64,000 nt of DNA from a virus, in IMG/VR virus record IMGVR_UViG_3300049489_001113, positions 1-64,000 of that record; one strand, given 5' to 3'. Below are positions 1 through 64,000 of this stretch, in pieces. The notes beneath the pieces were generated by a model. That model was not told where the DNA came from and did not search any database. It saw only the letters and a program-made list of their open reading frames with translations. How positions within the stretch are numbered: position 1 is the stretch's first letter; the number at the start of each line of letters is the position of its first letter. The position numbers were made by a program, and so were the translations under genes.

Positions 1-663
1 GGGACCATCGACCCCGACAAGGTTCGGAAGGACAAGGCCAGCGTGATCTCCCGGGAGAAGGTGCTCGAATGGTACGAGCCCGACCCGATGGGACTTGAAG
101 GCGTGGGTGGACTCGGGGGCCTGAAGGACTGGCTTCGGCAACGACGCACGGCATTCTCACCCGCCGCCCGGGACTACGGGTTGCCGACCCCAAAGGGGGT
201 CATGCTCGTGGGCATCCCCGGCTGTCTGCATGGAGACACCGTGATTCACGATCCGGTGACTGGGACGACCGAGACGGTGCGAGAGCGGCACCAACGAGGG
301 GAGCGTTTCCACGTGTGGTCGCTACACCCGAACGGTGAACCTGTGATTGCCGCGGCGGAACGTCCACATAAGTACGACCCGGCACAGATGGTCGAGATCG
401 AATTCGAAAACGGTGAGACGATCCGCGTCACCCTTGGACACCGTTTCTGGGACGGGGAGAAGTGGATCACTGCTTCCGAGGTTTACGAGCGGCTGCAGCG
501 ATCCGAGCCCGTCCTTCTCCCGACCAATGCGGACACCGACCTTGCAGTTCGTGCCGAAGATGCTCTCCGTTGGTCTGAAACAACTCCAGGTTCTCTGGTC
601 GATTGTCGGAGCGATCTCCGTTCCTGTGGTGCACCACCTCCCCTGGTCGAAGACGACGATTGA
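1..663 (+). CDS. Ycf46-like AAA+ ATPase, N-terminal part (5' partial) fused to split-intein N-half (IntN from Cys at 223)
   Basis: VGGLGGLKDWL...YGLPTPKGVMLVGIPG is a Ycf46-like AAA up to the middle of Walker A. It continues as CLHGDTVI (intein block A) and IRVTLGHRFW (block B, TxxH). Frame is open from base 1. Confidence 0.9.
   Translation, partial: GTIDPDKVRKDKASVISREKVLEWYEPDPMGLEGVGGLGGLKDWLRQRRTAFSPAARDYGLPTPKGVMLVGIPGCLHGDTVIHDPVTGTTETVRERHQRGERFHVWSLHPNGEPVIAAAERPHKYDPAQMVEIEFENGETIRVTLGHRFWDGEKWITASEVYERLQRSEPVLLPTNADTDLAVRAEDALRWSETTPGSLVDCRSDLRSCGAPPPLVEDDD
223..663 (+). mobile_element. Split intein N-half (IntN)
   Basis: Cys1 at 223, blocks A and B present, stop at 663 with no blocks F/G. 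Confidence 0.85.
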
Positions 664-1129
664 GCACCGTCTCCATGACGAGACGGTGCTCTCGGACACA
701 GCCACTCCTACGCCCAGCTTCGGGGTGACCAGGCATCCACAACAACACGTACCCACTCTTGTCGATTCGTCGCCCACCGCGCCAAGCCGTGTTGCCGGAG
801 CCCGCCGATCTCTCTGCTGTGAAGCGCGCATCGGCTACAGTACCCCCGGCACTGCGGATCGCATCGGCGACACGGTGTGTGCTTGAGCTGAGACGTGCCG
901 CAACCACCCCGAGCGTTAGGCCCGTCTCGTAAAGTGCTCGAGCTTCCAAGGCACGAGACTGCGTCCACCGCTGGTTGCGACTTCCCCAACCCAGTCGACG
1001 ACGGTAGTTGTTGATCGTTGCGAGGCTCACCTTGAAACGCTTCGCCAGATCCGCCAGCTCTACCTCCCCTTGGAGGTAGGCATCCCGCAAGTTGGCAATC
1101 TCGTCGTCCGTCAGGCAACGCGGGGCCAT
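467..1129 (-). CDS. HNH homing endonuclease with N-terminal HTH-like segments
   Basis: GYVLLWMPGHP...EHRLVMETVLNRRLRPGEVVHHRNGDRSDNRPENL; ATG at 1129. Confidence 0.9.
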   Translation of the reverse strand: MAPRCLTDDEIANLRDAYLQGEVELADLAKRFKVSLATINNYRRRLGWGSRNQRWTQSRALEARALYETGLTLGVVAARLSSSTHRVADAIRSAGGTVADARFTAERSAGSGNTAWRGGRRIDKSGYVLLWMPGHPEAGRRSGCVREHRLVMETVLNRRLRPGEVVHHRNGDRSDNRPENLELFQTNGEHLRHELQGRCPHWSGEGRARIAAAARKPRKQ

Positions 1130-1182
1130 ACTTACTCCTGGGTTACACGGTATACCTAACACTAAACAAAGAGGTCGTCAAC

Positions 1183-1293
1183 ATGGACAAGATCGCAGTT
1201 CGATCCGTGAAGCTCGTGGATGTCGAGCCCTACTACGACTTTCACGTCCCTGTGTTCAACAACTATTGGGCGCATGGCGTGTGGCACCACAAC
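1183..1293 (+). mobile_element. Split intein C-half (IntC)
   Basis: Ends His-Asn at 1293; Thr is the +1 residue. Confidence 0.88.
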
Positions 1294-2010
1294 ACCGGAA
1301 AGAGCCTCGCCGCCAAGGCCATCGCCACCACGTGGGGTATGCCCCTGCTCCGCCTCGATCTCGGGGCGCTCAAGTCGAAGTGGGTGGGTGAGTCGGAAGC
1401 GAACATCCGGAAGGCGCTACGGGTCGCCGAGTCGGTCGCACCGTGCATCCTGTGGTGCGACGAGATCGAGAAGAGCCTGGACGGTGCGACGAGTGGAGCC
1501 GCCGACGGTGGGGTGTCCGCCGACACGCTCGGAACCATCCTCACCTTCATGCAAGAACGACAGGGCGCCGTGTTCGTCCTGGCCACGGCCAACGACGTGA
1601 GCAAGCTACCGCCCGAGCTTCTCCGCAAGGGACGGTTCGACGAGATGTTCTTCGTCGACCTCCCGAAGTTCAACGAGCGGCGAGAGGTGGCGGCGGTCAC
1701 GCTGCGCAGGTTCAAGCGTGACCCCGACGGGTTCGACCTCGACGCCATAGCCTCAGCGACCGACGAGTTCACCGGCGCCGAGATCGCCGCGACCGTGCCG
1801 GAAGCCTTGTTCTCCGCCTTCGCCGCCTCCCGAGAGGTGACGACCGAGGACATCGTGGCGAGCGCCCGCACCGTGGTTCCCCTGGCGAAGAGCGCCAGCG
1901 AGAAGATCAAGGCACTCCGCACGTGGGCGCAGGGACGGTGCCGACCGGCCGCGCCGCCCACCCAGGACACCGAGGCGATCCCCGGGTTGGGGCGCGCCAT
2001 CATCGAGTGA
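1183..2010 (+). CDS. Split-intein C-half (37 aa) fused to C-terminal part of the AAA+ ATPase
   Basis: YYDFHVPVFNNYWAHGVWHHN (blocks F/G), then TGKS completing Walker A, Walker B ILWCDEIEK and SRH motif LPPELLRKGRFDE. Has its own GAGG RBS. Confidence 0.92.
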   Translation: MDKIAVRSVKLVDVEPYYDFHVPVFNNYWAHGVWHHNTGKSLAAKAIATTWGMPLLRLDLGALKSKWVGESEANIRKALRVAESVAPCILWCDEIEKSLDGATSGAADGGVSADTLGTILTFMQERQGAVFVLATANDVSKLPPELLRKGRFDEMFFVDLPKFNERREVAAVTLRRFKRDPDGFDLDAIASATDEFTGAEIAATVPEALFSAFAASREVTTEDIVASARTVVPLAKSASEKIKALRTWAQGRCRPAAPPTQDTEAIPGLGRAIIE

Positions 2011-2044
2011 CTTCTAGGGCGCGAGAAAAAAGTTTTTGAGGGGA

Positions 2045-2074
2045 TTGACATGTGCATGGTGCATATGTCATAGT
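2045..2074 (+). promoter_or_regulatory. sigma70-like promoter with overlapping inverted repeat
   Basis: TTGACA-N18-CATAGT; TGACATGTGCA-tgg-TGCATATGTCA is a 1-mismatch palindrome. Confidence 0.5.
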
Positions 2075-2095
2075 AGCACAAGAAAGGGGAAACCA

Positions 2096-2923
2096 ATGAC
2101 GATCAAGATCAAGCCTGGGTTGCTCGTGAGCCTGTCCGTCCGCTCCCGTGGTGGGGTCACCTACCAGAAGAAGGACCTCCTCCGCACCGTCGAGGAGGCC
2201 ACCGAGGTGAAGGCGTGGGAGACGACGCGCATCATCGCCGACACCGAGGAGCACGAGCGCGCCACCAAGGTGCGGGGGGCGGCACGCTCCACCATCGCCA
2301 AGGTGTGCACGCACTCCGCCTTCGGGCTGCTCTGCCCCGAGGCGGACGAGTCCAACCTGGACGCGGCCATCGCCGCCGCCCGGAAGCTGGCCGAGGAGTT
2401 CAACGCCACGGCGAAGCACACGCAACTGGGGGTGTACGTCCTGAAAGGACGAGTCGCCGCTACCGACGCCGAGGCGGCCGCCGCCATCGCCGACGAGGTG
2501 AAGGGGCTGCTCGCCGAGATGGAACGGGCGTGCAAGGCCGCCGATGTCGAGGCCATCCGCGAGGCGGCGAGCCGAGCGAAGGGGCTCGGGGAAGTGCTCG
2601 ACGGACCCGCCGCCTACACGGTGGGGGAGGCGGTGAAGGCCGCCCGAGCGGTGGCCCGTGCCGTGGTCAAGCGGGTGGAGAAGGAAGGCGAGAGCGCCGA
2701 GCAGGTGCTCCGCACGATCTCCCTCGCCCCCATCGAGGTGGCTCGGTTCATGTTCGAGGACGACACGCCCGCCACCACGGTCGAGGGAACCGAGCTTCCG
2801 GCGGTGGATGTGCGCCGCTTCACCGACGACATGGGTGGGGATCCCGAGCCCACCGTGGACGAGCCTTCCACGGGAGAGGTGAAGGTCGCCGCCATCGACA
2901 CGCAGCCCATGATGGAGGTGTGA
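2096..2923 (+). CDS. Hypothetical helical protein (companion of the AAA ATPase)
   Basis: AAGGGG RBS, GC3-rich codons, 275 aa. Confidence 0.75.
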   Translation: MTIKIKPGLLVSLSVRSRGGVTYQKKDLLRTVEEATEVKAWETTRIIADTEEHERATKVRGAARSTIAKVCTHSAFGLLCPEADESNLDAAIAAARKLAEEFNATAKHTQLGVYVLKGRVAATDAEAAAAIADEVKGLLAEMERACKAADVEAIREAASRAKGLGEVLDGPAAYTVGEAVKAARAVARAVVKRVEKEGESAEQVLRTISLAPIEVARFMFEDDTPATTVEGTELPAVDVRRFTDDMGGDPEPTVDEPSTGEVKVAAIDTQPMMEV

Positions 2924-3075
2924 CATGCCGATTGACCACAGGGGTGTCTTCGTGAGCTTCAACGACCGATGTGCGCGTTGCTCGTGCACGTACAAGGAGC
3001 ACGGCAACACTGGGCGTTGCCCCCACGGGGCGACACGCTACGCGCACTTCATCCCTCGTCCGAAGGAGGTGCACC

Positions 3076-3408
3076 CTGCCGTGTGATTCCACCCGGTCCC
3101 CCGGCCAGTCGGCCGCCGACCGTCAACGACAGATCGACGAGGCCGTGAAGCGCCTCGAGAACGCACTGCGGGATCGCTCCGCCAAGGTGGTCATCGCACA
3201 GAACGGTGCCATCGCCTTCACCGGCGACTGGGATCGCTCCGGGGTGGGCGACGTGTGCGCCTACCGGCGCCTCGTGGTCGACGGTTCTTTCGCACTCCGC
3301 ACGGCGGTCGCCGCCGCCGAGGCGCAGAGCGGACGCAAGGTGAACGAGGCGGCCGTGGCCGCCGGGTTCCACAGCCACGACAAGGGCAAGACCTGGGGGA
3401 GGGACTGA
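3076..3408 (+). CDS. Hypothetical protein (start uncertain; AAGGAGG precedes CTG-CCG-TGT)
   Basis: Coding-like codon usage; TGATG coupling to the next gene. Confidence 0.6.
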   Translation: MPCDSTRSPGQSAADRQRQIDEAVKRLENALRDRSAKVVIAQNGAIAFTGDWDRSGVGDVCAYRRLVVDGSFALRTAVAAAEAQSGRKVNEAAVAAGFHSHDKGKTWGRD

Positions 3409-3668
3409 TGAGGTTGCCAAGTGCCACGGTCCGCAAGACCAACGCCAACAACCCCGACACACGCACCGTCGAGGTGTTCTACCCCGGCGGGCGCGGCTTC
3501 CTGCTGCACCTGTGGGTGCGCCACGATGGCACACCGATCGCCAGTGTCGAGCGCGCCGATCCCGGCATCGTCGTCATGGTACCGGCGAACGCCCAACACG
3601 GTGCGCAACTGGGTGATTCGATCGACAGCCACGCCTTCACCACCACCGACAAGCCTTTGAGGCGCTGA
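3408..3668 (+). CDS. Hypothetical protein
   Basis: TGATG-coupled at both ends. Confidence 0.55.
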   Translation: MRLPSATVRKTNANNPDTRTVEVFYPGGRGFLLHLWVRHDGTPIASVERADPGIVVMVPANAQHGAQLGDSIDSHAFTTTDKPLRR

Positions 3669-3907
3669 TGCTTGAACAATCCGAGCTTGCGTGCGGCGCC
3701 TGTGGTTGCGCGGAGCATCGCATCCGTGGTGTGCAGCACCCGACACGCCGTTCCTTTGTCGAGCTGGTGACCGTGTGCTGTGGCTGCGAGAGCGTGACGC
3801 ACGTGCGCCTCGAACCACCCTCCCTGGAGTTCGACTGGGGTGACCCCGACTACGGGGAAAAGAACGACGGCATCCTGTGCATGATGCGGTGGCCCGAGAA
3901 GAAGTAA
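3668..3907 (+). CDS. Small Cys-rich (Zn-ribbon-like) protein
   Basis: CGACGC...CCGC; coupled start. Confidence 0.55.
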   Translation: MLEQSELACGACGCAEHRIRGVQHPTRRSFVELVTVCCGCESVTHVRLEPPSLEFDWGDPDYGEKNDGILCMMRWPEKK

Positions 3908-4255
3908 TTCCGCTGCCCACCTGCTTCCACGAGTGGCCGCAGACGAGCGGAGACGGCGGGCGGTCCGACCGTTGGGCGAAACAGGACCGTGGGTAGGTGC
4001 TCGCCCTAAGTAGTGCACGCACGTTCTCTGCTACGTCCCGTGCCTAAAATCAGACCAGCGAGGGTGCGGCCGGCATCCTTTCCCGTAGGGAGAAGTGGTT
4101 ACCCCCACACCCGGCCACCTCTTCAAGTGCGCGGCCTCCGAGTTGCTTCCGTTTCCCCGGCAGTTCTCGTCGAGGCCGCGCCTTTCCTCATCCGTGACCG
4201 GACCGGTTCGTCCGGCGCCTCGTCGCAGGCACCACGCGGCACCAAGGAGAAGGAC

Positions 4256-4645
4256 ATGCCCAAGCGCACCATCACCATGACCGGCCGTCCGCCGATCCAG
4301 ATCGCGGAGGAAGACTGGCCCATCATCGCCAGCTCGAAGCACACACCTGGATCGTTCGTGAACGGCACGCCACGCCCGAAGTACGAACACGACACGTACA
4401 AGATCATGGTGCGTGCCCACAAGGATGGGCGGACCATCGTGTACGGCATCCTCGACGGGGCCACCGCCTGGACCGGGACCGAGGACAGGCGGGCCGGGTA
4501 CCTGCTCGACCGGGAGGCTGCGACAGCCGCGGGCATCGTCCACGCCATCCGCGCCGTGGCCAAGGTGCTCGGCCAGTACGACGACGAGGACGACACCGCA
4601 CTTGTGGCCGACTGCATCGCCGACCTGCCGGCTGAGGAGGTGTGA
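4256..4645 (+). CDS. Hypothetical protein
   Basis: AAGGAGAAGG RBS and coding codon usage. Confidence 0.7.
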   Translation: MPKRTITMTGRPPIQIAEEDWPIIASSKHTPGSFVNGTPRPKYEHDTYKIMVRAHKDGRTIVYGILDGATAWTGTEDRRAGYLLDREAATAAGIVHAIRAVAKVLGQYDDEDDTALVADCIADLPAEEV

Positions 4646-5034
4646 TCATGCTCCGCTACATGCTGAAGTCGGTACCTGACCAGGACGAAATCAAGGAGTT
4701 CGTGCTCCGCATCGCCGCCTCAGCCGAGGACCTGGATGAGGAGGTTGTGCGGGGATTCCTCCGAGCCTACGCCCAGGTGGAGGACGTGGAAATCCTATCC
4801 GCCGAAGAGGCGCACGCTCTGTGGCATCGAGTCTACATGCGCGAGTACGCACGGCGAACCAAGCCGCGGGACCGCGACACGTGGATGCCCGATGCACTCC
4901 ATTTCGATGGTGTGCCGAAGGACTGCGTGATCCACTCGGCACTCGTCGATGCGAGCAAGAACCTCACCATCGAGCGCCAACTCCGCTCCGAGTACGAACA
5001 GATCTTGGCGAAGCGAAAGGGGGGGCCGTCGTGA
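4642..5034 (+). CDS. Hypothetical protein
   Basis: GTGA overlaps with both neighbours. Confidence 0.6.
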   Translation: MIMLRYMLKSVPDQDEIKEFVLRIAASAEDLDEEVVRGFLRAYAQVEDVEILSAEEAHALWHRVYMREYARRTKPRDRDTWMPDALHFDGVPKDCVIHSALVDASKNLTIERQLRSEYEQILAKRKGGPS

Positions 5035-5822
5035 AGCACGCAGGACGGAAGATGTGGCGCGCGTTCGTCCGCGCCGAGGGGTTCCCGACGGCGAACGGCG
5101 CCGTGCTGTGGGAGGGCCCGAGCGAGATCGACGGGGCGCCCATCGTGCTCATCGTGACAGGGCTCGCGAAGGTGTCGAAGAACAACAAGACCGACGACAT
5201 GCTACAGACGTGGATCCTGCGGCAGGACATCGCGCCGCACGAGGCCGCGCGTTCCGGGGCGGACGAGTCGATCTGTGGGGACTGCGCGCACCGCCCCTCG
5301 GTCATCGAAGAGACGGGCGAGACGCGTTGCTACGTGCAAGTACACAAGGCACCGCTCGCTGTGTGGAAGGCGTACATCGCGGGGCACTACCCCAAGGTGG
5401 GGGCAGACCAGATTCCCGTTGGGTTCGACTGGCGGATGGGCTCCTACGGGGACCCCGCCGCACTGCCCGCCGGTGTGTGGGCGCCCTTCGTCGCCCGCGC
5501 CAGGGGACGAACCGGGTACACGCACCGATGGCAGCACCTCGAGGTGCAGGCCGACCCACGGTGGGCGCTCTGGCTCATGGCGTCGGTCGACTCCGTGAAG
5601 GAGATGTTCCGCGCCCGACGGGTGGGATTCCGTACGTTCCGCGTCGGTGACGACGACTCCACTCCGGTGGCAGGGGAGAAGGCGTGCCCGGCCGCCGCCG
5701 AGATGGGACGGCTTCTCTCGTGCGCGGCGTGCAAGCAGTGCGATGGGAACGAGCGGGGCGCCGACCGTCCAGGGAGACACATCAACCACCACGGACCCGG
5801 TGTCCGGAAGGAAGCAGCATGA
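5031..5822 (+). CDS. Cys-containing phage protein, possible metal/Fe-S enzyme
   Basis: NxKT..MLQTWIL, CGDC, RCYV, RMGSYGDP, GYTHRW, ASVDS, CP...CAACKQC motifs. Confidence 0.65.
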   Translation: MKHAGRKMWRAFVRAEGFPTANGAVLWEGPSEIDGAPIVLIVTGLAKVSKNNKTDDMLQTWILRQDIAPHEAARSGADESICGDCAHRPSVIEETGETRCYVQVHKAPLAVWKAYIAGHYPKVGADQIPVGFDWRMGSYGDPAALPAGVWAPFVARARGRTGYTHRWQHLEVQADPRWALWLMASVDSVKEMFRARRVGFRTFRVGDDDSTPVAGEKACPAAAEMGRLLSCAACKQCDGNERGADRPGRHINHHGPGVRKEAA

Positions 5823-6043
5823 ACAACTACCGCTGCCCCAAGTGCGGGGACGATACGAGCCTCCGGGCATACGAAGAGGTCGACCGCATCTGGGACGTCG
5901 AGGTGCAGCCAGACGGCACACTGCACTTCTTCTTCACCGGCGAGACCACCGACGGAATCGGAGAGTACGACATCACCTGCCGGTGTGGCCACAAGTTCGG
6001 GAAGCTGCCCGACGGTGTGGAGATCGAGTACGACCCGGCGTAG
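5819..6043 (+). CDS. Small Zn-ribbon protein
   Basis: CPKC...CRCGH; ATGA overlap. Confidence 0.6.
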   Translation: MNNYRCPKCGDDTSLRAYEEVDRIWDVEVQPDGTLHFFFTGETTDGIGEYDITCRCGHKFGKLPDGVEIEYDPA

Positions 6044-6264
6044 TCTCACTTGCTGGGTGTGAGGTGCCGCCATGTGCGGCGCTTGCGTATGTCGCACACA
6101 GTCGGGTTGGAGATCCCATAGCGCCGCGCGAGCACACACCCCGGGTCGGCAGAGTCAAGAATAATGTGGCTCGAACTCGAGGGCCAACGGCAACCCATCG
6201 TGATGCTCCGCCGTCGCAACTCACGGATCATCGACGTTTCACCAGTCAACATCAGGAGGTCAAC

Positions 6265-6593
6265 ATGAAGGCGAAGACGAAGGCGAAGACGAAGGCACCG
6301 ACCACGGCCAAGGCGCGCAAGACCGGCCCGCCCACCCGCGTGGTGGTGCGTGGGTCCGAGTGCGGGGTGTGGATGGGCACCTTGGTGCAGGTCACCACCG
6401 AGCGGACGGTGGTGCTTTCCGACGCGCGCCGTGCGTGGTCCTGGACGGGTGCCACAGAGTGTGCGGGGCTTGCAGTGCGCGGTCCCGGTGGGGGCAAGAT
6501 CACACCATCGGTCCAGACCGTGACCCTGTTCGGCGTGTGCGAGGTGTTGGAGGCAACACCCGCTGCGGTGGAGGCATGGGGCCAGGTGGCGCC

Positions 6594-6606
<13 letters not shown>
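6265..6606 (+). CDS. Phage beta-barrel protein (resembles the DUF6948-like family)
   Basis: VVVRG..GVWMGTL...LSDARRAWSWTGA...LA..G; AGGAGG RBS. Confidence 0.75.
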
Positions 6607-6821
<215 letters not shown>

Positions 6822-6859
6822 CCACCCCGGGGGATCTCCCGGGGGTGGGGTCCCACCCC
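6822..6859 (+). terminator. GC-rich hairpin(s) after the Gly-rich ORF
   Basis: CCACCCCGGG...CCCGGGGGTGG and GGGGTGGG-GT-CCCACCCC; no U-tract. Confidence 0.3.
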
Positions 6860-7055
6860 AACAAGACTATGGCCTGCGCGATCTCCGTCGTGATCTTGGC
6901 ACTCCCCATCATCTCCCCGTGGGCGTGCCGCCCCTTTGCGTGCATGTCCCGCACATTGTCCTGGGGTGTGCCGAGGAACAGGTGATCCGGTCTGACGCAC
7001 GAAGGTACATCGCATCGGTGAAGCACACACATCCCGCCAGGAACCTTACAGGAGA

Positions 7056-8423
7056 ATGCCAATGCGTGTACCGTTGACCATATCGACCGAATACGTCCCG
7101 GAGTGGGGCGTGTTCGAGGGGCTGCGAGAACTCTGCCAGAACTGGATCGACTCGTCTGACCTGATCGAGCGCGGCTCGATCGTCAACAGCGCCAGATTCT
7201 CAGGCATTGAAGGTGGTGCAAGCACTCGCTCCACCGTCTCCTACTCACGCTCCAACGGCGGCACCGTGGTGTTCGACAACCCCGGCGCCGACATGGCCCG
7301 CGATGTTCTACTCCTCGGCGTGTCCACGAAGCGCGACGACGAGGCCATGCGTGGCCAGTACGGAGAGGGCCAAAAACTGGGGGTGCTGGCGCTGCTGCGC
7401 TCCGGCAAGTCGGTGCGCATCGAGACGCCGACCGAGATCTGGACGGCGCGGATCGAGGAGCACGAGTCCTTCCCGGGCCGCAACGTGCTCGTGTTCAACA
7501 CGAGGGCGCGCACCACCATCGGGACGGGTGTGCGCGTCGAGGTGAGCGGCATCGAGCGGGAGGAGTACGAGCGGATGCGGCAGAGCTTCCTCTGCTTCGA
7601 CCCGCCCAAGGCTTCGTACACGGAGCCCTACTACGGCACCGTCATCTTCGACCCTGCTCGCAAGGGGCAGGTGTTCGTGAAGGGGGTGCTCGTGTCCACC
7701 GACGCGACCCTCGCCTTCGGGTACGACCTGTCCCGCGCCAAGGTGGATCGCGACCGCAAGATGGTCGACCAGTGGGACGCGCGGTACGCGATGGCCGCCA
7801 TCCTCTCGGTGGCGCGCAAGCAGTCCGATAGGGTGAACATCCTCGAGATGATGGAGTCCGACGCGCCGGAGATGCGCGAGGCGCAGTACCAGTCGTCGAT
7901 CCAAACAAGCGTCGTAGAGGGATTCCAGGCGAAGTACGGCGAGGGCACCTACCCGTGCGCGTCCATGGCCGAAGCGCAGGACCTCGAACACGCCGGGGTA
8001 AAGGCCGTCCCGGTACCGAAGGTTCTCCTCGAGACGCTCAAGGCGGGGGGCCTCGACGCCAACGTGGCGAAGGAGAAAAACCTCCGCTCCCCGTCGAGGG
8101 TGTGGGCGCTGCAGGATCTCACGGTGCCCGAGCGCGCATCCCTGCAGTGGGCTGTGCGCATGGCGGCTCACGCCTGTGGGTGCGAGCCTTCGGCGCTGTT
8201 CGAGAGACTTCGCGTGGTCGACTTCCCCGCACCCGCCCTGCTCGGACTGCACCGCGGTGACGACGTGTGTGTCGCCCGGAAGCTGCTCGGCGACCGCTTC
8301 GAACTGCTCGCCACGCTCATCCACGAGTACGGACACGATTTTGCACCAGACGGCAAGGGCCACGTCGCAGCCATCGAGAGGATGTGGACGCGGCTCACCA
8401 TGAAGATCACGGAGGGTAAGTGA
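7056..8423 (+). CDS. GHKL (HATPase) domain protein with C-terminal HExxH motif
   Basis: N box LRELCQNWIDS, DNPG, G2 box GQYGEGQKLG, GTGVRV; C-terminal TLIHEYGHD...GH. Confidence 0.8.
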   Translation: MPMRVPLTISTEYVPEWGVFEGLRELCQNWIDSSDLIERGSIVNSARFSGIEGGASTRSTVSYSRSNGGTVVFDNPGADMARDVLLLGVSTKRDDEAMRGQYGEGQKLGVLALLRSGKSVRIETPTEIWTARIEEHESFPGRNVLVFNTRARTTIGTGVRVEVSGIEREEYERMRQSFLCFDPPKASYTEPYYGTVIFDPARKGQVFVKGVLVSTDATLAFGYDLSRAKVDRDRKMVDQWDARYAMAAILSVARKQSDRVNILEMMESDAPEMREAQYQSSIQTSVVEGFQAKYGEGTYPCASMAEAQDLEHAGVKAVPVPKVLLETLKAGGLDANVAKEKNLRSPSRVWALQDLTVPERASLQWAVRMAAHACGCEPSALFERLRVVDFPAPALLGLHRGDDVCVARKLLGDRFELLATLIHEYGHDFAPDGKGHVAAIERMWTRLTMKITEGK

Positions 8424-8683
8424 CCACGATCAAGATGCGGTCCAGGTTGGACGGTACGCACGTGCAGACCCACGTGTACATGGGACCTGACGACGACCAC
8501 CTCGTCTACTGCGGGGCGCTCGTACAGGAGATCGGCCACTGGCAGTGGTTCGGCGCCATGCTCTCGCTCGGCGCCAGGAACGCGAGGGGCTACACGAAGG
8601 TGATCCATGAGGGGGACGAGCAGATCATCCGCGACCTCGCCGCCAGGGGTGACGCGCGCGCCACCGAGGAGGGCGGAAAATGA
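8420..8683 (+). CDS. Hypothetical protein
   Basis: GGAGG RBS; GTGA/ATGA overlaps. Confidence 0.6.
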   Translation: MTTIKMRSRLDGTHVQTHVYMGPDDDHLVYCGALVQEIGHWQWFGAMLSLGARNARGYTKVIHEGDEQIIRDLAARGDARATEEGGK

Positions 8684-8937
8684 ACCACCTCAAGTTCGAC
8701 CCGTACAGCCGTCAACCACTTGAGGTGGCCCTGCGCGCCCTCGCGGACGGGTCCAGGCTGGCAGGCGTGACCTTGTTCCGCCGTGAGGGCGCCCCCGCAC
8801 TCCAGGCACGCCTGGAAGCCGTCCAGGAGGCGCTGCACCGGGCGGTCACCCTGGGTGTCCCGCAGGAACACCCCGAGGTGTGGGCCGCCGTCCGTCACAT
8901 CAGGCAGATCGAGGCGCACCTTCCGCATATGCGGTAG
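8680..8937 (+). CDS. Hypothetical protein
   Basis: ATGA overlap and RBS. Confidence 0.6.
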   Translation: MNHLKFDPYSRQPLEVALRALADGSRLAGVTLFRREGAPALQARLEAVQEALHRAVTLGVPQEHPEVWAAVRHIRQIEAHLPHMR

Positions 8938-8963
8938 TATGTTGGCGGTACCGTCAACAACTA
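8923..8963. promoter_or_regulatory. Candidate operator palindromes
   Basis: CCGCATATGCGG (perfect, 8923-8934) and GTTGGCGGTACCGTCAAC (1 mismatch, 8941-8958) in an AT-richer gap. Confidence 0.4.
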
Positions 8964-8979
8964 TTACGAGGGGCATCAC

Positions 8980-9204
8980 ATGCACGACGACAACACCACG
9001 CTCCCGGCCTTCCCGAAGGGAAGCGACGGGGCGCAGCGCCGCAAGCGAGCCGACGACCTGCACGGCAACCGCCACCTGGTCACCTTCCGCGACGCGGAGG
9101 AGAGCCTCGTGACCTCAGCCGCCGACCACCTCGGCATGCCGCTCGCGGTCTTCCTGCGGAACTCGGCCATCGTCGCGGCCCGCAAAGCCTTGGAGGACAA
9201 GTAG
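8980..9204 (+). CDS. Ribbon-helix-helix-like DNA-binding protein (DUF1778/MobC-like)
   Basis: Strand LVTF, then EESLVTSAA..LGMPLAVFLRNSAIVAARK. Confidence 0.65.
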   Translation: MHDDNTTLPAFPKGSDGAQRRKRADDLHGNRHLVTFRDAEESLVTSAADHLGMPLAVFLRNSAIVAARKALEDK

Positions 9205-9432
9205 ATGAGCGACTTCCCCACCCGACCCACCACCGAACCCGGCCCCGCTCGACAGGGGCGCCCGCCTGCCCCACCCGAGGAGCGACGGAGCGAGATCCTC
9301 AAGGTGTCCCTCAAGCTGGACGAGCGTGCGCTCCTCGAGGAGGCCGCCTCTGAGTCCGGTATGCCGATCACCGTCTTCATCCGCAGCGCGGCCATCGTGG
9401 CTGCGCGCAAGCTCCTGGAGGAGGCCAAGTAG
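9205..9432 (+). CDS. Ribbon-helix-helix-like protein, paralogue of the preceding gene
   Basis: GRPP...RSEILKVSL..DERALLEEAA..SGMPITVFIRSAAIVAARK. Confidence 0.7.
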   Translation: MSDFPTRPTTEPGPARQGRPPAPPEERRSEILKVSLKLDERALLEEAASESGMPITVFIRSAAIVAARKLLEEAK

Positions 9433-10056
9433 ATGACCACCGCCCTGGATCCGAACTACGCCGACATCGTGACGGGCGCGCCCCCCGAGTTCTGGGAGCA
9501 GCTACCCCACGGTCCGACGCCGAGGCACCGCAGGCACGGCAAGATGGCCGCCCCCCTGTCGGCGCTCACCGATCCGGACTCGTTCGTCCGGGGTAGTGCG
9601 CTCACGCAGGCCGTCATCTTCGGCGGCCTCAGCTTCCTGTTCACGTCGTTCATGTGCGGCATCGGTGCCATCCCCGGCGCCATCTGGGGTCACCACTTCG
9701 GCATCCGGGTGGGCAACCACATGGTGGAGAACCTGTGGGACAAACTCCACGAGGAGCGCGCCAAGTTCCTCGCCCTCGAGGAGAAGGACCGCAAGCGGGC
9801 GGACCAAGCTCTGGTGCAGGCACAGCGCGAGCGTGCCCGCGCCGAGCGTGAGGCGGTCAAGGCGGCGAAGCAGGCGGAACGCGACCGCGTCGCGGCGGAG
9901 AAGCTCGACACCGAGGACCCGCTGTTCCACGGGCTGCTCGGCCTCGGCTACACGAGGGAAGAATGCCTGCCCGCCGTGCGTGCCACGAAGAGCGTGCCGG
10001 ACATGGGCGCCCGACTCCGTGGTGCCCTCAACCTGCTCGGCAAGAAGACCGCATGA
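9433..10056 (+). CDS. Membrane + coiled-coil protein with RuvA C-terminal-like domain
   Basis: Hydrophobic segment at about aa 58-90; C-terminus LLGLGYTREE...LRGALNLL. Confidence 0.65.
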   Translation: MTTALDPNYADIVTGAPPEFWEQLPHGPTPRHRRHGKMAAPLSALTDPDSFVRGSALTQAVIFGGLSFLFTSFMCGIGAIPGAIWGHHFGIRVGNHMVENLWDKLHEERAKFLALEEKDRKRADQALVQAQRERARAEREAVKAAKQAERDRVAAEKLDTEDPLFHGLLGLGYTREECLPAVRATKSVPDMGARLRGALNLLGKKTA

Positions 10057-10236
10057 CACCATGCCCCAAATATCGAGTGGGGGCGCACCGCCTTGACTGG
10101 ACGGACTGGAGAGTCGTGCTTCGCACGAACTGGTACATGGTGGCCCTGCTCTACGCAATCGCGATTGTCGTACGCGATCCTTGGGTCGCAGCGAATGTGG
10201 AAACCAAACCCAAACTGCCGTGAAGGGAAGACAGCC

Positions 10237-10725
10237 ATGTGCACAGAGAACAAACCCTGCATCCTCCACACGATGAGCACCGTCGCCGCCGCCATCGGCG
10301 GAAGACTCGTGCCCGTCGAGCACACACGCCTCGGCACCGTGCCAAAGATCGCGCGCGGTGTCACCATCGGGAAGGCGAAGATCTACGACCTCGAGATCGC
10401 GCTCGTCGAGACGAGCGAAGACCGCTGGTCCTTGCGTGCCACGGTGAGCATGCACGCGTTGACCATCTCCGACGCACGCGTCTCCACGGCGATGGCCAGC
10501 GAAATCGCCGACCTGCGCGACGGACTCAACCACTTCGAACTCCTCGTGGCGCAGCACAGCTCCGGCGTGGGGGGGCTGTGGTCCACGACCGAGATCCGCG
10601 AGACGATCGATGCGCGCCTGCGGGAGAACGCGGAGTTCGCGGCGCAGCTCGCGTCGCTGCTCGAGGAGGCGATGGGGCGGGGACACGGTCAGGTCCTCCC
10701 CTCCGGTGCCGTGGGTGAGGCATGA
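10237..10725 (+). CDS. Hypothetical protein
   Basis: RBS and coding codon usage. Confidence 0.6.
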   Translation: MCTENKPCILHTMSTVAAAIGGRLVPVEHTRLGTVPKIARGVTIGKAKIYDLEIALVETSEDRWSLRATVSMHALTISDARVSTAMASEIADLRDGLNHFELLVAQHSSGVGGLWSTTEIRETIDARLRENAEFAAQLASLLEEAMGRGHGQVLPSGAVGEA

Positions 10726-10979
10726 TCGCGCTTCTCGTGTCCCTCGCCGCGCATGCAAGCTGCACGGTGCGCAACGAGACGGAACTCCGCTTCGTGGTGA
10801 AGTCCGAGGACGGCATCCGCACCACGACCAACCAGGTCCTGCAGGCACACACGACGAGGTCCCTCGAGCCCGGCACCCTCACCTTCGTGTCCGGTCAGAT
10901 CGCGCTGCTCGCCCCGTGCGACGGGTCGCTCCGCATCGTGAGTAGGCAGGGCGCGATCGGAATCGAAGGCGGAGGGTGA
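10722..10979 (+). CDS. Hypothetical protein, possible signal peptide
   Basis: MIALLVSLAAHAS; ATGA overlap. Confidence 0.55.
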   Translation: MIALLVSLAAHASCTVRNETELRFVVKSEDGIRTTTNQVLQAHTTRSLEPGTLTFVSGQIALLAPCDGSLRIVSRQGAIGIEGGG

Positions 10980-11201
10980 ATGGATCAGTTCGAGGACAAG
11001 CTGCGCTTGAGTGTGGCGAGAGGCGTCGCCCGCACACTGTGGTCCGACTGTGAGAAGACGCGCCTCCAGGAGATCGAGATGAACGCTCGACTCGGCCACC
11101 CGCCCGACTACATGAGGGGCTCACTCGTCGTGCAGGTGCGGTGGGACAAGCTCCAACTGCTATGCGAGGCACTGCTCGGGGTGGACAGCGGCCATGGCTG
11201 A
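10980..11201 (+). CDS. Hypothetical protein
   Basis: GGAGG RBS; abuts the previous gene. Confidence 0.5.
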   Translation: MDQFEDKLRLSVARGVARTLWSDCEKTRLQEIEMNARLGHPPDYMRGSLVVQVRWDKLQLLCEALLGVDSGHG

Positions 11202-11478
11202 TCACGATCCAAAGTGCCACCTCCTCACGTACGGGGCTGGCCCCGGTGTCTGCGACTGCGGGCTGCAAGCACGGCTCGCGCAGGCGGCACATGATCGCTG
11301 CAAGCACCACTGGACAGTGACCAGCGAGTGCCCAAAGTGCCTACGTGAGGAGGTCGACAGACTGCGTGCACAGGTGGCACGCCTACAAGACGACGCGATG
11401 ATGGCGTGTGAGCAGCCACCACCCGACTGCGGTTGTTCGGGCTGCTCCTACGCACGAGAGGTTGGGGGCGCGCAGTGA
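11194..11478 (+). CDS. Small Cys-rich/coiled-coil protein
   Basis: CDCG, CPKC, CGCSGC. Confidence 0.55.
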   Translation: MADHDPKCHLLTYGAGPGVCDCGLQARLAQAAHDRCKHHWTVTSECPKCLREEVDRLRAQVARLQDDAMMACEQPPPDCGCSGCSYAREVGGAQ

Positions 11479-11714
11479 CCCTGCACATCTTCACGGCCGG
11501 CAAGCAGCCGGCCACCCGGTGGGTTGCCATCGACGGCACCCTCATCGAGTGGCCCGCCCACAGACTCGCGTACTGCACGTCGTGCGGACGCCGGCGGCGG
11601 CTCCGCAACATGTCGATCTGCGCCTACTACGACACGCTCCACCTCTCGTGCGCACCCGAGTGTGCACCCAAGAAGAGACGTTCACGTAGGCGGAAGCTCA
11701 AGACCCCACGCTGA
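11475..11714 (+). CDS. Small Cys-rich basic protein
   Basis: GTGA overlap; CTSC, CAPEC. Confidence 0.45.
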   Translation: MTLHIFTAGKQPATRWVAIDGTLIEWPAHRLAYCTSCGRRRRLRNMSICAYYDTLHLSCAPECAPKKRRSRRRKLKTPR

Positions 11715-12257
11715 CCACCCCGGTGTCCTGCGGCGGGCGAAGAGTTCCACCCGTGGGACGGGGCCGAGCAGCCCCTCGATGCGACGGCGCACCTCCTCCG
11801 GCTTCTCGGAGTGCGCACCCCTCGGCGCGAGCACGACCTGCCCCTGCGCCTCGGTGAGCAGAGGCAGCGGCCTGCCCCGCTTGCACGTGGTCCCCGCCAG
11901 CACCAGCTCCGTGGTCGGCTTCACGAGCGTGGGGCGCACGCCCTGCCCCTCGATGATCTTCCCGGCCTTGGTGGTCTTCACCCACACGTAGGCCACACCA
12001 CGGAAGTGTAGACCCCACGCCTTCATGACCTCGACCGCAGCGTCGAGGCGCGGGCACGTGGCCCACATGAAGAGCGCGCCGTTGGCGCCGAGCAGGTCTC
12101 GCACCGGCAGTGCCTTGAGCGCGTCATCCGACATCAGCTCGTAGTGCTTCCCTGCCGCCTGGTCCTTGTTGGGATCACCCCACATCATCCACGGCGGGTC
12201 GGCATACACGACGGAGAAGGTACCGGGCTCGAGCCCGTGGAAAGGCCAGGGGTTCAC
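11682..12257 (-). CDS. MT-A70 family adenine methyltransferase
   Basis: VVYADPPW, LFMWAT, WGL, WVKT, HSEKP, VELFARR..PGW. Confidence 0.92.
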   Translation of the reverse strand: MNPWPFHGLEPGTFSVVYADPPWMMWGDPNKDQAAGKHYELMSDDALKALPVRDLLGANGALFMWATCPRLDAAVEVMKAWGLHFRGVAYVWVKTTKAGKIIEGQGVRPTLVKPTTELVLAGTTCKRGRPLPLLTEAQGQVVLAPRGAHSEKPEEVRRRIEGLLGPVPRVELFARRRTPGWSAWGLELPPT

Positions 12258-12886
12258 AGGTGGATCTTCGACGCCGTTGGTTCGACCTGGTTCTGGTAGC
12301 GCCCGGCGTAGGGCGCAACCTCGCCGAGGGCCGTGGAGAAGGTGACCTGAAAGTAGCGGCCGCCTGGGTAGAGGATCACCGGCTCCACGACCGCAAGCTC
12401 GAGGGTCCACGTCCCGTTGAACCCGACGTCGCCGAGCCCGGCGGTCACGTGGCAGAAGACCCCCAGCCTCCCGAGCGAACTGCGCCCGGCTATGGCCGGC
12501 GCGCAGTCGGGAGAGAAGGTGCGCTCCCTCGTGCGCCCGATGTAGAGCACACCGGGCTTGAGCAACCAGCCACCCTCGCAGTCCCCAGCCTCGATCAGGG
12601 GTACCTCCACGAGGTCAGGTGGGAAACGGGAGTCGATGGCACCACCGTAGCTGCCCACTGACGCACGTTGCCCACGGAACTCCCGGATCAACCCACCGTC
12701 GTCGGCCGTCCACACCTTGTAGAGGCGCTCCTCCGCACCCTCACCCAAGCGTGCGTACCGCATGAGCGTGTCGCCCATGTGCAGGTCGTAGCTGTTGGGC
12801 CCGGCGAACTTCGGATCGAACGGATCGATCTCAAGCTGCCCAGCCTCGACGCGACGGACGATCTCCTTCCCTGTGAGGTACGCCAT
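12254..12886 (-). CDS. dcd: dCTP deaminase
   Basis: GPNSYDL, GRSSLGRLG, TAGLGDVGFNGTWTLE. Confidence 0.92.
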   Translation of the reverse strand: MAYLTGKEIVRRVEAGQLEIDPFDPKFAGPNSYDLHMGDTLMRYARLGEGAEERLYKVWTADDGGLIREFRGQRASVGSYGGAIDSRFPPDLVEVPLIEAGDCEGGWLLKPGVLYIGRTRERTFSPDCAPAIAGRSSLGRLGVFCHVTAGLGDVGFNGTWTLELAVVEPVILYPGGRYFQVTFSTALGEVAPYAGRYQNQVEPTASKIHL

Positions 12887-13224
12887 CAGACGCCCCCGAA
12901 CAGCTTGAGGACCACTTCCCTGTTCTCCGCCGCCTTCTCCCGTCCCTTCCGCGTGATCTTGTAGACCCTGCGTGTGCGCCCAGACTCGCCCGCCTTCGGC
13001 TGCCCGACGGACTCGATGAGTCCATCCTCCTCAAGGTGCGCGAGCGCGGGGTACATCGAACCCCACCGGGCCATCACCTTGTTGTTGGTGCGCTCCCGAA
13101 TGCTGTCGAGGAGGCGCTGGCCGTACGAGTCACCCTCGGCGTCGAGGAGGTGTAGGACCACCGCCGGGATCGTGACGGGGTTGGTGAGCACCGGCTTGCG
13201 TCGCACTTTGACCTTGGATGGCAT
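12886..13224 (-). CDS. PadR family transcriptional regulator
   Basis: SYG...GSMYPALAHLEEDGLIES...RRVYKITRKGR. Confidence 0.9.
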   Translation of the reverse strand: MPSKVKVRRKPVLTNPVTIPAVVLHLLDAEGDSYGQRLLDSIRERTNNKVMARWGSMYPALAHLEEDGLIESVGQPKAGESGRTRRVYKITRKGREKAAENREVVLKLFGGV

Positions 13225-13394
13225 GTCCCGAGTGTAGCATCAATCCTTGAGGCTGACTACCCTCGGGGAAGGGCACGACCGGTCCGCCCTCCCTGTCCGG
13301 GCACAGTGCGCACGGTCCGGGGGGCCAGTCACAGGGGGTACCATCACCTACGCACAGTGGATCGCCCCTCTCGTCTCGCGGCCGGAGATCCACC

Positions 13395-13715
13395 TCAGCC
13401 ACCCTCCAGAAGCAGCGCCAGCTTCTCCCGCTCGATCGCGCAGACGAGATGCGCAACGTCGGCCTCACCGATGCAGTGCGCCCGCAGCGTCTCGTGCGCG
13501 CTGGTTTGCCCGGCGAACACGAACCCCCGCAGGTACCCACTGCGGGCATCCTCGAGCAACCCCTCAAGCAGCTCGATCACGGCGGGCACCGGAGCGGACC
13601 GCACCTTGGAGAGAGCCACCGGCGGGGGCAACTCCTGCGGAGCGTCGTGCTTCACACGAACCTCGGCGGCGACGCGCCCAACTTCTTCAGCAGGCCACCG
13701 ATGAGCTGCCGCCAT
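13395..13715 (-). CDS. Hypothetical protein (start uncertain)
   Basis: LLEDARSGYLRGFVFAG; coding-like. Confidence 0.55.
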   Translation of the reverse strand: MAAAHRWPAEEVGRVAAEVRVKHDAPQELPPPVALSKVRSAPVPAVIELLEGLLEDARSGYLRGFVFAGQTSAHETLRAHCIGEADVAHLVCAIEREKLALLLEGG

Positions 13716-14101
13716 TCGCGGAGTCGACGACGACGGGGCTCGAGCCCGCCCTTCACGATGGCGTTCGCGATCACGTGGGGGATCGCCGCGGCGGCCACGT
13801 CGTTGAGGCCGTGGAACTGCACCACCATCTCCGGGTCACCGGAGAGGCGCCAGTACGCATGCTCAGGCCCGGTCGACTCCGGCACCGGGAAGATCTGAAG
13901 CTCGTGGGTGGCACCGGCGTAGACCCGCTGCCCACCGTTCGCGAGGCTCACGCACGCCACGCCGAAGGTCCCCTGCTCGAAGCTGATCCCCTTGAACCGC
14001 ACGAGCCAAGCGGACAGCCCGTACATCTGATCCATGCTCACGGGCGGCTGCTTCCGCATCCACGCCCGACCGAAGGTTCCACGGGTATCCGGCTCACGCA
14101 C
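13652..14101 (-). CDS. Hypothetical protein
   Basis: ORF within the operon with coding codon usage. Confidence 0.55.
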   Translation of the reverse strand: MREPDTRGTFGRAWMRKQPPVSMDQMYGLSAWLVRFKGISFEQGTFGVACVSLANGGQRVYAGATHELQIFPVPESTGPEHAYWRLSGDPEMVVQFHGLNDVAAAAIPHVIANAIVKGGLEPRRRRLREWRQLIGGLLKKLGASPPRFV

Positions 14102-14109
14102 AGCTCACC

Positions 14110-14573
14110 TCACTCGTCGCACGCTGGTACCTTGCCGTCGTCGAGGAGGCGACGCCACACGCCCTCGACGAGCGCGTTCTCCTCCACCCGCAGAGCACGC
14201 GCATTCTCTCGGGTGAGGCGCTCGCTGATCCTGACCTGCCGCCAGACGAGGAGGATCGCCTCCGCTGCGGCTTCCATGTTCTCGGTGTTGCACCGTGTCC
14301 CCGCCACCCACGAGCCGCCGTAGTCGCGGACCACGAGCGCCCCCGAGACGAGCGACACGGAGTAGCCGCGCCGCGCGAGATCCCACACCGCCACGAACCC
14401 GTCCGCGTGGGCGGGGTTGCACTTCCCCTGCTCCTCCCTCCGCTGCGTGTAGCAGTCCTGGCACACCGTGGTGTCGTGCTGCCGCGTGCTCAGGTCCGGG
14501 ATGAGTCCGGTCTCCACGCGGGACCACTGTTGACCGCAGCTCTCACACAGACGGATGACCCTCAAGACAGCAC
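14110..14573 (-). CDS. Zn-finger-containing hypothetical protein (start uncertain)
   Basis: CESC...CQDC. Confidence 0.5.
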
Positions 14574-14635
14574 CGCTGGGCCGGGGTGACCCGAAGGGAA
14601 AACGCGAAGGGCCGTAGGCCGGCGCAGCGGTGCCA

Positions 14636-16090
14636 TCAGGACTTGTCTCCGGGTTCGACCGGCACGGGCTCGGCGGTGCGGACCGTGCGGATGGGTGGTT
14701 CGATGTCGACGACGTCGATCGTGCGCACCGGGGTGGCGGCCCGCTCGACGACACCCTCGCGCGCGTTCGAGATCAGGGAACCGAAGACACGGGAGATCAC
14801 CCCCTGCCCCTTCGCCGTGACGGTGACCTCGGCGGTGGGGGTGGTCAGCTTCTGCAGGCTCTCGAGCAGGCCCATGAACATCTGGATGTTCTGCGACACG
14901 TCGCGGGTGAGGAACCCCCCGTTGAGCCGCTCCACCATGGCCGCGAACTGGACGCGGTCGAGCTGCAGCGCAAGCAGATCCTTGACCGCGGCCATCACGT
15001 CGTCGCGCCCCTCGATGGGGCGTAGCTGGCTGAGGGTACACTCCCCGCCGGGGCGGTAGACTGGGCACTTGTCGGACACGGCACACGAGTCGCAGTACCG
15101 ACCCACCTGCAGGGCCGGGGATGCCTGCCTGCTGTTGGTGAGATCCCCGGCGAACGTGCCGGTGTTCCCGCCGACGACGAGGGCCGTGCGGTTGGACTCG
15201 CGCCGCCGGGCGACAAGCTCCCGCTTCTCCTGGTCGGAGAGCCAGTAGGCGTTGCCCACCTGCGTCTCCATGTGCCTCTGGAGCTGCACCCACTGGAGTG
15301 CGTTCCAGCGGTCGACCGCCCACCCGTCGAGACGGCGGAGGTCGTCGCTCAGGTTGTACTTGTCGGCCTCCTCCCACACGTTGCGCCGCTCGAACTCGCG
15401 AAGGCGGAGCTGGTTCTTCGCGTCGGCGTCGCCGGCCTCCGGCTGAGGGAACACCTCGAGGCGCGTGGCCGCCATGTTCCAGAAGTAGATGTGCCCCCAC
15501 CGACCCCAGGCGGTCCACGTGGTTGAGTCGACGGCAAACCACGGAAGCTGAAGCACGGTGGCCCGGGTGACGCCGCGCCCGTACACACGGACGCCGACGT
15601 CCCGCAGAGCGGACAGGTTCTCACGGAAGAACTTCGAGTAGTACGAGTCGGCCTCGCCGGCGGTGAGGCCGATGTGCTTGTACGTCCCGTCGAGGATCTC
15701 GTCCTCGCCGTGGAACATCACGACCAGTCGGTCGAGGAGCCCAGCGTCCTTCCACCTGTTGCGCCACGCCCGGATCGTGTCGAGCTGCACGTAGGCGATC
15801 GGGTCGAACTCGACCCACACGTCGAGCTGTTCCTTGTGTCGGTCGACGAAGCGCACGTACCGTTCGAGGTAGTCCTCGAGGTTGTCGGCGTCATCACCGG
15901 AGACAGACTGGGCACCGGAGTCGAGCATGACCCAGGCGCCCGCCTGCTTGTAGGTGTTGAGCAGATCGTCGACCTCCCCCCTCTTGCGCCGCGCGAGCTG
16001 CGCGTAGGGCAGACACACCGCCCGCACACCGAGGGACGCGAGCGCGTCCGCCCAGTTCTGCCTCGCCATCGCCGAGAGAGCGACGAACAT
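14636..16090 (-). CDS. tRNA-guanine-transglycosylase-like TIM-barrel protein with C-terminal Cys4 domain
   Basis: VMLDSGAQS, VEFD, VMFH, FAVDSTTW..WGRWG; CDSC-x5-C-x8-C. Confidence 0.6.
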   Translation of the reverse strand: MFVALSAMARQNWADALASLGVRAVCLPYAQLARRKRGEVDDLLNTYKQAGAWVMLDSGAQSVSGDDADNLEDYLERYVRFVDRHKEQLDVWVEFDPIAYVQLDTIRAWRNRWKDAGLLDRLVVMFHGEDEILDGTYKHIGLTAGEADSYYSKFFRENLSALRDVGVRVYGRGVTRATVLQLPWFAVDSTTWTAWGRWGHIYFWNMAATRLEVFPQPEAGDADAKNQLRLREFERRNVWEEADKYNLSDDLRRLDGWAVDRWNALQWVQLQRHMETQVGNAYWLSDQEKRELVARRRESNRTALVVGGNTGTFAGDLTNSRQASPALQVGRYCDSCAVSDKCPVYRPGGECTLSQLRPIEGRDDVMAAVKDLLALQLDRVQFAAMVERLNGGFLTRDVSQNIQMFMGLLESLQKLTTPTAEVTVTAKGQGVISRVFGSLISNAREGVVERAATPVRTIDVVDIEPPIRTVRTAEPVPVEPGDKS

Positions 16091-16091
16091 G

Positions 16092-16397
16092 TCAGCCCGT
16101 CTTCCTCTGCTGCGCCTGAAGGACGGCAGCCTGTTGCATGACGGACGCCGCACGCATCTGCTGCGCGATCTGCATCTGCCGTCCGGTCACAGCCGCGGCG
16201 ACCTTCTGTACGAGCGCCTCGGTCGACGCCCGGTGCAACAGGTAGTCCACGTCGTGGACGTTCACGTCCCGCTTGGATTCTCCCGACTGCTTCACACGGA
16301 TGGTCCCGTCTTCGAGCATGTCGATGACGATGCCGAAAGCGACCTCCGGTGCCTTGGGCTGTGCGGTCTGCTGGTCCTGTTCGTTGGTCTGTTCCAC
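16092..16397 (-). CDS. Hypothetical protein
   Basis: AAGGGAG RBS; Gln-rich C-terminus. Confidence 0.6.
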   Translation of the reverse strand: MEQTNEQDQQTAQPKAPEVAFGIVIDMLEDGTIRVKQSGESKRDVNVHDVDYLLHRASTEALVQKVAAAVTGRQMQIAQQMRAASVMQQAAVLQAQQRKTG

Positions 16398-16409
16398 GTG
16401 TTCTCCCTT

Positions 16410-16691
16410 TCAGAAACGAAGGTGCGCCGGTGTCGAATACTTCCTGTGCAGAGCCATCTTCTCTGCCCATCTGGCCTGCGTGGCGGGCATGTCGCGGGTC
16501 GCCACACCGAGCCGGTTGACCGCCCGGCACACGGTGGCGACGCAGCATCCGATCCGGATGGCCCACTCCTCGGCGGTGAGATCCCCGGCCATCTCGAGCA
16601 GCACGGTATCCCACCCGTGATCGATGACGTAGGGTGCGCGCCCACCGGCGGACGGAATGAACCGGGGGAGCGGCCCACTACGCTTGCTCAT
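16410..16691 (-). CDS. Small HTH-like protein
   Basis: TAEEWAIRIGCCVATVCRAVNRLG. Confidence 0.55.
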   Translation of the reverse strand: MSKRSGPLPRFIPSAGGRAPYVIDHGWDTVLLEMAGDLTAEEWAIRIGCCVATVCRAVNRLGVATRDMPATQARWAEKMALHRKYSTPAHLRF

Positions 16692-17034
16692 CGATCACTC
16701 CGGGGCGGGGCACAGCCGCCGACAGCGAACGCACCAGGAAGTAGAACCGCACGAGCGTGCGCGTCTCGTTGTTGATCACCACGTCCTCGAACGTCGGTAC
16801 AAGGTGGACGTCCTTCCCGTGCCCAGCCGCCATCATGCGGGTGACGATGGCGGCCTTCACCGCCTGGCTGATGGCCCCGGCTCCCATGGCCCGGAGATCG
16901 ACGGAGTAGCCCTCCTGCACGAACTTCCACACGGCGCCCGCAAGACGACGGACCGGCGTGTCCCCTGAGACAGGAAGTGAGGCGGTCATCGTTCGCTTGT
17001 CGACGGCATTACCGCCGATCTGGGTCTTGCTCAT
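16678..17034 (-). CDS. spoVS: Stage V sporulation protein S (SpoVS) family
   Basis: LPVSGDTP..LAGAV...LRAMGAGAISQAVKA...VPTFEDVVINNETRT. Confidence 0.88.
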   Translation of the reverse strand: MSKTQIGGNAVDKRTMTASLPVSGDTPVRRLAGAVWKFVQEGYSVDLRAMGAGAISQAVKAAIVTRMMAAGHGKDVHLVPTFEDVVINNETRTLVRFYFLVRSLSAAVPRPGVIDEQA

Positions 17035-17543
17035 GTTGTGGCTCCCACATCTTTCCACGATCTACCTGACAACAACAGGTGCATGTTCCGATTGGACACA
17101 CCGTATATCTGTGCCAGTAGCGCACAACTCCACCCGAAGTCGCGCTGAAGGGCGCGCGCTGTGCGCACGTGCTGCACTGTCAGTTTTGCACTTGCCCCAG
17201 CCCGTCGGTACTGTCGCCCGCGGCTGACCTTGTCGTCCATGTTCCGCTGCTGAGTGCCAGCGTAAAGATGATCGAGGCGAACACAACCTGGGTTGTCACA
17301 ATGGTGCAGCGCATGCTCGCCCACCCCCAGCGGACGCCCAGCCAGCGCAAGTGCAACGTGCGTAGCAGGAACCATTCGCCCGGCACATGCGATCTTAGCG
17401 TACCCCCTGCTGTGCCCGCCTCTCCACAACCAGCATGGCGTGCCCATGTTCGGCGCAGTGGGACCGTTCCTGTCTACCTTCACCCAGAAGCGCTCCGCCA
17501 GATCGATCGGCACATCCACCACAGATAAGGAGCGAAGGGGCAT
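17031..17543 (-). CDS. HNH endonuclease
   Basis: RFWVKV...CWLWRG...GY...LHHCDNPGCVRLDHLYAGTQQRNMDD; C-terminal HTH. Confidence 0.9.
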   Translation of the reverse strand: MPLRSLSVVDVPIDLAERFWVKVDRNGPTAPNMGTPCWLWRGGHSRGYAKIACAGRMVPATHVALALAGRPLGVGEHALHHCDNPGCVRLDHLYAGTQQRNMDDKVSRGRQYRRAGASAKLTVQHVRTARALQRDFGWSCALLAQIYGVSNRNMHLLLSGRSWKDVGATT

Positions 17544-17551
17544 TGTGCGGC

Positions 17552-18106
17552 TCACGTGAAGTCGAGAGGTCTGTCGGGGGCCGTGTCGACCTTCCGTGCT
17601 CCTGGTGTGGTCGAGATCAGGGTCTTCACCCTGTCCGGCGACACCCTCGCGAAGAAGGTCTCGAGGCTCATAATCGCCCACCTCGGCGACGGCACGCAAA
17701 CCGGAACGTCGGTGAGCTGGGTCCACCCGAGCGCCACGAGGTCCTCCCCACGCAGGACGATGAGGGCCGGCACGCGGTTGCGGTGCAGCACCAGCATGGG
17801 ACGGAGCCCACTGTCCTTCGCGCGCTCCTCGATCTCGTCGATCCACTTCATCACCGGGCCGGTGCCCTCGAACAACTGCTCGAGATGCCAGTTCTCCCGG
17901 TTCCGGATCTCCACCTCGAAGGGCCACGGGTCGACGAACATCAGGTCACCGGCGAGGCGCCACTCCGGAGCATAGGCACCAGAGAGCGGAGTGCGCTGCA
18001 CCTGCCCGCCCCACCACGCGGCGAATAGGCGGGCACACTTCCGCTCGAACGTGACGCCTTTCCTCCTGGACATAGCGCCGCTTTTGCTGTCTCCCTTGGC
18101 CGCCAT
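17552..18106 (-). CDS. Holliday-junction resolvase-like PD-(D/E)XK nuclease
   Basis: SRRKGVTFER...RTPLSGA...GDL...VEIR. Confidence 0.8.
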   Translation of the reverse strand: MAAKGDSKSGAMSRRKGVTFERKCARLFAAWWGGQVQRTPLSGAYAPEWRLAGDLMFVDPWPFEVEIRNRENWHLEQLFEGTGPVMKWIDEIEERAKDSGLRPMLVLHRNRVPALIVLRGEDLVALGWTQLTDVPVCVPSPRWAIMSLETFFARVSPDRVKTLISTTPGARKVDTAPDRPLDFT

Positions 18107-18292
18107 CTACTTCTCCCCGACGGCGCGGGCTTCGAGCTGCCCCCGCACGTTCTCAAGTTCGGCGTCGAGCATCACGATCTGCGACTCGAGTTCGTGTCCC
18201 TGCAACCGCAGGGACTCGAGCTGTAGCCGCATCGCGTGCCGCTTCCGCATCAGATCGGTGTGCTTCTTGTCGAGCGGAGTATCGGCGCTCAC
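18107..18292 (-). CDS. Small coiled-coil protein
   Basis: Heptad pattern; GTGA overlap. Confidence 0.5.
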   Translation of the reverse strand: MSADTPLDKKHTDLMRKRHAMRLQLESLRLQGHELESQIVMLDAELENVRGQLEARAVGEK

Positions 18293-18471
18293 TTCTTCTT
18301 CCCCGCCCGCTTGTACCCGCCCTTCGGTCCGAGACGCCCAGCCTTCGACATGGAGAGGGCCGTGGCCACCGCCTGCTTGAGCGGCATCTTCTCCTCGCGC
18401 ACGAGCTTGGAGATCTTCTTCGAGGTGGCCGCGCGTTTCTCGGCCGCCTTCTTCACGCGACTCTTCGCCAT
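18289..18471 (-). CDS. Small highly basic protein
   Basis: MAKSRVKK...KQAVATALS...KKK. Confidence 0.65.
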   Translation of the reverse strand: MAKSRVKKAAEKRAATSKKISKLVREEKMPLKQAVATALSMSKAGRLGPKGGYKRAGKKK

Positions 18472-18722
18472 CACCGCCTCCACTTCTCGGCACCGTCGGC
18501 CATGTTCCTGATCGCCTCGACCATCCGAGGCGTCACCCTGGCGTTCTTCGTAGCCCAGTCCCTCATCCCCTCGACCTTGCTGCGCACCGAGTCGACGAAG
18601 TCCTCGGCCTTCTCGGGCAGATCGTCGAGCACATCGAGCAGGTCGTCGCACTCCTTCACGAAGTCGTCGATCTCACCAGCATCGTCTCCGCTGAAACCAC
18701 TGCTGTGCCAGTCCGACATCAT
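18471..18722 (-). CDS. Hypothetical acidic protein
   Basis: Translationally coupled in the operon. Confidence 0.6.
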   Translation of the reverse strand: MMSDWHSSGFSGDDAGEIDDFVKECDDLLDVLDDLPEKAEDFVDSVRSKVEGMRDWATKNARVTPRMVEAIRNMADGAEKWRR

Positions 18723-18904
18723 GCACCATCCTCGTCGTCATCGCGACGCCGATCGATGTCGTCCGAGATGGCATCGATCATCGCCTGCAGTTCTTCCTGC
18801 AACACCTGAAGGTTCGACGCCGCGTCCTCGAGGGACATCGGCTGTGCGATCTTCTCGTTCGCCAGCTTGAGCAGATCCGACCAGTCGACTTCCACCATGG
18901 TCAC
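18719..18904 (-). CDS. Hypothetical acidic protein
   Basis: Translationally coupled in the operon. Confidence 0.5.
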   Translation of the reverse strand: MTMVEVDWSDLLKLANEKIAQPMSLEDAASNLQVLQEELQAMIDAISDDIDRRRDDDEDGA

Positions 18905-19200
18905 TCCTGTTCGACGACGCGCACGCCGTCTCTGTTGAACTCGAGGGCGGCCACCCAACCGAAGGCGCATGTTTCCCAGTCCTCGCCGTACATCTCGAGC
19001 GCCCTCGCCCTGTAGCCAGCGAGCCATCGCTGCGTGTTCTCCGGCCGGACCCACTCCGGTGCGGTCATGTGGTCGCGCTTGGATGGCCCACCGGTGGAAC
19101 CGAAGGGGGCGTTCTCGCACTGATCCATCGTGCAGTTGAAGCGCCCATCCTCGAACGGATCGGTCTTCGCCAGCTCCGCGCTTACGGGGTGGATCTGCAT
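18901..19200 (-). CDS. Hypothetical protein
   Basis: TGATG coupling. Confidence 0.6.
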   Translation of the reverse strand: MQIHPVSAELAKTDPFEDGRFNCTMDQCENAPFGSTGGPSKRDHMTAPEWVRPENTQRWLAGYRARALEMYGEDWETCAFGWVAALEFNRDGVRVVEQE

Positions 19201-19715
19201 CAGACCTTCCTCTCACGCTGCGACATCCGCCTGGTGATTTCCCTGGAAATAGCCTGGTATTTCATGGACAGCCCCTCGAGCACCGCCTGCATCACACGGT
19301 AGCGGGTGTCCACACGAAGCTGCTCTTCCGTGGCAAGGACCACGCTGCGCTCACCCTCAGCCTGCGCGCGCGCGACGGTGACGTTGTCCTCGTACACGCC
19401 CACGAGCGCCTCGTTGTACAGCTTCGTCCGCTGCCAGTCGAGGACCTTGCGGTCCGAATCCTGGATCGCCACGTGGTACGACGCGTACGCCACCATGGAT
19501 GCCCAGTAGCTCATGTGCTCGCCGAGGTCCTCGTCGGACACGTCAGCGAGGTTGTGGGGCCACTCTGGGGCGTCCCCAGGGGGCTTGTCGGGCGGGGGGA
19601 ACGGGATGGCGGCGAGCAACTCTGCCACCGAGTCCCGCACAATCCCGGAGTTGGCGAGCGGCTCCACCTTCTCCGCGGCCCGCACAGGTTTCAGGTTCTT
19701 CGCCACGTCGCCCAT
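19200..19715 (-). CDS. Helical protein, possible recombination mediator (UvsY-like position and composition)
   Basis: Long helices ending in ISREITRR; adjacent to the exonuclease/RecA genes. Confidence 0.55.
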   Translation of the reverse strand: MGDVAKNLKPVRAAEKVEPLANSGIVRDSVAELLAAIPFPPPDKPPGDAPEWPHNLADVSDEDLGEHMSYWASMVAYASYHVAIQDSDRKVLDWQRTKLYNEALVGVYEDNVTVARAQAEGERSVVLATEEQLRVDTRYRVMQAVLEGLSMKYQAISREITRRMSQRERKV

Positions 19716-20698
19716 CAATCCTCCACCGCGAAGCATGCGTCGCAACCGGCGCAGTCCTTCGCTCGCTTGGTGGTGGGTGAACCGCAGTCCTCGTGTCGCT
19801 CCGGCAGGGGTACCTTGCCGTCGGCGAGGCACTTCTCGAGGAGCAGCGTGTCCGCCAACTCGTCTTCGATCAAGGATCTGTTGTAGTCGAACCAGAAGTC
19901 CGCGATCTTACCGTTGTTCTTGCAGACGTACAGCAGCACACCGCGCTTCTTCCCGAGCCCGTGCATGTACAGGTTCACCTGCTTCATGTTCTGGGTGGAG
20001 GGACCTGTTGCTGTGAGGGCGCCGAACCTGCGCTCGTTGGCGGTCTTCACGTCCACCACGATGTCTGGCTTCCCGTCCTCGTCGATGAGTAGTCCGTCGG
20101 TGTGTCCATAGATGTTGTGCCCGGGGATCCGAACGGTGGTCTCAATGAACTCCCACCGACCCCACTTCGAGCAGTGCAGGCACCCACCTCGCCGCCCCAC
20201 CTCCTGCATCAGTCGCCCCCGCGAGTCATCCTCAGGATCTGGGTCGACGGCGCTACACGTCTCGACGCAGGTGGCGGGGGTCAGGTCTGGCCCCTCCTTG
20301 TCCTCGCTGCTCCCCCACTGGCAGAACTCGCACGAGTCCTTTGGCATCACCCCCTGCACCACGGTCAGACAGCGGGAGCAGCGCCAGTTCCCCCACAGGA
20401 TGCCCATAGGCCCGAGGTACCGCTCCTGGTACCAGTGGTGCACGGCGTGGCCGACGTCGAAGATGCGCTCCATCTCCACGTCGACCGTCTTCTTGGCGAT
20501 CGGCAACTTCTGCCGACGCCGGAGGACCTCGAACCGGGGACAGAACCCGTCGGACACGATCTCGCTCGGGTGCCACACACCCTTCTTCCTCTCGGACGGA
20601 CGTGCGGCACGCTTCACGATGAACCGGTCGAGTTCACGCACGAGGCTCGGCTTCGGCTTCGTCTCGCGCGCCTCCCGGATGAGGTCCTTCAGGCCCAT
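19715..20698 (-). CDS. Cas4/RecB-like PD-(D/E)XK exonuclease
   Basis: HPSE..CPR, FDVGHAVH, GHTDG, DVKT, QVNLYM, C-terminal Cys cluster. Confidence 0.85.
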   Translation of the reverse strand: MGLKDLIREARETKPKPSLVRELDRFIVKRAARPSERKKGVWHPSEIVSDGFCPRFEVLRRRQKLPIAKKTVDVEMERIFDVGHAVHHWYQERYLGPMGILWGNWRCSRCLTVVQGVMPKDSCEFCQWGSSEDKEGPDLTPATCVETCSAVDPDPEDDSRGRLMQEVGRRGGCLHCSKWGRWEFIETTVRIPGHNIYGHTDGLLIDEDGKPDIVVDVKTANERRFGALTATGPSTQNMKQVNLYMHGLGKKRGVLLYVCKNNGKIADFWFDYNRSLIEDELADTLLLEKCLADGKVPLPERHEDCGSPTTKRAKDCAGCDACFAVED

Positions 20699-21090
20699 CA
20701 GTCGACGACCTTCGCGACGTCAGGATCCGCACCGCCGTTGACGGGGGCAGAGGGAAACGGCGTAGTCGTCGGGGCCGCGGTGGCCTTGGGCTTCCGGGTG
20801 CGCTTGGCCTTCGGCGCATCCTTCGGCTTCCGACCCCGCTTGCGGGTGAGCAGGATGTAGTCGAGCTGCTTCCGCACGTAGACGTCGCACGACTCGCAGA
20901 CGTCGTAATAGTCGGTGGCCTTGAGCACGAGCGACCCGTCGTCGTTGCCCGTGGCAGACAGCCGCTGAAGGCGGAACTTCGGCAGCACCTCGGGAGCGTC
21001 CGAATCCACCTTGTCGGAGACCCGGCTCGGTCCCTCCATCTTCTTCCCGCAACGATCGCACTTGACGATCTCAATCACTTCCTTCGCCAT
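20698..21090 (-). CDS. Zn-finger protein
   Basis: CDRCG...DVCESC; basic tail. Confidence 0.65.
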   Translation of the reverse strand: MAKEVIEIVKCDRCGKKMEGPSRVSDKVDSDAPEVLPKFRLQRLSATGNDDGSLVLKATDYYDVCESCDVYVRKQLDYILLTRKRGRKPKDAPKAKRTRKPKATAAPTTTPFPSAPVNGGADPDVAKVVD

Positions 21091-21091
21091 C

Positions 21092-21433
21092 TCACACCTC
21101 TCCGCGCAACAGCGCACTGAATGTTTCTTTCTCGATCACGACCCAATCCTTCGGCACCGGCGTCTCCGCACTCTCCATCGTGACGACCACTGCGGCCAGG
21201 TGCCCGGTGGAGGTGGCCTCCCGCCAGATCTTCGAGAGCACCTTGATGTCCACCGGCACCTGCTTCTTCGCGGTGGTCTTCATCTCGTACCGGAACTTCG
21301 CATCGACGGCGTCACCCTTTGCGATCGTCGTAGCACCACTGTTCGGTGTGAGGCGTGCCCCGAGTTCCGCAGCGATCCGCCGTTCCTGTCGCTGGGAGTG
21401 GAGACGCATGGCCCGACCCTTCGACTTGGACAT
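21092..21433 (-). CDS. Small PD-(D/E)XK nuclease (resolvase-like)
   Basis: QERRIA...NSGA...KGD...YEMKTT. Confidence 0.75.
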   Translation of the reverse strand: MSKSKGRAMRLHSQRQERRIAAELGARLTPNSGATTIAKGDAVDAKFRYEMKTTAKKQVPVDIKVLSKIWREATSTGHLAAVVVTMESAETPVPKDWVVIEKETFSALLRGEV

Positions 21434-22659
21434 CACGCAACCCCCTTGTTCAACGACGCAGTCTCAGAGGCGATGATCCCTGCGTAGACCGCATCGTAGA
21501 GATCCGGATCCTGCGCGAGAGCCTGCCCAGCCTGGTTCGCACCCTGCCCGAGGACGCGATCCCCGAAGCGGTAGTGCGCTCCGTTCCGTTGGAGCACACC
21601 CACCCGAGCCGCAGCGTAGACCACCTGCTGGAACACGTTCGTGGTCGCCTTGTGGATCTCCGCCCCCGTCACCGGGTCGGAGACGCGCGCCGTGTAGAAC
21701 TTGAACTCCCCGAACCGGTACGGGGTATTGGTCTTGTTCTTCACCACGTCGAAGTGGAAGGTGCGCCCGACGACGAGGGCTTCCTTGCTCTTCGGCCGCG
21801 CCCCGCTGTCCTCCTCCCCGTCCCCCGGCGTGTACCAGATCTTCGGCCCCGCGCGCATGTGCACGATGCAGGACCCGGCGAAGAGCTGCCCCTGCCCACC
21901 GGGCATCACCTTGTCCATGCCCGTGGAGATGGACGAACGGAACTGCTGCACGATCACGATGGTGGGACCACCGGTGAGGAACTCGTTCGAGGCCGTGTTC
22001 GCTCCAGCCTGGAGCGAGCGGAAGCCCTTGTTCGCGATGCGTGCCATGAGCCCCTGCTGCCACTCGACGAAGGACGACTCGATCTCCGACTTCGGCGTGA
22101 GCTGCGCGAAGCTGTCCACGACGATGAGCCCGTTCGGCATCACCCGCACGAACTCGGCGAGCATGTCGAGGGTCTGCTCCATGTTCTCCGACGGGTGGAC
22201 GAGAACCGCGTTCACGTTCACGCCGTTGAACTCGGCCCACGCCTTGTCCCACGACTTCTCCGCGTCGACGTAGATCACCGGCTCACCGCGGTTCTGGAAC
22301 TCGCGCATCAGCCACAGGCACACGAGGGTCTTGCAGCTCGACTCCATCCCGGCGAGCAGCGTGATCCTCCCTCGAGGGAACCCGACCTCACTCCCGGTGG
22401 CCCCGAGGGCAAGGTCGAGCGCGAAGATGCCGCACGGCACGCGGTCCAGATCTGGGAAGTCGGAACCGGCGCGGAGTCTGCTGTCGCCGTGGTCCTTGCG
22501 TATGCTCGCCACCGTGGCGTTGAACCGGGATAGCACGTCCACTGGCTCGGCCTTCTTCGCCCTGGTGCGGGCGTGTTCCTTCTCCTCGGACTTCGCGAGG
22601 GCAACCTTGACCTCAGCATCACGGATGGCCGCCGGCCTCTTCTTTCCTCTACCTGCCAC
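21433..22659 (-). CDS. recA: RecA-like recombinase
   Basis: LDLALG..GFPRGRI, GMESSCKT, YVDAEK, IVVDS, PGG, VVKNKT..P. Confidence 0.9.
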   Translation of the reverse strand: MAGRGKKRPAAIRDAEVKVALAKSEEKEHARTRAKKAEPVDVLSRFNATVASIRKDHGDSRLRAGSDFPDLDRVPCGIFALDLALGATGSEVGFPRGRITLLAGMESSCKTLVCLWLMREFQNRGEPVIYVDAEKSWDKAWAEFNGVNVNAVLVHPSENMEQTLDMLAEFVRVMPNGLIVVDSFAQLTPKSEIESSFVEWQQGLMARIANKGFRSLQAGANTASNEFLTGGPTIVIVQQFRSSISTGMDKVMPGGQGQLFAGSCIVHMRAGPKIWYTPGDGEEDSGARPKSKEALVVGRTFHFDVVKNKTNTPYRFGEFKFYTARVSDPVTGAEIHKATTNVFQQVVYAAARVGVLQRNGAHYRFGDRVLGQGANQAGQALAQDPDLYDAVYAGIIASETASLNKGVA

Positions 22660-23011
22660 GCTTACCTCCCTCGTCGCCGTCGTTCCGCACGGTGCGAATC
22701 TGGGCTCGAATCTCACGCTCGGCGACAGCCCACGCGAGACCGTACGCGTCAGGGACCTCAGCCAGACGGCAGGGCAGCTCGACTCCGACGTCGACGCGCG
22801 CGGACTCGTAGTTCCCGAGGTTGATGGTCATGCCGAGCCCGACCTTCACGACGGCGAGCTTCTCACCGTCCTCCTCGATCACCTTTGGCACGGTGTCTTC
22901 CTTCCCGGGGTACCACTCCTCCTCGTAGAACTCCGCGTCGCTCTGGTTCATGTCGACGCGCTTCGGGTACGTCCGACGAACCCACACCTTGCCATCAACG
23001 CTGCGTGCCAT
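22649..23011 (-). CDS. Hypothetical protein
   Basis: MTINLGNYESARVDV motif. Confidence 0.65.
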   Translation of the reverse strand: MARSVDGKVWVRRTYPKRVDMNQSDAEFYEEEWYPGKEDTVPKVIEEDGEKLAVVKVGLGMTINLGNYESARVDVGVELPCRLAEVPDAYGLAWAVAEREIRAQIRTVRNDGDEGGKRGR

Positions 23012-23549
23012 ATTGCTCTCCCTTCTTGAGGAAACTCGATCCCGCGCGGTGCCGCTTCCTTGACGCGACCCCACCCACGTTACCCACGTGCTCCCACCCC
23101 GCCGCGATCTCCGCCTGCACGTTGCCGGTGGACCACGCGATCCGACCATCCACCCGGTGCTTGTCCACCACCCGGAGGATCAACTCCACCTGCGACTTGG
23201 TCCACAGTCGCTTGCCGTCGAGGCCCCGAAAGGGCGACTCCGGGATGTACCCGGCCGTGATCCACTTGGTGAAAGTGCGCAGGTAGATCCCCAGCCCAGA
23301 GATGAGCACCTCGGACGTGTACAACCACTCCATGCGCTCGTTGCCGTTGGCGTCCTCCACCGTGAATAGCCTCGGCGCGGCGACCCCCTTGTACTCCGGC
23401 GCGAAGGCCCCGATGCGGAGGCGATGGTCACGCTCGTTCTTCCATCGGGTCTTCCACGACTTCACCTCGACCTCGAGCGCGCGCACCTTGAGGGTGAGGG
23501 CTACGACCTCCTCCTCGAGGGTCTCGTGCTGGGACCAGGTGTCTGTCAC
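22995..23549 (-). CDS. MerR-like HTH protein
   Basis: YT...LGI..RT..KWI..GYIP...GKRLWT..QV. Confidence 0.65.
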   Translation of the reverse strand: MTDTWSQHETLEEEVVALTLKVRALEVEVKSWKTRWKNERDHRLRIGAFAPEYKGVAAPRLFTVEDANGNERMEWLYTSEVLISGLGIYLRTFTKWITAGYIPESPFRGLDGKRLWTKSQVELILRVVDKHRVDGRIAWSTGNVQAEIAAGWEHVGNVGGVASRKRHRAGSSFLKKGEQYGTQR

Positions 23550-24070
23550 TTCGACCCCCCAAGGAGACGGTCTGCCGTGACGCCCATCGCGTAGCCCTTC
23601 ACGCTCACGCTCGGCGTGGACTCCGTCTCCGTGGTGAACGAGCGCAACTCCTCGGCGCTGAACACGTCCCCGGCGACGGCCTGCTCGAGTCTGGCGCTGT
23701 CGAGCACCAGCACCTGCCGGAAGCACAACGTCTCGGGGTCGAGTCCCTTCTTTGAGAGAAGCGCGAGAAGCGCCACCTCGTTGACCTTCACGGTGGTCTT
23801 CTTCTTCGTGACCTGGATCTTCACACCACCATGCTCGACGGTCTTCGACGTTCCGGCCTCGAGGTCAGACGCCTCGTCGAGACGGACCTGCGCCTTGAGC
23901 TGGTCGAGGCGCTTCTCGAACGCCTTTCCACCGGCATCCAGGATGGACACGGCCACGAACCTCTCGTCCGTGGACAACTCGGATACCTCCGTGCGTAGGA
24001 GTCGCCCCCAGTCGACCTCCACACCATGCTCCCCTACGCGGAGAAGATCCGTCGACCCGTGCTCAGACAT
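23546..24070 (-). CDS. Hypothetical protein
   Basis: AGGAG RBS; coupled. Confidence 0.65.
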   Translation of the reverse strand: MSEHGSTDLLRVGEHGVEVDWGRLLRTEVSELSTDERFVAVSILDAGGKAFEKRLDQLKAQVRLDEASDLEAGTSKTVEHGGVKIQVTKKKTTVKVNEVALLALLSKKGLDPETLCFRQVLVLDSARLEQAVAGDVFSAEELRSFTTETESTPSVSVKGYAMGVTADRLLGGSK

Positions 24071-24281
24071 GACCGCGCTCCTTCTTGGCCTCGCGCTTCG
24101 CGCGACGCCGCTGCGCCCTGTTGGCGTGCTGTTGCTTCTTGGCCCACACGACGCGCTCCTCCGGTGTCATCGCCTCGAGCTTCGCCTTCAGGAACATGTC
24201 CCGGATGGGGACGGTGAACCCGTTGGCACTGGCCTCCTCCTCGGAGATGAACTCGCGAATCTCTCCCGTGTCCGGATTCAT
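24063..24281 (-). CDS. Hypothetical protein
   Basis: MNPDTGEI...NRAQRR. Confidence 0.6.
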   Translation of the reverse strand: MNPDTGEIREFISEEEASANGFTVPIRDMFLKAKLEAMTPEERVVWAKKQQHANRAQRRRAKREAKKERGHV

Positions 24282-25651
24282 GCGGCCTTCCTGCGCTCGA
24301 TGCCGAGCTTCGTGTAGGTGCGGGACCGCGCGCGGAACATCCCCATGCAGATCCCCACCTGGTGATCAACGTAGTCGACGACGAGCGGCTGCTTCTTGTC
24401 CGGGCTCACCCGGAGAATGCGGCCAACCGCCTGCTCCACCGACGCCTGCGGCGTGGTGAGGAACAACGTGTCCAACTCCGGGCAGTCGAAGCCCTCCTGC
24501 ACCATGGCAAAGGTGCCCACGATGACGTCCCCGTCCGCGGCGTACTTCTGCTGGGCCTCGGTCATCCCACCCACGAGCTTCCGCACGTCCACACCGTCCG
24601 ATGCGAGGGCGCGCACGAACTCGTCGACATGCTCGAGCCGGTGAGAGAGCACCAGCACACGGCGTCCTGCCTCGACTGCTCCGCGGATGTCGCGCAGGAT
24701 CCGAGCGGTGCGGTCCTTCCGCTCGACGAGCGCGTTGATGAGCTTCGGCACGTTCGGCTTGCGCTGCCCACCGCGCCACATCATGTAGGAGGACGGGTCC
24801 ACGGGGTATGACAGGTTCCGAACCTCGAGCCGGGGTTGAAGACGCTCCGCCTTCCCCTGGTGGCAGATCTCTCCGAAGTTCGAGAGGAACACGGAGGAGA
24901 GGCCGTCCCGACGATCCGGTGTGGCGGTGAGCCCGAGACGGAACTTCGCCGGGAACATGGAGGCCGCGCGCTGCCACTCGGGGGCGGAAGCGCGGTGCAC
25001 CTCATCGGCGATGAGAAGCCCGAAGGTGTCGAACACCTCTTGGGGGTAGTCGCGGGCCAGCAGCGACTGGACCATGCAGATCACCACGTCGTGCGTGTCG
25101 CCCGTGTCGAGCTGGTTGCCCTGGATGCGCCCGACCCGCGCCTCGGGAATGAAGGTGCGAACCTCATCCTCCCACTGCGTGGCGAGGAAGTTCTTGTGCA
25201 CGAGCACCGCCGTGCTGCGTCCGAGGCGACGGATCACCTCGACACCGCAGGTGGTCTTCCCGAACCCACAGTCCGCCTGGAGCGTGGTGCCGTTCGCTAC
25301 CGACAGCAGAGCGAACAGCGTGTCGGCCACCGCCTCCTGCTGCCCGTTGCGGAACTTGAGCACCTGCTCGGAAGCCCGGAGGGCCCGACCCTCCGACCGC
25401 AGGTCCGTGTAGACCCAACCCTCCTGCAGTGCGAGGTCGTGCACCGCCGTGCGGGGGAACCCGAACCACCCATCCTTCTCCTGCCACAGGAGCAACTCGG
25501 GCTCGATGCCCTTCGTGGACGCGCCCATCTCCTTCGCCCCGGCGTACGCCGGGTTGGTGTGCGTGAAGCGAGCGCACAGCCGGCGTACATCCGCCGCGTC
25601 CGCGGGGAACTCGGGTAGGAGCCAGAACAGGGAATCGCATCGCGCTTGCAT
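24278..25651 (-). CDS. SF2 DEXH helicase
   Basis: CGFGKT, IADEVH, GLTATP, EGFD, QAVGRILR. Confidence 0.92.
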   Translation of the reverse strand: MQARCDSLFWLLPEFPADAADVRRLCARFTHTNPAYAGAKEMGASTKGIEPELLLWQEKDGWFGFPRTAVHDLALQEGWVYTDLRSEGRALRASEQVLKFRNGQQEAVADTLFALLSVANGTTLQADCGFGKTTCGVEVIRRLGRSTAVLVHKNFLATQWEDEVRTFIPEARVGRIQGNQLDTGDTHDVVICMVQSLLARDYPQEVFDTFGLLIADEVHRASAPEWQRAASMFPAKFRLGLTATPDRRDGLSSVFLSNFGEICHQGKAERLQPRLEVRNLSYPVDPSSYMMWRGGQRKPNVPKLINALVERKDRTARILRDIRGAVEAGRRVLVLSHRLEHVDEFVRALASDGVDVRKLVGGMTEAQQKYAADGDVIVGTFAMVQEGFDCPELDTLFLTTPQASVEQAVGRILRVSPDKKQPLVVDYVDHQVGICMGMFRARSRTYTKLGIERRKAA

Positions 25652-25652
25652 C

Positions 25653-27761
25653 TCAGTGGACCTCGAGCCAGGTGTGGCCGACGGCGGGGTCGGCGACGAT
25701 GGGGACACGCAGCTTCACCGCGTGCTCGAACTCGCGCTTCATCATCTTGGCCGCCTCCTGCGCGTAGTCCTCGGTGGCCTCACAGATCAACTCGTCGTGC
25801 ACGGTGGACAAGATCCGAAACCGCTTGTCGAGTTCGCCCGACTCAAGGGCCGCACGGTGCACGTTGCGCATGGCGATCTTCATCAGGTCGGCGGCGCTGC
25901 CCTGGATGATGGTGTTGATCGCGGCGCGGATCGTGTGCCCGTACTTCCCCTTCGGGCGCCCGTCGTCATCGCGGTCCACTTGCACCTTGTCGAAGCGCCG
26001 GTGTCGCCCCGTCATGGTGCGCACATACCAGTCGTCGAGGAACTTCTTCTCGACCCTGCGATGGAACTGCTGCACCCCCTGGTACACGTTGAAATACCTG
26101 TTCACGTACCGCTGTGCCTCGTCGATCGATACGCCCAAAGTATTACCCAGGAGCCAAGCCGACATTTGGTAACAAAGCCCAAAATTCACCACCTTGGCCT
26201 GCTGCCTGTCGCAGCCCACCTCCTGAGCGGTGAGCTGGTGGATGTCCATCCCGAGGCAGAAGCAGCCGGGGTGAGGGACGCCGTCGAGGGACATCTTCGC
26301 CTTCTTGATCTTGCCGTCCTTCTCGTAGGTCTCCCCCGCACCACAGTTCGGGCAGTCGTACCGGACAACATCCACTTCTCCGGTCGCCCCGCAGGCGCCG
26401 CAGCGCCACGTCCTGTACGCTGCGATTAGCTTCGGGTCGCGCGAGTAGTGGGCCATGAACCGCAACTCGATCTGGGAGAAGTCGATGTCCACCATCTTCC
26501 ACCCCGGTGCCGACACGAAGGCCCCTCGGATCTTCGGTAGCTTCCGCAACCACACGTCCTTCGAGTCGTCATCCGATGGGCGCGGGATGTTCTGCAGGTT
26601 CGGGTTGTTCGACGACGCCCTGCCCGTGTCCGTCCCGGTCTGGTTGAAGTTGGCCCGGATGCGACCGTCTACGTCCGCGAGATCGACGAGGCTCAGCGTG
26701 TACCGCGCCCGCATCGTCTCGAGCTTCCGCCACCGCAGCAGCAGGATGGCCACCTCTTTGCCGCGCCTGTCCCGCGCGATCTTGAGCTGGTTGAGGAGCG
26801 TCTCCTCGTCCGTGCTGTAGAAACCGACAGGGTCATCCTTGGCGCGTGCCGTACCCCTCTCCAACCCGGCGGGGTTCCACCACGAGAGCGTGTCGAACAT
26901 CAGCCTGGACAGCTTCTGCGTCTTCGACGTGGGGAACTCGCCCTCGACCAACGAGTCGAGCTTCTTCTGGATCTCGACCTGCTCCTGCTCTACCTCGCCG
27001 TGGCACTTCGTCAGGATGTCGCGGTCGATGAGCATTCCCGCCCTGCGCATGTGCGCGTAGACCCGGACAACGGGGCACTCCAGCTCGAGGAACTCACGCA
27101 GGAACCCGGCCTCGCCCCACTCCTCGCGCATCTCCTTCTCGTACCGGTGCCACAGGCGCAGCGTGCTCCTCGCGTCGTCCGCCGCGTACGCAGCGGCGGC
27201 CTCGGGGTCGCTGTACTGGATGCCTCGCGGATCCGCGACCTCCTCGAACTCGGTCATCTCGTAGCCGAGATCCTTCCTGGCGAGGGTCTTCAGCCCGAAC
27301 GGCTTGTTGCCCAGCGGGCGCATCCCACGGCAGAGCAACCACTTCGCCACACGAGTGCACACCACCTCGTTCCTGTCGAAGAGCCACCCCTCCCTGTAGG
27401 CCAAGGAGAGATCGAACGCGGCGTTGTGCATGGCGACGCGTCTGCCACTCTCGGCGACGGCACGCATGATCGTGTGCGCCACGTCCATCGACAGGTTGAG
27501 GGGATGAGGCTCGGACCGCAGTACACGTGGCGGCCCGAGCTTCTTCCGCCCCTGCTTGACCTGCACTTCCTCCTCGAGGATGCGCTCGTGTCGGAGCGGC
27601 ACGTACACGCCGTGACGGTTCCCGCACGAGATCGAGAACCCCACGATGTGGTGGGCCACAGGAGAGAGTCCCGTGGTCTCCGTGTCGAACGCGAGGGGCT
27701 CCTCGCGGTCGGACATGATGCGGTCGACGAGATCGCCGACCGTCTCGTTTGTAACGAGCAT
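25653..27761 (-). CDS. polA: Family A DNA polymerase with 3'-5' exonuclease
   Basis: FDTETTG, HNAAFD, YAADDA, TGRASSNNPNLQNIP, DFSQIELR, RQQAKVVNFG..Y, IQGSAAD, VHDE. Confidence 0.96.
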   Translation of the reverse strand: MLVTNETVGDLVDRIMSDREEPLAFDTETTGLSPVAHHIVGFSISCGNRHGVYVPLRHERILEEEVQVKQGRKKLGPPRVLRSEPHPLNLSMDVAHTIMRAVAESGRRVAMHNAAFDLSLAYREGWLFDRNEVVCTRVAKWLLCRGMRPLGNKPFGLKTLARKDLGYEMTEFEEVADPRGIQYSDPEAAAAYAADDARSTLRLWHRYEKEMREEWGEAGFLREFLELECPVVRVYAHMRRAGMLIDRDILTKCHGEVEQEQVEIQKKLDSLVEGEFPTSKTQKLSRLMFDTLSWWNPAGLERGTARAKDDPVGFYSTDEETLLNQLKIARDRRGKEVAILLLRWRKLETMRARYTLSLVDLADVDGRIRANFNQTGTDTGRASSNNPNLQNIPRPSDDDSKDVWLRKLPKIRGAFVSAPGWKMVDIDFSQIELRFMAHYSRDPKLIAAYRTWRCGACGATGEVDVVRYDCPNCGAGETYEKDGKIKKAKMSLDGVPHPGCFCLGMDIHQLTAQEVGCDRQQAKVVNFGLCYQMSAWLLGNTLGVSIDEAQRYVNRYFNVYQGVQQFHRRVEKKFLDDWYVRTMTGRHRRFDKVQVDRDDDGRPKGKYGHTIRAAINTIIQGSAADLMKIAMRNVHRAALESGELDKRFRILSTVHDELICEATEDYAQEAAKMMKREFEHAVKLRVPIVADPAVGHTWLEVH

Positions 27762-27808
27762 GGTCAGCCTCCGTGGTGTTCACGGGGGCCCGGGTTGTTC
27801 CGGGTCCC

Positions 27809-28543
27809 TTACTTCCAGTCGACGTCACCACCGTCCGAGTCGTCGGAGCCGCCCTCATCCTCGCGACCCTTCGACCGCTCCTCGTCGGGCTCGTCGGCCA
27901 TGCCACGGACGATGCGCTTCAGCTCGTCGTTGTCCTTCGGCTCGAAGACCTCGATCCATGTCTCCGTGGTCACGGCACCCCAGTCACGACCGATGTTCTC
28001 ACCCTTGTCGCCCTTCTTCTGCTTGGGCCACCACCTCAGGGTCTTGATCGTGTCCTCGCTGTACTTCTCCTCGGCATCGATCTGGTCGCCGGTGGAGTAG
28101 CTGAACCCAGCGCCGGTGCGCTCGACTTCGACGCGCAGGCCACGCAGACCACCGTTCTTCTCGCGGAGCTTCTTGAGGCGCAGCGCGGGCTTAGCCTTGC
28201 ACACGAAGAGGCGCACCTCGTCCTTGTGCTGGTTGCCCTTCTTGTCGGACCACGCGGTGTGATCGACGATGACCCACGCGTACATCTTGGCCGCCTGGTT
28301 CCCGGCCTTGCACAGCGGACAGTCCTTCCGCTTGCACGTGAACCAGTTCTGCCACCTGCCGTTGATCTTGACCTGGTGCTCGTAGTACGAGAATGGCAAG
28401 TCGGTCACGAAGGTGATCTGCGTGCTCGTGTTCGGGCGCATCCAGAACCGGAACGGGGTGAAGGACCCTTGCTTCTTGGCTTCCTTCTCCGCATCGTCCA
28501 TTCCCTCGCTGTACCAAGGGACGGCTGTATTCTCGCTCATCAC
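27809..28543 (-). CDS. Single-stranded DNA-binding protein (gp32-like)
   Basis: YEH...FTC..DCPLC; acidic C-tail ending DVDWK; next to the polymerase. Confidence 0.75.
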   Translation of the reverse strand: MMSENTAVPWYSEGMDDAEKEAKKQGSFTPFRFWMRPNTSTQITFVTDLPFSYYEHQVKINGRWQNWFTCKRKDCPLCKAGNQAAKMYAWVIVDHTAWSDKKGNQHKDEVRLFVCKAKPALRLKKLREKNGGLRGLRVEVERTGAGFSYSTGDQIDAEEKYSEDTIKTLRWWPKQKKGDKGENIGRDWGAVTTETWIEVFEPKDNDELKRIVRGMADEPDEERSKGREDEGGSDDSDGGDVDWK

Positions 28544-28617
28544 TACTCCTGTTGTTGCTTGCCCGTTCTACGTCGGGCTGGTTGGGTCAGACGGCGGCAC
28601 TGTGTCCACCAGCACCA

Positions 28618-28646
28618 TCAATAGCTGAGGACCGGTCCGCTGTCAA
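28618..28646 (-). promoter_or_regulatory. sigma70-like promoter for the SSB/pol operon
   Basis: TTGACA-N17-TATTGA on the - strand in the divergent gap. Confidence 0.45.
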
Positions 28647-28684
28647 GTGGGGTAGGATCGCGAAGTCTCCGTGTCCCCCAGGAG

Positions 28685-29050
28685 GTGCGCTTGAACAGGC
28701 AAGGTACGAAGATCTACACCGGCACGGTGGGCGCAGTGGGGACCTCCTACGTGCCCGTGACCGTCGCCGGTCTCCCAAGGGCGGGGTGGATCGAACGGAT
28801 CACGATCGAAGCCACGGCTGGCCCTGGTGGGGCGGCGAGGATCCTGATCCTCGATCCGACCACCTCCGACACCCTCGTCGAGTACGACGACCCGGACAAC
28901 CCCGGGGATCCGATCACCTTCCCCTTCGACGTGGGGGATACGGCGGTCTGGTTCGAGCGCGGCACACTCGCGCTGCTGGTGTCTGTGGCCTGCGACGACG
29001 GCACGAACGCCACGACGCTCTCCGTCTCGCTCTCGGTGCGCGCCCCCTGA
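28685..29050 (+). CDS. Beta-rich hypothetical protein, first gene of the + strand cassette
   Basis: AGGAGG RBS; all-beta composition. Confidence 0.65.
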   Translation: MRLNRQGTKIYTGTVGAVGTSYVPVTVAGLPRAGWIERITIEATAGPGGAARILILDPTTSDTLVEYDDPDNPGDPITFPFDVGDTAVWFERGTLALLVSVACDDGTNATTLSVSLSVRAP

Positions 29051-29074
29051 CCTGACGCACCAGGAGGAATTCGA

Positions 29075-30010
29075 ATGACGGAGTTACGCCGAAGTCCGCG
29101 GTCGGTAGGTTACCGACGCAGCCCGCGCCAGTATTCCAGGGGTGGAGGTGGCGGCACGGCCCAGGAAACCGCGACGTACGTTGAGATGGGCGCGGCGGAG
29201 TTCGTCGGAGAACTCATCGTCCAGGCTCCGGCCTTCACGACTCCGGATGCCCTGACGTTCGAGAGCATCGAGGGTTGGGGGGAGGTGGAGTCTCCTGCCA
29301 CGACCTACGAGGCGGCCGAATCCTACACACCCTCGGACCTCCTACTGCACTTCGATGGCGGTGACGGATCGACGAGCTTCGAGGACTCCTCTCTCGGCTT
29401 CTACGGTGATGGGGACAAGACCGTCACGACCTTCGGCGGGATCGCCCAGGCGGCATCCGCGGCTGTGTTCGGTGTCTCGGGGTGCATCTTCGACGGCGTG
29501 GACGACTACCTGAGTCTCGCGGACAGCGCGGCATGGGACATCCTCGCGAGCCCAGAGTTCTTCATCGAGATGCGCCTGAATCCGGACACTGGAAACCTCG
29601 CTGGGTCGAACGCGGCCATCTTCGCCTACCACTACCAGGACGCCAACAACCGCTGGATCCTGTACCACGACAACGACGGGAACTCCGGCAGCGTGACATT
29701 CAAGGTCATCTCGGCAGGTTCCACGGTCTGCAACGTCGTGGCTGGTGCCGGGTCGCTCGCGGAGGGCACCTACCAGACGCTCGCAGTCGAACGCTACAGC
29801 GGCACGGTCCGCCTCTTCGTCGACGGCGTCATTGTCGCGAGCGCGGCCTTTGCTGGAGCGCAGACGTTCACCGGCACGTTCTACATCGGGGCGGACCACA
29901 CCGGCACATCACGCTTCAAAGGTCAGATGGACGAGTTCGTTATTCGCAGGCCGTACTCGCCTGCGAACGGCGCCAACTACACCCCGGCCGTTGCCGCCTA
30001 CCTCGATTAG
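29075..30010 (+). CDS. Module 1 'A' protein: Arg-rich leader + LamG/ConA-like domain
   Basis: MTELRRSPRSVGYRRSPRQ; LLLHFDG..GST.F.DSS, FDGVDDYL, LFVDG, FKGQMDEFVI. Confidence 0.85.
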   Translation: MTELRRSPRSVGYRRSPRQYSRGGGGGTAQETATYVEMGAAEFVGELIVQAPAFTTPDALTFESIEGWGEVESPATTYEAAESYTPSDLLLHFDGGDGSTSFEDSSLGFYGDGDKTVTTFGGIAQAASAAVFGVSGCIFDGVDDYLSLADSAAWDILASPEFFIEMRLNPDTGNLAGSNAAIFAYHYQDANNRWILYHDNDGNSGSVTFKVISAGSTVCNVVAGAGSLAEGTYQTLAVERYSGTVRLFVDGVIVASAAFAGAQTFTGTFYIGADHTGTSRFKGQMDEFVIRRPYSPANGANYTPAVAAYLD

Positions 30011-30018
30011 GATGTTCC

Positions 30019-31080
30019 ATGCCTTCACTTCAGCAGACCTTCGACCTCACCCCGCAGACGACGCCCGCCACGGCGAGTGCGATGGGCGACCTGATCGACT
30101 CGATCAACACGCTCATCACGACCTACACGAACTGGCGTGTGCAGGCCATCGACGGGGCGAGCCCCAAGAAGTACATCAACCTGGCTCCTCCGCTCGGTTC
30201 TCCGATGGAGAAGATGCGGGTCCTGATCGCCGGTGACGTGACGACGCCTCCGAACGGGGCCCAGGTCAACTCCCCTCATACGGCGGTCGCGACCAACCAG
30301 TGCTACGTCGGTGTCGGTGTGGCGGCGACCGCAGGGGCCACCGCCCCCGATAACGCCTGGGATTCGGCATCGGCCCAGTTCACGGCCTTCTGGTCCAAGT
30401 ACGTCCGGGGTCCGACGACGACGCACTGGGACCGTGTCTGGCTCGTGGTGAGCGACGACATCCTGGAGCTGTGGACCTACAAGACATCGGACGACACGGT
30501 CCGCGGGTTCCGGGTTGGGGCCATCGGCATTGCCCCCACGACAGGAACAGGGCACCAGGGCACCACCCGTCGGATCCTCGGCGTGATGACCACCGGCACG
30601 TATTCGATCTCGAACGACTGGCACTACGAGGTCTCCACGAGCGTCGCCTACTGGATGAACTTCGCCAACGAGGACACGGTAGGGAATCGAGTCGCGCAGC
30701 CTCTCTGCTTCATCATCCACCCGTTGACCGGTGTGGCGACGCGTTGTGAGAGGCGGTCTGGCATCTTCACGGGAGAGCCGGAGGGATCCGGCGACCCACT
30801 TACAGCTACGAACCTCGAATGGAGCACGCCAGGGGCGTTCCCACGTCGGTTCTTCGATACTATCGCGCTGCATGGGTACGCGAATCTCGGTCCGAACATC
30901 CGGTTCGGATGGTTCAGGCAGTTCTACATGTACGGCAAGGGATTGGCTGGGCAGGTCGTCAGGGACTCGAGCAACAACGTCGTGGGGTATCTGACGTCGG
31001 GCTCGAGAGCCACGGCGTACCCAGCGACGATCACAAGCGACCAGGTGATGCTCACGGGCATCGAAGACGCGGTGGAGTAG
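30019..31080 (+). CDS. Module 1 'B' protein, putative virion structural protein (353 aa)
   Basis: Thr/Gly/aromatic-rich; paralogous to the other B proteins. Confidence 0.75.
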   Translation: MPSLQQTFDLTPQTTPATASAMGDLIDSINTLITTYTNWRVQAIDGASPKKYINLAPPLGSPMEKMRVLIAGDVTTPPNGAQVNSPHTAVATNQCYVGVGVAATAGATAPDNAWDSASAQFTAFWSKYVRGPTTTHWDRVWLVVSDDILELWTYKTSDDTVRGFRVGAIGIAPTTGTGHQGTTRRILGVMTTGTYSISNDWHYEVSTSVAYWMNFANEDTVGNRVAQPLCFIIHPLTGVATRCERRSGIFTGEPEGSGDPLTATNLEWSTPGAFPRRFFDTIALHGYANLGPNIRFGWFRQFYMYGKGLAGQVVRDSSNNVVGYLTSGSRATAYPATITSDQVMLTGIEDAVE

Positions 31081-31083
31081 GCC

Positions 31084-31347
31084 ATGCAGAAGATCACGAT
31101 CACGACAGACAGTGGCGACTGGTGGCTCGTCTTCGAGGCCGCGAATCGGATCATCGGCGCCGCCGGGAAGGCACGCGCCAAGGTCATGTCCAAGGACTTC
31201 AACGAACCGACGAGCATGGAGATCGTCCTGGACTTCTACACCAGCACGGTAAGCCCGAACGACGAGGCCGTCAGCATCGCCAACGACGGTCTCAGCACCT
31301 ACGGTGGTGCGCACCTTGTGACGGTCGCCATCGAGCCGGTGGAGTAG
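31084..31347 (+). CDS. Module 1 'C' small protein (87 aa)
   Basis: RBS and position in the module. Confidence 0.7.
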   Translation: MQKITITTDSGDWWLVFEAANRIIGAAGKARAKVMSKDFNEPTSMEIVLDFYTSTVSPNDEAVSIANDGLSTYGGAHLVTVAIEPVE

Positions 31348-31353
31348 TCCGCG

Positions 31354-32349
31354 ATGGCCGACCTCCGGCGAAACCCCAAAGCCGTAGGGCACCGGAGGTC
31401 TCCGAGGCAGAGTTTCCGGAGCACCGGCACGGGCTCACCCCCGTTGTACAGTCAGACTGTCCCGGATGTCACGGCGGGGCCGTACCTCGGATCTCCAGGT
31501 CCATTCACTGCGGGGCAAACCGGTGCGCCGGTCGAGCGGATCGCCGTAGCGGACCCGCTGCTGCAACCGGGACCGTTCCAGGTTCAGAGTGTGATCGGGA
31601 CCCCGTTGGAGCAGATCGCCACGGCGGACCCGCTGCTTCAGCCTGGGCCCAAGCGAGTGGATCAGACGTGGCACGAGCACGACTCGGACCTCTTGCTGCA
31701 CTTCGACGACGGGGAGGGTTCGGGCACCTTCATCGACGACTCTGTGGGTCTCGTTTCAGTAGGCGGGAAGACAGTCACCGCGAATGGAGGCATGGTTCAA
31801 AGAACGGCCTCGGCGGCCCTTGGTTCGACAAGCGGTGGCGAGTTCGACGGCACAGATGATTTCCTGAGCCTCGCGGACGATCCGGCGTGGGACATCCTTC
31901 AGGGCGGTGGAGACTTCTTCATTGAGGCGCGAGTCAAGCACGACGCCTTCGGCGGCGGCTGCTACGTCGCACACGCGGCCAGCGCCACGAACCAGTGGAA
32001 CTTCTTCCAGCGCACGTCGGTAGCGGGGGCCATCGGGTTCTATGTGGTTGTCGGTGGTACGCCCTACACGGTGCTCCAGGCAACCGGGACGATGAGCACG
32101 GGGACGTTCTACACCGTGGCTGTCGAGAGGTGGCTCGGGGTGGTGTACCTCTACATCGACGGGGTGATCGTAGCGTCAGGTGCTCTGACGAACACGGACG
32201 TGTTCACTGGCACATTGTACGTCGGCGGTGGAGGCGCAGGCCCGAGCCTGGACTGGTTCAATGGCGACATGGATGAGCTGCGCATCCAGCGAGGCCCCGG
32301 CCCCCGCGGTAGAAACTACACTCCGAAGACCGTGAACTGGACCCACTGA
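31354..32349 (+). CDS. Module 2 'A' protein: Arg-rich leader + 25-aa repeats + LamG domain
   Basis: MADLRRNPKAVGHRRSPRQ; ADPLLQPGP twice; LLLHFD, FDGTDDFL, FNGDMDELRI. Confidence 0.85.
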   Translation: MADLRRNPKAVGHRRSPRQSFRSTGTGSPPLYSQTVPDVTAGPYLGSPGPFTAGQTGAPVERIAVADPLLQPGPFQVQSVIGTPLEQIATADPLLQPGPKRVDQTWHEHDSDLLLHFDDGEGSGTFIDDSVGLVSVGGKTVTANGGMVQRTASAALGSTSGGEFDGTDDFLSLADDPAWDILQGGGDFFIEARVKHDAFGGGCYVAHAASATNQWNFFQRTSVAGAIGFYVVVGGTPYTVLQATGTMSTGTFYTVAVERWLGVVYLYIDGVIVASGALTNTDVFTGTLYVGGGGAGPSLDWFNGDMDELRIQRGPGPRGRNYTPKTVNWTH

Positions 32350-32358
32350 GAGGACACG

Positions 32359-33495
32359 ATGCCTGCACCCACGATGACCTGGAACCAGACGCCTATCGAG
32401 ACGTTCGCGAGTGGGATCACAAGTCTCAGTGACTTCTTCACGAAGCTCGACGCGCACCTCACGGCGTACTCGACTCTGTGGGAGACGAGCGTGCTCGACC
32501 CAGCGGGCACGAAGGAGTACCTGGAGATCAAGCGGCAGGCCGGGGTCGCTGCCGTCATGCAGAACTTCCGCATGTTCCTCTGTGGGAGCACGGCGGGCTC
32601 GAAGCCACCCACGGGGAACCAGGTCTTCCCGCACAGCAACAACAACACCACGACCGAGAGCACGGTCTTCATGTGCTTCGCCCCGGACGTAGGCGGCACC
32701 TTCCCCAACACCGGGCTCGATACGAAGTGGGAGACCGGGTACCCCTACGCGGGCGACGCGAACCCGTCGCAGATCCCGTACATCAAGGCGAGCCAGCGTC
32801 TCGGCGTCGACATCATCTTCGACCAGATGTACCTCTTGGAGTGCGAGGACATGCTGTTCGTGGTCCTGATCAGACGGTCGGACCAGAAGGTTGCGTTCTT
32901 CGGCTGCGGTGGGATGTTCCTGGCCCCGACGGTTGCTCTTGGAGATCCGATCCGCGGCGACGAGGTGGTCTGGGGTATGGTCTCGACGGCGGGTCGAGAC
33001 CTTGGGTCGAATGGTGGGTACAACATCCACGCCATCGAAGGATCGGGCACTGACCGAAACAACTACACACCGTTCAACGGACAGTTGTCGCAAAACGCCT
33101 CGACGCAGAACCGCCAGTCGCTGTGCTGCCTTCTGACACCCATCGGGCGAACAACGTCCACCGTCTCCGGTGGTCGCGTGTACAGGATCTACGGAACCAA
33201 CAGCTACCAGAACGAATTCATCAGCGGGAACGAAGATGAGAGTGGGTACTGGAACACCGTCGAGTACCTCGACGGATCGAGAGCCTGCGACCCCATCGCG
33301 TACCAGTACGTGGACCAGTCGAACCGCACTCGCATGGGCGAGCTGAGGCAGATTCACCCGGTGTGGGAGTCGCTGGCCCACAAGGAAGTACGCGACGCGG
33401 CGGGGAACCTCAAGGGCTACGACCTGTGTGGCCAGACCAGCTTCGCCGGTACGTCAGGCTACTTCTTCTCCAACGACCCGAACCCCGGACCCTGA
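32359..33495 (+). CDS. Module 2 'B' protein 1
   Basis: Close paralogue of 33499-34620. Confidence 0.8.
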   Translation: MPAPTMTWNQTPIETFASGITSLSDFFTKLDAHLTAYSTLWETSVLDPAGTKEYLEIKRQAGVAAVMQNFRMFLCGSTAGSKPPTGNQVFPHSNNNTTTESTVFMCFAPDVGGTFPNTGLDTKWETGYPYAGDANPSQIPYIKASQRLGVDIIFDQMYLLECEDMLFVVLIRRSDQKVAFFGCGGMFLAPTVALGDPIRGDEVVWGMVSTAGRDLGSNGGYNIHAIEGSGTDRNNYTPFNGQLSQNASTQNRQSLCCLLTPIGRTTSTVSGGRVYRIYGTNSYQNEFISGNEDESGYWNTVEYLDGSRACDPIAYQYVDQSNRTRMGELRQIHPVWESLAHKEVRDAAGNLKGYDLCGQTSFAGTSGYFFSNDPNPGP

Positions 33496-33498
33496 ACC

Positions 33499-34620
33499 AT
33501 GGCTCCTCCATTGATGACGTGGGCCCAGACGCCGATGGACGTGTTCCCCGCGGGGATCACCTCCGCCTCGGACTTCTTCGTGAAGCTCGCGGCGCACATC
33601 ACGGCCTACTCGACGTACTGGCAGACCTCGGTGCTCGACTCCGCCGGCACCAAACGGTACTACGAGATCAAGCGCAAGGGCACACCGGCAGCGGTGATCG
33701 CGAACGCGCGAATCTTCCTGTGCAGTGATGCGGCTTCGGGCCCCCCGAACGCGAACGTGATCGGGCCGCACAACAGCACGACGAACCCAGGCAACGTGGT
33801 GTTCGGATCGTTCGCGCCGAATGTGGGAGGCACCTTCCCCAACACCGGGCTCGACACGAAATGGTTGTCGGGTCTGCCATACGCAGGCGACGCCAACAAC
33901 GGCGGACTCGGTGGCTACGTGAGGTGCTCGCATCGCATGGGCGTCGATCACGTCATGGACGCCATGTGGATCATCGAGAACGAGGACTGCCTCTACGTCG
34001 TGACGATGCGCCGCTCCGATCAACTCACGAGCGTGTTCGGCATGGGCGGGATCTTCCAGGCCCCGACCGTGGGTCTCGGTGATCCTGTTCGCGGGGATGA
34101 GGTGGTCTGGGGTGTGATGACCACCGGGTACTGGTACCTGCACAACGAAGTGAACATGCACTACTCGCACGCCAGCAGCACCGCGCAATCCCGCAGTGCC
34201 GGTTTCGTCAACGGCCAGCTCTGCGACTCCGGCGAGAGGTACAGGCAGGGGATGATCTGGGCGATCAACCCGACGAGCAGGACCATCACGACGGGCTCGC
34301 CCATTCGGGTACTGAGGATCTACGGGGTCCACGACTTCGGGAACGAGGTCTCGGCCATCAACAACGGGAATTGGAACACGTCGGAGTATCCGACGGGGGC
34401 CAAGGCCGGTGACCCTGTGAGCTACTCGAAGGTGGATGGGGGGAGCCGATTCCGCCTCGGGTCCCTGCGACAGATCCGGGCCTTCCACGGCGGGCTCTCG
34501 CGCAGGGCCATCGCCAACGATGTCGGCTCTGTGAAGGGCTTCCTACTCGCCCCTTACCTCACGTTCGACGACAACCACGCTCTCCTGTTCAGCCAGGAAG
34601 CGAACCCAGGAGTTGGATGA
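33499..34620 (+). CDS. Module 2 'B' protein 2
   Basis: Shares VGGTFPNTGLDTKW and RGDEVVWG with the previous gene. Confidence 0.8.
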   Translation: MAPPLMTWAQTPMDVFPAGITSASDFFVKLAAHITAYSTYWQTSVLDSAGTKRYYEIKRKGTPAAVIANARIFLCSDAASGPPNANVIGPHNSTTNPGNVVFGSFAPNVGGTFPNTGLDTKWLSGLPYAGDANNGGLGGYVRCSHRMGVDHVMDAMWIIENEDCLYVVTMRRSDQLTSVFGMGGIFQAPTVGLGDPVRGDEVVWGVMTTGYWYLHNEVNMHYSHASSTAQSRSAGFVNGQLCDSGERYRQGMIWAINPTSRTITTGSPIRVLRIYGVHDFGNEVSAINNGNWNTSEYPTGAKAGDPVSYSKVDGGSRFRLGSLRQIRAFHGGLSRRAIANDVGSVKGFLLAPYLTFDDNHALLFSQEANPGVG

Positions 34621-34883
34621 TGGCAACAACGAACGTCAGCTTCCAGTGCACGTCGCAGTCCGACATGCCGTTCCAGTACGCCCTGACCGCGGCACAACTC
34701 TTTGTGGGGGAGGCGACGAAGGCGGGGCTCGTGGTGGACTCGGTGGACGAGAACCGCGAGACCGGGATCGTCTGGGTCCAGGTCTCCGAGAAGCCAGCGC
34801 CGGACTTCCTCACCACCGTCGATGGGGCACTCGAGGCAGCACTCGGCAGGTACCCGATCCAGATCGAAGCGCAGAGGGGGTAG
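34617..34883 (+). CDS. Module 2 'C' small protein (88 aa)
   Basis: ATGA overlap; AGGAG RBS. Confidence 0.7.
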   Translation: MMATTNVSFQCTSQSDMPFQYALTAAQLFVGEATKAGLVVDSVDENRETGIVWVQVSEKPAPDFLTTVDGALEAALGRYPIQIEAQRG

Positions 34884-34886
34884 TCC

Positions 34887-35189
34887 GTGGCCGAGTACCG
34901 CCGCCATCCGAAGTCGATCGGGTACCGCAGGTCACCTCTGCAGTCCTTCCGCGCGACGGGCAGCGGTGTCGACCCGTCCGCCGATCTCGCGCCGTGCCCC
35001 GAACCCGTGCTGGTGCTCGCGACGGAGGACACGGATACCTTCACGGCCGATCGCGTCGCCTACCAGGAGACCACCGCCGTGTACTTCAACATCGTGGGTG
35101 ATGCCCTGGGCATCAGGGACGGCGGGCCTGCCCCCGAAGCCTTCACGTCGGCGGGTGCTATCATCCCGCTCGGGAGTACCATCGTATGA
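34887..35189 (+). CDS. Module 3 'A' protein: Arg-rich leader, no LamG
   Basis: MAEYRRHPKSIGYRRSPLQSFR; ends FTSAGAIIPLGSTIV. Confidence 0.8.
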   Translation: MAEYRRHPKSIGYRRSPLQSFRATGSGVDPSADLAPCPEPVLVLATEDTDTFTADRVAYQETTAVYFNIVGDALGIRDGGPAPEAFTSAGAIIPLGSTIV

Positions 35190-35389
35190 GCTGCCCGAAT
35201 CCCAACGGTCCCCTCGTCATCGCGGATGGTCGCCTCACGGAGATGCGCTCGCTCGGAGGCGGTGTCGTGATTCCGAGCTTCACGACCGCCGGACAGATGA
35301 TCCCCGCCGACATCACCGACTCAGCACCGCCCTCACCCGGCTTCACCAGCGCAGGGGACATCAAGCCCCTCGGGAGCACCATCGTATGA
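35186..35389 (+). CDS. Module 3 second short A-type peptide
   Basis: Ends FTSAGDIKPLGSTIV; ATGA overlaps at both ends. Confidence 0.65.
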   Translation: MSCPNPNGPLVIADGRLTEMRSLGGGVVIPSFTTAGQMIPADITDSAPPSPGFTSAGDIKPLGSTIV

Positions 35390-36408
35390 GCCTGCCGAAC
35401 GTCAACTGGAAGAAGGGCAAGCGGTTCTGGGTGGCGGTCACGGACAACGTGCCACGTCGGTTCATGGACGCCCTGTACCTGGTCATGGGACCAGACACGA
35501 ACGTGGACCCCGCATCGGTGTCTGACCTCTACTACGACGACTCGGCACGCGTCTCCGGTGTAGGCAGTGCCGTCGGCAGCGTGAACAAGGACCAGTACGT
35601 GGGCGTCACCGAGGCCCTGTACTGGAGCTACGTCACGGGGGCCCTCAACCACCGCGGGATCATCGCGGGCCAGGGTACGGCGACCAAGAGCCCCACTATG
35701 GGTGTCAACGACAGCTTCGCGGCCAACCGCATCATGATGAACTGCACGAAGAATGCGGGCCCATTCACGACCTGGGATGCGGCCAACCCGTTCGGCGGAC
35801 AGAGCTTCGGCTACTGGCACCTGACTGGTGTGGTGGCAGCACCCGCCGTGATCGGTGCGGACTGGTATGAGTGCCAGGAGGCCATGCACATCGCGATCCG
35901 CACCACAGGTGGTGCGGACATGGGCGGGATGGGCGGAGCCATCACCGATCCGCAGAGCACGCTTGCCGCGGATGCGGAGAGCGATGGACGCAACTACGGC
36001 ATGATCACCGCCGCGGACGGCTTCAACACGGATTGGACGGATCAAGTCCAGATCCAATCCGGCTCTCTCGAGCGGGTCACGGAGCACCAACCGAGCAACG
36101 GGTCCAACCACGCTGGGATCCTCACGCCTGGTACGTCCTCGACCGAGACGCTGCGGCGCACCCAGGCGTACGCGAACCTCGGAGAGTCCTTCGGGACGAC
36201 CTACGGCGGTGCCATCGTGGGCTTCCTGGCGATCCCCTTCAGGCGCAGTGGTGACAACATCTTCCGGGGGAACTCGAGGCGGTGGGGTCCCACGAAGGCC
36301 GTGCCGTCCGGGGCTGTGTTCCAGAGCGGGGGCGCGGACGTGGCCTACGCCGGGTGGGCGAACAACATCTACAGCGTGGCCGGTTCGGCCTGCGCCTTCG
36401 CGGCATAG
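35386..36408 (+). CDS. Module 3 'B' protein 1
   Basis: Paralogue of 36418-37443 (WKK, TEALY, WDAA, YEC.EA, GAVFQSGG.DVAY). Confidence 0.8.
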   Translation: MSLPNVNWKKGKRFWVAVTDNVPRRFMDALYLVMGPDTNVDPASVSDLYYDDSARVSGVGSAVGSVNKDQYVGVTEALYWSYVTGALNHRGIIAGQGTATKSPTMGVNDSFAANRIMMNCTKNAGPFTTWDAANPFGGQSFGYWHLTGVVAAPAVIGADWYECQEAMHIAIRTTGGADMGGMGGAITDPQSTLAADAESDGRNYGMITAADGFNTDWTDQVQIQSGSLERVTEHQPSNGSNHAGILTPGTSSTETLRRTQAYANLGESFGTTYGGAIVGFLAIPFRRSGDNIFRGNSRRWGPTKAVPSGAVFQSGGADVAYAGWANNIYSVAGSACAFAA

Positions 36409-36417
36409 GGAGATCAC

Positions 36418-37443
36418 ATGAGCACCCTCGCAACGCTGCACTGGAAGAAGTACGCACGGGTCTCCGTGGCTCTCACGGCGAACGCGCCTGCCGAGTCCCT
36501 GGACGCGATGTGGACGAGGCTGGACCCGGCCGCATCTGGGTTCTACTACGACGGCATCACGGTCCGGACACCGGGCGTCACCGGCCCCACCTGGAGCCGC
36601 TATCAGAACGCCGGCCCTACCACGACGGAGGCCCTCTACAGCTCGGCCTTCCCGGCGGGCGGTGTCGGTGTCTGCATCGCTGGCCAGGACCAGGTCGCGA
36701 ACCCGGTGAAGAGTCCAACGCGGCGCACCCCCGACACCACGAACAGTGCGAACATCCTCATCGCGAACGTGGCAGCCAACGCGGGCGCCTTCGCGTCGTG
36801 GGATGCGGCTGCCGTGTTCGGGGCGAGCGCCCGGCACTTCAACTACTGGAAGTGGGCGACGATGGGCATCGCCACCACGGTCAACTTCGACATGTACGAA
36901 TGCGAGGAGGCGTTCGCCGTCGCTGCCTTCGCGGCAGGAGCCCCTGTCGGGCTTCTCATCGGGGCCATCTACGACCAGCACAGCCAGCTCGGGGCCGACG
37001 CCGAGGTGGGGGGTGCCTCCGCTGGTCGGGTCATGGGCATGGTGACCGGAAACGCAAGCATTGCAACCAATTTCCTGTCGACCAGCGATGTGCTCAACGG
37101 CAACAACGTCGGGCAGTTCATGGACCACCACACGACCGAGGGACAGAACCACAACGGGATCCTGATCCCCGGGCAGACCGGCATTCGAGTCGCCGACAAG
37201 TACGGGAACACGGCCTACGACGGCAACACCTTCCGTACCCTCGGCGGGATCAACGTCATGCAGACCGGCTACCCGTTCTTCGAGAGCCAGGGCTCTCTCC
37301 TTCTTGGGACCTCCCGCCAGAGTGGCCCCTGCCCACAGACCACCCTCGGGGCCGTGTTCCAAAGTGGTGGAGTGGACGTGGCCTACACGGCATTCTCCGG
37401 CTCCCACATCAGCGCCCAGCAGGCGTGGGCCCTGGCGGCATAG
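36418..37443 (+). CDS. Module 3 'B' protein 2
   Basis: Same shared motifs; GGGAG RBS. Confidence 0.8.
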   Translation: MSTLATLHWKKYARVSVALTANAPAESLDAMWTRLDPAASGFYYDGITVRTPGVTGPTWSRYQNAGPTTTEALYSSAFPAGGVGVCIAGQDQVANPVKSPTRRTPDTTNSANILIANVAANAGAFASWDAAAVFGASARHFNYWKWATMGIATTVNFDMYECEEAFAVAAFAAGAPVGLLIGAIYDQHSQLGADAEVGGASAGRVMGMVTGNASIATNFLSTSDVLNGNNVGQFMDHHTTEGQNHNGILIPGQTGIRVADKYGNTAYDGNTFRTLGGINVMQTGYPFFESQGSLLLGTSRQSGPCPQTTLGAVFQSGGVDVAYTAFSGSHISAQQAWALAA

Positions 37444-37452
37444 GAAGCCCAC

Positions 37453-37722
37453 ATGCGCATCCACGACACCGGGTCCGACAACTATCTCGTCGAGTTGATG
37501 CAGTCCCCGCTGGCTGTCGTGGAGCGAGCCCGGGGCGCGCTGTCCATCACCCACCCGGTCTCGTCTGTTGAACTGTTCGGTGGGCGCGCGAAGATCTGGT
37601 TCTATGAGAACCGCGCTGCTCTCGACGCGGACATGGTCGAACTCGCGGCACTGACCTACGAGAACGCTGCTCAGGTGGTCGAAGTCGACAACGATGGAAC
37701 CTGCGTGGACGTCACGCCGTAG
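37453..37722 (+). CDS. Module 3 'C' small protein (89 aa)
   Basis: RBS and position in the module. Confidence 0.7.
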   Translation: MRIHDTGSDNYLVELMQSPLAVVERARGALSITHPVSSVELFGGRAKIWFYENRAALDADMVELAALTYENAAQVVEVDNDGTCVDVTP

Positions 37723-37731
37723 GAGAAGAGA

Positions 37732-38124
37732 ATGTGGAACTGCCACCACTGCTCGAAGGCCGCCCTCGACACGGATGCTCGGTGCCCCCAGTGCGGAGCG
37801 CCGAGAGCCAGAAGCTCGCGGGCCGGAGGGTCTCCGGTGCCCGAGGCCGTCGCGATCAACCAGTGCACGAAGCTCAAGTTCGGTGACGGCAAGGCATTCG
37901 GCTACATGCGCTGGACCGAGGAGTTCGGCAGCGTGACGGACTCCCACCATCAGCTCGTGATGAACATGCGGGTGGAGCCGCCCGGTCTCGCCGAGCCCGA
38001 GGAGATGAAGCAACTCGGTGAGTGGGGCTGGGTCAAGGTCGCCCCGGGCCACTACCAGCGTGAACTGGAGCGAGCCCCGGTCATCACGTTCGAGGGTGAG
38101 AAGGCGAAGCATCTCCGGTTCTGA
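37732..38124 (+). CDS. Zn-ribbon hypothetical protein
   Basis: WNCHHC...CPQCG. Confidence 0.65.
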   Translation: MWNCHHCSKAALDTDARCPQCGAPRARSSRAGGSPVPEAVAINQCTKLKFGDGKAFGYMRWTEEFGSVTDSHHQLVMNMRVEPPGLAEPEEMKQLGEWGWVKVAPGHYQRELERAPVITFEGEKAKHLRF

Positions 38125-38245
38125 GATCACCGGCGCAGAACTCGCGCACATCCTCACCGCTGCCGGCGCACTCGTACCCGACTGTCCGCCACCCCTCCCT
38201 GGGACGGCGTGCGAACATCTCGAGCTTCTCCATGCCCGGGAACAT
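38084..38245 (-). pseudogene. Stranded original C-terminus of the MT-A70 gene
   Basis: MFPGMEKLEMFARRPREGWRTVGYEC aligns with MFVSLDKLELFARRDRPGWTCVGNEC of 38846-39472. Confidence 0.8.
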
Positions 38246-38874
38246 CAACACCATGAACGCGCTTCGTTGACGTGCGTAAACAGCTCCGCACGTAGTTTCA
38301 CGGCGGCCGTGACGGCTGCCTCGAAAGAGTCGAAGCACCCCCCGTTGTGTCGAACTCCTTGGTGGCACACGCGAACCCTGAACCGCCCACCGTTCTCCAA
38401 GTACACGTTCCTATGTCCGGTGGACGACCTGCCACGCTGGTTCTGCACACTCTGCTGGGGAGTAACGACGCGGAGATTCGCGCGTCGATTGTTCAATCGG
38501 TTGCCGTCGATGTGGTCCACTGCAACCTCACGGCGCGTCTCTTGGAGCAGAAACCGGTGTAAGAACCCGCGCCTTGATCGCACGTAACCGTGCGTATTCA
38601 AACTCCAGCGCCCTGCTCTCATAAGAAGCGGAACATCAGCTATATCAACAATGGTCCTGCTGACCACCGCACCTCGCCGATTCGTGAGGAGAAGCCACAC
38701 ACCATCAACCGCCTCCACCAGATCATTGAAGCCGCGTGAAATGGCGCCAGCCTTTCGTCTACGTTTGGCGGCGTAATGCGTGTTGCACACACCGTTCGCG
38801 TACCTGGGTCGCGGGCACCCTGCGACCCCGCAAGGGGACCTACTCTTACTGTTTGACCCAGTCACGGATATCAA
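38245..38874 (-). CDS. HNH-AP2 homing endonuclease
   Basis: LHRFLL...VDHIDGNRLNNRRANLR, SSTGHRNVY...GCFDSFEAA; lower GC. Confidence 0.9.
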   Translation of the reverse strand: MISVTGSNSKSRSPCGVAGCPRPRYANGVCNTHYAAKRRRKAGAISRGFNDLVEAVDGVWLLLTNRRGAVVSRTIVDIADVPLLMRAGRWSLNTHGYVRSRRGFLHRFLLQETRREVAVDHIDGNRLNNRRANLRVVTPQQSVQNQRGRSSTGHRNVYLENGGRFRVRVCHQGVRHNGGCFDSFEAAVTAAVKLRAELFTHVNEARSWC

Positions 38875-39472
38875 CTCCAGATGTTGATGGGCACTCGTTA
38901 CCTACACAAGTCCATCCTGGTCTATCACGTCGGGCAAAGAGTTCCAACTTGTCTAAACTGACGAACATTGAGTCCAGCGCATCCTGCACGCACTCGGGCT
39001 TCGCGCTGTGCTTCAGGTTCGGTGCGAAGAACACGTTCCGCACCGACCTGTTCTCGAGCTTGTCGTACACCTTCCCTCGCGTACCCACGAGCATGAACTC
39101 GCACGCATTGCGGGCGAGCCGTCCCATCCCGAAGGCGATGTCGGACGCACCGATCTGAACGTCCTCGGCATCCACCTCGACGCCCTTGCCCGTCTTCACC
39201 CAAACCCATACCTGCTTCTGCTCGAACCCGTACGCGTCGACGGCGCACATCCCCGCGGAGATCATCGACGCCGGGCACCAGAGAACGAGCACGGCGTCGT
39301 CCGCCGCGACGTTCTTCACGGGCAGGGTCACAATGTCTCGGATCGACATCGTCGTGTAGTTCGACCCGGCCCCCCTCGGTACGTCGCTCATCGTGAGCTT
39401 GTCCCCGAATTGCCAAGCTGGATCCGAAACAATCACTCCATACTTCTTCTGTTCCACGCGTTCTCCCTTCAC
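38846..39472 (-). CDS. MT-A70 family adenine methyltransferase 2
   Basis: VIVSDPAW, LVLW, WVKT, FGMG, HSAKP, LELFARR. Confidence 0.9.
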   Translation of the reverse strand: MKGERVEQKKYGVIVSDPAWQFGDKLTMSDVPRGAGSNYTTMSIRDIVTLPVKNVAADDAVLVLWCPASMISAGMCAVDAYGFEQKQVWVWVKTGKGVEVDAEDVQIGASDIAFGMGRLARNACEFMLVGTRGKVYDKLENRSVRNVFFAPNLKHSAKPECVQDALDSMFVSLDKLELFARRDRPGWTCVGNECPSTSGVDIRDWVKQ

Positions 39473-40437
39473 ACCATCTCCGACTCGAGCAGCGCCGACA
39501 CCACGTCGGCACCCAGTGAGTCCGGATCTTTCCTGTCGTCACCCGAGTAGCGCGCAACCCACGAGGGTACGTGCTTCGCCACCGTGTCCGCGAGGATGTG
39601 CGTCCCCGTCGTCCCTGCCGGATCGTTGTCCAGAAAGAACGTGCACGAGGACGCAGCGCACAGAAGCTCGATCTGCCGGCGGCTCGGCTTGCTCCCCATG
39701 ATCGCCACGGGACACACCTCGCCGAGACGAGCATGCCCCCGCGTCTCCTGCCACACCCGCATCGCGTCGAAGGGTCCCTCGACCACCACGACGTGCGCTG
39801 CCTCCCGTGCCGCGAGGTGGGCGCCGAAGAGGTGGCGGGACTTCTTCGCGTTCCAGTACGTGTGCCACCGTTGCGGGTCGTCCCGCGTGGTGCGCCCGAG
39901 GGCGCCGGCGAGGCGCCCGTTGCGGTTGCGCAGAGGAACCGTGGCGCGGTGCCGTTCCTTGTCGAAGCCCACGGACCAGGCTTCCATCGCCTGGACGGTG
40001 AACCCCCGCCCCATCATGTAGTCGCGCGCCTCCTCGTGAAGCGGCGCGAACTTCTCGTACATCACGCCGGGCAGGAGGCCGTCATCGTCGTCCTTCGCGG
40101 GTGGCGCGTCGTAGTCCTCCACCGCTCGAACCGCGTCGAGGAGACCATCCTCCTCGAGTTCGATCACCTTCCACCTGATCTCGTCGAGGTCTGTGTCGGC
40201 GTGAAGCTCGAGCGCATCGAGAAGCTGCTCCACGGTGCCGCCGAACCCGCACCCGAAGCAGTTCACGAGGCTGCGCACCGTCTCGCCGTAGCTGATGCCC
40301 ATGGACGGGTGACGGTCGGTCCCCTTCTTGTGCCGCCACGGCGCGAGCAGGCACGAGAACTGGACGTTCCCGCCCCCCGTCACCACACGGCTGGCGCCGA
40401 GTTCGTCGGCTACCCAGAGGACGTCCTTCTCGATCAT
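39469..40437 (-). CDS. dnaG: DNA primase (Zn-binding + Toprim)
   Basis: CLLAPWRH..D.HPS, NCFGCG, VVEGPFDA, FLDNDPAG. Confidence 0.88.
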   Translation of the reverse strand: MIEKDVLWVADELGASRVVTGGGNVQFSCLLAPWRHKKGTDRHPSMGISYGETVRSLVNCFGCGFGGTVEQLLDALELHADTDLDEIRWKVIELEEDGLLDAVRAVEDYDAPPAKDDDDGLLPGVMYEKFAPLHEEARDYMMGRGFTVQAMEAWSVGFDKERHRATVPLRNRNGRLAGALGRTTRDDPQRWHTYWNAKKSRHLFGAHLAAREAAHVVVVEGPFDAMRVWQETRGHARLGEVCPVAIMGSKPSRRQIELLCAASSCTFFLDNDPAGTTGTHILADTVAKHVPSWVARYSGDDRKDPDSLGADVVSALLESEMV

Positions 40438-41000
40438 CAGCGCAACCCGAAGTCGCGGAGAATGACCGCGGTGGCTTCCTCGAGGCGCACCAGATCTCCG
40501 ACGTTCATGATCGTGGCGTCGGCCTCGATCGATCGCTGCTCCGTCTCCGAGGCGTGCCCGTCGCCGTCGTACCCGGGGCGAGACACACGCACCAACTTCC
40601 CTCCGATTGAGCGGATCATCTCCGCCTCGTTCGCAAACCACACATCCGGCACGAGCCACAGCCGCACACCCGCGTCGCCTTCGATCCTGCACCGCAGGTT
40701 CTTCACCCACACCTGCGGGTCGATGCTCCGCCCGACCTCGGTGCCGAGGAGCTGCATCAGTTGACGCGGGGTCTTGTCCCAGCGAGGGTCCACGACCTCC
40801 TTGTGCTTGGGGTTGTGCATCTGCGCGTGCGACAGGTCGAAGATGATCTGCGCCGCCTCCTTCAATGGGGCAGCGAAGTGCGTCACCTGCACGCCGTCAT
40901 CACCTGGCCGGTGCGTGAGCAGTTTCTTCGCGAGGCTGGCGAAGGTATCCTTGCCCGCCCCCTTGCTCCCAAGGATCCCGATCACACGAACGCTCATCAC
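40437..41000 (-). CDS. Deoxynucleoside monophosphate kinase
   Basis: GSKGAGKDT, FAAPLK, TPRQLMQLLGTEVGR, DVWFANEA, HASE. Confidence 0.9.
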   Translation of the reverse strand: MMSVRVIGILGSKGAGKDTFASLAKKLLTHRPGDDGVQVTHFAAPLKEAAQIIFDLSHAQMHNPKHKEVVDPRWDKTPRQLMQLLGTEVGRSIDPQVWVKNLRCRIEGDAGVRLWLVPDVWFANEAEMIRSIGGKLVRVSRPGYDGDGHASETEQRSIEADATIMNVGDLVRLEEATAVILRDFGLR

Positions 41001-42835
41001 GACACCCTCCCTTGCGCGAACAACCCGAGCGTACGGGGGAACGCGTCTGACAAGATCCGTTGCACGACAAGGGCGAACTGCCTGATCTCAAACTGCGCGG
41101 CCTCATCGGTACGCAGCGCGAGGAAGGCGACCCACCCACGCAGGTTCGACGTCGCGCGCATGCGCGAGTACCGGCCCACGGGAAGGATCACACGCGCGAG
41201 TTCCTTCGGTACCCCATCGGAGAGGGCCGACTGATAGTCATCCTCGAGCTGCGCGTAGCGGGCCACCAACTTACGGCGGTACGCCTCCGCCGAGACCGCA
41301 TCGAGTTCGCGCGCACCGTGGATGCGGTTGGCCTGCTTGTTCGAGCCCGTCGCGTTCACCGTCAGCCGCTCGACGGTCGGGACGTAGTTCACGTCCGGCA
41401 GCGGGGTGTACCTGGCCGACATCTCGTTGTAGCCGAAGGGAACCCTGTGGCGGTGCCACTCGCGGAACACGAAGATGGGTGCCTGAACCTCGACGGTGAT
41501 CCCCGCCATCTCGAACGGCGTGTTCCCAGAGAGGACAACTTTCCCCCCGCGTCGCACAACCAGTACCCCAGTGCGGGTGTTTGCGCAGTACACGGTGCCC
41601 TCGTATGGAACCCACGACGTATTCACACGGCTCTGATTGATCACTGGCTCCGTCATCCGCGACAAGAACATCATCCGGTAGAGACCAACGTCCGATCTCC
41701 CAACCTGAACACACTCCCCGGCGTGGATCGCGATGCGTTGAACGGCATCTGCGAGCGGCGCCGACATGGTCGTGTACTCCCAGGCTCCGCGCTTCTCTGA
41801 ACCGTCCGAGTTGCGCAACCCATCAAGCAAGGCAGCCGCATCATCAGCACCAAGGTCCATCAGGAAGTCTGGAATACACTTGTCTCCATCTGGTGTATAG
41901 AACCACCGCCGAAATGCGGAGGTCAGCCCGTCGGCGCGCACAACACACGAAGACAACTCGTCGCAGGCCCAGCCTACCCCCGCGCACACTTCCTTCAGGT
42001 ACGCGATCTTCCGCTTCTTCCGAAGATGGAACTGGATCGAGTTGCGAACGGTGCCGTCGTCACGCCCAGCGAACCCATCACCAAGGAAGAACCCAATCAA
42101 CCGCAACAGCTCGCGCGAATCGTCGTGCTGCGGGAACCATTCCGATAAGTCCACATATGACCGCTTGCGCCGTGCATGCTTTCGATAGCGCACCATCGAA
42201 CGGAACCCAAGCTCCTCCACGGTCTCCAGGCGCCATGGAGACCACACCTGTCGGTTCTCGCCAACCACACTCACCTTCGTCTGCACGTACATGCGGTGCC
42301 CCGGCGTTACGAGCAAGTCCACTCCGCCATGATCGACACGGTACATGTTCCCTTTGAACGGATCGGCAACGAGCTGGAGCGGGGCCTCATACACCAGGGA
42401 CTCCGCAACAGGGTCCCAGCAACCGAGCAGGTCATCCTTCCGTACGTCTGGCCACGTCACGAAACCGCGCCGAGTCAGAACCTCGGTCGCCGCATCGTAG
42501 CAGTGGTGTTTGTGCTCCCACAGGTAGCGAAGGAGCTTTTCATCACCGGGCTTCGCGTCTTCGATTGCGACGTGCGCGCCACCGCGTTCCGTCGGGCAGT
42601 GGGTGTGTGGTAGACGACCTGTTGTACTCGACACGCCGCACGAGCAGCGAACCTCGCCCCATCCCTGGAACCCCTTGTTCGTGCTCATTCGTGCGGCCTC
42701 GATGATCTGCTCCTCCGAGCCCCACATCTCGATGAGCTTCACGAATCCGTGGTCGAGTACGGGAATCGGCTCCTCGTACTTCTCCATCAACTGCGTCTTG
42801 TGCAAGTCCACCCTCATGTTGTCGTTCTCCCTCAC
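40997..42835 (-). CDS. thyX: FAD-dependent thymidylate synthase containing an intein
   Basis: VLDHGFVKL, AARMS, H|TPFE, PIFVFREWHRHR, NEMSARY, ELARVILP, AQFEIR. Confidence 0.95.
   Translation of the reverse strand: MRENDNMRVDLHKTQLMEKYEEPIPVLDHGFVKLIEMWGSEEQIIEAARMSTNKGFQGWGEVRCSCGVSSTTGRLPHTHCPTERGGAHVAIEDAKPGDEKLLRYLWEHKHHCYDAATEVLTRRGFVTWPDVRKDDLLGCWDPVAESLVYEAPLQLVADPFKGNMYRVDHGGVDLLVTPGHRMYVQTKVSVVGENRQVWSPWRLETVEELGFRSMVRYRKHARRKRSYVDLSEWFPQHDDSRELLRLIGFFLGDGFAGRDDGTVRNSIQFHLRKKRKIAYLKEVCAGVGWACDELSSCVVRADGLTSAFRRWFYTPDGDKCIPDFLMDLGADDAAALLDGLRNSDGSEKRGAWEYTTMSAPLADAVQRIAIHAGECVQVGRSDVGLYRMMFLSRMTEPVINQSRVNTSWVPYEGTVYCANTRTGVLVVRRGGKVVLSGNTPFEMAGITVEVQAPIFVFREWHRHRVPFGYNEMSARYTPLPDVNYVPTVERLTVNATGSNKQANRIHGARELDAVSAEAYRRKLVARYAQLEDDYQSALSDGVPKELARVILPVGRYSRMRATSNLRGWVAFLALRTDEAAQFEIRQFALVVQRILSDAFPRTLGLFAQGRVS
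41522..42502 (-). mobile_element. Contiguous intein with LAGLIDADG-type endonuclease (327 aa)
   Basis: CYDAATEVLT, VTPGHRM, LIGFFLGDG, LLDGLRNSDG, VYC...SGN|T. Confidence 0.92.
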
Positions 42836-44109
42836 TTGAAGATCACGGTCTCTGCGTCGAACCCATCGTCGTCACCGTCACCGTCGGGAGCGGCCACATC
42901 GGACAGCTCCTCGAAGTTCATCGTCTCGAGATCCCACCGGACCTTGAACTCGCCGGTGAGACCTTCGCGCTGCTTCAGCAGGCGAATCATCAACTCGTAG
43001 TTGTTGCGCATCTCGTCGGTCTGCAGGAGCCCGAGCACGAGGTCCGCGTCCTGCCCGATCGAATCGCTGAAGGCGAGCGAACTCAGGTCACCGCGGAGCC
43101 CCTTCGACTTCCGGTTGAGCTGCGTCGTCACGACCACCGGGATCCCGAGCCGGACGGCGAGGCGCTTGAGATCCCGGGTGATGTTGGTGATCCCCTCCCA
43201 CCCGGTCTCACCCTTGTCGTCGCGCATCAGGTAGAGACCGTCGAGGAACAGGATGTCCGGCTGGAACTGGTCGACCTTCGCGGCGAGACCGGTGACGCCC
43301 ATGGCCGCGTCGTCGGAGGACACCCAGAAGTCAGGCATGTCCGCGTACAGGCGGACGCTCTCGAAGAACCGCGCCTCCTGCTCCTGCGAGAGATCTCCGG
43401 ACCGGAGCCCGGCGTAGGGGATCTTCGCCCGAGCGGCGTCGACGCGGCGGGTGAACTGGTCGACGGCCATCTCGCGCGAGACGATGAGCGGGACCCGCTT
43501 GGCGACCCCGTGCACCTCGTTGGCGAGCAGGGTCATGAGCCACGACTTTCCGACACCGGGGCGCGCCGAGATCACGACAAGCTCACCGGGGCGGAACCCG
43601 AGCGTCCACCGGTTCAGCGTCGGCCACGGCGTGGGCATCCCGGTCATGCCGCCCATGGTCTTCAGGCGCTGGTACTGCTCGATGCGCTCCTCGAGCGCGG
43701 ACCGGAGGTTCACGTCCTGCGAGCTGCGGATGTCCTGCTGTGACAGGGCGGCCGCGTTCTCGATGACGCGCAGCGCCCCCCTCGGGTCCTTGTCCTTGAG
43801 CAAGTTCCCGGCCTCGACCGCCGCGTCCTTGATGCGGAAGTGCAGGCGCCGGTTCTTCAACTCCTGCAGGTAGTACGCGGCCGCGGCCGGCTGCTCGTCG
43901 TCCGCGAACAACGCGGGGAACTTCCGCTGCACCTCCTGCGCCGGCGGCATGCCCCCGAACTCGCGGTTGTAGCCCGCGATCCAGGTCCAGACCGCCCGTC
44001 GCCCCTCGTCGAGGAACAGGGACTCCTCGAGCCCCTGCTGGACCATCGCCAGGTAGACCGCCCGGTCTGCCCGCAGTATGTCCCTAAGAATGCCTGTTTC
44101 AATGTCCAT
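42832..44109 (-). CDS. dnaB: Replicative DnaB-like helicase
   Basis: ARPGVGKS, SREM, LDGLY, QLNR, SDSIGQDAD, KQREG. Confidence 0.92.
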   Translation of the reverse strand: MDIETGILRDILRADRAVYLAMVQQGLEESLFLDEGRRAVWTWIAGYNREFGGMPPAQEVQRKFPALFADDEQPAAAAYYLQELKNRRLHFRIKDAAVEAGNLLKDKDPRGALRVIENAAALSQQDIRSSQDVNLRSALEERIEQYQRLKTMGGMTGMPTPWPTLNRWTLGFRPGELVVISARPGVGKSWLMTLLANEVHGVAKRVPLIVSREMAVDQFTRRVDAARAKIPYAGLRSGDLSQEQEARFFESVRLYADMPDFWVSSDDAAMGVTGLAAKVDQFQPDILFLDGLYLMRDDKGETGWEGITNITRDLKRLAVRLGIPVVVTTQLNRKSKGLRGDLSSLAFSDSIGQDADLVLGLLQTDEMRNNYELMIRLLKQREGLTGEFKVRWDLETMNFEELSDVAAPDGDGDDDGFDAETVIFK

Positions 44110-44573
44110 TATACGCGCTCCCGCTGTCCGACGTGCCCCACCCTATGCCCCTGCCCCTCGAACACCCGCGCCTCGACACCCCCGATCGTGGGGATGTCGA
44201 CCTCCTTCGGGACCAGGAACTCGATCAGCCTCGGAATCTGCCCCGCCGTCGAGCAGTACCCGGCCCAGGATTGCGTCCGGACGATCGAGCCGACCCAAGG
44301 ACGGTCCCGGGACACGAGCGATTGTAGGGCATCCTGGAGGACCGGACGACCAGGCACCACCACCTCGAAGAAGAACACCCCGGCCTGGGTGTTGACCCAA
44401 CGGGCGGTGTCCTCCCGCAACCGCAGGAGACGCACCACCAGGAAACCAAGGTCGAACCTCACTGCCTTCTCGAACAGCCAGAGGCGCAGCCCATCTTCCG
44501 GGGGTGCGTAAAGCAACCGCCAGTCCAGGTGAACCCTCGGCATGGGGTAGTTGGACAGGTCGCCCCTACGCAC
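44109..44573 (-). CDS. Hypothetical protein
   Basis: MRRGDLSN start; coupled in the operon. Confidence 0.6.
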   Translation of the reverse strand: MRRGDLSNYPMPRVHLDWRLLYAPPEDGLRLWLFEKAVRFDLGFLVVRLLRLREDTARWVNTQAGVFFFEVVVPGRPVLQDALQSLVSRDRPWVGSIVRTQSWAGYCSTAGQIPRLIEFLVPKEVDIPTIGGVEARVFEGQGHRVGHVGQRERV

Positions 44574-45156
44574 CGCGCACCTCCACGAGGTGGAGATGCT
44601 TGTCCCGCACCAGGGTGACCAGCACCGGGTACCGCGCGAACAGGTCGGTGAGAGGCAGGTACGACGTCACCAGGGTGGGCCGCCGGTTCTGCGCCCGCAC
44701 GTGCAGCAGGTTCTGCACGGCGCTCTTCACGAACGAATCCTCCTCGCGGTGGTACTCGAGCCCGAGCCCGCCGAGCCACAGGAAATCCACCCGCTCGACG
44801 TGGTCGGACGTGTGGACAGGGTCGCCGAACTCGTCCCGGGTCGCGAAGGCGTTGCGCACGATGGCGCGCTGCAGGTCGTTCACCTCGATGTGGTAGACCG
44901 TGAACCCCCCGCGGATCGCCGCCTTGAGCACCACGGAGATGCCGCGAGCCTGCTCCTCGGGGAAGGTGTCGCCGTGGGCCCCCACGAGCAGGAACCCCGA
45001 TCCGGCCCGACGAACCTTGGGCAGGTGCTCGACGTACCGACGCACCACACCCACGAACGTCTCGTCCGCGCGGATGTCGTCGACCTCGACACCCCAGTAC
45101 CCTTCCGGGATCTGGGCGTGCCGGAGCTGCTCCGATGTGGGAACCGGTGTCGTCAC
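44566..45156 (-). CDS. DnaC/IstB-like helicase loader with degenerate ATPase motifs
   Basis: AQIPEGY, GSGFLLVG, DFLWLGGLG.E, LLHVR..RRPTLVTS; located between the initiator and DnaB. Confidence 0.7.
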   Translation of the reverse strand: MTTPVPTSEQLRHAQIPEGYWGVEVDDIRADETFVGVVRRYVEHLPKVRRAGSGFLLVGAHGDTFPEEQARGISVVLKAAIRGGFTVYHIEVNDLQRAIVRNAFATRDEFGDPVHTSDHVERVDFLWLGGLGLEYHREEDSFVKSAVQNLLHVRAQNRRPTLVTSYLPLTDLFARYPVLVTLVRDKHLHLVEVRGA

Positions 45157-45500
45157 GAGGCACTCGGGAAAGGGGCGACCTTCGGCGTCTTCTCGTCCTG
45201 CACCTCGTCCTTCGCGGACCCGGGTGAGGGGGAGGTCTGCTCGTCGAGCGAGTGGAAGAACACGTTCCCGTTCGGGACGCGGAACTCACGGCAGTACCGC
45301 AACTTCAGGCGCTCGAGGTGATTCTCATGCACCGGGAACTCGCGGATGATCCGATCGCGGCCGAGGAAGACCTCGCGGATGACGACGCGGTAGCGCCCGA
45401 TCCCCTTCTTGTCGGGCCCCTCCTCGTAGACGTGAAGCTCACGCGGCTTGGTGACCGCTGTGGCCTTCTTCGGTGGGATCTTCGTGGGTTTCTCATTCAT
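45153..45500 (-). CDS. Hypothetical protein
   Basis: AAGGAG RBS. Confidence 0.6.
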   Translation of the reverse strand: MNEKPTKIPPKKATAVTKPRELHVYEEGPDKKGIGRYRVVIREVFLGRDRIIREFPVHENHLERLKLRYCREFRVPNGNVFFHSLDEQTSPSPGSAKDEVQDEKTPKVAPFPSAS

Positions 45501-45505
45501 GGTGC

Positions 45506-46654
45506 TCACTCCTTGCCCTGTGAAATTGCTGCGTACTTGACCGGGTCCTTCTTCGCCAACTCCATGGTGAGGCGTGGATCCTTCAACCCAGGAAGCACGA
45601 GCAGCCCGGTCTTCGGGGGGACGATCGGGCGCCCGTTTCGGACCACGTCGAACACGGTCTCCTGTTGAGACTGCAGGAATCCGATGGTTGGACGCTCCTT
45701 GTCGTCCACCCAGTGGAATCGCTTCCGCCACTGGTCCCAGTCCTCGACGAAGCTCGAGAGCGCCTTCTCCACGTCGGACTGCCCGTAGTGGTCCACCAGC
45801 ACGTTCACGAGCTTGCGCTCCTTGCCGAGCCACAGGGCGGGGTGCTCGTTCGGCCAGCGCCGCCTCCAGGCGGAACGCCACGCACGCTGGGCCAGGGTCG
45901 ACGGGGTCGAGGGCTTACCCTCGTCCTGGTCATCCGGAGGACCGTGGGACCTCTGCCGGGGTGAGGCGGTCGGAACAGCTGGGGCTGCTCGACCGGTGGC
46001 ACGGTCGGACGGCCGGGTGTGCTGACGGGTCGGAACGGGTTCGACCGCCGGGTTGGATCCACCCTCGACCTCTGATCGATCTTCGTCGGAGGTTTTTTGC
46101 GCGGAGCGCAACTCCCTCTTCTCTCCCTTTTCTTCTCCCTCTTCTTCCCTATGTATCCTTTGCAGTGGGGGGGTTTGCACTGTGAGTGGGGGGGTTTCGC
46201 ACTGTGAGTGGGGGGGTTTCACACTGTGAGTGGGGGGGTTTCGAATATGCAAATAGTCCAAAACACCCCCACTCAATGGGGTGGTTTCTGTGCCTAAAAC
46301 ACCCCCACTCAATGGGGTGGTTTCTGTGCCTAAAACACCCCCACTCAATGGGGTGGTTTCTGTGCGAGCGGGCTCCTGCAACCACCCGTGGTTGATGTGG
46401 TACACGGCGGCCCTGCCCCGTCCACCACCCCGGTCCGTGGCTCGGATCGCGGCGCGGGCGATCAGTTTTCCGATGGTAGCTTGGAGCCAGTTCTTCGAGA
46501 GTCCAGTCTCAAGCAGCAGTGTCGCTACGCCTGGGTAGGACGCCCCCGTCTCAGAATTCTCGTGGTGTGCCAGTACAACAAGCACGAGTCGCTCCGCTGC
46601 TGACAGCGGTTTGCGTGTTCGCAGTACGTTGCGGAGCCTGTCCGACGGTAGCAT
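45506..46654 (-). CDS. Replication initiator (N-terminal wHTH, lambda-O-like organisation)
   Basis: ERLVLVVLAHH...SYPGVATL..ETGLS; internal DNA repeats. Confidence 0.8.
   Translation of the reverse strand: MLPSDRLRNVLRTRKPLSAAERLVLVVLAHHENSETGASYPGVATLLLETGLSKNWLQATIGKLIARAAIRATDRGGGRGRAAVYHINHGWLQEPARTETTPLSGGVLGTETTPLSGGVLGTETTPLSGGVLDYLHIRNPPTHSVKPPHSQCETPPLTVQTPPLQRIHREEEGEEKGEKRELRSAQKTSDEDRSEVEGGSNPAVEPVPTRQHTRPSDRATGRAAPAVPTASPRQRSHGPPDDQDEGKPSTPSTLAQRAWRSAWRRRWPNEHPALWLGKERKLVNVLVDHYGQSDVEKALSSFVEDWDQWRKRFHWVDDKERPTIGFLQSQQETVFDVVRNGRPIVPPKTGLLVLPGLKDPRLTMELAKKDPVKYAAISQGKE
46164..46242. repeat. Iteron array 1: four AGTGGGGGGGTTT cores spaced 21/22/22 bp
   Basis: Copies start at 46164, 46185, 46207 and 46229. 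Confidence 0.9.
46260..46365. repeat. Iteron array 2: three 36-bp direct repeats
   Basis: AAAACACCCCCACTCAATGGGGTGGTTTCTGTGC(CT) at 46260, 46296 and 46332. Confidence 0.95.
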
Positions 46655-46668
46655 GCTGTACCCCGCCG

Positions 46669-46956
46669 TTAGGCCACTGAGCTGTCCGTTGTGAAAAGAC
46701 GCTCTGGGTGGAAGGTGTAGCGGGTGGGGGAGGGACCCGCGGCTCCGCTGCGGAGGCGCGACAAGATACCGGCCGCCACCAGTTCTTGGATGATCGCATT
46801 CACGCTCTGCGTTGTGAGCTTCGTCTCCTGCGCGATCTGGTTCTGGGATGCTTCCCAGTTCAGATCCTGCAGGAGTTGAAGGACGATCTTCTGCGCGGGG
46901 CGTAGGTGCGTCCGCGCGAATGAGAGTGGATCCACGGCGGGCGTCGAAGGCTCCAT
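46669..46956 (-). CDS. Winged-HTH (MarR-like) protein
   Basis: SQNQIAQETKLTTQSVNAIIQELVAAGIL. Confidence 0.75.
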   Translation of the reverse strand: MEPSTPAVDPLSFARTHLRPAQKIVLQLLQDLNWEASQNQIAQETKLTTQSVNAIIQELVAAGILSRLRSGAAGPSPTRYTFHPERLFTTDSSVA

Positions 46957-46977
46957 GAACAGCTCCGGGTTCCGGAG

Positions 46978-47006
46978 AGACTATTCATGCAGCGTGCCTA
47001 AGTCAA
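46978..47006 (-). promoter_or_regulatory. sigma70-like promoter for the replication operon
   Basis: TTGACT-N17-TAGTCT. Confidence 0.65.
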
Positions 47007-47014
47007 GTGAATAT

Positions 47015-47464
47015 TCACTCGCTGAGCTGGTCAAGACCCCAGGCCGTCGCTCCTACCACTACGAGGACGGATGCGCCCCCGACGGTGCGCTGCACCCATG
47101 GTTGATCCCAGAACTTCACCTGTTGCGCCTCTTCGAGGCGGGCCGCGTACCAGTCCCGCTCGGCCTCGGCGATCCGGACCTGTCCCTGCAGGTACACCGT
47201 GTCGAGGCGGTACCTGGCTTCCAGGGCGTCGGACCACGCCTCGTGCTGGAGTCCGTCGGCGACCGCCGAGAGGGGCACGGCGACCGCCCCGCAGGCCACC
47301 TTGCCGCCGGACACCAGGACCGCCGGGACGGGCTCACCCACGTCGAGCCCGATCGCCTCGGCGCACTCTCCCTCGACCGGTGGGATCGGGGAGGGACGCT
47401 CGGGGAGCGGGGGGAGTGGCTCCGCACCGAGCGCCGGCAGGAGTAGGCCGAGCGCGAGGATCAC
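47015..47464 (-). CDS. Signal-peptide + C-terminal TM protein (spanin-like candidate)
   Basis: MILALGLLLPALGA; coiled coil; GGASVLVVVGATAW. Confidence 0.6.
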   Translation of the reverse strand: MILALGLLLPALGAEPLPPLPERPSPIPPVEGECAEAIGLDVGEPVPAVLVSGGKVACGAVAVPLSAVADGLQHEAWSDALEARYRLDTVYLQGQVRIAEAERDWYAARLEEAQQVKFWDQPWVQRTVGGASVLVVVGATAWGLDQLSE

Positions 47465-47730
47465 TTCCGCTTCCGGTTCAGGATGGCGGCGAGCGCGGAG
47501 CCCGGCTTCGACGCGGCGGCGGCGACCTTCACCTCCGCCTTCTCGTCCTCGAGCTTCGCGTCGACCTGCTTCGCCGCTTCGGCGTGCACCTCGGCGGCGA
47601 CCGCCTTCGCGGTGTCGGTGGGTGGCGCGGGGGGCGTGACGACCTGTTTCCGCTTCCCGAGGAAACGGAGCAGGAGCGTCGCGGCCACCCCGAGCGCGGC
47701 CCCGAGGACCGCGATCAGGGGTGAGTCCAC
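47461..47730 (-). CDS. N-terminal TM + coiled-coil protein (spanin-like candidate)
   Basis: LIAVLGAALGVAATLLLRFL. Confidence 0.6.
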   Translation of the reverse strand: MDSPLIAVLGAALGVAATLLLRFLGKRKQVVTPPAPPTDTAKAVAAEVHAEAAKQVDAKLEDEKAEVKVAAAASKPGSALAAILNRKRK

Positions 47731-48050
47731 TACGGGATGACCTTCATCACGTGGTACGCGACATCGGTGTCAGCGCCGGGGACGGCGTCGACCGAAATCG
47801 TGAGCAGGCCGGTTCCGTTCCACGAGTACCACAGCTTCGCCGCGGTGCCGGGGTTCTCGGCGAAGGTGAGCTGCACGAACGCACCGTCCCACGCGGCGGG
47901 GAACTGCACGGTGGTCGAGGTGCCGGCCGCGAGGACGACGACGACACCGACCATGCCGATCGCGTCGGCGATGTCCTTGGCGGCGGTGCCCGCGGATCCG
48001 CCTGCGAGGACGGTGCGGGCCGGGATCTGACGGGCGGAGACTGCGGGCAT
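47730..48050 (-). CDS. Small beta-rich structural protein
   Basis: AGGAG RBS; composition. Confidence 0.6.
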   Translation of the reverse strand: MPAVSARQIPARTVLAGGSAGTAAKDIADAIGMVGVVVVLAAGTSTTVQFPAAWDGAFVQLTFAENPGTAAKLWYSWNGTGLLTISVDAVPGADTDVAYHVMKVIP

Positions 48051-48088
48051 GGTTCACACTCCTGGGGAAAGGGTACGGACGGTGTCTA

Positions 48089-50719
48089 TCACGAGTCCTT
48101 GATGCCGATGGCCTCTTCGAGATCCTCGACCTGGGACCGGGTGCGGATGTAGAACAGGTTCGCATCCACAACACCGTTGAACTCGACGTGCAGGAGCACG
48201 TGTTGCGGCTCGAGCCCGGAGACGGTGACAGGGGTGGTGAGGTCGATGGTGACCTCGCGGATTCCCGCACCCGCGGTGGTTGTCTCGCCCGAGTTCGTTG
48301 AGACGAGCGTGACAGAGCCGTCGTTCTCGATCTTGTAGGCGAGAAGATCCCACGAACTCGATGCGGTGCTCACGCCGAGGACGACGCGCTCGAGCGTCTC
48401 TCCCGGGTTCAGCAGGATCTGGAAGAACCCGATCGACGGTGCGGACACCGTCCCCTCGTAGAGGGCAGCCGGCCAGTAGGCCACGCTGCCCGGGGGGTTC
48501 ACCGACGTGTACTTGGCGGGGTTGCCAGGGGATGCGCCCGTCGGCAGCCACTCCGCGAAGGGAGTGGCCCCCGTCGCCTCGTTGCGGTTCCACTGGTCCA
48601 TGTAGAACATGCGACGGAGCTTGCGCGCGGAGGCGAACTTGTACCGCTTGTTGTTCCCGAGGGTGACGTTCTCCTGGAGTGCGACCTCTCCCGCGAGCAG
48701 GATGTCGGTGGCGAAGAGGGTGACCATCTGCCCACCCTCGTCTGCCTCGACGTAGGTGGATGCGTCCTTGCCGATGCGCGAGAGCGCGCCCGCACTGTCG
48801 AGGAACAGCCCGGCGTCACCACTCGCAAGCGAGAAGTTCACCTGCCCCGTTGTGGCGCTGAACTGGAGTAGATTCGCGCTGTCGTCGAACCAGAAGGTCG
48901 GGGACCCAAGGGAGCCGAACTTCACGTCACCGGAGAGGACGTGCAGCGAGGTGTCGCCCTGCACCACGTGCGTGCCGGTTCCGGTGAACCCGGCGATCTT
49001 CAGGCCGGCGAACCCGTTCGTGACACCGGTGGGTGCGGCCAACTCGACGACGTAGGCCGACGTGACATCTGCGCCGGCGTCCTTGGTGAGCTGGAATCGG
49101 AAGGCGTGCGCCTGGTTGTCCCCGTCGTTCGGGAACAGGCCGAACGTGAGATGCCCGATGTCGGTGCCGTTCTGGCTGTAGTTCGCGTTCAGCGTCAGCT
49201 CGGACAGGAAGTCCGCGGTGGCGCCCGCGTCGTCGGCGAAGAACTGGATCCACGCCTTGCCCTCGGCCTGGGTGGGGACGAGGAATCCGGAGAGCGAGGT
49301 GGTCACCTCCTCGGTGGTGGCGCCGAGGTACAGGTAGCCGTTGTTGCCCGCCTGCTGGCTGCGCGCGATGAGCGCGTTCGCGAACACGGCCGCCCCCCAG
49401 CCGGATCCGAAGTCGGTGCTTTTCCAGCCTGCCGCATCGAGGAGCGGGAAGGACGTGGCCCCGTCCCACACGTTGAGGTCGATGAAGGGGGACAAGGCGT
49501 TCGCGGCGAGGGCCGGGAAGCGGATGCCCTCCGTGCTCGTGCGGATGATCGGGTGCTGGTTCGCGGCGAGCGACGCACCGGGTCCGACGTCGTCGGCGAA
49601 CTGGATGTCCTTCCACTTCCCGCTCCCCAGGTCGAACTTCGACTTGAGGATGTGGGTGAGCGGCCCGAGCGGGGCCATCTCGTAGTGGCCCGGCGTCGTG
49701 TACACGATGTTCGCCGGCACGATCGTCGGGGCGCCAGCACCGGGCGTGATCGTGGCGATGTGGATCCAGTAGACCTTCTCCTCGTGTCCCTGCGGGGCGA
49801 GGTCCGGGTAGTCCGGCCGGTCGGCGCTCGTGGGGAGGTTCGCGCCGGTGCGGAAGATGCGGTGGAAGTAGCGGACGCGGAGTCGGTGCGACGGCTCCAG
49901 GAGCATCGTCGGCTCCTCGAGGTCGGGATCCTCCTCCATGTCCTGGTCCTCGACCCACACTCCGAGCCACACCTTCTCGACCTGCCCGTTCACGAAGGTG
50001 ACGCTGTTCGGCAGCACGAGGTACTCGTCGCCGATCGCCGGACCGCCGGCGCTGTAGGGGCCGGTGACCGTGAGGCGCGCCGAGGTGGGCACGGCGGAGA
50101 TCGTGTACGTGTTCCCAGCCTCCGCGCCGGTGACGAACCGCACGCGGGCGTGACGGTCGGTACCGTTGCCGACGCCGCCGGAGGGGGCGACCAGGTGCAG
50201 ACTGCCCGTTGCGGGGGTGAAGTCCTTGCTGTCGTCCTCGAACGTGGTGCCGCCGGGGAGGGCGGTGACCTTGCCGCTCGTGATGACGTGCCCCAGGTCC
50301 GAGTAGAGCCCGGCCGGTCCACGGGAGTCGCTGTCCTCGACGAAGAGGCCCTGCACCCAAGACGGGCCCCACATCACGTAGAAGTCGTTCGAGAGCCCGG
50401 CGGTGTGCACCCAGGGCCGCATCGAACCGGGGAACCAGGACGTCGGGGTCGCGGCCACGGTCGGCGCGTCGGCGGGCCACGTCTTCGTCGGGTCCACAGG
50501 GTGGACGAACTCGTAGAGCGCGTCATCGACCGTGACCTGCGTGGTGTCGAAGCCGATGAGCGTGTCGATGGCGCGCGACGTGCGCCAATCGAGCAGGTCC
50601 TGCAACTCGTTGATGTCGGCGTCCGTGATGGGCACACCCTGCTGGAGCAGCATGCGCAGGTAGCTCTTGTTCGCGTCGAAGGTCTTCCGCGAGACGTTGG
50701 CGGTTGGCGTACCCATCAC
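48089..50719 (-). CDS. Tail fibre/baseplate-attached protein with DUF6519-like N-terminus
   Basis: SRKTFD..K.Y...LQQGVPITDADINE; VWLGVW....EEDPDL.E. Confidence 0.75.
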   Translation of the reverse strand: MMGTPTANVSRKTFDANKSYLRMLLQQGVPITDADINELQDLLDWRTSRAIDTLIGFDTTQVTVDDALYEFVHPVDPTKTWPADAPTVAATPTSWFPGSMRPWVHTAGLSNDFYVMWGPSWVQGLFVEDSDSRGPAGLYSDLGHVITSGKVTALPGGTTFEDDSKDFTPATGSLHLVAPSGGVGNGTDRHARVRFVTGAEAGNTYTISAVPTSARLTVTGPYSAGGPAIGDEYLVLPNSVTFVNGQVEKVWLGVWVEDQDMEEDPDLEEPTMLLEPSHRLRVRYFHRIFRTGANLPTSADRPDYPDLAPQGHEEKVYWIHIATITPGAGAPTIVPANIVYTTPGHYEMAPLGPLTHILKSKFDLGSGKWKDIQFADDVGPGASLAANQHPIIRTSTEGIRFPALAANALSPFIDLNVWDGATSFPLLDAAGWKSTDFGSGWGAAVFANALIARSQQAGNNGYLYLGATTEEVTTSLSGFLVPTQAEGKAWIQFFADDAGATADFLSELTLNANYSQNGTDIGHLTFGLFPNDGDNQAHAFRFQLTKDAGADVTSAYVVELAAPTGVTNGFAGLKIAGFTGTGTHVVQGDTSLHVLSGDVKFGSLGSPTFWFDDSANLLQFSATTGQVNFSLASGDAGLFLDSAGALSRIGKDASTYVEADEGGQMVTLFATDILLAGEVALQENVTLGNNKRYKFASARKLRRMFYMDQWNRNEATGATPFAEWLPTGASPGNPAKYTSVNPPGSVAYWPAALYEGTVSAPSIGFFQILLNPGETLERVVLGVSTASSSWDLLAYKIENDGSVTLVSTNSGETTTAGAGIREVTIDLTTPVTVSGLEPQHVLLHVEFNGVVDANLFYIRTRSQVEDLEEAIGIKDS

Positions 50720-51327
50720 TGCACCTCGAACGTGAACCGGATCGACCGGTCGATGGAGATCGAACTCGTCTTGTCGATCCTACTGTGGACGATCCAGTCG
50801 GTCATCAGGCCGGAGTTCGCGACCCCCGTGGCGTTCCCACTGAACACCCCGAACTCGCGGAGCGCGGAGCCATTAGCCTCGCCGAGGGCGAGCGTGGTGT
50901 CCACCTGGATGACGTTCGACGGGGTCGGATCGATGTTGACCCCGGAGACGGGGTTGCGGAAGGTGATGGCCACCGCGGGGATCGCCTTCCGGAACACCTC
51001 CGTGGTGAGAGTGGTGTCGGCGAAGGGCTGGGTCGGCGCTGCCGAGTCCCAGGCGGGCAACCCGGTCCCGAAGGCGAAGTACAGGAACCCCGTGTAGCCC
51101 ACGCGGTTCTTGCACAGCGAGGCGAGGAGCACGGCGTTCGTGTTCTGCACTTGGTTGTGCTGCCAACCAGTGTCCTCGACGATGTTCCCTCGCTCATCGC
51201 GGATGATGTCCCGCCACTCCCCCTTCATGCGAAGGAGTCCCTTCGTCGGATCGATTCCCTCCACGACACGACGGACAGGTTCCCGCACGGGGGGAGGTTG
51301 CAAGAGGATCGATGGGTCTCGGTGCAT
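50716..51327 (-). CDS. Tail-fibre-associated (collar-like) protein
   Basis: AFGTG...TL..EVFRK...GEANG..LREFGVF...IDKT. Confidence 0.7.
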   Translation of the reverse strand: MHRDPSILLQPPPVREPVRRVVEGIDPTKGLLRMKGEWRDIIRDERGNIVEDTGWQHNQVQNTNAVLLASLCKNRVGYTGFLYFAFGTGLPAWDSAAPTQPFADTTLTTEVFRKAIPAVAITFRNPVSGVNIDPTPSNVIQVDTTLALGEANGSALREFGVFSGNATGVANSGLMTDWIVHSRIDKTSSISIDRSIRFTFEVQ

Positions 51328-51336
51328 CGTCGGATC

Positions 51337-52131
51337 CTACGGGTAGGGGGCGGGTGGGGGTGTGCCAGCGTATCCGAGCGCCTCGTGGTGCGTGCGGACC
51401 GTGGTGGTGTTGGTGGTACGGGCAGCGACGTTGGAGACCATGAGCAGGATCCCAGGGCCCCAGGTGCCAGAGGCCGACTCTTCCGGCGCGCCGAGCGTCT
51501 CGATGTAGTTGAGCGTCTCCGCGAAGAAGTCCTCCCCCATCGGAACGATGGTCTCGAGGATGGTCGGGGGGCGCAGGATGACGGCGATCTTGGCCCACGA
51601 TGTCTTCAGCTCGTCAGGGACGATGCGATCGATCTTGTTGATCGTGATCCTGGTCAGCTCGTCCGACACGTCTCCGACCGGCTCGAGCACCAGCACGAGC
51701 CCGTTGAGGCAGTGCCAGTTCTCCTGGGTCGGCGTGTACTTCAGCTCGTCGCCGATGGTGCCGATGAGGCCCACGTCCACCGATCCGACGTCCGGCGTGG
51801 TGCAGCGGGTGTCGTTGGAGAACATGACGTAGCGCCAACCCTCGTGGGCGGTGACGTCCCATTCGGCCACGCTCTCGACGAACGCTGTGATCGCGTCCGC
51901 CCGTCCCTTGCGCTTGTACAGGGAGACCGCGTTGAGCGTCTCCTTCCGGCGCTTGCCCTCCGGCAGCTCGAAGTTCGTCGGCCAGCCGATGAGCCAGTCG
52001 ATGTACGGGAGCAGCTCGGCCTCGACGGTGTCGACCTTGTAGTTGTCGAGCAGGCGCTCGATGTCGGTCTTCACCGAGTCGGCGACGGTACCGAAGATCT
52101 GCAGGAAGCGTTCGAGTGGGGAGGCGCTCAC
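51337..52131 (-). CDS. Baseplate wedge/tail protein I-like
   Basis: PLERFLQIF, ELLPYIDWLIGW, LYKRKG; GTG start with GGAGA SD. Confidence 0.8.
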   Translation of the reverse strand: MSASPLERFLQIFGTVADSVKTDIERLLDNYKVDTVEAELLPYIDWLIGWPTNFELPEGKRRKETLNAVSLYKRKGRADAITAFVESVAEWDVTAHEGWRYVMFSNDTRCTTPDVGSVDVGLIGTIGDELKYTPTQENWHCLNGLVLVLEPVGDVSDELTRITINKIDRIVPDELKTSWAKIAVILRPPTILETIVPMGEDFFAETLNYIETLGAPEESASGTWGPGILLMVSNVAARTTNTTTVRTHHEALGYAGTPPPAPYP

Positions 52132-53228
52132 GGCAGATCTCCGTCGATGACCTGCCAAGCCTGGGGCATCAGGTCGTAGAGCTTCGAGGAGTGCCCGTAC
52201 CTTCCGTAGGCGAAGGAGCGAGCGAAGGTGGCGTTGTCGGCGTACGCCCAGAACCAGTCAGGGTTCTCCGCACTCGGGGGCACGAGGATGAACAGCGTGT
52301 AGTACCGGAACTGCCGCTCGACGCGGTCGGCGTCGTCGTAGTCCTCGTGGTGCTGGTCACCGGGCACCTTCCGGTCGGTGAACACGGGCGAGGTGATCGA
52401 GCCGTCGACGAACCCGTCGTGGATCTGGTCGGCCTGTGCGTCGTCGCTGTCGCGGGGGTACTCGATCGGCTTCGCAACCAGCCTGTACCGCCGCACGTTG
52501 TTGAGGATCGCGAGGTCGTACGGGCTCTCGTTGAGCTGGTCAGCGAAGTCCGCGACGAGCGATTCGTTCACGTCCACGGTCAGCGCGGCGCCCGTGACTT
52601 CTGGGTCGACGTCGAAGTCATAGGTCTGCCGCGCCGTCACGAGTGGCTCCCACCCGTACCGCTCCGCCTGCCGACGGAACTTGTAGAAGTCGTCGCGCAT
52701 GTTCACGCTGCGCGCGTCGTCCACCACGGTGAAGGACACGGTCTCCGTGATGGTCGCACCGTCGCAATCCTCGATCGAGATCTCGAGCGTGCCTGTGCTT
52801 CCTGGGAGGAGTCCGAACAGCGGCTGCACCACGACGGTGGCCTGTTGCCCCTCCTCGTAGTCGAACAGCTCGATGCTGCTCGCGATGCCGTCGAAGCCGG
52901 GTTGGAAGGTGGTGCCTGTCACGACGTCCACCCAGCCGTCAGGGCTCTCCGCCGGGTAGGGTTGCTGCCGGTACCGGATCAGCAGCGTGGCCATCTCGAG
53001 TGGGAGGTTCCCGTCCCGCAACCGGACTCGGAACCGCGCGGAACGGGGCACGTCGGTGGCCATGTGCACGGGGGCGAGAGGGGTGATCTCCACCGCCGGT
53101 ACGGCGTACTCCGGCTCACCGCCGAAGAGCCCGAACGTGCCGCGCACCTCGCCCGCGTCCGGGTCGCCGGAGGACATGCCTCTGGTGACCCAGGCGAGAC
53201 CGATGCGGGCCCCGGGATTGCAGGCCAC
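52128..53228 (-). CDS. Putative baseplate structural protein ending in a gpI-like N-terminal motif
   Basis: Ig/FN3-like composition; C-terminus KLYDLMPQAWQVID. Confidence 0.7.
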   Translation of the reverse strand: MACNPGARIGLAWVTRGMSSGDPDAGEVRGTFGLFGGEPEYAVPAVEITPLAPVHMATDVPRSARFRVRLRDGNLPLEMATLLIRYRQQPYPAESPDGWVDVVTGTTFQPGFDGIASSIELFDYEEGQQATVVVQPLFGLLPGSTGTLEISIEDCDGATITETVSFTVVDDARSVNMRDDFYKFRRQAERYGWEPLVTARQTYDFDVDPEVTGAALTVDVNESLVADFADQLNESPYDLAILNNVRRYRLVAKPIEYPRDSDDAQADQIHDGFVDGSITSPVFTDRKVPGDQHHEDYDDADRVERQFRYYTLFILVPPSAENPDWFWAYADNATFARSFAYGRYGHSSKLYDLMPQAWQVIDGDLP

Positions 53229-53231
53229 GGC

Positions 53232-53834
53232 CTACTCCGCCTTGAACGTCGCCAAGTTCCCGTCGACGTCGTACGTCATCGTGACGTCGATCTGCCCGAT
53301 GCGGTTCGTGTCGGCGGAGACATCTGCGCTGGACGGGTAGGCGACGTGCCGCGCGGTGAGCAGGCGGCCCTCGGCGTCGTAGACGGGGTTCGGCCCAGCC
53401 TGGCCCATGATGCGGGACCAGAACTGCCCGCCGATGCCGAGCGCCATCGCGGCGCGCTGCCCGAAGGTGCCGGCGCCGACGTACTCGGTGACCAGGTCCT
53501 CCCAGGGCGACCGACGTTGCTGGAGTATGAACCCGTTCTCGAGCGTGAGAGACGTCGACTCGTAGACGCGAAACCGGTACCCCCTGAGCCCGAGGGTGTG
53601 ATTGAGCTGGCCGGCGAGCACCGCGGCCTCGTAGACACCGGGGAAATTGGTCGCGTCAACCGCGGTCATCGCGACCGTGGTGGCGCCGACCTGCCAGTTC
53701 GTGCCGTTCCAATACTGACTGTCGACCACGCGTTGGATGGTGGCGACGGGAGACAGGCCCGTCACGCCCGCGCCCGACAGGAGAACCTCGAGTCTGGCGG
53801 TGATGGCGTTCCAGGGTTGTGTCTCGGCGCGCAT
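53232..53834 (-). CDS. Putative structural protein
   Basis: YWNGTNW, PGVY, YDAEG/YDVDG. Confidence 0.65.
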   Translation of the reverse strand: MRAETQPWNAITARLEVLLSGAGVTGLSPVATIQRVVDSQYWNGTNWQVGATTVAMTAVDATNFPGVYEAAVLAGQLNHTLGLRGYRFRVYESTSLTLENGFILQQRRSPWEDLVTEYVGAGTFGQRAAMALGIGGQFWSRIMGQAGPNPVYDAEGRLLTARHVAYPSSADVSADTNRIGQIDVTMTYDVDGNLATFKAE

Positions 53835-53843
53835 CGACGTCCC

Positions 53844-54203
53844 CTACTTCGTGGTGGTCGTATCCGTCGACGGCTCGGGTGTCGCGGGGGCAGGGGCTTT
53901 CGGGCAGTCGCACGTGGCAAGGCACGCGGGGAGGGGCACCGCGGTTGGGTCCGCGGCGTAGGCTTCCGCCGTCGGTGCGATCCAGTCGCGGGGCGGCAGA
54001 CAGCCCTTCGCGACCGCCTCGGCCAGGACCTTCTGGTCCGCGACCATGCGCGCCAGGGCGGCCACCTTGTCGTGGAGTCCGGCCGCCATCTGGACCTGCG
54101 CGCTGTCCTGCCGCACCTCCTCGACTTCCTCGGGCGTGGCGCCCACGTCGGCGGGCTCCTCGGCGACAACGGATCGGGCGAACAGCAGAGAGAGCAGGAC
54201 CAT
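53844..54203 (-). CDS. Secreted/membrane hypothetical protein
   Basis: Signal-like N-terminus; Cys-rich tail. Confidence 0.55.
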   Translation of the reverse strand: MVLLSLLFARSVVAEEPADVGATPEEVEEVRQDSAQVQMAAGLHDKVAALARMVADQKVLAEAVAKGCLPPRDWIAPTAEAYAADPTAVPLPACLATCDCPKAPAPATPEPSTDTTTTK

Positions 54204-54397
54204 CACTTCAACCCCATGTCGGTCAGAGCTTTGTCGATGCCGTGTAGTTCGACCTGCACGAGGGCCAGCTCGAGGCGTAGGCGCTGCACCTCCTCGTGCT
54301 GCTGCCACCCCCAACCCGTGAGTGCCATGACGGCTGCGACGAGCCCGCCGATGACCCAGCGGGCAAAGCTCTCGGAGATTACGGGATGTTCCGGCAT
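54203..54397 (-). CDS. Small TM + coiled-coil protein (holin-like candidate)
   Basis: WVIGGLVAAVMALTGWGW followed by a coiled coil. Confidence 0.55.
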   Translation of the reverse strand: MPEHPVISESFARWVIGGLVAAVMALTGWGWQQHEEVQRLRLELALVQVELHGIDKALTDMGLK

Positions 54398-54401
54398 GCC
54401 G

Positions 54402-55271
54402 TCACAGTATCACGGGGCGGTCGATGTCCTCACGCCCAGCCTGGGTCCGGCGGGCGATCGTCCGGGCACTGGCATCCAGCATGCCACCCAGGGACTTCGT
54501 CGGCGCCCAGACCCGCACCTTCTTCCCCGCGGCGGCGAGTTCCCGCAGGTCCTCGAGGTCCTCGAGTGCCGTGTTGTGCAACGCCACCTCGATCCCCCAC
54601 AGCAGGTTCGACAGTGCACCACCCTCCGGGTCTGGCAGCGCGCCCTCATCGAGGACCTGACAGAACACCACGTCGATCTCCTTCACAGTGTGGAGCCATC
54701 GCTCCGGGATCGTTGGGATCACATGTTTGTGTCCGCCGTCGACGAGTGCCTCACTCCCAAGCCCGCACCGGATGGGTGCCATGATCCCGCACATGGCTGA
54801 TGAAGCGAGGATGTGGTCATGCAGCTTCTGCACGGTATCCGAGTGTCTGCCGTGGATCGCGGTGATGTGCTTCCCCTCGTCGCGGATGACGATGCCGCAC
54901 CCGTAGACACACCGGAACTGTGTGGGGTCCACATGTTTCTCAAGAAGCGCACGCACTGGTTCGATCGAGAATAGCCCCTCCGGTCGCTCGGCGAACGGGA
55001 TGAGCGCCTTCCACCACAGGGGCTTCAGGAAACCGGGGATGCCGAGCCACGGGTCTTTCGTGTCGAGGTCATCCCAGAACCCCTCGAGCACGTCGAACTT
55101 GTCCTGCGCCGCGAGCGAGAGGTTGATCGACCCGACCGAGGTGCCGAGCATAGCGTCGTAGGCACCACGCTCGGTGAGTGCGCGCAGGATCGGTACCTGG
55201 TAGGCGCCCTTGAACGCACCGCCGCTGGCAATGAGGAGACGTTGGACATGGGGCTCGGTGTCCTCGATCAT
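54402..55271 (-). CDS. Patatin-like phospholipase
   Basis: SGGAFKGAYQ, GTSVG, ASSA, VDGG. Confidence 0.9.
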   Translation of the reverse strand: MIEDTEPHVQRLLIASGGAFKGAYQVPILRALTERGAYDAMLGTSVGSINLSLAAQDKFDVLEGFWDDLDTKDPWLGIPGFLKPLWWKALIPFAERPEGLFSIEPVRALLEKHVDPTQFRCVYGCGIVIRDEGKHITAIHGRHSDTVQKLHDHILASSAMCGIMAPIRCGLGSEALVDGGHKHVIPTIPERWLHTVKEIDVVFCQVLDEGALPDPEGGALSNLLWGIEVALHNTALEDLEDLRELAAAGKKVRVWAPTKSLGGMLDASARTIARRTQAGREDIDRPVIL

Positions 55272-55582
55272 GCTTCCTCCTCACCGGCCTTCGAGCCTGG
55301 CTGTTCGACCGGGCGCATGGTCACCGGATCAATGAGTCCTTTCGCCGGATCACCGTCACGCCACGGCTTTGCGACATTCGGGGTGCGCCCCAGATCCGTA
55401 GCCTTCTGGCCGTTCACGATGATCTTGTCCTGCGTCAAGTCCTTGGGGATCGGCATCGGTTTCTCCTCATAGAAGTGCCAGTAGGCCCCGAAGAGGTATG
55501 GGTCCATGCACCTGTGAGAGCCGGGGTGGCCATCCTTCTCGTAGCACTGGCCACCAAGGGGGTGCTCCACCTTGCATCTCAT
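55268..55582 (-). CDS. Hypothetical protein
   Basis: C..C...GH.G.H; ATGA overlaps. Confidence 0.55.
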   Translation of the reverse strand: MRCKVEHPLGGQCYEKDGHPGSHRCMDPYLFGAYWHFYEEKPMPIPKDLTQDKIIVNGQKATDLGRTPNVAKPWRDGDPAKGLIDPVTMRPVEQPGSKAGEEEA

Positions 55583-56307
55583 TTCGTCGCCATGATGAGC
55601 GACGCCTTCATCGTGAAGTCGCCCGTCGTGTTCGCGTTGTACATGACCACCCGGAAGTAGTAGCCCCCTGGCACCGGCTTGGAACCACCCGGCTGAATCA
55701 GCACCGGGATGATCGGCGAGCCCTCGGGGTGGTAGATCCACTCGTCCTTGAGGAAAGGCTTCCGCAGGGGCAGCACGTCGCCCTCGTCGAAGGGAGTCGT
55801 GCCGTCGAGCACCGCTGTGGCTCCCGAGGTCTGGCCCGTGATCGTCTCGCCAGCCGTGAAGGCATGGTCGTTGCCGCTGGAGTCCTCGACGAAGAACCGC
55901 ACGTCGAGCGATGAGGCCCCGACGGCGAGTACCTTCGTCTTGGCTCCCGATGTCCCGCCTACCACGTACTCGCCCACCTGGAACGTGCCGGTGATGCTCG
56001 TAAGTCCAGGGAGCTTCGAGGTCACAAACCCGATGTAGGGAAACACACCCGAGTTGTTGTCGCGGTCCACCATAAGGAACTGGACGACAGAGCCCCGGTC
56101 AGCCTTCGTCCAGATTTCATAGGCGCCACCCGCCATGAAGCAGATGTTCTCCGGCCCCACGAGATCGCCGCCGATCCAGATGTCGCGCACGAACAGCGTC
56201 TCGGGCGGGCAGTCGATCAACCACGTCGCACGAATGTCCTCGGCCTCCTCGGGGTAGTTGAGGAGGGTCCAGACCGGGAATCCGAAAGCAGTCTTTGGAA
56301 CGGCCAT
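55579..56307 (-). CDS. Putative structural protein
   Basis: Repeated F..GE.(V/I).G.TSGA motif. Confidence 0.65.
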   Translation of the reverse strand: MAVPKTAFGFPVWTLLNYPEEAEDIRATWLIDCPPETLFVRDIWIGGDLVGPENICFMAGGAYEIWTKADRGSVVQFLMVDRDNNSGVFPYIGFVTSKLPGLTSITGTFQVGEYVVGGTSGAKTKVLAVGASSLDVRFFVEDSSGNDHAFTAGETITGQTSGATAVLDGTTPFDEGDVLPLRKPFLKDEWIYHPEGSPIIPVLIQPGGSKPVPGGYYFRVVMYNANTTGDFTMKASLIMATK

Positions 56308-57353
56308 TAGATGTTCGCCTGCGTGAACACGAAGATGACATCGAATGAGCCAGCGGTCGAGGCTGTGATCTGCTTGAGATGGATGCCCTGACCTGGTCGG
56401 ATGGTGAAAGGCTTGAGCACCGCGTCGCGTTTCGCGCGTGCGGGCAGGTAGTTCGCGATGCTCTGCTGCTGGCTCTCCACGTCCGCCGTACCCGTGCCCC
56501 ACTCGTCGCTGGAGATCCGCATGATGTCGAGAGGCACCGTCTCCTCAGTGCCACCCAGCGTGCCGCCTGTCCTCACGTCGATGCCAGCGCCCAACGTGTC
56601 GTTCGTGTCGTGGAGGGCGGGGGTGATCGCTGTGCCCGCAGTAGGCGCTGTGGTGTGCGCCCACCGGAGGAGTTGGAACTGTGCAACCACACCTGTCACG
56701 GCGGTGGTCTGCGCGTTGCGGATGTAGACCTCGCGCAGCTTGAGGATCTTCGTGCTGGCGGTGGGGTTGTAGATCGACAGCATCGACTTGTTCGTGCCGA
56801 TGGCCGTCACGAGCGACGTGGCGGTGAAGGTCGCCTCCTCGCTCGCCTGCTGGGTCACAGGCACGGCAGGCTGGTCGCTTGCCAGGGTCGTCGGCACCGA
56901 GTTCGCCATCGTCTTCTGGCCGACGGTCGGTGCCGTCGAGCCGAGCCACGCGCCGATGTTGCTGTCGAGGCGGCCTCCGACGAGCGCAGTCGGAAGGCGC
57001 GTGAGGAGCTGCTTGAGGCGACCGATCACGGTGAGCGCGGTGTCGGCGTCCGCCGTGGACCCTATGCTCGCGCTGTGCCCGTCCGCCTGCGACCCGACCG
57101 CGTTCGTGGTCCCGCCGATCACGTTGGTGCCCGTGGGGAGTGGGTCGGTGATCTTCTTGATGCCGTCCGTGTCCTTGATGGCGGCGAGCGTGGCCTCGGT
57201 TGCCGCCCCCGCCGGCAGCGGCAGGGACGACGCGCTCACTGGTTGGGTGGTCGTGCCCGTCGGATCCACGCGCAACGGATCCGTGCCGGTCCCCACTTCG
57301 GTGCCATCGCTCTTGCGGAGCGTGACATCGCCCTCGACGACGACGAAACTCAC
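56307..57353 (-). CDS. Putative fibre/structural protein
   Basis: TQPVSASSLPLPAGAATEATL; Thr-rich. Confidence 0.7.
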   Translation of the reverse strand: MSFVVVEGDVTLRKSDGTEVGTGTDPLRVDPTGTTTQPVSASSLPLPAGAATEATLAAIKDTDGIKKITDPLPTGTNVIGGTTNAVGSQADGHSASIGSTADADTALTVIGRLKQLLTRLPTALVGGRLDSNIGAWLGSTAPTVGQKTMANSVPTTLASDQPAVPVTQQASEEATFTATSLVTAIGTNKSMLSIYNPTASTKILKLREVYIRNAQTTAVTGVVAQFQLLRWAHTTAPTAGTAITPALHDTNDTLGAGIDVRTGGTLGGTEETVPLDIMRISSDEWGTGTADVESQQQSIANYLPARAKRDAVLKPFTIRPGQGIHLKQITASTAGSFDVIFVFTQANI

Positions 57354-57808
57354 GACTGCACCGCGTCGATGCTCGCAACCTGCCCGCTGCTACGGGTCAC
57401 CGTCCTCGTGATCGTCTGGTTCGCGATCAACACGCCGGCAGCGTCGTACTGCTTGGTGACGATGGTATCCACCTGGCCGCCGCTCCTCGTGATGTTGGTC
57501 TCACGCACCTTCTTCAGCTTCGCCGACGTCTCCCACACGATGATGTCGGTGACGCGCCCGAGGGATCGTACCACCTCCGTCCAGCATGTCTCGGCGATCT
57601 CGTGTACGAGCGTGTCGAGGTTCTCGTGCTGCCCCTCGGTGAGCCCGGACCCGCCCGACCGGGGGTTGAACGGCCCGGTGGCGTCCCGCATCTGAAAGGA
57701 CGAGCCATCGTAGGCCAACTCTCCCGGGTTCTCCGCGGAGGCGGCGTCCTCGAAGATGATCTTCGTCTCGCGACGAGGACCATCACTTCGGTCAGGTGTT
57801 CTTCCCAC
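57350..57808 (-). CDS. Putative structural protein
   Basis: GTG start likely; ITRSGGQV/VTRSSGQV. Confidence 0.6.
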   Translation of the reverse strand: MGRTPDRSDGPRRETKIIFEDAASAENPGELAYDGSSFQMRDATGPFNPRSGGSGLTEGQHENLDTLVHEIAETCWTEVVRSLGRVTDIIVWETSAKLKKVRETNITRSGGQVDTIVTKQYDAAGVLIANQTITRTVTRSSGQVASIDAVQS

Positions 57809-58310
57809 GCGGCCTCTTGCTCGCCTTCTTCGTCTCCGCGAGGCGTTGAGCTTTGAGGGTGGGGCCGGGGTGCTTCCCCGCACCGTTGACCGGCCCCTCG
57901 GCGGAAGGGGCAGCAGCTTGCTCGCCGGTGCGCATCTGGATGGCCAGCGTCTTCTCGTGGTCGTGGTACTTCTTCACGTTCCCGACAGCGAGGCGCACAC
58001 CCGCGGCCTTGCCTTCGGCCTGGAGCTGGGACACCTCGGCCCGGACGGCGAGGTTCTCGATGATGCCGACGTCGCGGGCGAGGTACCTGCGGATGCGGTC
58101 GGCATCCTCGAGCGAGAGCTTGCCCTCGTCGATGTCCTTGTCGATGTGCTCCTTGTGGTACTGGTTGAGCGCCACGACAGCCTGCCGCAGCCCTTCCTTG
58201 GCGCCGCGATACTGCTGCGCCTCGACCAGAACAGCCTCGAGCATGTCGTCGAGGCCGACCCCGAGTTCGTGGGCCACCAGCGCCTTGATTTCCGCCTTCT
58301 CGCTACCCAT
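57792..58310 (-). CDS. Hypothetical helical protein
   Basis: GGAGG RBS. Confidence 0.65.
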   Translation of the reverse strand: MGSEKAEIKALVAHELGVGLDDMLEAVLVEAQQYRGAKEGLRQAVVALNQYHKEHIDKDIDEGKLSLEDADRIRRYLARDVGIIENLAVRAEVSQLQAEGKAAGVRLAVGNVKKYHDHEKTLAIQMRTGEQAAAPSAEGPVNGAGKHPGPTLKAQRLAETKKASKRPRGKNT

Positions 58311-58335
58311 GCGGGCCTCCGTCAGGCGTCAGGTA

Positions 58336-60249
58336 CTACGGCTCGCCCCACACGACCATCGTGATGACGTCGGGGCTGCCGCCCGCCTTGAGGGCGTACT
58401 CGAACTTGAGGTGCCCACTCGCCGGCGTGGTACCGGGGTACACGTCGTGGTTGGCCGACGCGTCCGCGCCGTTCCGCTGGAGTACGCCGTTCACGTACAC
58501 ATCGACGTCGTCCACGAAGGACGCGACGTGGTCGTAGGCGGGGAGGACGGCGTCGATGTTGGTCGGGTTCTCGACGTTGGTGTCGGCGGGGATGGCGTTC
58601 GTGACCACCGCGACACCCTTGGTGCGGTTCTCCTTCTTCTTCGCCTGCACGATGGCGCTGAGGAGCGAGACCTCACCGAAGGCGGTCTCGTAGGCGTCCC
58701 ACTCGGCGGAGGTGTCCGACAGCTTGAGCTGGCCCGAGTAGGTCGATCCCGCCTTGTTCCCGTCGACGAACGCGAACTCGGCGAACGCGGTGAGCCCGAG
58801 GTCACCGGCGGTGGTCTCGATCACTCCGTCCGTGGAACCGACCCGGATGGGGCGGGTGCCGGCCGTGTTGACACGCACGCCGGTGCGGAAGTCGTTCACG
58901 ACCGCGTCGACGTTGAAGGTGTCCACGTCGGTACCGAGGTGGACCTCGCTCGTCCCGCCCGCGCTGCCCTCGACGACACGGAAGAGGTTGGCCTCGAGGT
59001 CGTCGCGAATGGCCCACACGAGCCCGGCACCCTCGAGATCGAGGGTGGCATTCGTGAGCAGGTTGACCGGCGTGGTGCCTTGATTGTCGTAGGCGACCTG
59101 CCGAGTGACCACAGCCGAGGACGGTGCGTCGACCACGGCGCCGGACAGGAAGTCGCGCCGGGTCAGGTCCTCGAGTCGGACCTGTTCGCGGGTCGCGTAG
59201 TTGATGGTCTTCCCGCCGATGTCGGCGGCAGGCACGGCCTCGAGGTCGTCGCCGGTCGAGTTCTGGCGCACGAACGAGATCTGGGCTCGGGTGGTCGTCG
59301 TGTCGGTGATGGTCGCACCGTCGACCACACCCGACTCACCCTGGAGCAGACCGTAGACGATGCGCCCGCCCGAGAGGATCTCGTCGCGCGTGGACCCGTC
59401 CACGATCAGCATCAGGTTGTCGGGGGACAGCGCGTTGGAGCCGGCCACCTCGGACAGCGCGTGCGTGCCGAAGGTGCCGCCGTGCGAAGCAACGATGGTG
59501 CCGAGCGTGTTGGTGATGCCGACGGACGCGGTGGTGTTCGCGGGTAGCTCACCGGCCGCGAGGACCTTCACGTCGCCCGCGCCGCCGGAGAGGGTCGCGC
59601 CACCCCAGGACAGGTTCGCGCCCGTCTCGGTCGTGGCGATGACGTTCCCGGCGGTGCCCGAGAGGATGGCCGTGACGACCACGGTGGTCGGGCTCTCGAC
59701 GGCCGTGACCTGCGTGTTGACGGGGGTGCCGGTGCCGTAGTTGGTGCCGGCCACGCCGTCGCCGTTGATCGCGCGGCGCAGGTTCTCGAGCGCCTGGGCG
59801 GTGGTGCCCGAGGCGTCGATGTTCCCGGACGCGTTCACGAACGGGCTCCGGAAGGTGTAGGTCTGCGCCCCGATGGTGACGGTCTCGCCATCCGAGATGG
59901 CGCCCGTCGAGGTCAGGGTCCCGACGGCAGCGGCGGCAGCAGGGACCGCGATGTCGGTGAGCTTGTGCACCTGCCGCAAGATGCGCTTCTTCTCGATGAG
60001 GTGCAGCGCGTCGTTCAGGGCACGGATGCCACGCTTGGTGCCTGTCTCGAGCGTGCTCGGGATGTTGATGTCGGCGTACCAGTCGCCGGCGACGTCCGCG
60101 TACAGGGCGCGCTTCGCCTGGGAGCGCAGAGCGTTGAGGTCACCCTCGATCGTCGTCTGCGTCTCGAGCGTGGCCCCGACGGAGAGCGTGTCGTCGTACA
60201 GGTCCGAGTTTCGGATCTGGGTGTCCTGCCGGACGAAGGTGCGACTCAT
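58336..60249 (-). CDS. Large putative virion structural protein
   Basis: 637 aa, Thr/Gly-rich; DGETVTIG..TYTF...TLSGG domain; VYVNGVLQ..G..NHDVY. Confidence 0.75.
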   Translation of the reverse strand: MSRTFVRQDTQIRNSDLYDDTLSVGATLETQTTIEGDLNALRSQAKRALYADVAGDWYADINIPSTLETGTKRGIRALNDALHLIEKKRILRQVHKLTDIAVPAAAAAVGTLTSTGAISDGETVTIGAQTYTFRSPFVNASGNIDASGTTAQALENLRRAINGDGVAGTNYGTGTPVNTQVTAVESPTTVVVTAILSGTAGNVIATTETGANLSWGGATLSGGAGDVKVLAAGELPANTTASVGITNTLGTIVASHGGTFGTHALSEVAGSNALSPDNLMLIVDGSTRDEILSGGRIVYGLLQGESGVVDGATITDTTTTRAQISFVRQNSTGDDLEAVPAADIGGKTINYATREQVRLEDLTRRDFLSGAVVDAPSSAVVTRQVAYDNQGTTPVNLLTNATLDLEGAGLVWAIRDDLEANLFRVVEGSAGGTSEVHLGTDVDTFNVDAVVNDFRTGVRVNTAGTRPIRVGSTDGVIETTAGDLGLTAFAEFAFVDGNKAGSTYSGQLKLSDTSAEWDAYETAFGEVSLLSAIVQAKKKENRTKGVAVVTNAIPADTNVENPTNIDAVLPAYDHVASFVDDVDVYVNGVLQRNGADASANHDVYPGTTPASGHLKFEYALKAGGSPDVITMVVWGEP

Positions 60250-60262
60250 GTTCTCTCCTCGT

Positions 60263-60715
60263 TCACGCTTGGTAGTAGGTCAACCAGAGCTTGTCGCCCG
60301 GCTTCGGCACGAAGCTGGTGGTGATTGTATCGAACCCGGTGCCGATCCCACCAGATTCGCTCACGACGTAGTCGTCGCCGGCGCCCTCGTCCTGCTCGAC
60401 ACCGTTGTAGGAAAGGACCTCGTCGTGCAGTCCGTCGTGGAGGAACTTCGTCGGGGAGACGAACACCGTGTTCACCCCGTCGATGGCGCCGACGAGGGGC
60501 TGACGGACACGTGGGAGGTACCCGATCGATGGCGGGACGGTGGACACCTCGACCACGACCGTCTGGACGGTGTCGACGAAGATCTCCGTGACGGGCGCGT
60601 CGATCACCGCCTCGATCACCGGTGACTCGAGCGCAACCTCGACCGGAGATAGGCCGATCTGCGCTTCCACGAGTCCCGTCGGGGTGACCAGGACCTGGAC
60701 CTGGCAATCGGCCAT
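60263..60715 (-). CDS. Putative structural protein
   Basis: GAIDGVNTVF...NGVEQ..G.DY...P..GD.L...Y. Confidence 0.65.
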   Translation of the reverse strand: MADCQVQVLVTPTGLVEAQIGLSPVEVALESPVIEAVIDAPVTEIFVDTVQTVVVEVSTVPPSIGYLPRVRQPLVGAIDGVNTVFVSPTKFLHDGLHDEVLSYNGVEQDEGAGDDYVVSESGGIGTGFDTITTSFVPKPGDKLWLTYYQA

Positions 60716-60723
60716 GGTCTACC

Positions 60724-61107
60724 TCACGAGTGAGTCACGCCGTCGGACACCTCTACCTGGCCCTCGAGCAAGCGGTCCACCTGCCCCGAACCGTGTGTAG
60801 CGAGAAGGTCGTAGACTCCGAGTTTCTTCTCGAGGGTGGCGGTCTCCGCGGCCGTGAGGAGGATCTGGATCTGACCCTGCGTCAGGTCCACCGAGACGAT
60901 GCGCCCGTTTCCGGTCGTGAGTTCCATCAACACGGCGGGGAGCTGCTTGTTCTCCCGGATCTGCATCTTGAAGGTGGCGCCCGTGAAGTCGATGGGGTCC
61001 TGCGGCGGCGCCTTCTGCTTGAACTGCAGGGGGACGGAGAAGGTCGCGTACCTCTCGATCTGGAGGTTCAGCTTCCCGGCCTTGGTGACGACTGTGGAGG
61101 TGCTCAT
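60724..61107 (-). CDS. Baseplate-associated Ig-like (BppU-like) protein
   Basis: PIDFTG....MQIR...LTAAETA..GVYDL...RLLEG.V.V...VT. Confidence 0.7.
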   Translation of the reverse strand: MSTSTVVTKAGKLNLQIERYATFSVPLQFKQKAPPQDPIDFTGATFKMQIRENKQLPAVLMELTTGNGRIVSVDLTQGQIQILLTAAETATLEKKLGVYDLLATHGSGQVDRLLEGQVEVSDGVTHS

Positions 61108-61113
61108 GCGACC

Positions 61114-62931
61114 CTACTTGATCCCGCCGGACAGCCCGGTCACCGAGATGTCCGCGTCATCCAACGTGGTGATCTCGTACTCCCCGACCTGCACATGTGT
61201 CACGACGGCACCCGATCCCACCGTGATGCGGTACCGGTTGCCGGCGTAGTTGGGGATCGCCCCCGCCGTGGCGAGGAGACGCAGGTTCCCGAGGTCGTTG
61301 GTCCACGTGGTTCCGACCGTGCCGAGGCTCGACTGATCACCGGTGGAGGCGCCGCGCACCCTGTACTGGGTCGGCGAGATGAACTCGACCTCGAGGACCT
61401 CCTGCAACGTCGGTTGGACGTCGGAGGTGAGTACGAACTGCTCGTGGTCGGTGTCGTCCGTGGTCGTGACGATCCACGTCGTGTCCGGCGTGTTGACGAC
61501 GAGGAACGGGTCGGGGTTCCGCAGCACGGCGGTGGGCTGCCTGCGGAACAGCGAGAACCGAACCTTGTTCACCCCGGCGAGGGACTCAAGTGCCCCCATC
61601 ACGTCGGAGAGCACAAGGTCCTCCCCCATCCGCGCGTTCTCAACGAGGTCGAGGATCGCCTGCCGAGCATCCACCTCGGTGTCGGCCTGGAAGAACCCGG
61701 CGTTGACGTCGATGGAGAAGGCCATCTCGAGGGGCACCTCGGAGGGCGGCCGCACCACGAGACGCGTGGGCGCGGCCTTCCTGACCACGAGGTACGAGCC
61801 GACCTGCCCGATGAGCCCGGTGCCCGTCTCGAGGATCGGATCCCACGTACCGGAGGCGATGGGGTTCGAGCCGGTGGCCGCCACGTAGACGACCTCCTCG
61901 AAGGGGCCCACTCCGTAGGTGGCCTTGGCCTGCGCCACTCCGGCGACCCCAGCCACGGCCAGCGCCTCGTAGTCGGCGTGGGTGACGGCACGGTCGAGCG
62001 CCTTCAGTGAGGCAGGGATGTTCGTCCGCGCCTCGTCGATTGACTCCTTGTCGCTCCCGCCCTGCGGCGTGTTGTTCCCGTTCGTGACGGAGGACACGAA
62101 CGCGAGGGTGTCGAGCAGCTTCGTGATTTGCCCCTTGCCGACGGAGTTACCGAACTCGCCGCCGCCCACGCGGTAGCTGGCCTTCACGTTGTTCGAGCCA
62201 CCGGCCGCGACACGGCCGTCTACGCCGTTACCGAATCGAACGGTCACCCGGTCGTCCTCGTCGATGCGCACCGTGTAGTGCCGGTCGAGGGGCTCGGAGT
62301 CGAGGAAGTTGGGGACCTCGGTGTAGAGCACGAACCCGGAGCCCTCGTCGACGTAGACGCGGAGCGAGGAGATCCCCGAGGGGTCATAGGACAAGGGCGT
62401 GCGATCGAGCTGGAACTCCTGGTCGGGCAGCGCGTTCCCCGAGCCCAGGATCTCGTCGGTGATCGACTGCCCCTCGATGCAGTCCACGGTCACCGTCCCC
62501 GGTCCGCCCACCGCCGTGGCCGTGGTCACCTCGTAGATGACCTGCTCCTCGCCGGTGAGCGTGGGATCGGTGGCGACCCTGGTGCCGGCCGGGATGGAGC
62601 CCGCGCCGGTGCACGTGAAGGACATCGAGACGATGGCGGATGTGGCCGGGCTCAGCTCGTAGCCGACGAGGCGACCGAGGTTGATGACGCTCCGCCGCTG
62701 CGTCGCGGTCGGCAGGTAGGTCTCGTTCGCGGCGCGGTCGATGTAGTAGCTGAGGTTGTCCCCGAGGTACGAGAACGCCTCGACGAGCACGACGCCGATG
62801 TCGGTCGGGTAGAAGTCCGTCCACTCGGGTGTGAGCGTGGGCGCCAGAGCGAGCAGGTCACTCCGGTACGACTCGTAGTCCCGACTCGAGTAGTCGATCG
62901 GGACGTTCACCCCTCCGAGAGACGTCGGCAA
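61114..62931 (-). CDS. Baseplate J-like wedge protein
   Basis: IDYSSRDYES, YYIDRAANETYL.TA, FGNG..G, GGSDKES, RAVT..DYE. Confidence 0.92.
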   Translation of the reverse strand: MPTSLGGVNVPIDYSSRDYESYRSDLLALAPTLTPEWTDFYPTDIGVVLVEAFSYLGDNLSYYIDRAANETYLPTATQRRSVINLGRLVGYELSPATSAIVSMSFTCTGAGSIPAGTRVATDPTLTGEEQVIYEVTTATAVGGPGTVTVDCIEGQSITDEILGSGNALPDQEFQLDRTPLSYDPSGISSLRVYVDEGSGFVLYTEVPNFLDSEPLDRHYTVRIDEDDRVTVRFGNGVDGRVAAGGSNNVKASYRVGGGEFGNSVGKGQITKLLDTLAFVSSVTNGNNTPQGGSDKESIDEARTNIPASLKALDRAVTHADYEALAVAGVAGVAQAKATYGVGPFEEVVYVAATGSNPIASGTWDPILETGTGLIGQVGSYLVVRKAAPTRLVVRPPSEVPLEMAFSIDVNAGFFQADTEVDARQAILDLVENARMGEDLVLSDVMGALESLAGVNKVRFSLFRRQPTAVLRNPDPFLVVNTPDTTWIVTTTDDTDHEQFVLTSDVQPTLQEVLEVEFISPTQYRVRGASTGDQSSLGTVGTTWTNDLGNLRLLATAGAIPNYAGNRYRITVGSGAVVTHVQVGEYEITTLDDADISVTGLSGGIK

Positions 62932-62939
62932 CGGTCACC

Positions 62940-63308
62940 TCAGAGGACGCGCTTGCGCGCACGGGTGGCCTCGCCCTTGCGCTCGTCGGGGGACATCGTG
63001 TCCGTACGGTCGGCGCCGCTGGTCGCGATCTTGTCCGTGGGGTGGTTGTTGACGTCCTGGCTGTTCGTGCCGCCGTAGTACCCGTCCCAGGACGGGCGCA
63101 CCGCCGCGGAGTTGGCGCTGGCCACGCCTCGCGCCATGGCCGGGTACAGGTCGGGTCGCGTGGCCTGGTTCTTCGTGGGGGGCAGTGCGGGCTGTTCCGG
63201 CGGCGGCGCCGGGTAGCCGGCATCCGCCATCTCCCTGCGGAACCGCTTGTCTTCCTCGGAGCCCTTCCTGTTGAAAGGAGCACTGAATTCACGTCGGATG
63301 ACCGGCAT
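62940..63308 (-). CDS. Hypothetical low-complexity protein
   Basis: GGAGG RBS. Confidence 0.55.
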   Translation of the reverse strand: MPVIRREFSAPFNRKGSEEDKRFRREMADAGYPAPPPEQPALPPTKNQATRPDLYPAMARGVASANSAAVRPSWDGYYGGTNSQDVNNHPTDKIATSGADRTDTMSPDERKGEATRARKRVL

Positions 63309-63318
63309 CGAACCTCCC

Positions 63319-63708
63319 TCAGACGTCGCCCCCGACCCGTAACTCGAAGGCTCCCTCGTGTTGCGTGTCCTTGACTCGGAACCAGATCTGCACGAACTGC
63401 GCGTTCCCGGTGGGGAGGCGCTTGGTGGTGATTGTGACACGCCGGACCAGAACGCGGGGCTCGAACTTCCCGATCGCGTCCTTGATGAGCGTCTCGAGGA
63501 GAACCTGCTGGGGGCCGCCGGTGTTGCGGAAGAGGCGCGAGAACCCCGCCGAACCCTTGTCCGGCTCCATCGGCAGCTCGCGCAGGCGGATGGTCATCAG
63601 CGACTTGAGGTTCGACACCAGCTTCTCGACGCCGTCGTCGCGCACGATGTGTCCGTTCGCACCGAAGCGGAACGGGAAGCTGATCCCCTTGACCTGACTG
63701 ACACCCAA
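63319..63708 (-). CDS. gpW/gp25-like baseplate wedge protein
   Basis: GISFPFRF, ELPMEPD.GS, AI.KFEPRV. Confidence 0.85.
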   Translation of the reverse strand: MGVSQVKGISFPFRFGANGHIVRDDGVEKLVSNLKSLMTIRLRELPMEPDKGSAGFSRLFRNTGGPQQVLLETLIKDAIGKFEPRVLVRRVTITTKRLPTGNAQFVQIWFRVKDTQHEGAFELRVGGDV

Positions 63709-63739
63709 AACGCCTCCCACATGGTGTATTTGTGATTCT

Positions 63740-64000
63740 ATGCTGAGCACGAACTCGTGGGCACTGCCTGTAGATCGCTTCTGGGCTGGGGTCGACAAGA
63801 ACGGACCGATAGTACCGGGCTTGACCACTCCGTGCTGGTTGTGGCTGGGAAGCAGGAAAGCGCACCCTCAGCAAGACTACGGATTCTTCCAGATCCAGAA
63901 CCGACGCGTGGGCGTACACCGCTTCTCGTGGGAATTGCACTTCGGTCCCATACCCGACGGGCCGCACTGTGTTTGCCACAAGTGCGACAACCCACCGTGC
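63740..64000 (+). CDS. HNH endonuclease (3' partial; absent from the ORF track)
   Basis: Translated by hand: RFWAGVDK...CWLWLG...YGFF...VHRFSWELHFGPIP...VCHKCDNPPC. Confidence 0.85.
   Translation, partial: MLSTNSWALPVDRFWAGVDKNGPIVPGLTTPCWLWLGSRKAHPQQDYGFFQIQNRRVGVHRFSWELHFGPIPDGPHCVCHKCDNPPC

Follow-up and report, generated by a model that had tools for sequence, protein, structure and literature searches.

The question raised by this locus is whether an AAA+ ATPase gene of a virus, interrupted inside its Walker A motif by intein sequence in two separately translated pieces and accompanied by an HNH gene on the opposite strand, encodes a protein joined by trans-splicing, and how such an arrangement could have arisen. 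The stretch of DNA analysed (hereafter, the window) is 64,000 nt long and corresponds to bases 1–64000 of its IMG/VR contig, starting at contig base 1.

Organization of the locus

Frame +1 is open from position 1 to the TGA stop at 661–663 and reads PKGVMLVGIPG followed by CLHGDTVIHDP, with Cys1 at 223. The second open reading frame (1183–2010) starts with ATG; its residue 37 is the Asn of GVWHHN, after which the protein continues with TGKSLAAK. The following features were identified:

1..222, plus strand: N-extein, 3' portion only (the region of the AAA+ ATPase that precedes Walker A and ends in KGVMLVGIPG), 43% identical to Corndog gp96 residues 250–323, cut by the contig start
223..540, plus strand: IntN, ~105 aa, with Cys1 (CLHGDT, block A) and TLGH (block B); supported by TIGR01445, relatives, alignment A1 and pLDDT of 91–98
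541..663, plus strand: 41-aa tail of the N-half ORF and TGA stop (661–663), encoded opposite the HNH 3' end, disordered in the predicted structure
664..1182, plus strand: decayed linker of the former intein frame with five more in-frame TGA (676, 820, 889, 1012 and 1033)
467..1129, minus strand: intact HNH homing-endonuclease gene, 220 aa, ATG at 1129, TGA at 469–467, HTH-like N-terminal region; PF13392 match
1135..1139, minus strand: Shine-Dalgarno sequence AGGAG, 5 nt upstream of the HNH ATG, read from the sequence
1168..1174, plus strand: Shine-Dalgarno-like sequence AAAGAGG, 8 nt upstream of the IntC ATG, read from the sequence
1183..1293, plus strand: IntC, 37 aa, Met and then blocks F and G (YYDFHVP...NYWAHGVWHHN), from the alignment; pLDDT of 95–98, packed against IntN
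1294..2010, plus strand: C-extein from Thr+1 (TGKS...) with AAA domain, Walker B, lid and TGA stop (2008–2010); PF00004 match, 54% identical to Corndog gp96 residues 325–555

The layout proposed in the initial annotation, namely, an AAA ATPase split in Walker A with an IntN and a separately initiated 37-aa IntC, is borne out by the sequence. The range 223–663 that it gave for IntN holds as the bounds of the ORF, but IntN proper comprises ~105 residues (223 to ~540), and the last 41 residues are an antisense-encoded tail. A tail like this one is also present in P0154. The inverted HNH gene lies on the minus strand (1129..467), as described, and is intact; it is not simply located between the halves, however, since ~194 nt at its 3' end (470–663) are shared with the tail of the IntN ORF.

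The truncation of the N-extein is a limit of the assembly and not a biological feature: a Logan contig, representing a second assembly of the same run, reaches 3,344 nt further upstream. The N-half, whose N-extein is incomplete in the contig, is presumably intact and full-length. The far end of the contig (L003) was considered as a place for the missing 5' part of the ATPase gene, which is not there. A scan of positions 1–2040 with a sigma-70 model detected no promoter for the C-half and none for the HNH gene, a negative result that is uninformative here.

ATPase host and insertion site

The C-half matches PF00004 (AAA) with an E-value of 1.9e-26, and the match to AAA_lid_3 falls just short of the cut-off (26.6 versus 27.2). 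By sequence, the host is a phage AAA+ ATPase of the SpoVK/Ycf46/Vps4 type. The intein is inserted between the fourth and fifth residues of the Walker A motif, and GIPG joined to TGKS gives GIPGTGKS, like the empty alleles. The view that joining of the exteins restores the P-loop holds, because the intein-less alleles L006 and L007 read VGLPGTGKS or VGVPGCGKS.

Identity and predicted fold of the intein

Of the two halves, for both of which an intein HMM check had been proposed, IntN scores 31.6 bits against TIGR01445 (intein N-terminal splicing region), above the curated cut-off of 24.5, and IntC by itself reaches significance with no HMM; the Pfam model Intein_splicing matches the window with an E-value of only 0.09. 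The lineage related to IntN comprises 229 cluster representatives, 120 of them at E ≤ 1e-10. Chance resemblance is excluded by the TIGR01445 score together with these 120 relatives.

Cys1 (223) directly follows GIPG, as a class-1 intein requires, the TxxH motif of block B is represented by TLGH (intein residues 70–73), and blocks F and G contain the Asp and His of block F and the sequence ...WHHN/T, with the C-terminal His-Asn followed by Thr+1. Residues C1, T70, H73, D339, H341, H356 and N357, as well as the segment Y337–P343 of IntC, are invariant in alignment A1, which includes 17 aligned relatives. Compared with the contiguous mini-intein L024, the intein of the window shows 52% identity.

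An artificial read-through chain was modelled with AlphaFold2, giving pLDDT of 91–98 for IntN, 95–98 for IntC and below 50 for the middle part. The top 30 or so Foldseek matches of this model in the PDB are all inteins (Ssp DnaB, Mtu RecA, Ssp/Npu DnaE), with a best E-value of 1.6e-6. The model shows halves predicted to be compatible and to fold together into an intein HINT domain, the association of two separate chains being beyond its reach. Taken together, the data support a genuine intein at Walker A in two separately initiated pieces, a real class-1 split intein that is probably functional.

Distribution of the intein lineage

The best 150 of the 229 representatives include 93 long and 30 mini forms, as well as ~10 that end right after IntN. 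Insertion is at the site G/[CST]GK[ST] (the slash marks the insertion point) in 140 of the 140 relatives in which Cys1 was located by the block-A pattern, and the host proteins belong to dozens of unrelated P-loop NTPase families; Thr+1 occurs in about half of the members. A Ycf46-like host and a Thr+1 nucleophile, which had been regarded as novel, are accordingly ordinary for the lineage.

Through the IntC motif, 25 viral loci were found; 15 of the 40 matches to the 20-nt IntC pattern in the viral-locus search and 37 of 40 in the genome scan are chance matches. Loci L005–L007, at first taken for IntC-matching loci, are intein-free alleles. No IntN was found with the block-A pattern on L028/L036, L048 and L051, the related-locus search with the N-half returned no relative, and cultured phages yielded no significant tblastn match to IntN. 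The search for homologues with a contiguous or absent intein at this site, suggested earlier, yielded both (e.g., L067 for the former, L006 and L007 for the latter), and empty, mini, long and split alleles all occur in the AAA host family.

In most relatives the intein is encoded without interruption in one ORF, open over the whole length of the same antisense HNH gene, and its linker of ~170–200 residues is disordered. Contiguous antisense-HNH inteins in Walker A are found, for example, in L020, L021, L031, L067 and the large terminase of Pectobacterium phage Ymer (OP748252, CDS0009), annotated as 'hypothetical protein'. This parent architecture is common in phage metagenomes and extends to cultured phages.

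Antisense HNH gene

The minus-strand gene matches PF13392 (HNH_3) with 36.4 bits (cut-off 24.8; E-value 3.9e-9). Its product is 56% identical to the HNH protein of L021 and agrees with alignment A2 at each of the 34 invariant columns; the catalytic core EHR, HH.NG, DN..NL.LF and N..H is invariant in that alignment, and the protein is a predicted nuclease.

Ten independent contiguous loci with GC contents of 0.37–0.69 contain 0 stops in the intein frame over the antisense HNH gene, versus 3.8–9.4 expected, with P(0) ≤ 0.013 for each and mostly < 0.001. In the contiguous relatives, the intein frame is held open over the HNH gene by dual-strand selection. The register of HNH to intein is identical in the ten contiguous loci and in the window. 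On comparative grounds, the HNH gene is an ancestral, co-inherited part of the intein and not a newcomer that fractured the gene. Of the suggestion that the antisense HNH represents a new variant, the split form with an antisense HNH stands, while the HNH gene itself is ancestral and present in the same register in contiguous relatives.

Separation of the two halves

The linker of the window retains the frame and register of the contiguous relatives and contains six in-frame TGA stops; when the codons of the HNH gene are resampled synonymously, 6.83 are expected. This count is close to expectation; therefore, the linker has decayed neutrally. The stop at 661–663, the five further in-frame stops and the IntC's own Shine-Dalgarno sequence and ATG (1183) define two separately translated ORFs in the original order. 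The break separates block B from block F. In the alignment, the terminus of IntN and the initiating Met of IntC coincide with the junction of the mini-inteins L024, L025 and L034, and the ATG sits precisely where the first strand of IntC begins. IntN, IntC, the HNH gene and, as far as visible, both exteins are intact.

The window is the one split member read at the DNA level, the other split forms being derived from gene calls: five other C-halves open with a homologous IntC (P0002–P0005 and P0111), and five further AAA N-halves (P0132, P0145, P0154, P0157 and P0169) terminate behind IntN, some of them maybe cut by contig ends. A metagenome scan and a genome scan for further members gave contiguous ones only. 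Well-supported branches force only 1–2 changes in the IntN tree and 2 in the C-extein tree, both trees being too weakly supported for independent origins to be counted. The comparison shows that the window carries a split derivative of an antisense-HNH intein, formed on loss of the read-through frame. The split appears to be old and maintained, if the stop count (6 versus 6.8) is taken as a rough clock.

Alternative explanations

The six stops between the halves could also mean that the intein frame is broken, the ATPase dead and the halves mere remnants that give no functional spliced protein, the more so as the sequence occurs in no RNA run and the N-extein is not visible in full. Nevertheless, the linker is at neutral stop density, and therefore much time has passed since the break, yet IntN, IntC and ~310 extein codons contain neither a stop nor a frameshift. 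Every catalytic residue is kept, the exteins are still 43–54% identical to Corndog gp96, IntC has acquired its own Shine-Dalgarno sequence and ATG at the structurally correct position, and the split layout repeats, according to gene calls, in at least five other diverged alleles; a decaying pseudogene is consequently considered unlikely. An assembly or sequencing artefact, with the halves being one frame in reality and the stops being errors, might be suspected for a metagenomic contig whose sequence occurs in one run only. The six in-frame stops are, however, spread over 370 nt without a change of frame, and the Logan assembly, made with a second assembler, is identical over 2,100 nt (0 differences) at a depth of ~26; since that run probably represents the source sample, the agreement checks the assembler and not the sample. 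Assembly error, named in the initial annotation as a possible refutation, can practically be dismissed.

Since all six in-frame stops are TGA, and since the window uses the frame and register seen in the contiguous relatives, the intein might be contiguous after all, with TGA read through or recoded (e.g., as Trp or Gly) to give an intein of 357 residues. Against this, both the AAA and HNH genes end in TGA exactly at the ends of their homologues, translation table 11 delimits full-length ORFs, such as that of DNA polymerase, out-of-frame stops are expected to be TGA when the GC content is 65%, and the number of stops equals the neutral expectation, which makes recoding highly improbable. The halves could instead be held together by the intein fragments as a non-covalent two-chain ATPase without splicing. 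Docking of IntN and IntC is predicted with high confidence, and assembly of fragments without splicing has a precedent: the halves of Aeh1 NrdA are joined through domains derived from mobile elements, according to PMC3045599. All residues of the splicing chemistry (C1, TxxH, Asp/His of block F, terminal HN and Thr+1) are nevertheless kept, which is unexpected if binding alone mattered, and with a HINT domain of 140 residues inside the P-loop, nucleotides would very likely be unable to bind. A two-chain enzyme is accordingly regarded as quite improbable, although less so than recoding.

Proposed mechanism

The explanation that we consider probable is that the ATPase is encoded by two genes, the products of which are joined by splicing of a class-1 split intein from the antisense-HNH lineage. 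Its source, as the comparison shows, is an intein of this lineage with the HNH gene placed antisense in the position where in-frame endonuclease domains normally sit. In the window, the constraint to keep the linker readable was lost, the linker filled with stops to the neutral level, and the C-half has a ribosome-binding site and ATG of its own. Both halves probably derive from one mRNA, antisense to the HNH gene; no RNA runs containing the sequence are listed. IntN and IntC would associate into the HINT fold, followed by an N-S acyl shift at Cys1, trans-esterification by Thr+1 and cyclization of Asn37 of IntC, so that the exteins would end up as one ATPase with GIPGTGKS as its P-loop. The HNH nuclease, a product of the opposite strand, is likely to cleave intein-free alleles close to the Walker A codons and thereby to spread the whole cassette.

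Comparison with known systems and significance

Fractured genes with split inteins (gp41-1, gp41-8, NrdJ-1, NrdA-2 and IMPDH-1) were described by Dassa et al. (2009; PMC2677866). Similar to those, the window contains an enzyme gene of phage or environmental DNA broken at one locus, at the canonical site of endonuclease insertion, with IntN and IntC halves in the original order. The published cases, however, consist of three ORFs on the same strand with spacers of 27–51 nt and nucleases of the GIY-YIG or Vsr-like type, while the window has an HNH_3 gene on the minus strand that overlaps the IntN ORF by ~194 nt. Its intein also belongs to an unrelated sequence lineage and differs in its host, an AAA+ ATPase, and in its site, Walker A.

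Antisense LAGLIDADG nucleases in contiguous inteins of Synechocystis DnaX, a Chloroflexus SpoVR-like protein and an actinophage minor capsid protein (Gorbalenya 1998; Gogarten 2002) are cited in a survey (bioRxiv 10.1101/2025.01.02.630785), which also describes antisense VSR-like nucleases in actinophage inteins. As far as described there, the nuclease is likewise a separate antisense gene inside the intein, the overlying frame lacks recognisable structure, and intein and nuclease seem to move as one unit; those inteins are contiguous, whereas that of the window is split and carries an HNH gene. The frame across the antisense nuclease is open in our ten relatives and interrupted by six stops in the window. 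The survey reports HNH in frame only and states that split and mini derivatives need a dedicated search.

The window shares the insertion site, the HNH family and the HNH-to-intein register with the contiguous L020, L021, L031, L067 and Ymer, and the intein lineage with the L-loci, the splicing domain of Ymer being only distantly related. The contiguous forms have 0 stops and an IntC without its own start codon, in contrast to the six stops and the separate Shine-Dalgarno sequence and ATG of the window. Similar to Npu and Ssp DnaE (Foldseek matches 1zd7, 4kl5 and 4qfq), the HINT domain is split at the same structural position into an IntN of ~100 aa and an IntC of ~36 aa; the sequence similarity is marginal (E ~0.01), and the DnaE halves lie far apart in cyanobacterial chromosomes, lack an endonuclease and use Cys+1.

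The literature search found no antisense HNH in an intein, no split form of one and no AAA split intein. What is new here is an antisense-HNH intein in a derived, split form, and the parent antisense-HNH Walker A architecture is likewise absent from the literature found. Since the architecture is labelled 'hypothetical protein' in cultured phages, annotation pipelines miss both the intein and the antisense HNH genes. With ~105 aa of IntN, 37 aa of IntC and Thr+1, the split intein is distant in sequence from DnaE, gp41-1 and NrdJ-1 and is therefore a reasonable candidate for an orthogonal ligation tool.

The locus points to a second route to naturally split inteins, in which read-through over an antisense nuclease lapses and no same-strand nuclease fractures the gene. 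Tentatively, and with more doubt than confidence, the split intein and antisense HNH may be viewed as one cassette that is actively homing and breaks up a P-loop gene in a single step, the lineage being a generalist that hops between unrelated NTPases via HNH recognition of Walker A DNA, with splits recurring whenever selection on the linker lapses. If true, this would represent a route to split inteins unlike the published model of same-strand insertion. The empty, mini, long and split alleles of one AAA host family form a ready-made comparative system and, on this reading, would provide a natural series for the evolution of trans-splicing.

Organization of the Split AAA Gene

The window represents the first 64 kb of a viral IMG/VR contig of 100,478 bp (97% complete by CheckV estimate), which probably derives from a freshwater-sediment metagenome. 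The following features were found at its beginning, where a SpoVK/Ycf46-type AAA+ ATPase (the exteins) is interrupted by the N- and C-terminal halves of an intein, IntN and IntC:

1-663 (+), N-half ORF, frame +1, open from base 1: ...PKGVMLVGIPG, then CLHGDTVIHDP...; stop codon TGA at 661-663
ATG 1183 to TGA 2008-2010 (+), C-half ORF: 37 IntC residues ending ...YYDFHVPVFNNYWAHGVWHHN, then TGKSLAAK...
8 nt upstream of the C-half ATG 1183 (+): AAAGAGG
ATG 1129 to stop 469-467 (-), HNH ORF, 220 aa
5 nt upstream of the HNH ATG 1129 (-): AGGAG

IntN and IntC share one frame, in which they are separated by six TGA stops. The AAA domain on the C-half (E 1.9e-26) and HNH_3 on the minus-strand ORF (E 3.9e-9, above the cut-off) were identified with Pfam; the NCBIfam model TIGR01445 for the intein N-terminal splicing region matched residues 1-75 after the Cys (31.6 bits, cut-off 24.5), while the 37-aa IntC alone, being too short, gave no significant family match. 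The ORFs, Pfam and TIGR01445 thus bear out the two-ORF intein layout with an opposite-strand HNH gene proposed in the initial annotation, but this gene does not lie strictly between the halves, as it overlaps about 194 nt at the 3' end of the N-half ORF. The N-extein is incomplete because the contig starts there, and its missing part is absent from the other end of the contig. In another assembly of this run, the sequence extends 3,344 nt further upstream and shows 0 differences over 2,100 bases.

Other Features of the Phage

A strong sigma-70-like promoter (2045-2074, +; TTGACA, 18 nt, CATAGT, extended TG) is located directly after the AAA gene, upstream of phrog_11021 (2096-2923, +), which is conserved in phages and has no assigned function. 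The thymidylate synthase gene thyX (41000-42835, -) contains a second, canonical intein (...HKHH|CYDAAT ... VLSGN|TPFE) with in-frame LAGLIDADG motifs, the Pfam Thy1 match being confined to residues 439-600; two inteins of different architecture thus occur in this phage. The ORF 14639-16153 (-) matches a queuine tRNA-ribosyltransferase-like family (phrog_887, E 2e-25) and may encode a DpdA-type enzyme, a hint of 7-deazaguanine DNA modification.

Insertion Site

Among annotated proteins, the nearest homologue is the cluster O mycobacteriophage AAA-ATPase, represented by the one-piece Corndog gp96 (566 aa; 43% and 54% identity to the window exteins) with the P-loop GVSGCGKT. Intein-free viral alleles carry VGLPGTGKSLAAK (locus L007) and VGVPGCGKS (locus L006). 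The joined exteins give GIPGTGKS, the P-loop predicted initially and in agreement with these uninterrupted alleles; therefore, the intein lies between Walker A residues four and five. The 'classic' P-loop intein site of mycobacteriophage terminases is GK|T (PMC5050341), whereas the intein of the window lies two residues further upstream.

The Intein Lineage and Its Hosts

An exhaustive phmmer search with IntN revealed 229 cluster representatives at E <= 1e-3, including 120 at E <= 1e-10. The best 150 of the 229 were sorted by sequence patterns.

Classes among the best 150 representatives
Long inteins (200-425 aa): 93
Mini-inteins (133-196 aa): 30
Without IntC by pattern: 17
Block A not recognised by pattern: 10

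About 10 of the 17 proteins without IntC end within roughly 100-165 residues of Cys1, the first intein residue. The site G|[C/S/T]GK[S/T] is present in all 140 proteins of this set with Cys1 located by pattern (140/140), and the lineage, judged from these patterns, is large and specific for it. Its hosts are very diverse, namely, AAA+, clamp-loader-like, helicase/primase-like, terminase-like and other proteins, and scanning DNA with a degenerate pattern for the IntC motif YYDFHVP yielded 25 true viral loci. Thr and Cys are equally common as the first C-extein residue; accordingly, neither the Ycf46-like host nor Thr+1, both initially regarded as novel, is unusual.

At L028/L036, L048 and L051, the IntC motif follows long open frames (224-448 aa) without IntN by the block-A pattern, which may reflect divergence of the N-terminal halves or another architecture. 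One binned Chloroflexi MAG (CALBSQ01) carries inteins in two host genes (contigs L083 and L102) with identical flanks, HIHVIGVSG|...|SGKSRFLC: a 158-aa mini form in one and a 347-aa long form with antisense HNH in the other.

Antisense HNH Gene

Contiguous-intein homologues were found, and every long locus with both ends located and DNA available contains a homologous opposite-strand HNH gene between IntN and IntC, with conserved motifs NPAWKGGR...EHRLVME...EVVHH.NG..DNR.ENL.LF and an intein frame without stops across it. Stop expectations were obtained by resampling synonymous codons of each HNH gene with the codon usage of the locus, and also by within-gene shuffling. For ten independent loci (GC 0.37-0.69), 3.8-9.4 intein-frame stops were expected and 0 observed (P of zero stops <= 0.013 per locus, < 0.001 in most of the ten); in the remaining two sense frames, 3-15 stops occur. 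All loci, window included, share one HNH-to-intein register, which favours the view that the antisense-HNH arrangement arose only once. These patterns indicate that the HNH gene is an ancestral antisense passenger and that selection acts on both strands.

The large terminase of Pectobacterium phage Ymer, a cultured phage, contains a Walker A intein of more distant relationship, with an antisense nuclease of the HNH family seen in the window:

284-2548 of locus L059, OP748252 CDS0009 (-), terminase, 754 aa, adjoining the portal gene; intein at AGFG|...|TGKS

CDS0009 is annotated as 'hypothetical protein', both the intein and the intact opposite-strand HNH being unannotated. The same match occurs in Pectobacterium phages Abuela, Koroua, Amona and others. 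The window HNH also matches inside actinophage DNA methylase genes (H62-H84; mycobacteriophages such as OwlsT2W, Bipolar and Filuzino), probably corresponding to the 'hidden HNH' of the ShiLan insertion element (PMC11855218); if so, one HNH family would serve several kinds of insertion element.

In published fractured genes, the three ORFs share one strand and the nucleases are of GIY-YIG or Vsr-like type (Dassa 2009, PMC2677866), whereas the nuclease of the window is an HNH on the opposite strand. Antisense nuclease ORFs published for contiguous inteins are of LAGLIDADG or VSR-like types only, in contrast to the split intein with HNH described here; a 2025 actinophage survey (bioRxiv 10.1101/2025.01.02.630785) reports HNH in frame only, with split descendants still to be sought. 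Literature searches found no paper on antisense HNH in inteins.

Origin of the Split Intein

In the window, the linker opposite the HNH gene contains 6 stops against 6.83 expected from synonymous resampling, so its constraint is completely gone. IntN, IntC and both exteins are free of damage, all catalytic positions (C1, T70, H73, D339, H341, H356, N357) are kept, and the HNH retains 34/34 invariant family positions. The Met of IntC is the exact point where mini-inteins join their halves. AlphaFold2 modeling of an artificial read-through chain gave pLDDT 91-98 for residues 1-105 and 95-98 for residues 321-357, with < 50 for the linker, and the top Foldseek matches to the model were inteins only. 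The sequence evidence identifies the window locus as a split derivative of the contiguous antisense-HNH lineage, in which the split intein is real and probably functional.

A dead pseudogene fits poorly with flanks that are intact though the linker has decayed neutrally. A contiguous intein produced by reading through TGA conflicts with the AAA and HNH genes: both terminate with TGA at conserved ends, which marks TGA as a genuine stop codon of this genome. Non-covalent assembly of the half-proteins would make the conserved catalytic residues needless, and the assembly error considered initially is excluded by the stop pattern and by the identical second assembly. Given this conservation, the most likely mechanism is trans-splicing of the two halves, which would rebuild the P-loop, together with homing of the cassette driven by the HNH.

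According to gene calls, a homologous IntC opens five C-halves (P0002-P0005, P0111), and five AAA N-halves end at differing points, 102-140 residues past Cys1. In the AAA host family, 21 representatives have long inteins, 7 have mini-inteins and 6 are split; many further alleles are empty. Split alleles are interspersed with empty ones in the C-extein tree, which requires 6 changes, at least 2 of them forced by well-supported branches; this weakly supported pattern is compatible with horizontal spread or repeated origin. What makes the locus interesting is how the split arose, rather than its host protein or Thr+1.

Follow-up and report, generated by a model that had tools for sequence, protein, structure and literature searches.

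The source phage is an uncultured metagenomic myovirus with a contractile tail and a genome of 100,478 bp, of which the window, the whole 64,000-nucleotide stretch analysed here, contains a + strand operon at 28685-38124. Its 14 tightly packed ORFs interrupt a block of − strand replication genes, with an SSB-like gene and PolA on one side and primase and DnaB on the other. Re-reading of the ORFs reproduced the gene order and coordinates of the three repeated A-B-C cassettes claimed in an earlier note on this DNA, and added N1 as a 14th coupled ORF. The resulting order is S, A1-B1-C1, A2-B2-B3-C2, A3-A3'-B4-B5-C3, N1, where the B products are referred to below as bricks:

28544-28684, + strand: upstream intergenic region, 141 bp, divergent, between the − strand SSB-like gene and S; presumed to hold the operon's own promoter
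28685-29050, + strand: S, first gene, 121 aa, acidic, beta-rich, pI 4.3, GC3 0.87
29075-30010, + strand: A1, leader (residues 1-24), acidic linker and LamG domain (about 140-290)
30019-31080, + strand: B1, brick protein, 353 aa, member of a 43-sequence family
31084-31347, + strand: C1, acidic protein, 87 aa, pI 4.5, GC3 0.89, no family match
31354-32349, + strand: A2, leader, Pro/Gly linker with tandem repeat and LamG domain
32359-33495, + strand: B2, brick protein, 378 aa
33499-34620, + strand: B3, brick protein, 373 aa, tandem duplicate of B2
34617-34883, + strand: C2, acidic protein, 88 aa, pI 4.2, ATGA-coupled to B3
34887-35189, + strand: A3, 100 aa, leader and linker without LamG; C-terminal end FTSAGAIIPLGSTIV
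35186-35389, + strand: A3', 67 aa, no leader, two more FT[ST]AG motifs; partial duplicate of the A3 end
35386-36408, + strand: B4, brick protein, 340 aa, second subfamily
36418-37443, + strand: B5, brick protein, 341 aa, paralogue of B4
37453-37722, + strand: C3, acidic protein, 89 aa, pI 4.4, GC3 0.81
37732-38124, + strand: N1, zinc-ribbon protein, 130 aa, last coupled ORF, starting 9 nt after C3

Successive ORFs are separated by −4 to +24 nt, and all of them show an in-frame GC3 of 0.77-0.89. The tail module comes nearest at 48089, where a − strand gene ends, which places the operon 10 kb away and on the opposite strand. No sigma-70-like site was found in the 141-bp upstream region, which shared no motif with other upstream regions; the promoter/terminator scan and the shared-word search of upstream regions returned nothing usable for timing operon expression. 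Convincing inverted repeats were not found at the operon either, and there was thus no sign of an invertible switch. Megablast of the operon found nothing in 50,697 phage records, the operon proteins had no matches in NCBIfam, and a PADLOC scan of 10 of them (E up to 0.01) revealed no match to anti-phage defence or counter-defence systems.

The B proteins and the tail fibre fold of phage JBD30

The five B genes of the cassettes are the only ones in the genome. B2 and B3 (49% identity) are sisters in the tree with support of 100/100, B4 and B5 are 35% identical, and B1 shows 24-25% identity to B2 and B3; the set consists of one single gene and two pairs, the pairs being products of duplication. 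BLAST connected B1-B2-B3 and B4-B5 only, leaving two groups, which were joined when the profile of the 43-sequence family was aligned by hhalign with the B4/B5 profile (probability 99.2%, E 1.7e-19, 287 columns). This alignment and the common predicted fold of both subfamilies, described below, upheld the view of the earlier note that the B genes are five paralogues spread across the modules, and indicate one ancient family of two subfamilies with a single shared predicted fold.

To both subfamilies, structure comparison assigned the same solved counterpart. The AF2 model of B2 (pLDDT 78, pTM 0.84) matched a chain of the JBD30 entry 8rk3 (8rk3_c) with Z 16.0 and rmsd 4.8 over 270 of 317 residues, the next match reaching Z 5.0, and the Foldseek E value against the JBD30 chain was 2e-5. 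The B4 model (pLDDT 77, pTM 0.81) matched 8rk3 with Z 16.6 and rmsd 4.5 over 261 residues, followed by a match of Z 4.5, and Foldseek placed 8rk3_K and 8rk3_G at the top ranks for both models. Identity in these structural alignments was 8-13%. Thus, the predicted B fold is that of JBD30 gp47/gp48 over nearly the whole chain in both subfamilies, and JBD30 provides its sole solved match.

The gp47 and gp48 proteins of this Pseudomonas phage were solved in the virion (PDB 8rk3) as "tail fibre forming proteins" (Valentova et al. 2024, PMC11445458), and brick-type fibres were first seen in that year, in one siphophage. Three gp47-gp48 heterodimers are stacked into a lateral arm attached to the baseplate, the distal tail protein wraps its residues 2-74, an extended N-terminal arm, around gp47/gp48, and the lateral arms bind the type IV pilus (PMC11445458). 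The B proteins (340-378 aa) resemble gp47/gp48 (305-317 aa) in size and in being encoded as adjacent, diverged paralogues, with B2/B3 and B4/B5 side by side and B1 single. However, JBD30 has one gp47/gp48 pair, whereas the source phage has five B genes in three cassettes. In JBD30 the bricks are held by the arm of the distal tail protein, while the source phage encodes separate A proteins with an Arg-rich leader and LamG, and has small acidic genes after its bricks, unlike JBD30. JBD30 is a siphophage with its brick genes inside the tail module, between the tape measure and distal tail protein genes; the source phage is contractile-tailed, and its operon is separate from the tail module and runs on the opposite strand.

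Since the B models match JBD30 tail fibre forming proteins, the operon can no longer be regarded as the undescribed system of the earlier note: its building block is, by predicted fold, of the gp47/gp48 kind. A role in receptor binding on the virion, as the earlier note proposed, was supported by the same match to solved, baseplate-attached arms. The operon is most likely a multiplied (triplicated) and relocated variant of the JBD30-type brick fibre used for host attachment, as judged from the models. Counting against this reading, no sequence-level tie to JBD30 or PHROG families was seen, the similarity resting on predicted models: the B family HMM had no JBD30 match among PDB sequences at E up to 10, and the 43 family members had no relevant match in PHROG. 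In phages FoX4, KL1 and AchV4, Foldseek against BFVD recovered B-like proteins carrying the name virion structural protein, and it also returned sets of several B-like paralogues within single phages.

The A proteins and their shared leader

The LamG domain (PF13385) was detected in A1 (3e-15, 57.1 bits) and A2 (1.7e-11, 44.9 bits), both above the curated gathering cut-off of 27.6, and was absent from A3 and A3'. PHROG matches of A1 fell on the LamG regions of virion, tail-fibre and baseplate proteins. In LamG families phrog_3545, 24074, 701, 24534 and 13163 the domain forms part of proteins 340 to 6,100 aa long; unlike these large tail or virion proteins, A1 and A2 carry it in the C-terminal half of a 311-331-aa protein that starts with the leader. 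A2 is 38-42% identical to A1, and its linker contains a 25-aa tandem repeat (DNA 31521-31574 and 31596-31649), to one full and one degenerate copy of which A1 aligns.

In the 100-kb genome the leader is present in exactly three places, the N-terminal ends of A1, A2 and A3. It comprises 24 Arg-rich residues with a charge of about +5, the remainder of the A proteins being acidic. Between the A3 leader and the leaders of A1 and A2 identity is 59-63%, and different codons are used at 60-67% of the identical residues. By this pattern, the leader is maintained by purifying selection, as expected for a shared docking peptide. As read from the sequence, no hydrophobic stretch follows the leader, and it is therefore not an export signal. 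Outside the source phage, a degenerate DNA pattern of the leader gave two out-of-frame chance matches only in IMG/VR, and a leader profile run against 5.8 billion proteins had A3 itself as its sole match. The A proteins matched none of the ORFs of the related loci described below (E up to 1).

The third module departs from the other two. A3' is 64% identical to the A3 C-terminus over 25 residues, the copies of the corresponding DNA repeat being spaced 200 nt apart, and the pair resembles a split, truncated adaptor. This raised the prospect that the operon is a partly decaying remnant of an old duplication series, in which some units, such as module 3, are dead and fewer than three devices are made. 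We find this very unlikely: all ORFs are intact, with coding GC3 (0.83 for A3) and tight coupling retained, B5 is conserved at 75% identity to its homologue P0072 from a sister phage in another assembly, and relatives of the B4/B5 subfamily likewise have short upstream genes without LamG.

A conserved C-terminal ...G[ST]x[IV][VA] tail in the genes upstream of B was considered as a B-binding peptide and rejected. The tail is encoded just where the Shine-Dalgarno sequence and the ATGA overlap lie and is therefore not counted as protein-level evidence for a peptide-B contact. Separately, three FT[ST]AG motifs lie within A3 and A3'; they are not accounted for by the Shine-Dalgarno/ATGA overlap and remain a lead.

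The C proteins, S and N1

The C genes had been put forward as one class of the cassette. Their size (87-89 aa) and position were as claimed, but BLAST and hhalign revealed no detectable similarity among C1-C3; the class rests on size, acidity (pI 4.2-4.5) and position, and is not demonstrably one family. C1-C3 had no match in Pfam, PHROG or NCBIfam, so that no known chaperone family was matched, and hhalign detected no similarity to the small ORFs that follow B in the relatives. A low-confidence Atlas model of C2 resembles small ferredoxin-like alpha/beta domains.

S, for which an alternative TTG start at 28691 is possible, gave no match in Pfam, PHROG, PADLOC or NCBIfam; its language-model look-alikes were unnamed viral clusters of 111-126 aa, and its similarity to small proteins encoded ahead of B in the relatives was not significant (hhalign E 0.09). 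Neither S nor the C proteins matched any ORF of the related loci (E up to 1). N1 matched PF13240 at 4.9e-4, under the curated cut-off, and its membership of the brick system is uncertain.

Brick genes in other phages

No match to B2, B5 or a B-B fusion (see below) was found by tblastn in the 50,697 phage records. Pattern scans recovered no relative from IMG/VR, whether they used B2, B5, P0004 or a four-sequence alignment, and when B2 was compared with 5.8 billion proteins in a word-based search, the source genome alone came back. At the family level, uncultured-phage loci L004 and L009-L034 carry single-copy units of an upstream gene, a brick of the same protein family as B1-B5 and a small ORF. 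As in the source operon, B is translationally coupled to the upstream gene and the small ORF follows directly downstream; in contrast to the three modules of the source phage, these loci have one module per genome, and each of the 26 IMG/VR loci (26/26) holds a single B gene. Thus, an order of upstream gene, B and small ORF, comparable to the A-B-C order of the earlier note, recurs in unrelated phages, with one module instead of three. The upstream genes of these loci lack both leader and LamG, and the neighbours are unlike S, A and C in sequence. Where the context was read, B typically follows large fibre-like proteins (a collagen-like one in L025), is ATGA-coupled upstream, and is succeeded within 12 nt by an ORF of 59-70 aa and then by holin and endolysin genes. 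The neighbours of B in relatives are otherwise unlike those in the source phage, as expected of a mobile host-range module.

A 663-aa relative (L037) is a tandem B-B fusion, which is consistent with two B domains acting as a pair. Its gene lies on a Myxococcales-binned contig between helicase and ligase/RNR genes. Because both this gene and the operon are located among replication or DNA-metabolism genes, late expression of the operon cannot be assumed.

The same setting bears on whether the products are virion parts at all. They might instead act in the infected cell or be set free when it lyses; they could, for instance, modify the envelope, bind glycans or form a barrier to superinfection, with the leader targeting nucleic acid or an acidic host component. 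The location of the operon amid opposite-strand replication genes and of the B-B gene amid DNA-metabolism genes would fit such products, as would the placement of gp47 in the nitrilase hydrolase superfamily by the authors of the JBD30 study (PMC11445458) and the GC3 of A1 and A2 (0.77-0.81), somewhat under that of the tail genes (about 0.9). However, the only solved relatives are virion parts and most relatives adjoin fibre and lysis genes; no enzyme family was matched in Pfam, PADLOC returned nothing, and the leader is not an export signal. These observations make non-virion products improbable.

Discussion

Taken together, our analysis suggests that the operon specifies appendages of the virion whose building blocks are JBD30-type bricks, with the roles for the adaptor, leader, LamG and C proteins set out below; we assign this reading, drawn from predicted models and analogy, a probability of about 55%. 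By analogy with JBD30, B2-B3 and B4-B5 would form heterodimers and B1 a homodimer. Each cognate A protein would serve as an adaptor whose extended, repeat-bearing linker holds the bricks, much as the arm of the JBD30 distal tail protein does. Through its positively charged leader, every module would be anchored at the same acidic site of the particle, with the baseplate periphery as the likeliest place, and modules 1 and 2 would gain a carbohydrate-binding tip from their C-terminal LamG domains. C1-C3 may be assembly helpers or caps. If this model is right, the phage could display up to three different binding devices. The fullest version of the model, with the leader as a universal plug by which any adaptor-brick module can dock at the shared acidic site, modules added, swapped or multiplied through plain gene duplication outside the tail operon, and three devices displayed together of which two are lectin-tipped, we regard as doubtful.

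The three cassettes could also build one composite appendage, as successive segments of an arm (B1 dimer, B2-B3, B4-B5), each clamped by its own A protein, the shared leader serving assembly rather than docking to a common socket. The JBD30 arm contains exactly three gp47-gp48 heterodimers (PMC11445458), matching the three brick units here, which are encoded in one co-transcribed, translationally coupled operon and of which the third lacks a LamG tip. Nevertheless, one strongly conserved leader on three proteins fits equivalent attachment better, and the relatives manage with a single B gene; we consider a composite arm unlikely. On the preferred reading, the modules would attach as equivalents.

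In phages CBA120 (TSP1-4), G7C and PhiK64-1, conserved N-terminal anchoring modules hold several binding proteins per particle and give a broad or multiple host range. These proteins are trimeric tailspikes of beta-helix type that have folded anchor domains, and their genes belong to the tail module. In contrast to such branched systems, the source operon is predicted to encode globular bricks together with LamG adaptors, and what its modules share is a basic peptide of 24 residues.

The brick family is widespread, no member found here bears a functional name, and it can be multiplied into arrays. As a compact case from nature, the operon illustrates a route by which a phage may acquire several host-binding devices, namely duplication of a small adaptor-brick-helper unit, and the short leader common to its A proteins could serve as a portable tag for docking. 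If the proteins are absent from virions, the brick fold has a second use. If the docking and tethering model is true, it would provide an easy means of engineering the host range of phages in the laboratory, and an annotation rule for hundreds of "hypothetical" genes beside tail-fibre and lysis genes.

Genome setting and layout of the operon

The source virus record is 100,478 bp long (estimated completeness 97%, G+C 65%), and the window covers its first 64 kb. A comparison with 50,697 deposited phage genomes turned up no close relative; the PolA protein reached 28% identity at best. The − strand at 12−28 kb and 38−45 kb encodes replication and DNA-metabolism proteins: a DpdA-like transglycosylase, an exonuclease, a UvsX-like recombinase, helicases, PolA, an SSB-like protein, a primase, a thymidylate-synthase-domain protein and DnaB. 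Past 48 kb, the same strand carries a contractile-tail baseplate set with baseplate wedge/J-like, P2-I-like and ‘tail fibre network’ components. Its products include an 876-aa protein (48089−50719), a BW3TFN-like protein (50716−51327) and the P2-I-like protein (51337−52158). Between the SSB-like gene and the primase region sits a + strand block of 14 ORFs (28685−38124), with gaps of −4 to +24 nt between neighbouring ORFs and a GC3 of 0.77−0.89 for each in its own frame.

Features flanking and ending the operon, and other genes observed in the window
27809-28543, − strand: SSB-like gene at the flank of the operon
37732-38124, + strand: N1, 130 aa, last coupled ORF, N-terminal CxxC...CxxC zinc ribbon (PF13240 below cut-off)
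14636-16153, − strand: 505-aa protein matching phage queuine tRNA-ribosyltransferase (DpdA-like) families
40997-42835, − strand: 612-aa protein, thymidylate-synthase match confined to residues 439-604, N-terminal part of ~430 aa without assignment
54402-55271, − strand: patatin-like phospholipase (PF01734, 7.8e-15) within the tail/baseplate block

The DpdA-like match points to a 7-deazaguanine modification of the phage DNA, and the phospholipase may be a lipase that is carried by the virion or linked to lysis.

The operon opens with S, the first ORF, continues with three cassettes, A1-B1-C1, A2-B2-B3-C2 and A3-A3′-B4-B5-C3, and closes with N1. The coordinates and A-B-C order that the earlier note gave for 28685−37722 were correct, and the operon runs on to 38124. 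S may instead start at a TTG at 28691, because an AGGAG box abuts the GTG; N1 may be a regulator or may have no relation to the cassettes. A promoter scan and a comparison of upstream regions revealed no recognisable promoter for the operon, no invertible-switch repeats were found in its region, and PADLOC returned no defence-system match for the ten operon proteins scanned. The GTG start of A3 falls within an imperfect inverted repeat of 29 nt at 34849−34926 (72% complementary, 20-nt loop), which could form a hairpin over this site but does not stand out from chance pairs elsewhere in the region.

The five B proteins are one family

By BLAST, the B proteins fell into two groups, B1-B2-B3 (23−49% identity) and B4-B5 (35%), with no link between the groups by BLAST or with thin profiles. 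A B1−B3 profile run against 1.8 billion representative proteins recovered 55 distant relatives of ~300−360 aa, and a 43-sequence alignment of these matched the B4/B5 profile with an hhalign probability of 99.2% (E 1.7e-19, 287 columns), establishing the five as real paralogues, as had been proposed from the sequence. They are the only members in the genome, and no relevant Pfam or PHROG model matched the family. Maximum-likelihood analysis placed B2 and B3 as sisters (100/100) and grouped B4 with B5 and P0072 (98/94), a B5 homologue from a 2.5-kb contig of a Logan assembly. P0072, found in an assembly other than the present one, shares 75% identity with B5, so public reads contain a sister phage that has this brick at the least.

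Predicted fold and the JBD30 baseplate

Confident AF2 models built from family alignments (B2, pLDDT 78, pTM 0.84; B4, pLDDT 77, pTM 0.81) each had a lone match among structure representatives, the baseplate of Pseudomonas phage JBD30 (8rk3): Z 16.0, rmsd 4.8 over 270 residues for B2 (next Z 5.0), and Z 16.6, rmsd 4.5 over 261 residues for B4 (next Z 4.5). Foldseek likewise ranked chains 8rk3_K and 8rk3_G at the top for both models. In a comparison with predicted viral structures, B2 as modelled matched the ‘virion structural protein’ of phages FoX4, KL1 and AchV4, with multiple paralogues matched inside single phages. In JBD30 these chains are the proteins gp47 and gp48, which fold similarly and pair as a heterodimer; three stacked heterodimers make up each of three bent lateral arms, which embrace the type IV pilus (PMC11445458). 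The B family HMM did not find gp47 or gp48; the proteins share the predicted fold with no detectable sequence match, so that the link, as modelled, is at the fold level only.

We favour, at a probability of roughly 55%, the reading that the operon codes for JBD30-type brick appendages, whose bricks would be a B2-B3 pair, a B4-B5 pair and B1 alone. The three cassettes might instead supply three different brick units to a single composite arm, which we think unlikely. The earlier note had called the system a candidate undescribed one, a description that no longer holds because its building block is known.

Gene order around B genes in relatives

The B4/B5-type protein was found in 26 IMG/VR loci and the B1−3 type in five JGI loci, each related locus carrying one B copy within 10 kb. 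High-GC loci usually had the order large proteins (590 and ~1,090 aa), a 145−201-aa gene, B, a 59−70-aa ORF, and holin-like and endolysin genes; an AT-rich 87-kb phage encodes a collagen-like protein shortly upstream of B. The stop of the upstream gene overlaps the B start as ATGA in 12 of 18 distinct loci. A junction ...GGNACCRTCGTATGAGCCT... in relatives nearly matches the A3′/B4 junction here, and ...GG(N)ACC(A/G)TCGTATGAGCCT... comprises the upstream stop, the B start and a Shine-Dalgarno box.

Occurrences of the TCGTATGAGCCT junction
35170-35195: in the window
35370-35395: in the window
L010, L022, L031 and L033 (related loci): just before the B start

This junction is almost identical among phages whose B proteins are only 30−35% identical, an unusually strong conservation for a translational-coupling signal. 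The upstream-B order, the ATGA overlap and the near-identical junction indicate that the upstream gene, B and the small downstream ORF are an old unit whose module number varies, with one B in each of the related loci. The neighbours of B in relatives had no detectable sequence similarity to S, A or C. The C-terminal tail that the upstream genes conserve coincides with the ribosome-binding site and was for this reason dropped as evidence of peptide contact.

A 663-aa relative with two fused B domains fits bricks acting in pairs; it is encoded on a phage-like contig of 100.7 kb (L037) that was binned with a Myxococcales genome. Helicase and ligase/RNR genes border its cluster, which, like the operon of the present phage, is placed among replication/DNA-metabolism genes. 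Such a position of the operon speaks for a non-virion use of its products, to which we assign a low probability beside appendages of the JBD30 type. Also in L037, the contig of the B-B fusion, the proteins encoded upstream at 9062−9646 (194 aa) and directly downstream at 12002−12199 (65 aa) have an N-terminal module of 59 residues in common (58% identity, E 7e-24), so that here too brick genes are flanked by an N-terminal element that is repeated.

A proteins and their common leader

The N-termini of A1, A2 and A3 follow the pattern M-x-[ED]-[LY]-R-R-x-P-[RK]-x-[VI]-G-[YH]-R-R-S-P-x-Q-x-x-R, of which a search of the full genome in six frames located exactly three copies, at these starts, bearing out the Arg-rich leader. 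Its charge is ~ +5; the remainder of each A protein is acidic, like S and the C proteins. Different codons encode 60−67% of the residues identical between leader pairs; selection rather than recent gene conversion has therefore preserved the peptide. A degenerate DNA pattern for the leader gave just two chance matches in IMG/VR, both out of frame, and a leader profile run against 5.8 billion proteins returned solely A3, so neither search located the leader outside this genome.

A1 and A2 are 38−42% identical along their full length and carry, at the C-terminal end, a LamG/concanavalin-like domain that exceeds the Pfam threshold, in agreement with the first reading; their PHROG matches land on LamG regions of tail-fibre, baseplate-wedge and virion structural proteins. 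The A2 linker contains a 25-residue tandem repeat. A3 consists of leader and linker with no LamG, A3′ (67 residues) is a partial duplicate of the A3 end, and three FT[ST]AG motifs occur in the two combined. Partial decay of module 3 is the reading to which we give least credence.

In appendages of the JBD30 brick type, the A proteins would be adaptors, their linker an analogue of the JBD30 wrapping arm and the leader a common docking peptide; the LamG of A1 and A2 would add a lectin tip, and the C proteins would act as helpers. The analysis establishes the B family, its predicted fold, the gene-level pairs, the recurring gene order and selection on the leader; from these we infer contacts among the products, a site on the particle and simultaneous display. 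Relative to the known brick, the triplication of the cassette, the separate LamG adaptors with a unique common basic leader, the small acidic partners, and the location, which in this contractile-tail phage is not within the tail module, are new.

Follow-up and report, generated by a model that had tools for sequence, protein, structure and literature searches.

Several phages, namely K1-5/SP6, G7C and Klebsiella phages, are known to dock their secondary receptor-binding proteins through short conserved N-terminal peptides (PMC6872550). The peptide varies from one phage group to another and may be only 7 residues long (PMC6872550), with hepta- and undecapeptides in K1-5, K1E and SP6, and further cases in the Klebsiella groups KP32, KP34, Menlow and PhiK64-1 (Latka et al. 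2019, PMC6872550). In G7C, gp63.1 docks on gp66 via a positively charged surface (PMC6872550). A second point of reference is JBD30, whose tail fibres are gp47/gp48 heterodimers (PDB 8rk3; Valentova et al. 2024, PMC11445458) that attach directly to upper baseplate and distal tail proteins, an adaptor of the type A reported below being undescribed there (PMC11445458).

Here we report on a locus of an uncultivated phage, known from a metagenome, in which a short and strongly basic leader is common to the N-termini of three paralogous adaptors. By analogy with the conserved peptides of branched receptor-binding systems, we regard it, with about even confidence, as a putative N-terminal docking peptide. 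Shared N-terminal docking peptides are a known principle; what is new is the leader sequence, the type of its carriers and the cassette context.

Organization of the locus

In the window, i.e. the whole 64-kb stretch of DNA that was analyzed, we found three tandem paralogous cassettes, each made of an adaptor A followed by one or two B proteins (~350 residues) and a small protein C. They are listed here together with the neighbouring proteins A0 and J:

A0, 28685..29050, + strand: single-copy acidic protein of 121 aa (net charge -6), first gene of the + strand island
A1, 29075..30010, + strand: leader, linker and Laminin_G_3 domain, 311 aa (PF13385, 57.1 bits)
B1, 30019..31080, + strand: 353 aa, JBD30 gp47/gp48-like fibre-forming family (alignment, family profile match)
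C1, 31084..31347, + strand: small acidic protein, 87 aa
A2, 31354..32349, + strand: leader, two linker repeats and Laminin_G_3 domain, 331 aa (PF13385, 44.9 bits)
B2, 32359..33495, + strand: 378 aa, the B protein used for modelling
B3, 33499..34620, + strand: 373 aa, 49% identical to B2
C2, 34617..34883, + strand: 88 aa, ATGA overlap with B3
A3, 34887..35189, + strand: leader plus 73 residues, 100 aa, no LamG domain
J, 35186..35389, + strand: 67 aa, leaderless, ATGA overlaps on both sides
B4, 35386..36408, + strand: 340 aa (alignment, family profile match)
B5, 36418..37443, + strand: 341 aa (alignment, family profile match)
C3, 37453..37722, + strand: 89 aa

The three cassettes are clearly paralogous, with identities of 18-27% both between the B subfamilies and between the C proteins; among the B subfamilies only 12 alignment columns, mostly Gly or Pro, are invariant. 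A0 matches no Pfam or PHROG family. In the ESM Atlas it comes closest to clusters of unnamed viral proteins 111-126 aa long, and its alignment with proteins of 123-132 aa from podovirus-like loci (L003-L006, L152-L154, L164) is collinear, though non-significant (hhalign E 0.31).

The island lies on the opposite strand, within the replication module and outside the structural module, which counts against a docking role of the leader; for the same reason, co-expression of the cassettes with virion genes is putative. A sigma-70 promoter scan gave 0 sites, and PADLOC returned no match for ten island proteins. We considered and rejected the possibility that the cassettes are a defence system, given the empty PADLOC result and the fibre fold of B.

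Predicted fold and relatives of the B proteins

The only matches of the AlphaFold2 model of B2 (pTM 0.85) are JBD30 baseplate chains with lengths of 305 and 317 residues (PDB 8rk3). Structural alignment with a JBD30 chain (VIA) gave a Z of 16.1 and an rmsd of 4.1 over 257/305 residues at 13% identity, the next best match having a Z of 4.7, and Foldseek returned 8rk3 with prob 1.00 and E 4e-5. We take the matched 8rk3 chains to be the tail-fibre-forming gp47/gp48 of PMC11445458. On the strength of this model, the B proteins are of a predicted fibre-type fold. In BFVD, B2 has further fold matches annotated as 'virion structural proteins', including those of Xanthomonas phage FoX4 and Burkholderia phage KL1.

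As in JBD30 with gp47 and gp48, two cassettes out of three have a pair of divergent B genes lying side by side (B2/B3 and B4/B5). Together with a B-B fusion protein of 663 aa recovered by family profile search (P0031), this pairing may hint at heterodimers that polymerise into a baseplate-attached fibre. However, the present phage is a myovirus with three cassettes, and sequence similarity between B and the JBD30 proteins is undetectable by Pfam, PHROG or tblastn. No Pfam or PHROG family was found for B among the 60 B-family members scanned, tblastn against 50,697 phage records found nothing for the B-family proteins P0017 and P0009, and related-locus searches with B5 and P0009 (IMG/VR) and with P0017 (genome contigs) were equally empty. 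A search for homologous proteins with B2 recovered only B2 itself and B3. The B relatives number 257, and genomic context was compared for a minority of them.

The leader and its carriers

The three ORF starts at 29075, 31354 and 34887 have a leader in common, as the original prediction had reported; it is strongly basic and 27 residues long:

Leader copy 1, 29075..29155, + strand: first 27 codons of A1, MTELRRSPRSVGYRRSPRQYSRGGGGG, net charge +6, pI 11.9
Leader copy 2, 31354..31434, + strand: first 27 codons of A2, net charge +6
Leader copy 3, 34887..34967, + strand: first 27 codons of A3, GTG start, net charge +5

All three ORFs start 3-7 nt past the preceding stop and have a GGAG-type ribosome-binding site ahead. 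The back-translated pattern RRxPxxxG[YH]RRSPxQ has 3 matches in the window against 0.00 expected (100 shuffles), and no fourth in-frame copy came up when the complete genome (100,478 bp) was searched by regex in all six frames. By direct reading, the leader itself consists of a 9-residue unit, with hydrophobic-R-R-x-P as its core, repeated in tandem.

Pairs of leaders have 15-17 identical residues; of these, 9-11 are encoded differently (among them Ser by AGC/TCT/TCA and Arg by CGN/AGG), and 16-17 of 26 third codon positions differ between copies. Since residues are kept and codons changed, selection acts on the peptide, in agreement with the original prediction, and this selection is purifying. 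A DNA-level repeat or recombination site was rejected: column identity is ~73% and a long identical run is absent. The leader also resembles Tat signal peptides in its N-terminal position and RR pairs, but it lacks a hydrophobic h-region or an AxA site past the arginines, the RR pairs being followed by polar stretches rich in Gly, Ser, Thr and Pro. A Tat signal was therefore rejected, and the earlier conclusion that the absence of a hydrophobic core speaks against Tat or Sec export stands.

Concerning the carriers, A1 and A2 both pass the Laminin_G_3 gathering cut-off (PF13385, 27.6 bits; Pfam) and are full-length paralogues, 46% identical within this domain. A3, a short form of 100 residues, has no Pfam match, and its body is unrelated to A1/A2 past the leader. 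A1 and A2 match virion, tail-fibre and baseplate families in PHROG (A1 through its LamG part), and tblastn of A2 against 50,697 phage records returned only LamG proteins of Rhizobium and Acidovorax phages, which do not carry the leader. An AlphaFold2 model of A1 from a 3-row alignment was too poor for use (mean pLDDT 34.5). We infer that the A proteins are virion proteins. The carriers are thus not three otherwise different proteins, as first described, and a portable tag fused to unrelated carriers finds no support either: they are paralogues that arose by tandem triplication of a cassette, and the exact motif was found on no other protein in IMG/VR or metagenome contigs.

We found the leader to be the best-conserved part of the A proteins, with 59-67% identity vs 46% for LamG and 21% for the linker. 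Alternatively, the leader could be a remnant of paralogy, i.e. the slowest-evolving piece after cassette triplication, acting for example as a local start of folding or oligomerisation and not in addressing. A1, A2 and A3 are paralogues in tandem paralogous cassettes, the motif occurs on no unrelated protein in this genome, IMG/VR or metagenome contigs, and the LamG domain of A1 and A2 is likewise well conserved. However, A3 has lost or never had this domain and has a different body, and its leader is still 59-67% identical, with saturated synonymous sites; moreover, an unstructured, Pro-rich and highly charged peptide would be an improbable folding nucleus. We therefore consider such a remnant unlikely.

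The leader reaches a net charge of +5 to +6 and a pI of ~12 within 27 residues, on proteins that are themselves acidic. Arginine-rich RNA-binding motifs (lambda N, P22 N) and SPKK-type minor-groove motifs are similarly short and very basic, and consist in part of S/N-P-basic units. By its charge and its repeated RRxP[KR] units, the leader might then be an arm binding a polyanion, either nucleic acid, in an ARM-like or SPKK-like regulatory or structural role, or a polyanionic host surface polymer. The model predicts no fold for the leader region, which would agree with such an arm, although it is too poor to count. In contrast to the nucleic-acid-binding motifs, the leader sits in a structural gene context, on LamG or fibre-context proteins devoid of nucleic-acid-related domains, and we found no Rfam element or other RNA feature in the island that could be a target. 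The N-terminus of a fibre protein is, besides, usually its virion-proximal end, and we hold a polyanion-binding arm to be distinctly unlikely.

A capsid-targeting or cargo-loading signal appears highly improbable. In T4-type phages, the capsid targeting sequence is an N-terminal peptide on internal head proteins that the prohead protease removes, and a short N-terminal peptide common to several proteins, such as the leader, could direct them into the prohead in the same way. However, the neighbouring B proteins have a tail-fibre fold and not an internal-protein fold, LamG domains are typical of external appendages, and no protease-type cleavage motif follows the leader on direct reading. Among the functions first proposed, virion docking fits the context, with fibre-fold cassettes and LamG in two carriers, while nothing was found in support of cargo loading or nucleic-acid binding.

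Searches for the leader and for similar arrangements in other phages

The original prediction had called for a pattern search to list further proteins fused to the leader, and this search returned none with the exact motif in IMG/VR or in metagenome contigs. One back-translated pattern gave 100 stretches in IMG/VR, all of them out-of-frame Arg-rich translations of high-GC DNA; a stricter pattern including the start codon gave 0 in IMG/VR and 34, all spurious, in metagenome contigs. Back-translated DNA patterns would miss divergent leaders. A word-based protein search with A2 residues 1-40 produced no candidate at a sensitivity so low that A1 itself was missed, and the leader matches no PDB sequence. 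The lack of a second example of the exact motif in these collections counts against docking.

Remote B relatives in other viral contigs are likewise preceded by an adaptor-like gene with a conserved N-terminus of its own. In a low-GC myovirus (G003) whose baseplate J protein is 38% identical to that of the studied phage, an A-like protein followed by a B homologue is encoded within the tail-fibre module, on the same strand as the structural genes; this A-like protein begins with MALPLSYRSYNP..., followed by GGGG and a sub-threshold LamG match. Podovirus-like contigs encode a short fibre protein, marked by a DHSH motif and an M-x-x-[IV]-P-L-Y-R-type N-terminus, in translational coupling with the B homologue. 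Finally, low-GC contigs with 3-8 tandem B genes encode five A-like paralogues that have their N-terminal ~105 residues in common and diverge downstream. A conserved N-terminus on the protein heading a B set is therefore recurrent. However, the leader resembles these M..PLYR N-termini over a short stretch only and without statistical support, which counts against docking.

These arrangements also bear on the possibility that the leader is an intra-cassette assembly peptide, binding the B (or C) protein of its own cassette, for example to nucleate or cap the B fibre. Both here and in other phages, A and B are neighbours with tight or translational coupling, and an aromatic-Arg N-terminus is present on A-like proteins beside B homologues in myovirus-like and podovirus-like contigs, with B as the obvious shared element. 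Such a peptide would be expected to co-diverge with its partner, yet the leaders are 59-67% identical vs 18-27% for the B subfamilies. Furthermore, the leaderless J repeats the C-terminal motif of A3, FTSAGxIxPLGSTIV, in module 3, which has two B genes, and this suggests that A faces B with its C-terminal part. Intra-cassette assembly is for us rather unlikely. A complex prediction for A3 with B4 and B5 gave no answer (score 0.09, mark 0.32) and speaks neither for nor against an interaction.

A putative docking peptide for three appendages

Because the same leader is found on three genes, each heading a tail-fibre-type set, we consider the peptide most likely to be a shared plug for appendages. 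According to this docking model, each adaptor A would be co-expressed with its small C protein and with one or two B proteins of gp47/gp48 fold, and what varies in A, whether linker, LamG domain or short tail, would be specific to its own cassette. The leader, extended, basic and punctuated by prolines in two hydrophobic-RRxP units, would bind one common acidic site. Its socket would be a single-copy component of the virion, for example a baseplate protein or a protein of the tail-fibre network, or possibly the acidic A0 at the head of the island, so that three different appendages could be mounted on the same kind of socket. The far better conservation of the leader than of B and C suggests, at the sequence level, one such shared single-copy partner and not a cassette-specific one. 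We infer both the binding by the leader and the identity of this partner.

Like branched receptor-binding systems, the locus has a short N-terminal sequence that is common to several putative appendage proteins of one phage, with divergence downstream (leader 59-67%, linker 21%, A3 body unrelated); the peptide is again specific to a phage group, and a positively charged docking surface is also known in G7C. It differs from them in that the carriers are LamG or mini adaptors heading gp47/gp48-type cassettes and not tailspike depolymerases, and in that the peptide is a tandem basic RRxP repeat. Moreover, neither a T4 gp10-like branching domain nor an adaptor turned up among the tail-module proteins in Pfam and PHROG scans, which counts against docking; the only matches were to baseplate J, P2 I-like and BW3TFN. 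Single-copy structural proteins encoded in the window include an 876-aa fibre (48089-50719), a BW3TFN-like protein (50716-51327), a P2 I-like protein (51337-52158), a protein of 366 aa (52128-53228) and a J-like protein (61114-62931).

If the leader suffices for docking on its own, one phage would carry three host-recognition devices on a single attachment principle, and the leader, compact at <=27 residues, would offer a handle by which receptor-binding modules could be swapped or added. Should the plug alone suffice, nature would also have provided a very small tag with which foreign domains could be loaded onto virions. For gp47/gp48-like fibres with adaptors there are so far only one cryo-EM structure and metagenomes. 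It is conceivable, though doubtful, that the A-B-C cassettes represent an undescribed and widespread modular appendage system of uncultivated phages, with a cationic RRxP peptide as universal plug and several gp47/gp48-type fibres per socket. Arrays of B reach 8 or more tandem paralogues.

A basic leader shared by three adaptor proteins

Three proteins of the window, A1, A2 and A3, open with a 27-residue basic leader:
29075-29155, plus strand, leader of A1
31354-31434, plus strand, leader of A2
34887-34967, plus strand, leader of A3

The original prediction had placed the peptides here, and all three are confirmed, each as the start of an ORF that begins a few bases past the preceding stop codon and has a GGAG-type ribosome-binding site ahead; the start codon of A3 is GTG. 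The back-translated pattern gives three matches in the window against 0.00 expected, and no fourth in-frame copy was found in the whole genome. Pairs of leaders are identical at 15-17 of 26 residues, and 9-11 of these are encoded by different codons, with switches between both serine codon families among the codon differences. The proposal that the residues are kept despite codon divergence is thus borne out, and selection acts on the leader peptide itself. We regard it as quite unlikely that the leader is a remnant of paralogy with a local structural role only.

Direct reading of the leader shows a nine-residue unit, built around hydrophobic-R-R-x-P, in tandem repeat. The peptide is strongly basic (net charge +5 to +6, pI about 12), in contrast to the remainder of each A protein (pI about 4.1-4.4). 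That it is an arm binding a polyanion or nucleic acid is very unlikely. A Tat or Sec signal, already discounted in the original prediction, is ruled out by the lack of a hydrophobic segment after the leader. Searches of IMG/VR and of metagenome contigs for the exact motif turned up no further carrier.

Organization of the island

The carriers lie in a plus-strand island (28685-38124) flanked by minus-strand replication genes, which holds three tandem paralogous cassettes, with A, B and small C proteins and a leaderless 67-aa protein (J):
Cassette 1, plus strand: A1 (29075-30010), B1 (30019-31080), C1 (31084-31347)
Cassette 2, plus strand: A2 (31354-32349), B2 (32359-33495), B3 (33499-34620), C2 (34617-34883)
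Cassette 3, plus strand: A3 (34887-35189), J (35186-35389), B4 (35386-36408), B5 (36418-37443), C3 (37453-37722)

Intergenic spacing is 3-9 nt, or an ATGA overlap. The carriers are not "otherwise different" proteins, as had been supposed: each is the first gene of its paralogous cassette, and both A1 and A2 contain a Laminin_G_3 domain over Pfam's cut-off (46% identity between the two), A3 being a short form of 100 residues. Through their LamG parts, A1 and A2 match PHROGs with virion, tail-fibre or baseplate protein annotations. C1-C3 are small acidic proteins.

The ends of A3 (at 35140-35189) and J (at 35340-35389) share the motif FTSAGxIxPLGSTIV, possibly a conserved C-terminal element facing B, and both genes are ATGA-coupled to the one that follows. 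In other viral contigs (L003-L006, just before position 10001), the fibre proteins preceding B homologues have similar ends (..TGTIV, ..GSIL, ..SYTTxSV). The A2 linker (31528-31650) carries two copies of a ~20-residue repeat (..ADPLLQPGP) in a cassette with two B genes, and the single linker of A1 goes with a single B gene. A rule equating linker copies with B genes is not general, since other phages have 3 to 6 B genes behind one A-like gene.

The B family

B1-B5, of 340-378 aa, can be aligned over their full length (18-49% identity) and matched no Pfam, PHROG or PADLOC family. A search of 1.84 billion representative proteins with a profile of the five retrieved 257 relatives, remote but full-length; 60 of these relatives were scanned, with no PHROG and no credible Pfam match. 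B2 was modelled with an alignment of B relatives as input (pTM 0.85), and Foldseek matched the model to two chains, of 305 and 317 residues, in 8rk3, a JBD30 baseplate entry (E 4e-5). By VIA, Z was 16.1 over 257 residues to an 8rk3 chain and 4.7 for the next chain; as judged from the model, 8rk3 is the only real structural match. From length and the published description, the two chains are taken to be gp47 and gp48. Each lateral fibre of JBD30 consists of three gp47/gp48 heterodimers and binds the type IV pilus (PMC11445458). The BFVD fold matches, from phages of Xanthomonas, Burkholderia, Achromobacter and Sphingomonas, are named "virion structural proteins". Given the B2 fold match and the LamG annotations, the best reading of the island is as three gene sets for virion appendages, although it lies outside the structural module.

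A 663-aa relative (P0031) is a natural fusion of two B-family domains, consistent with B proteins acting in pairs, as gp47 and gp48 do in JBD30.

Related loci in other viruses

Two B-family members gave no tblastn match in 50,697 phage genomes. In the tail-fibre module of a low-GC myovirus fragment, a 397-aa protein on the structural strand (N-terminus MALPLSYRSYNP..., then GGGG; sub-threshold LamG match, 21.8 bits) immediately precedes a B homologue, after which come small proteins. High-GC podovirus-like contigs encode a fibre protein of 170-190 aa that has a DHSH motif; its gene is coupled through ATGA to a B homologue, and a 65-aa protein comes next. The N-termini of the fibre protein (starts checked) are of the type M-A-R-I-P-L-Y-R or M-I-R-V-P-L-Y-R-R-L-N-P-T-Q; one, YRRLNPTQ...SFSAGSG, resembles the second half of the leader (YRRSPLQSFRATGSG), over a short stretch and as a likeness without statistic. 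Low-GC contigs carry 3 to 8 tandem B genes, and one at least nine.

B-gene arrays in low-GC viral contigs
L157 (IMGVR_UViG_3300009161_000070), 537-9437: 8 B genes
L150, 2-6844: 6 B genes
Contig of L155 and L165 (IMGVR_UViG_3300042898_003434): at least 9 B genes

Five A-like paralogues ahead of such arrays have the N-terminal ~105 residues in common and differ downstream. Across these loci, a conserved, phage-specific N-terminus on the protein heading a B set is thus a design that recurs, and of its versions the leader in the window is the shortest and the most basic.

A putative docking role for the leader

Leader copies are 59-67% identical, versus 18-27% between subfamilies for the B and C proteins, and this far better conservation suggests contact with something common to all three cassettes. 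The leader would contact a single-copy component, and the variable remainder of each A would handle the B proteins of its own cassette. Binding of the leader within its own cassette is unlikely, and a capsid targeting signal extremely improbable. That the leader is a docking peptide on three paralogous adaptors has, on this analysis, about an even chance. Among established principles, the nearest is the "conserved peptide" with which K1-5/SP6, G7C and many Klebsiella phages attach secondary receptor-binding proteins to a branching domain or adaptor; such peptides vary from one phage group to another and may have as few as seven residues, and in G7C docking uses a positive surface (PMC6872550). 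Three results weaken the docking reading: family scans detected no gp10-like domain, the island is located among replication genes, and the exact motif was met only once in IMG/VR and metagenome contigs, in this phage.

The N-terminal leader is real and under selection, and the three paralogous adaptor proteins that carry it belong to a new type of fibre cassette. It is most likely a docking peptide, which would make it a new variation on an already known strategy, and the cassette family around it is a more novel object than the peptide alone.

Genomic setting

The source contig, of which the window is the first 64 kb, is 100,478 bp long, 97% complete (CheckV) and 65% G+C. The phage is myovirus-type. 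Genes outside the island:
61114-62931, minus strand, baseplate J-like protein (family matches)
Downstream of it, minus strand, P2 I-like and BW3TFN-like proteins (family matches)
25653-27761, minus strand, family A DNA polymerase
54402-55271, minus strand, patatin-like phospholipase (PF01734, E 8e-15)

The baseplate J protein of the low-GC myovirus fragment is 38% identical to that of the window. Against 50,697 sequenced phages, the DNA polymerase reaches no more than 28% identity, so a close cultured relative of this phage is lacking; the enzyme carries a Cys-rich insertion (CGACG...CPNCG). The first gene of the island, A0 (28685-29050), encodes a single-copy acidic protein of 121 aa, collinear at a non-significant level (hhalign E 0.31) with 123-132-aa proteins a few genes upstream of the podovirus-like fibre gene. 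The ESM Atlas clusters nearest to A0 consist of unnamed viral proteins, and there is a weak lead to Bbp16 (score 0.80). The phospholipase gene sits among tail and baseplate genes.
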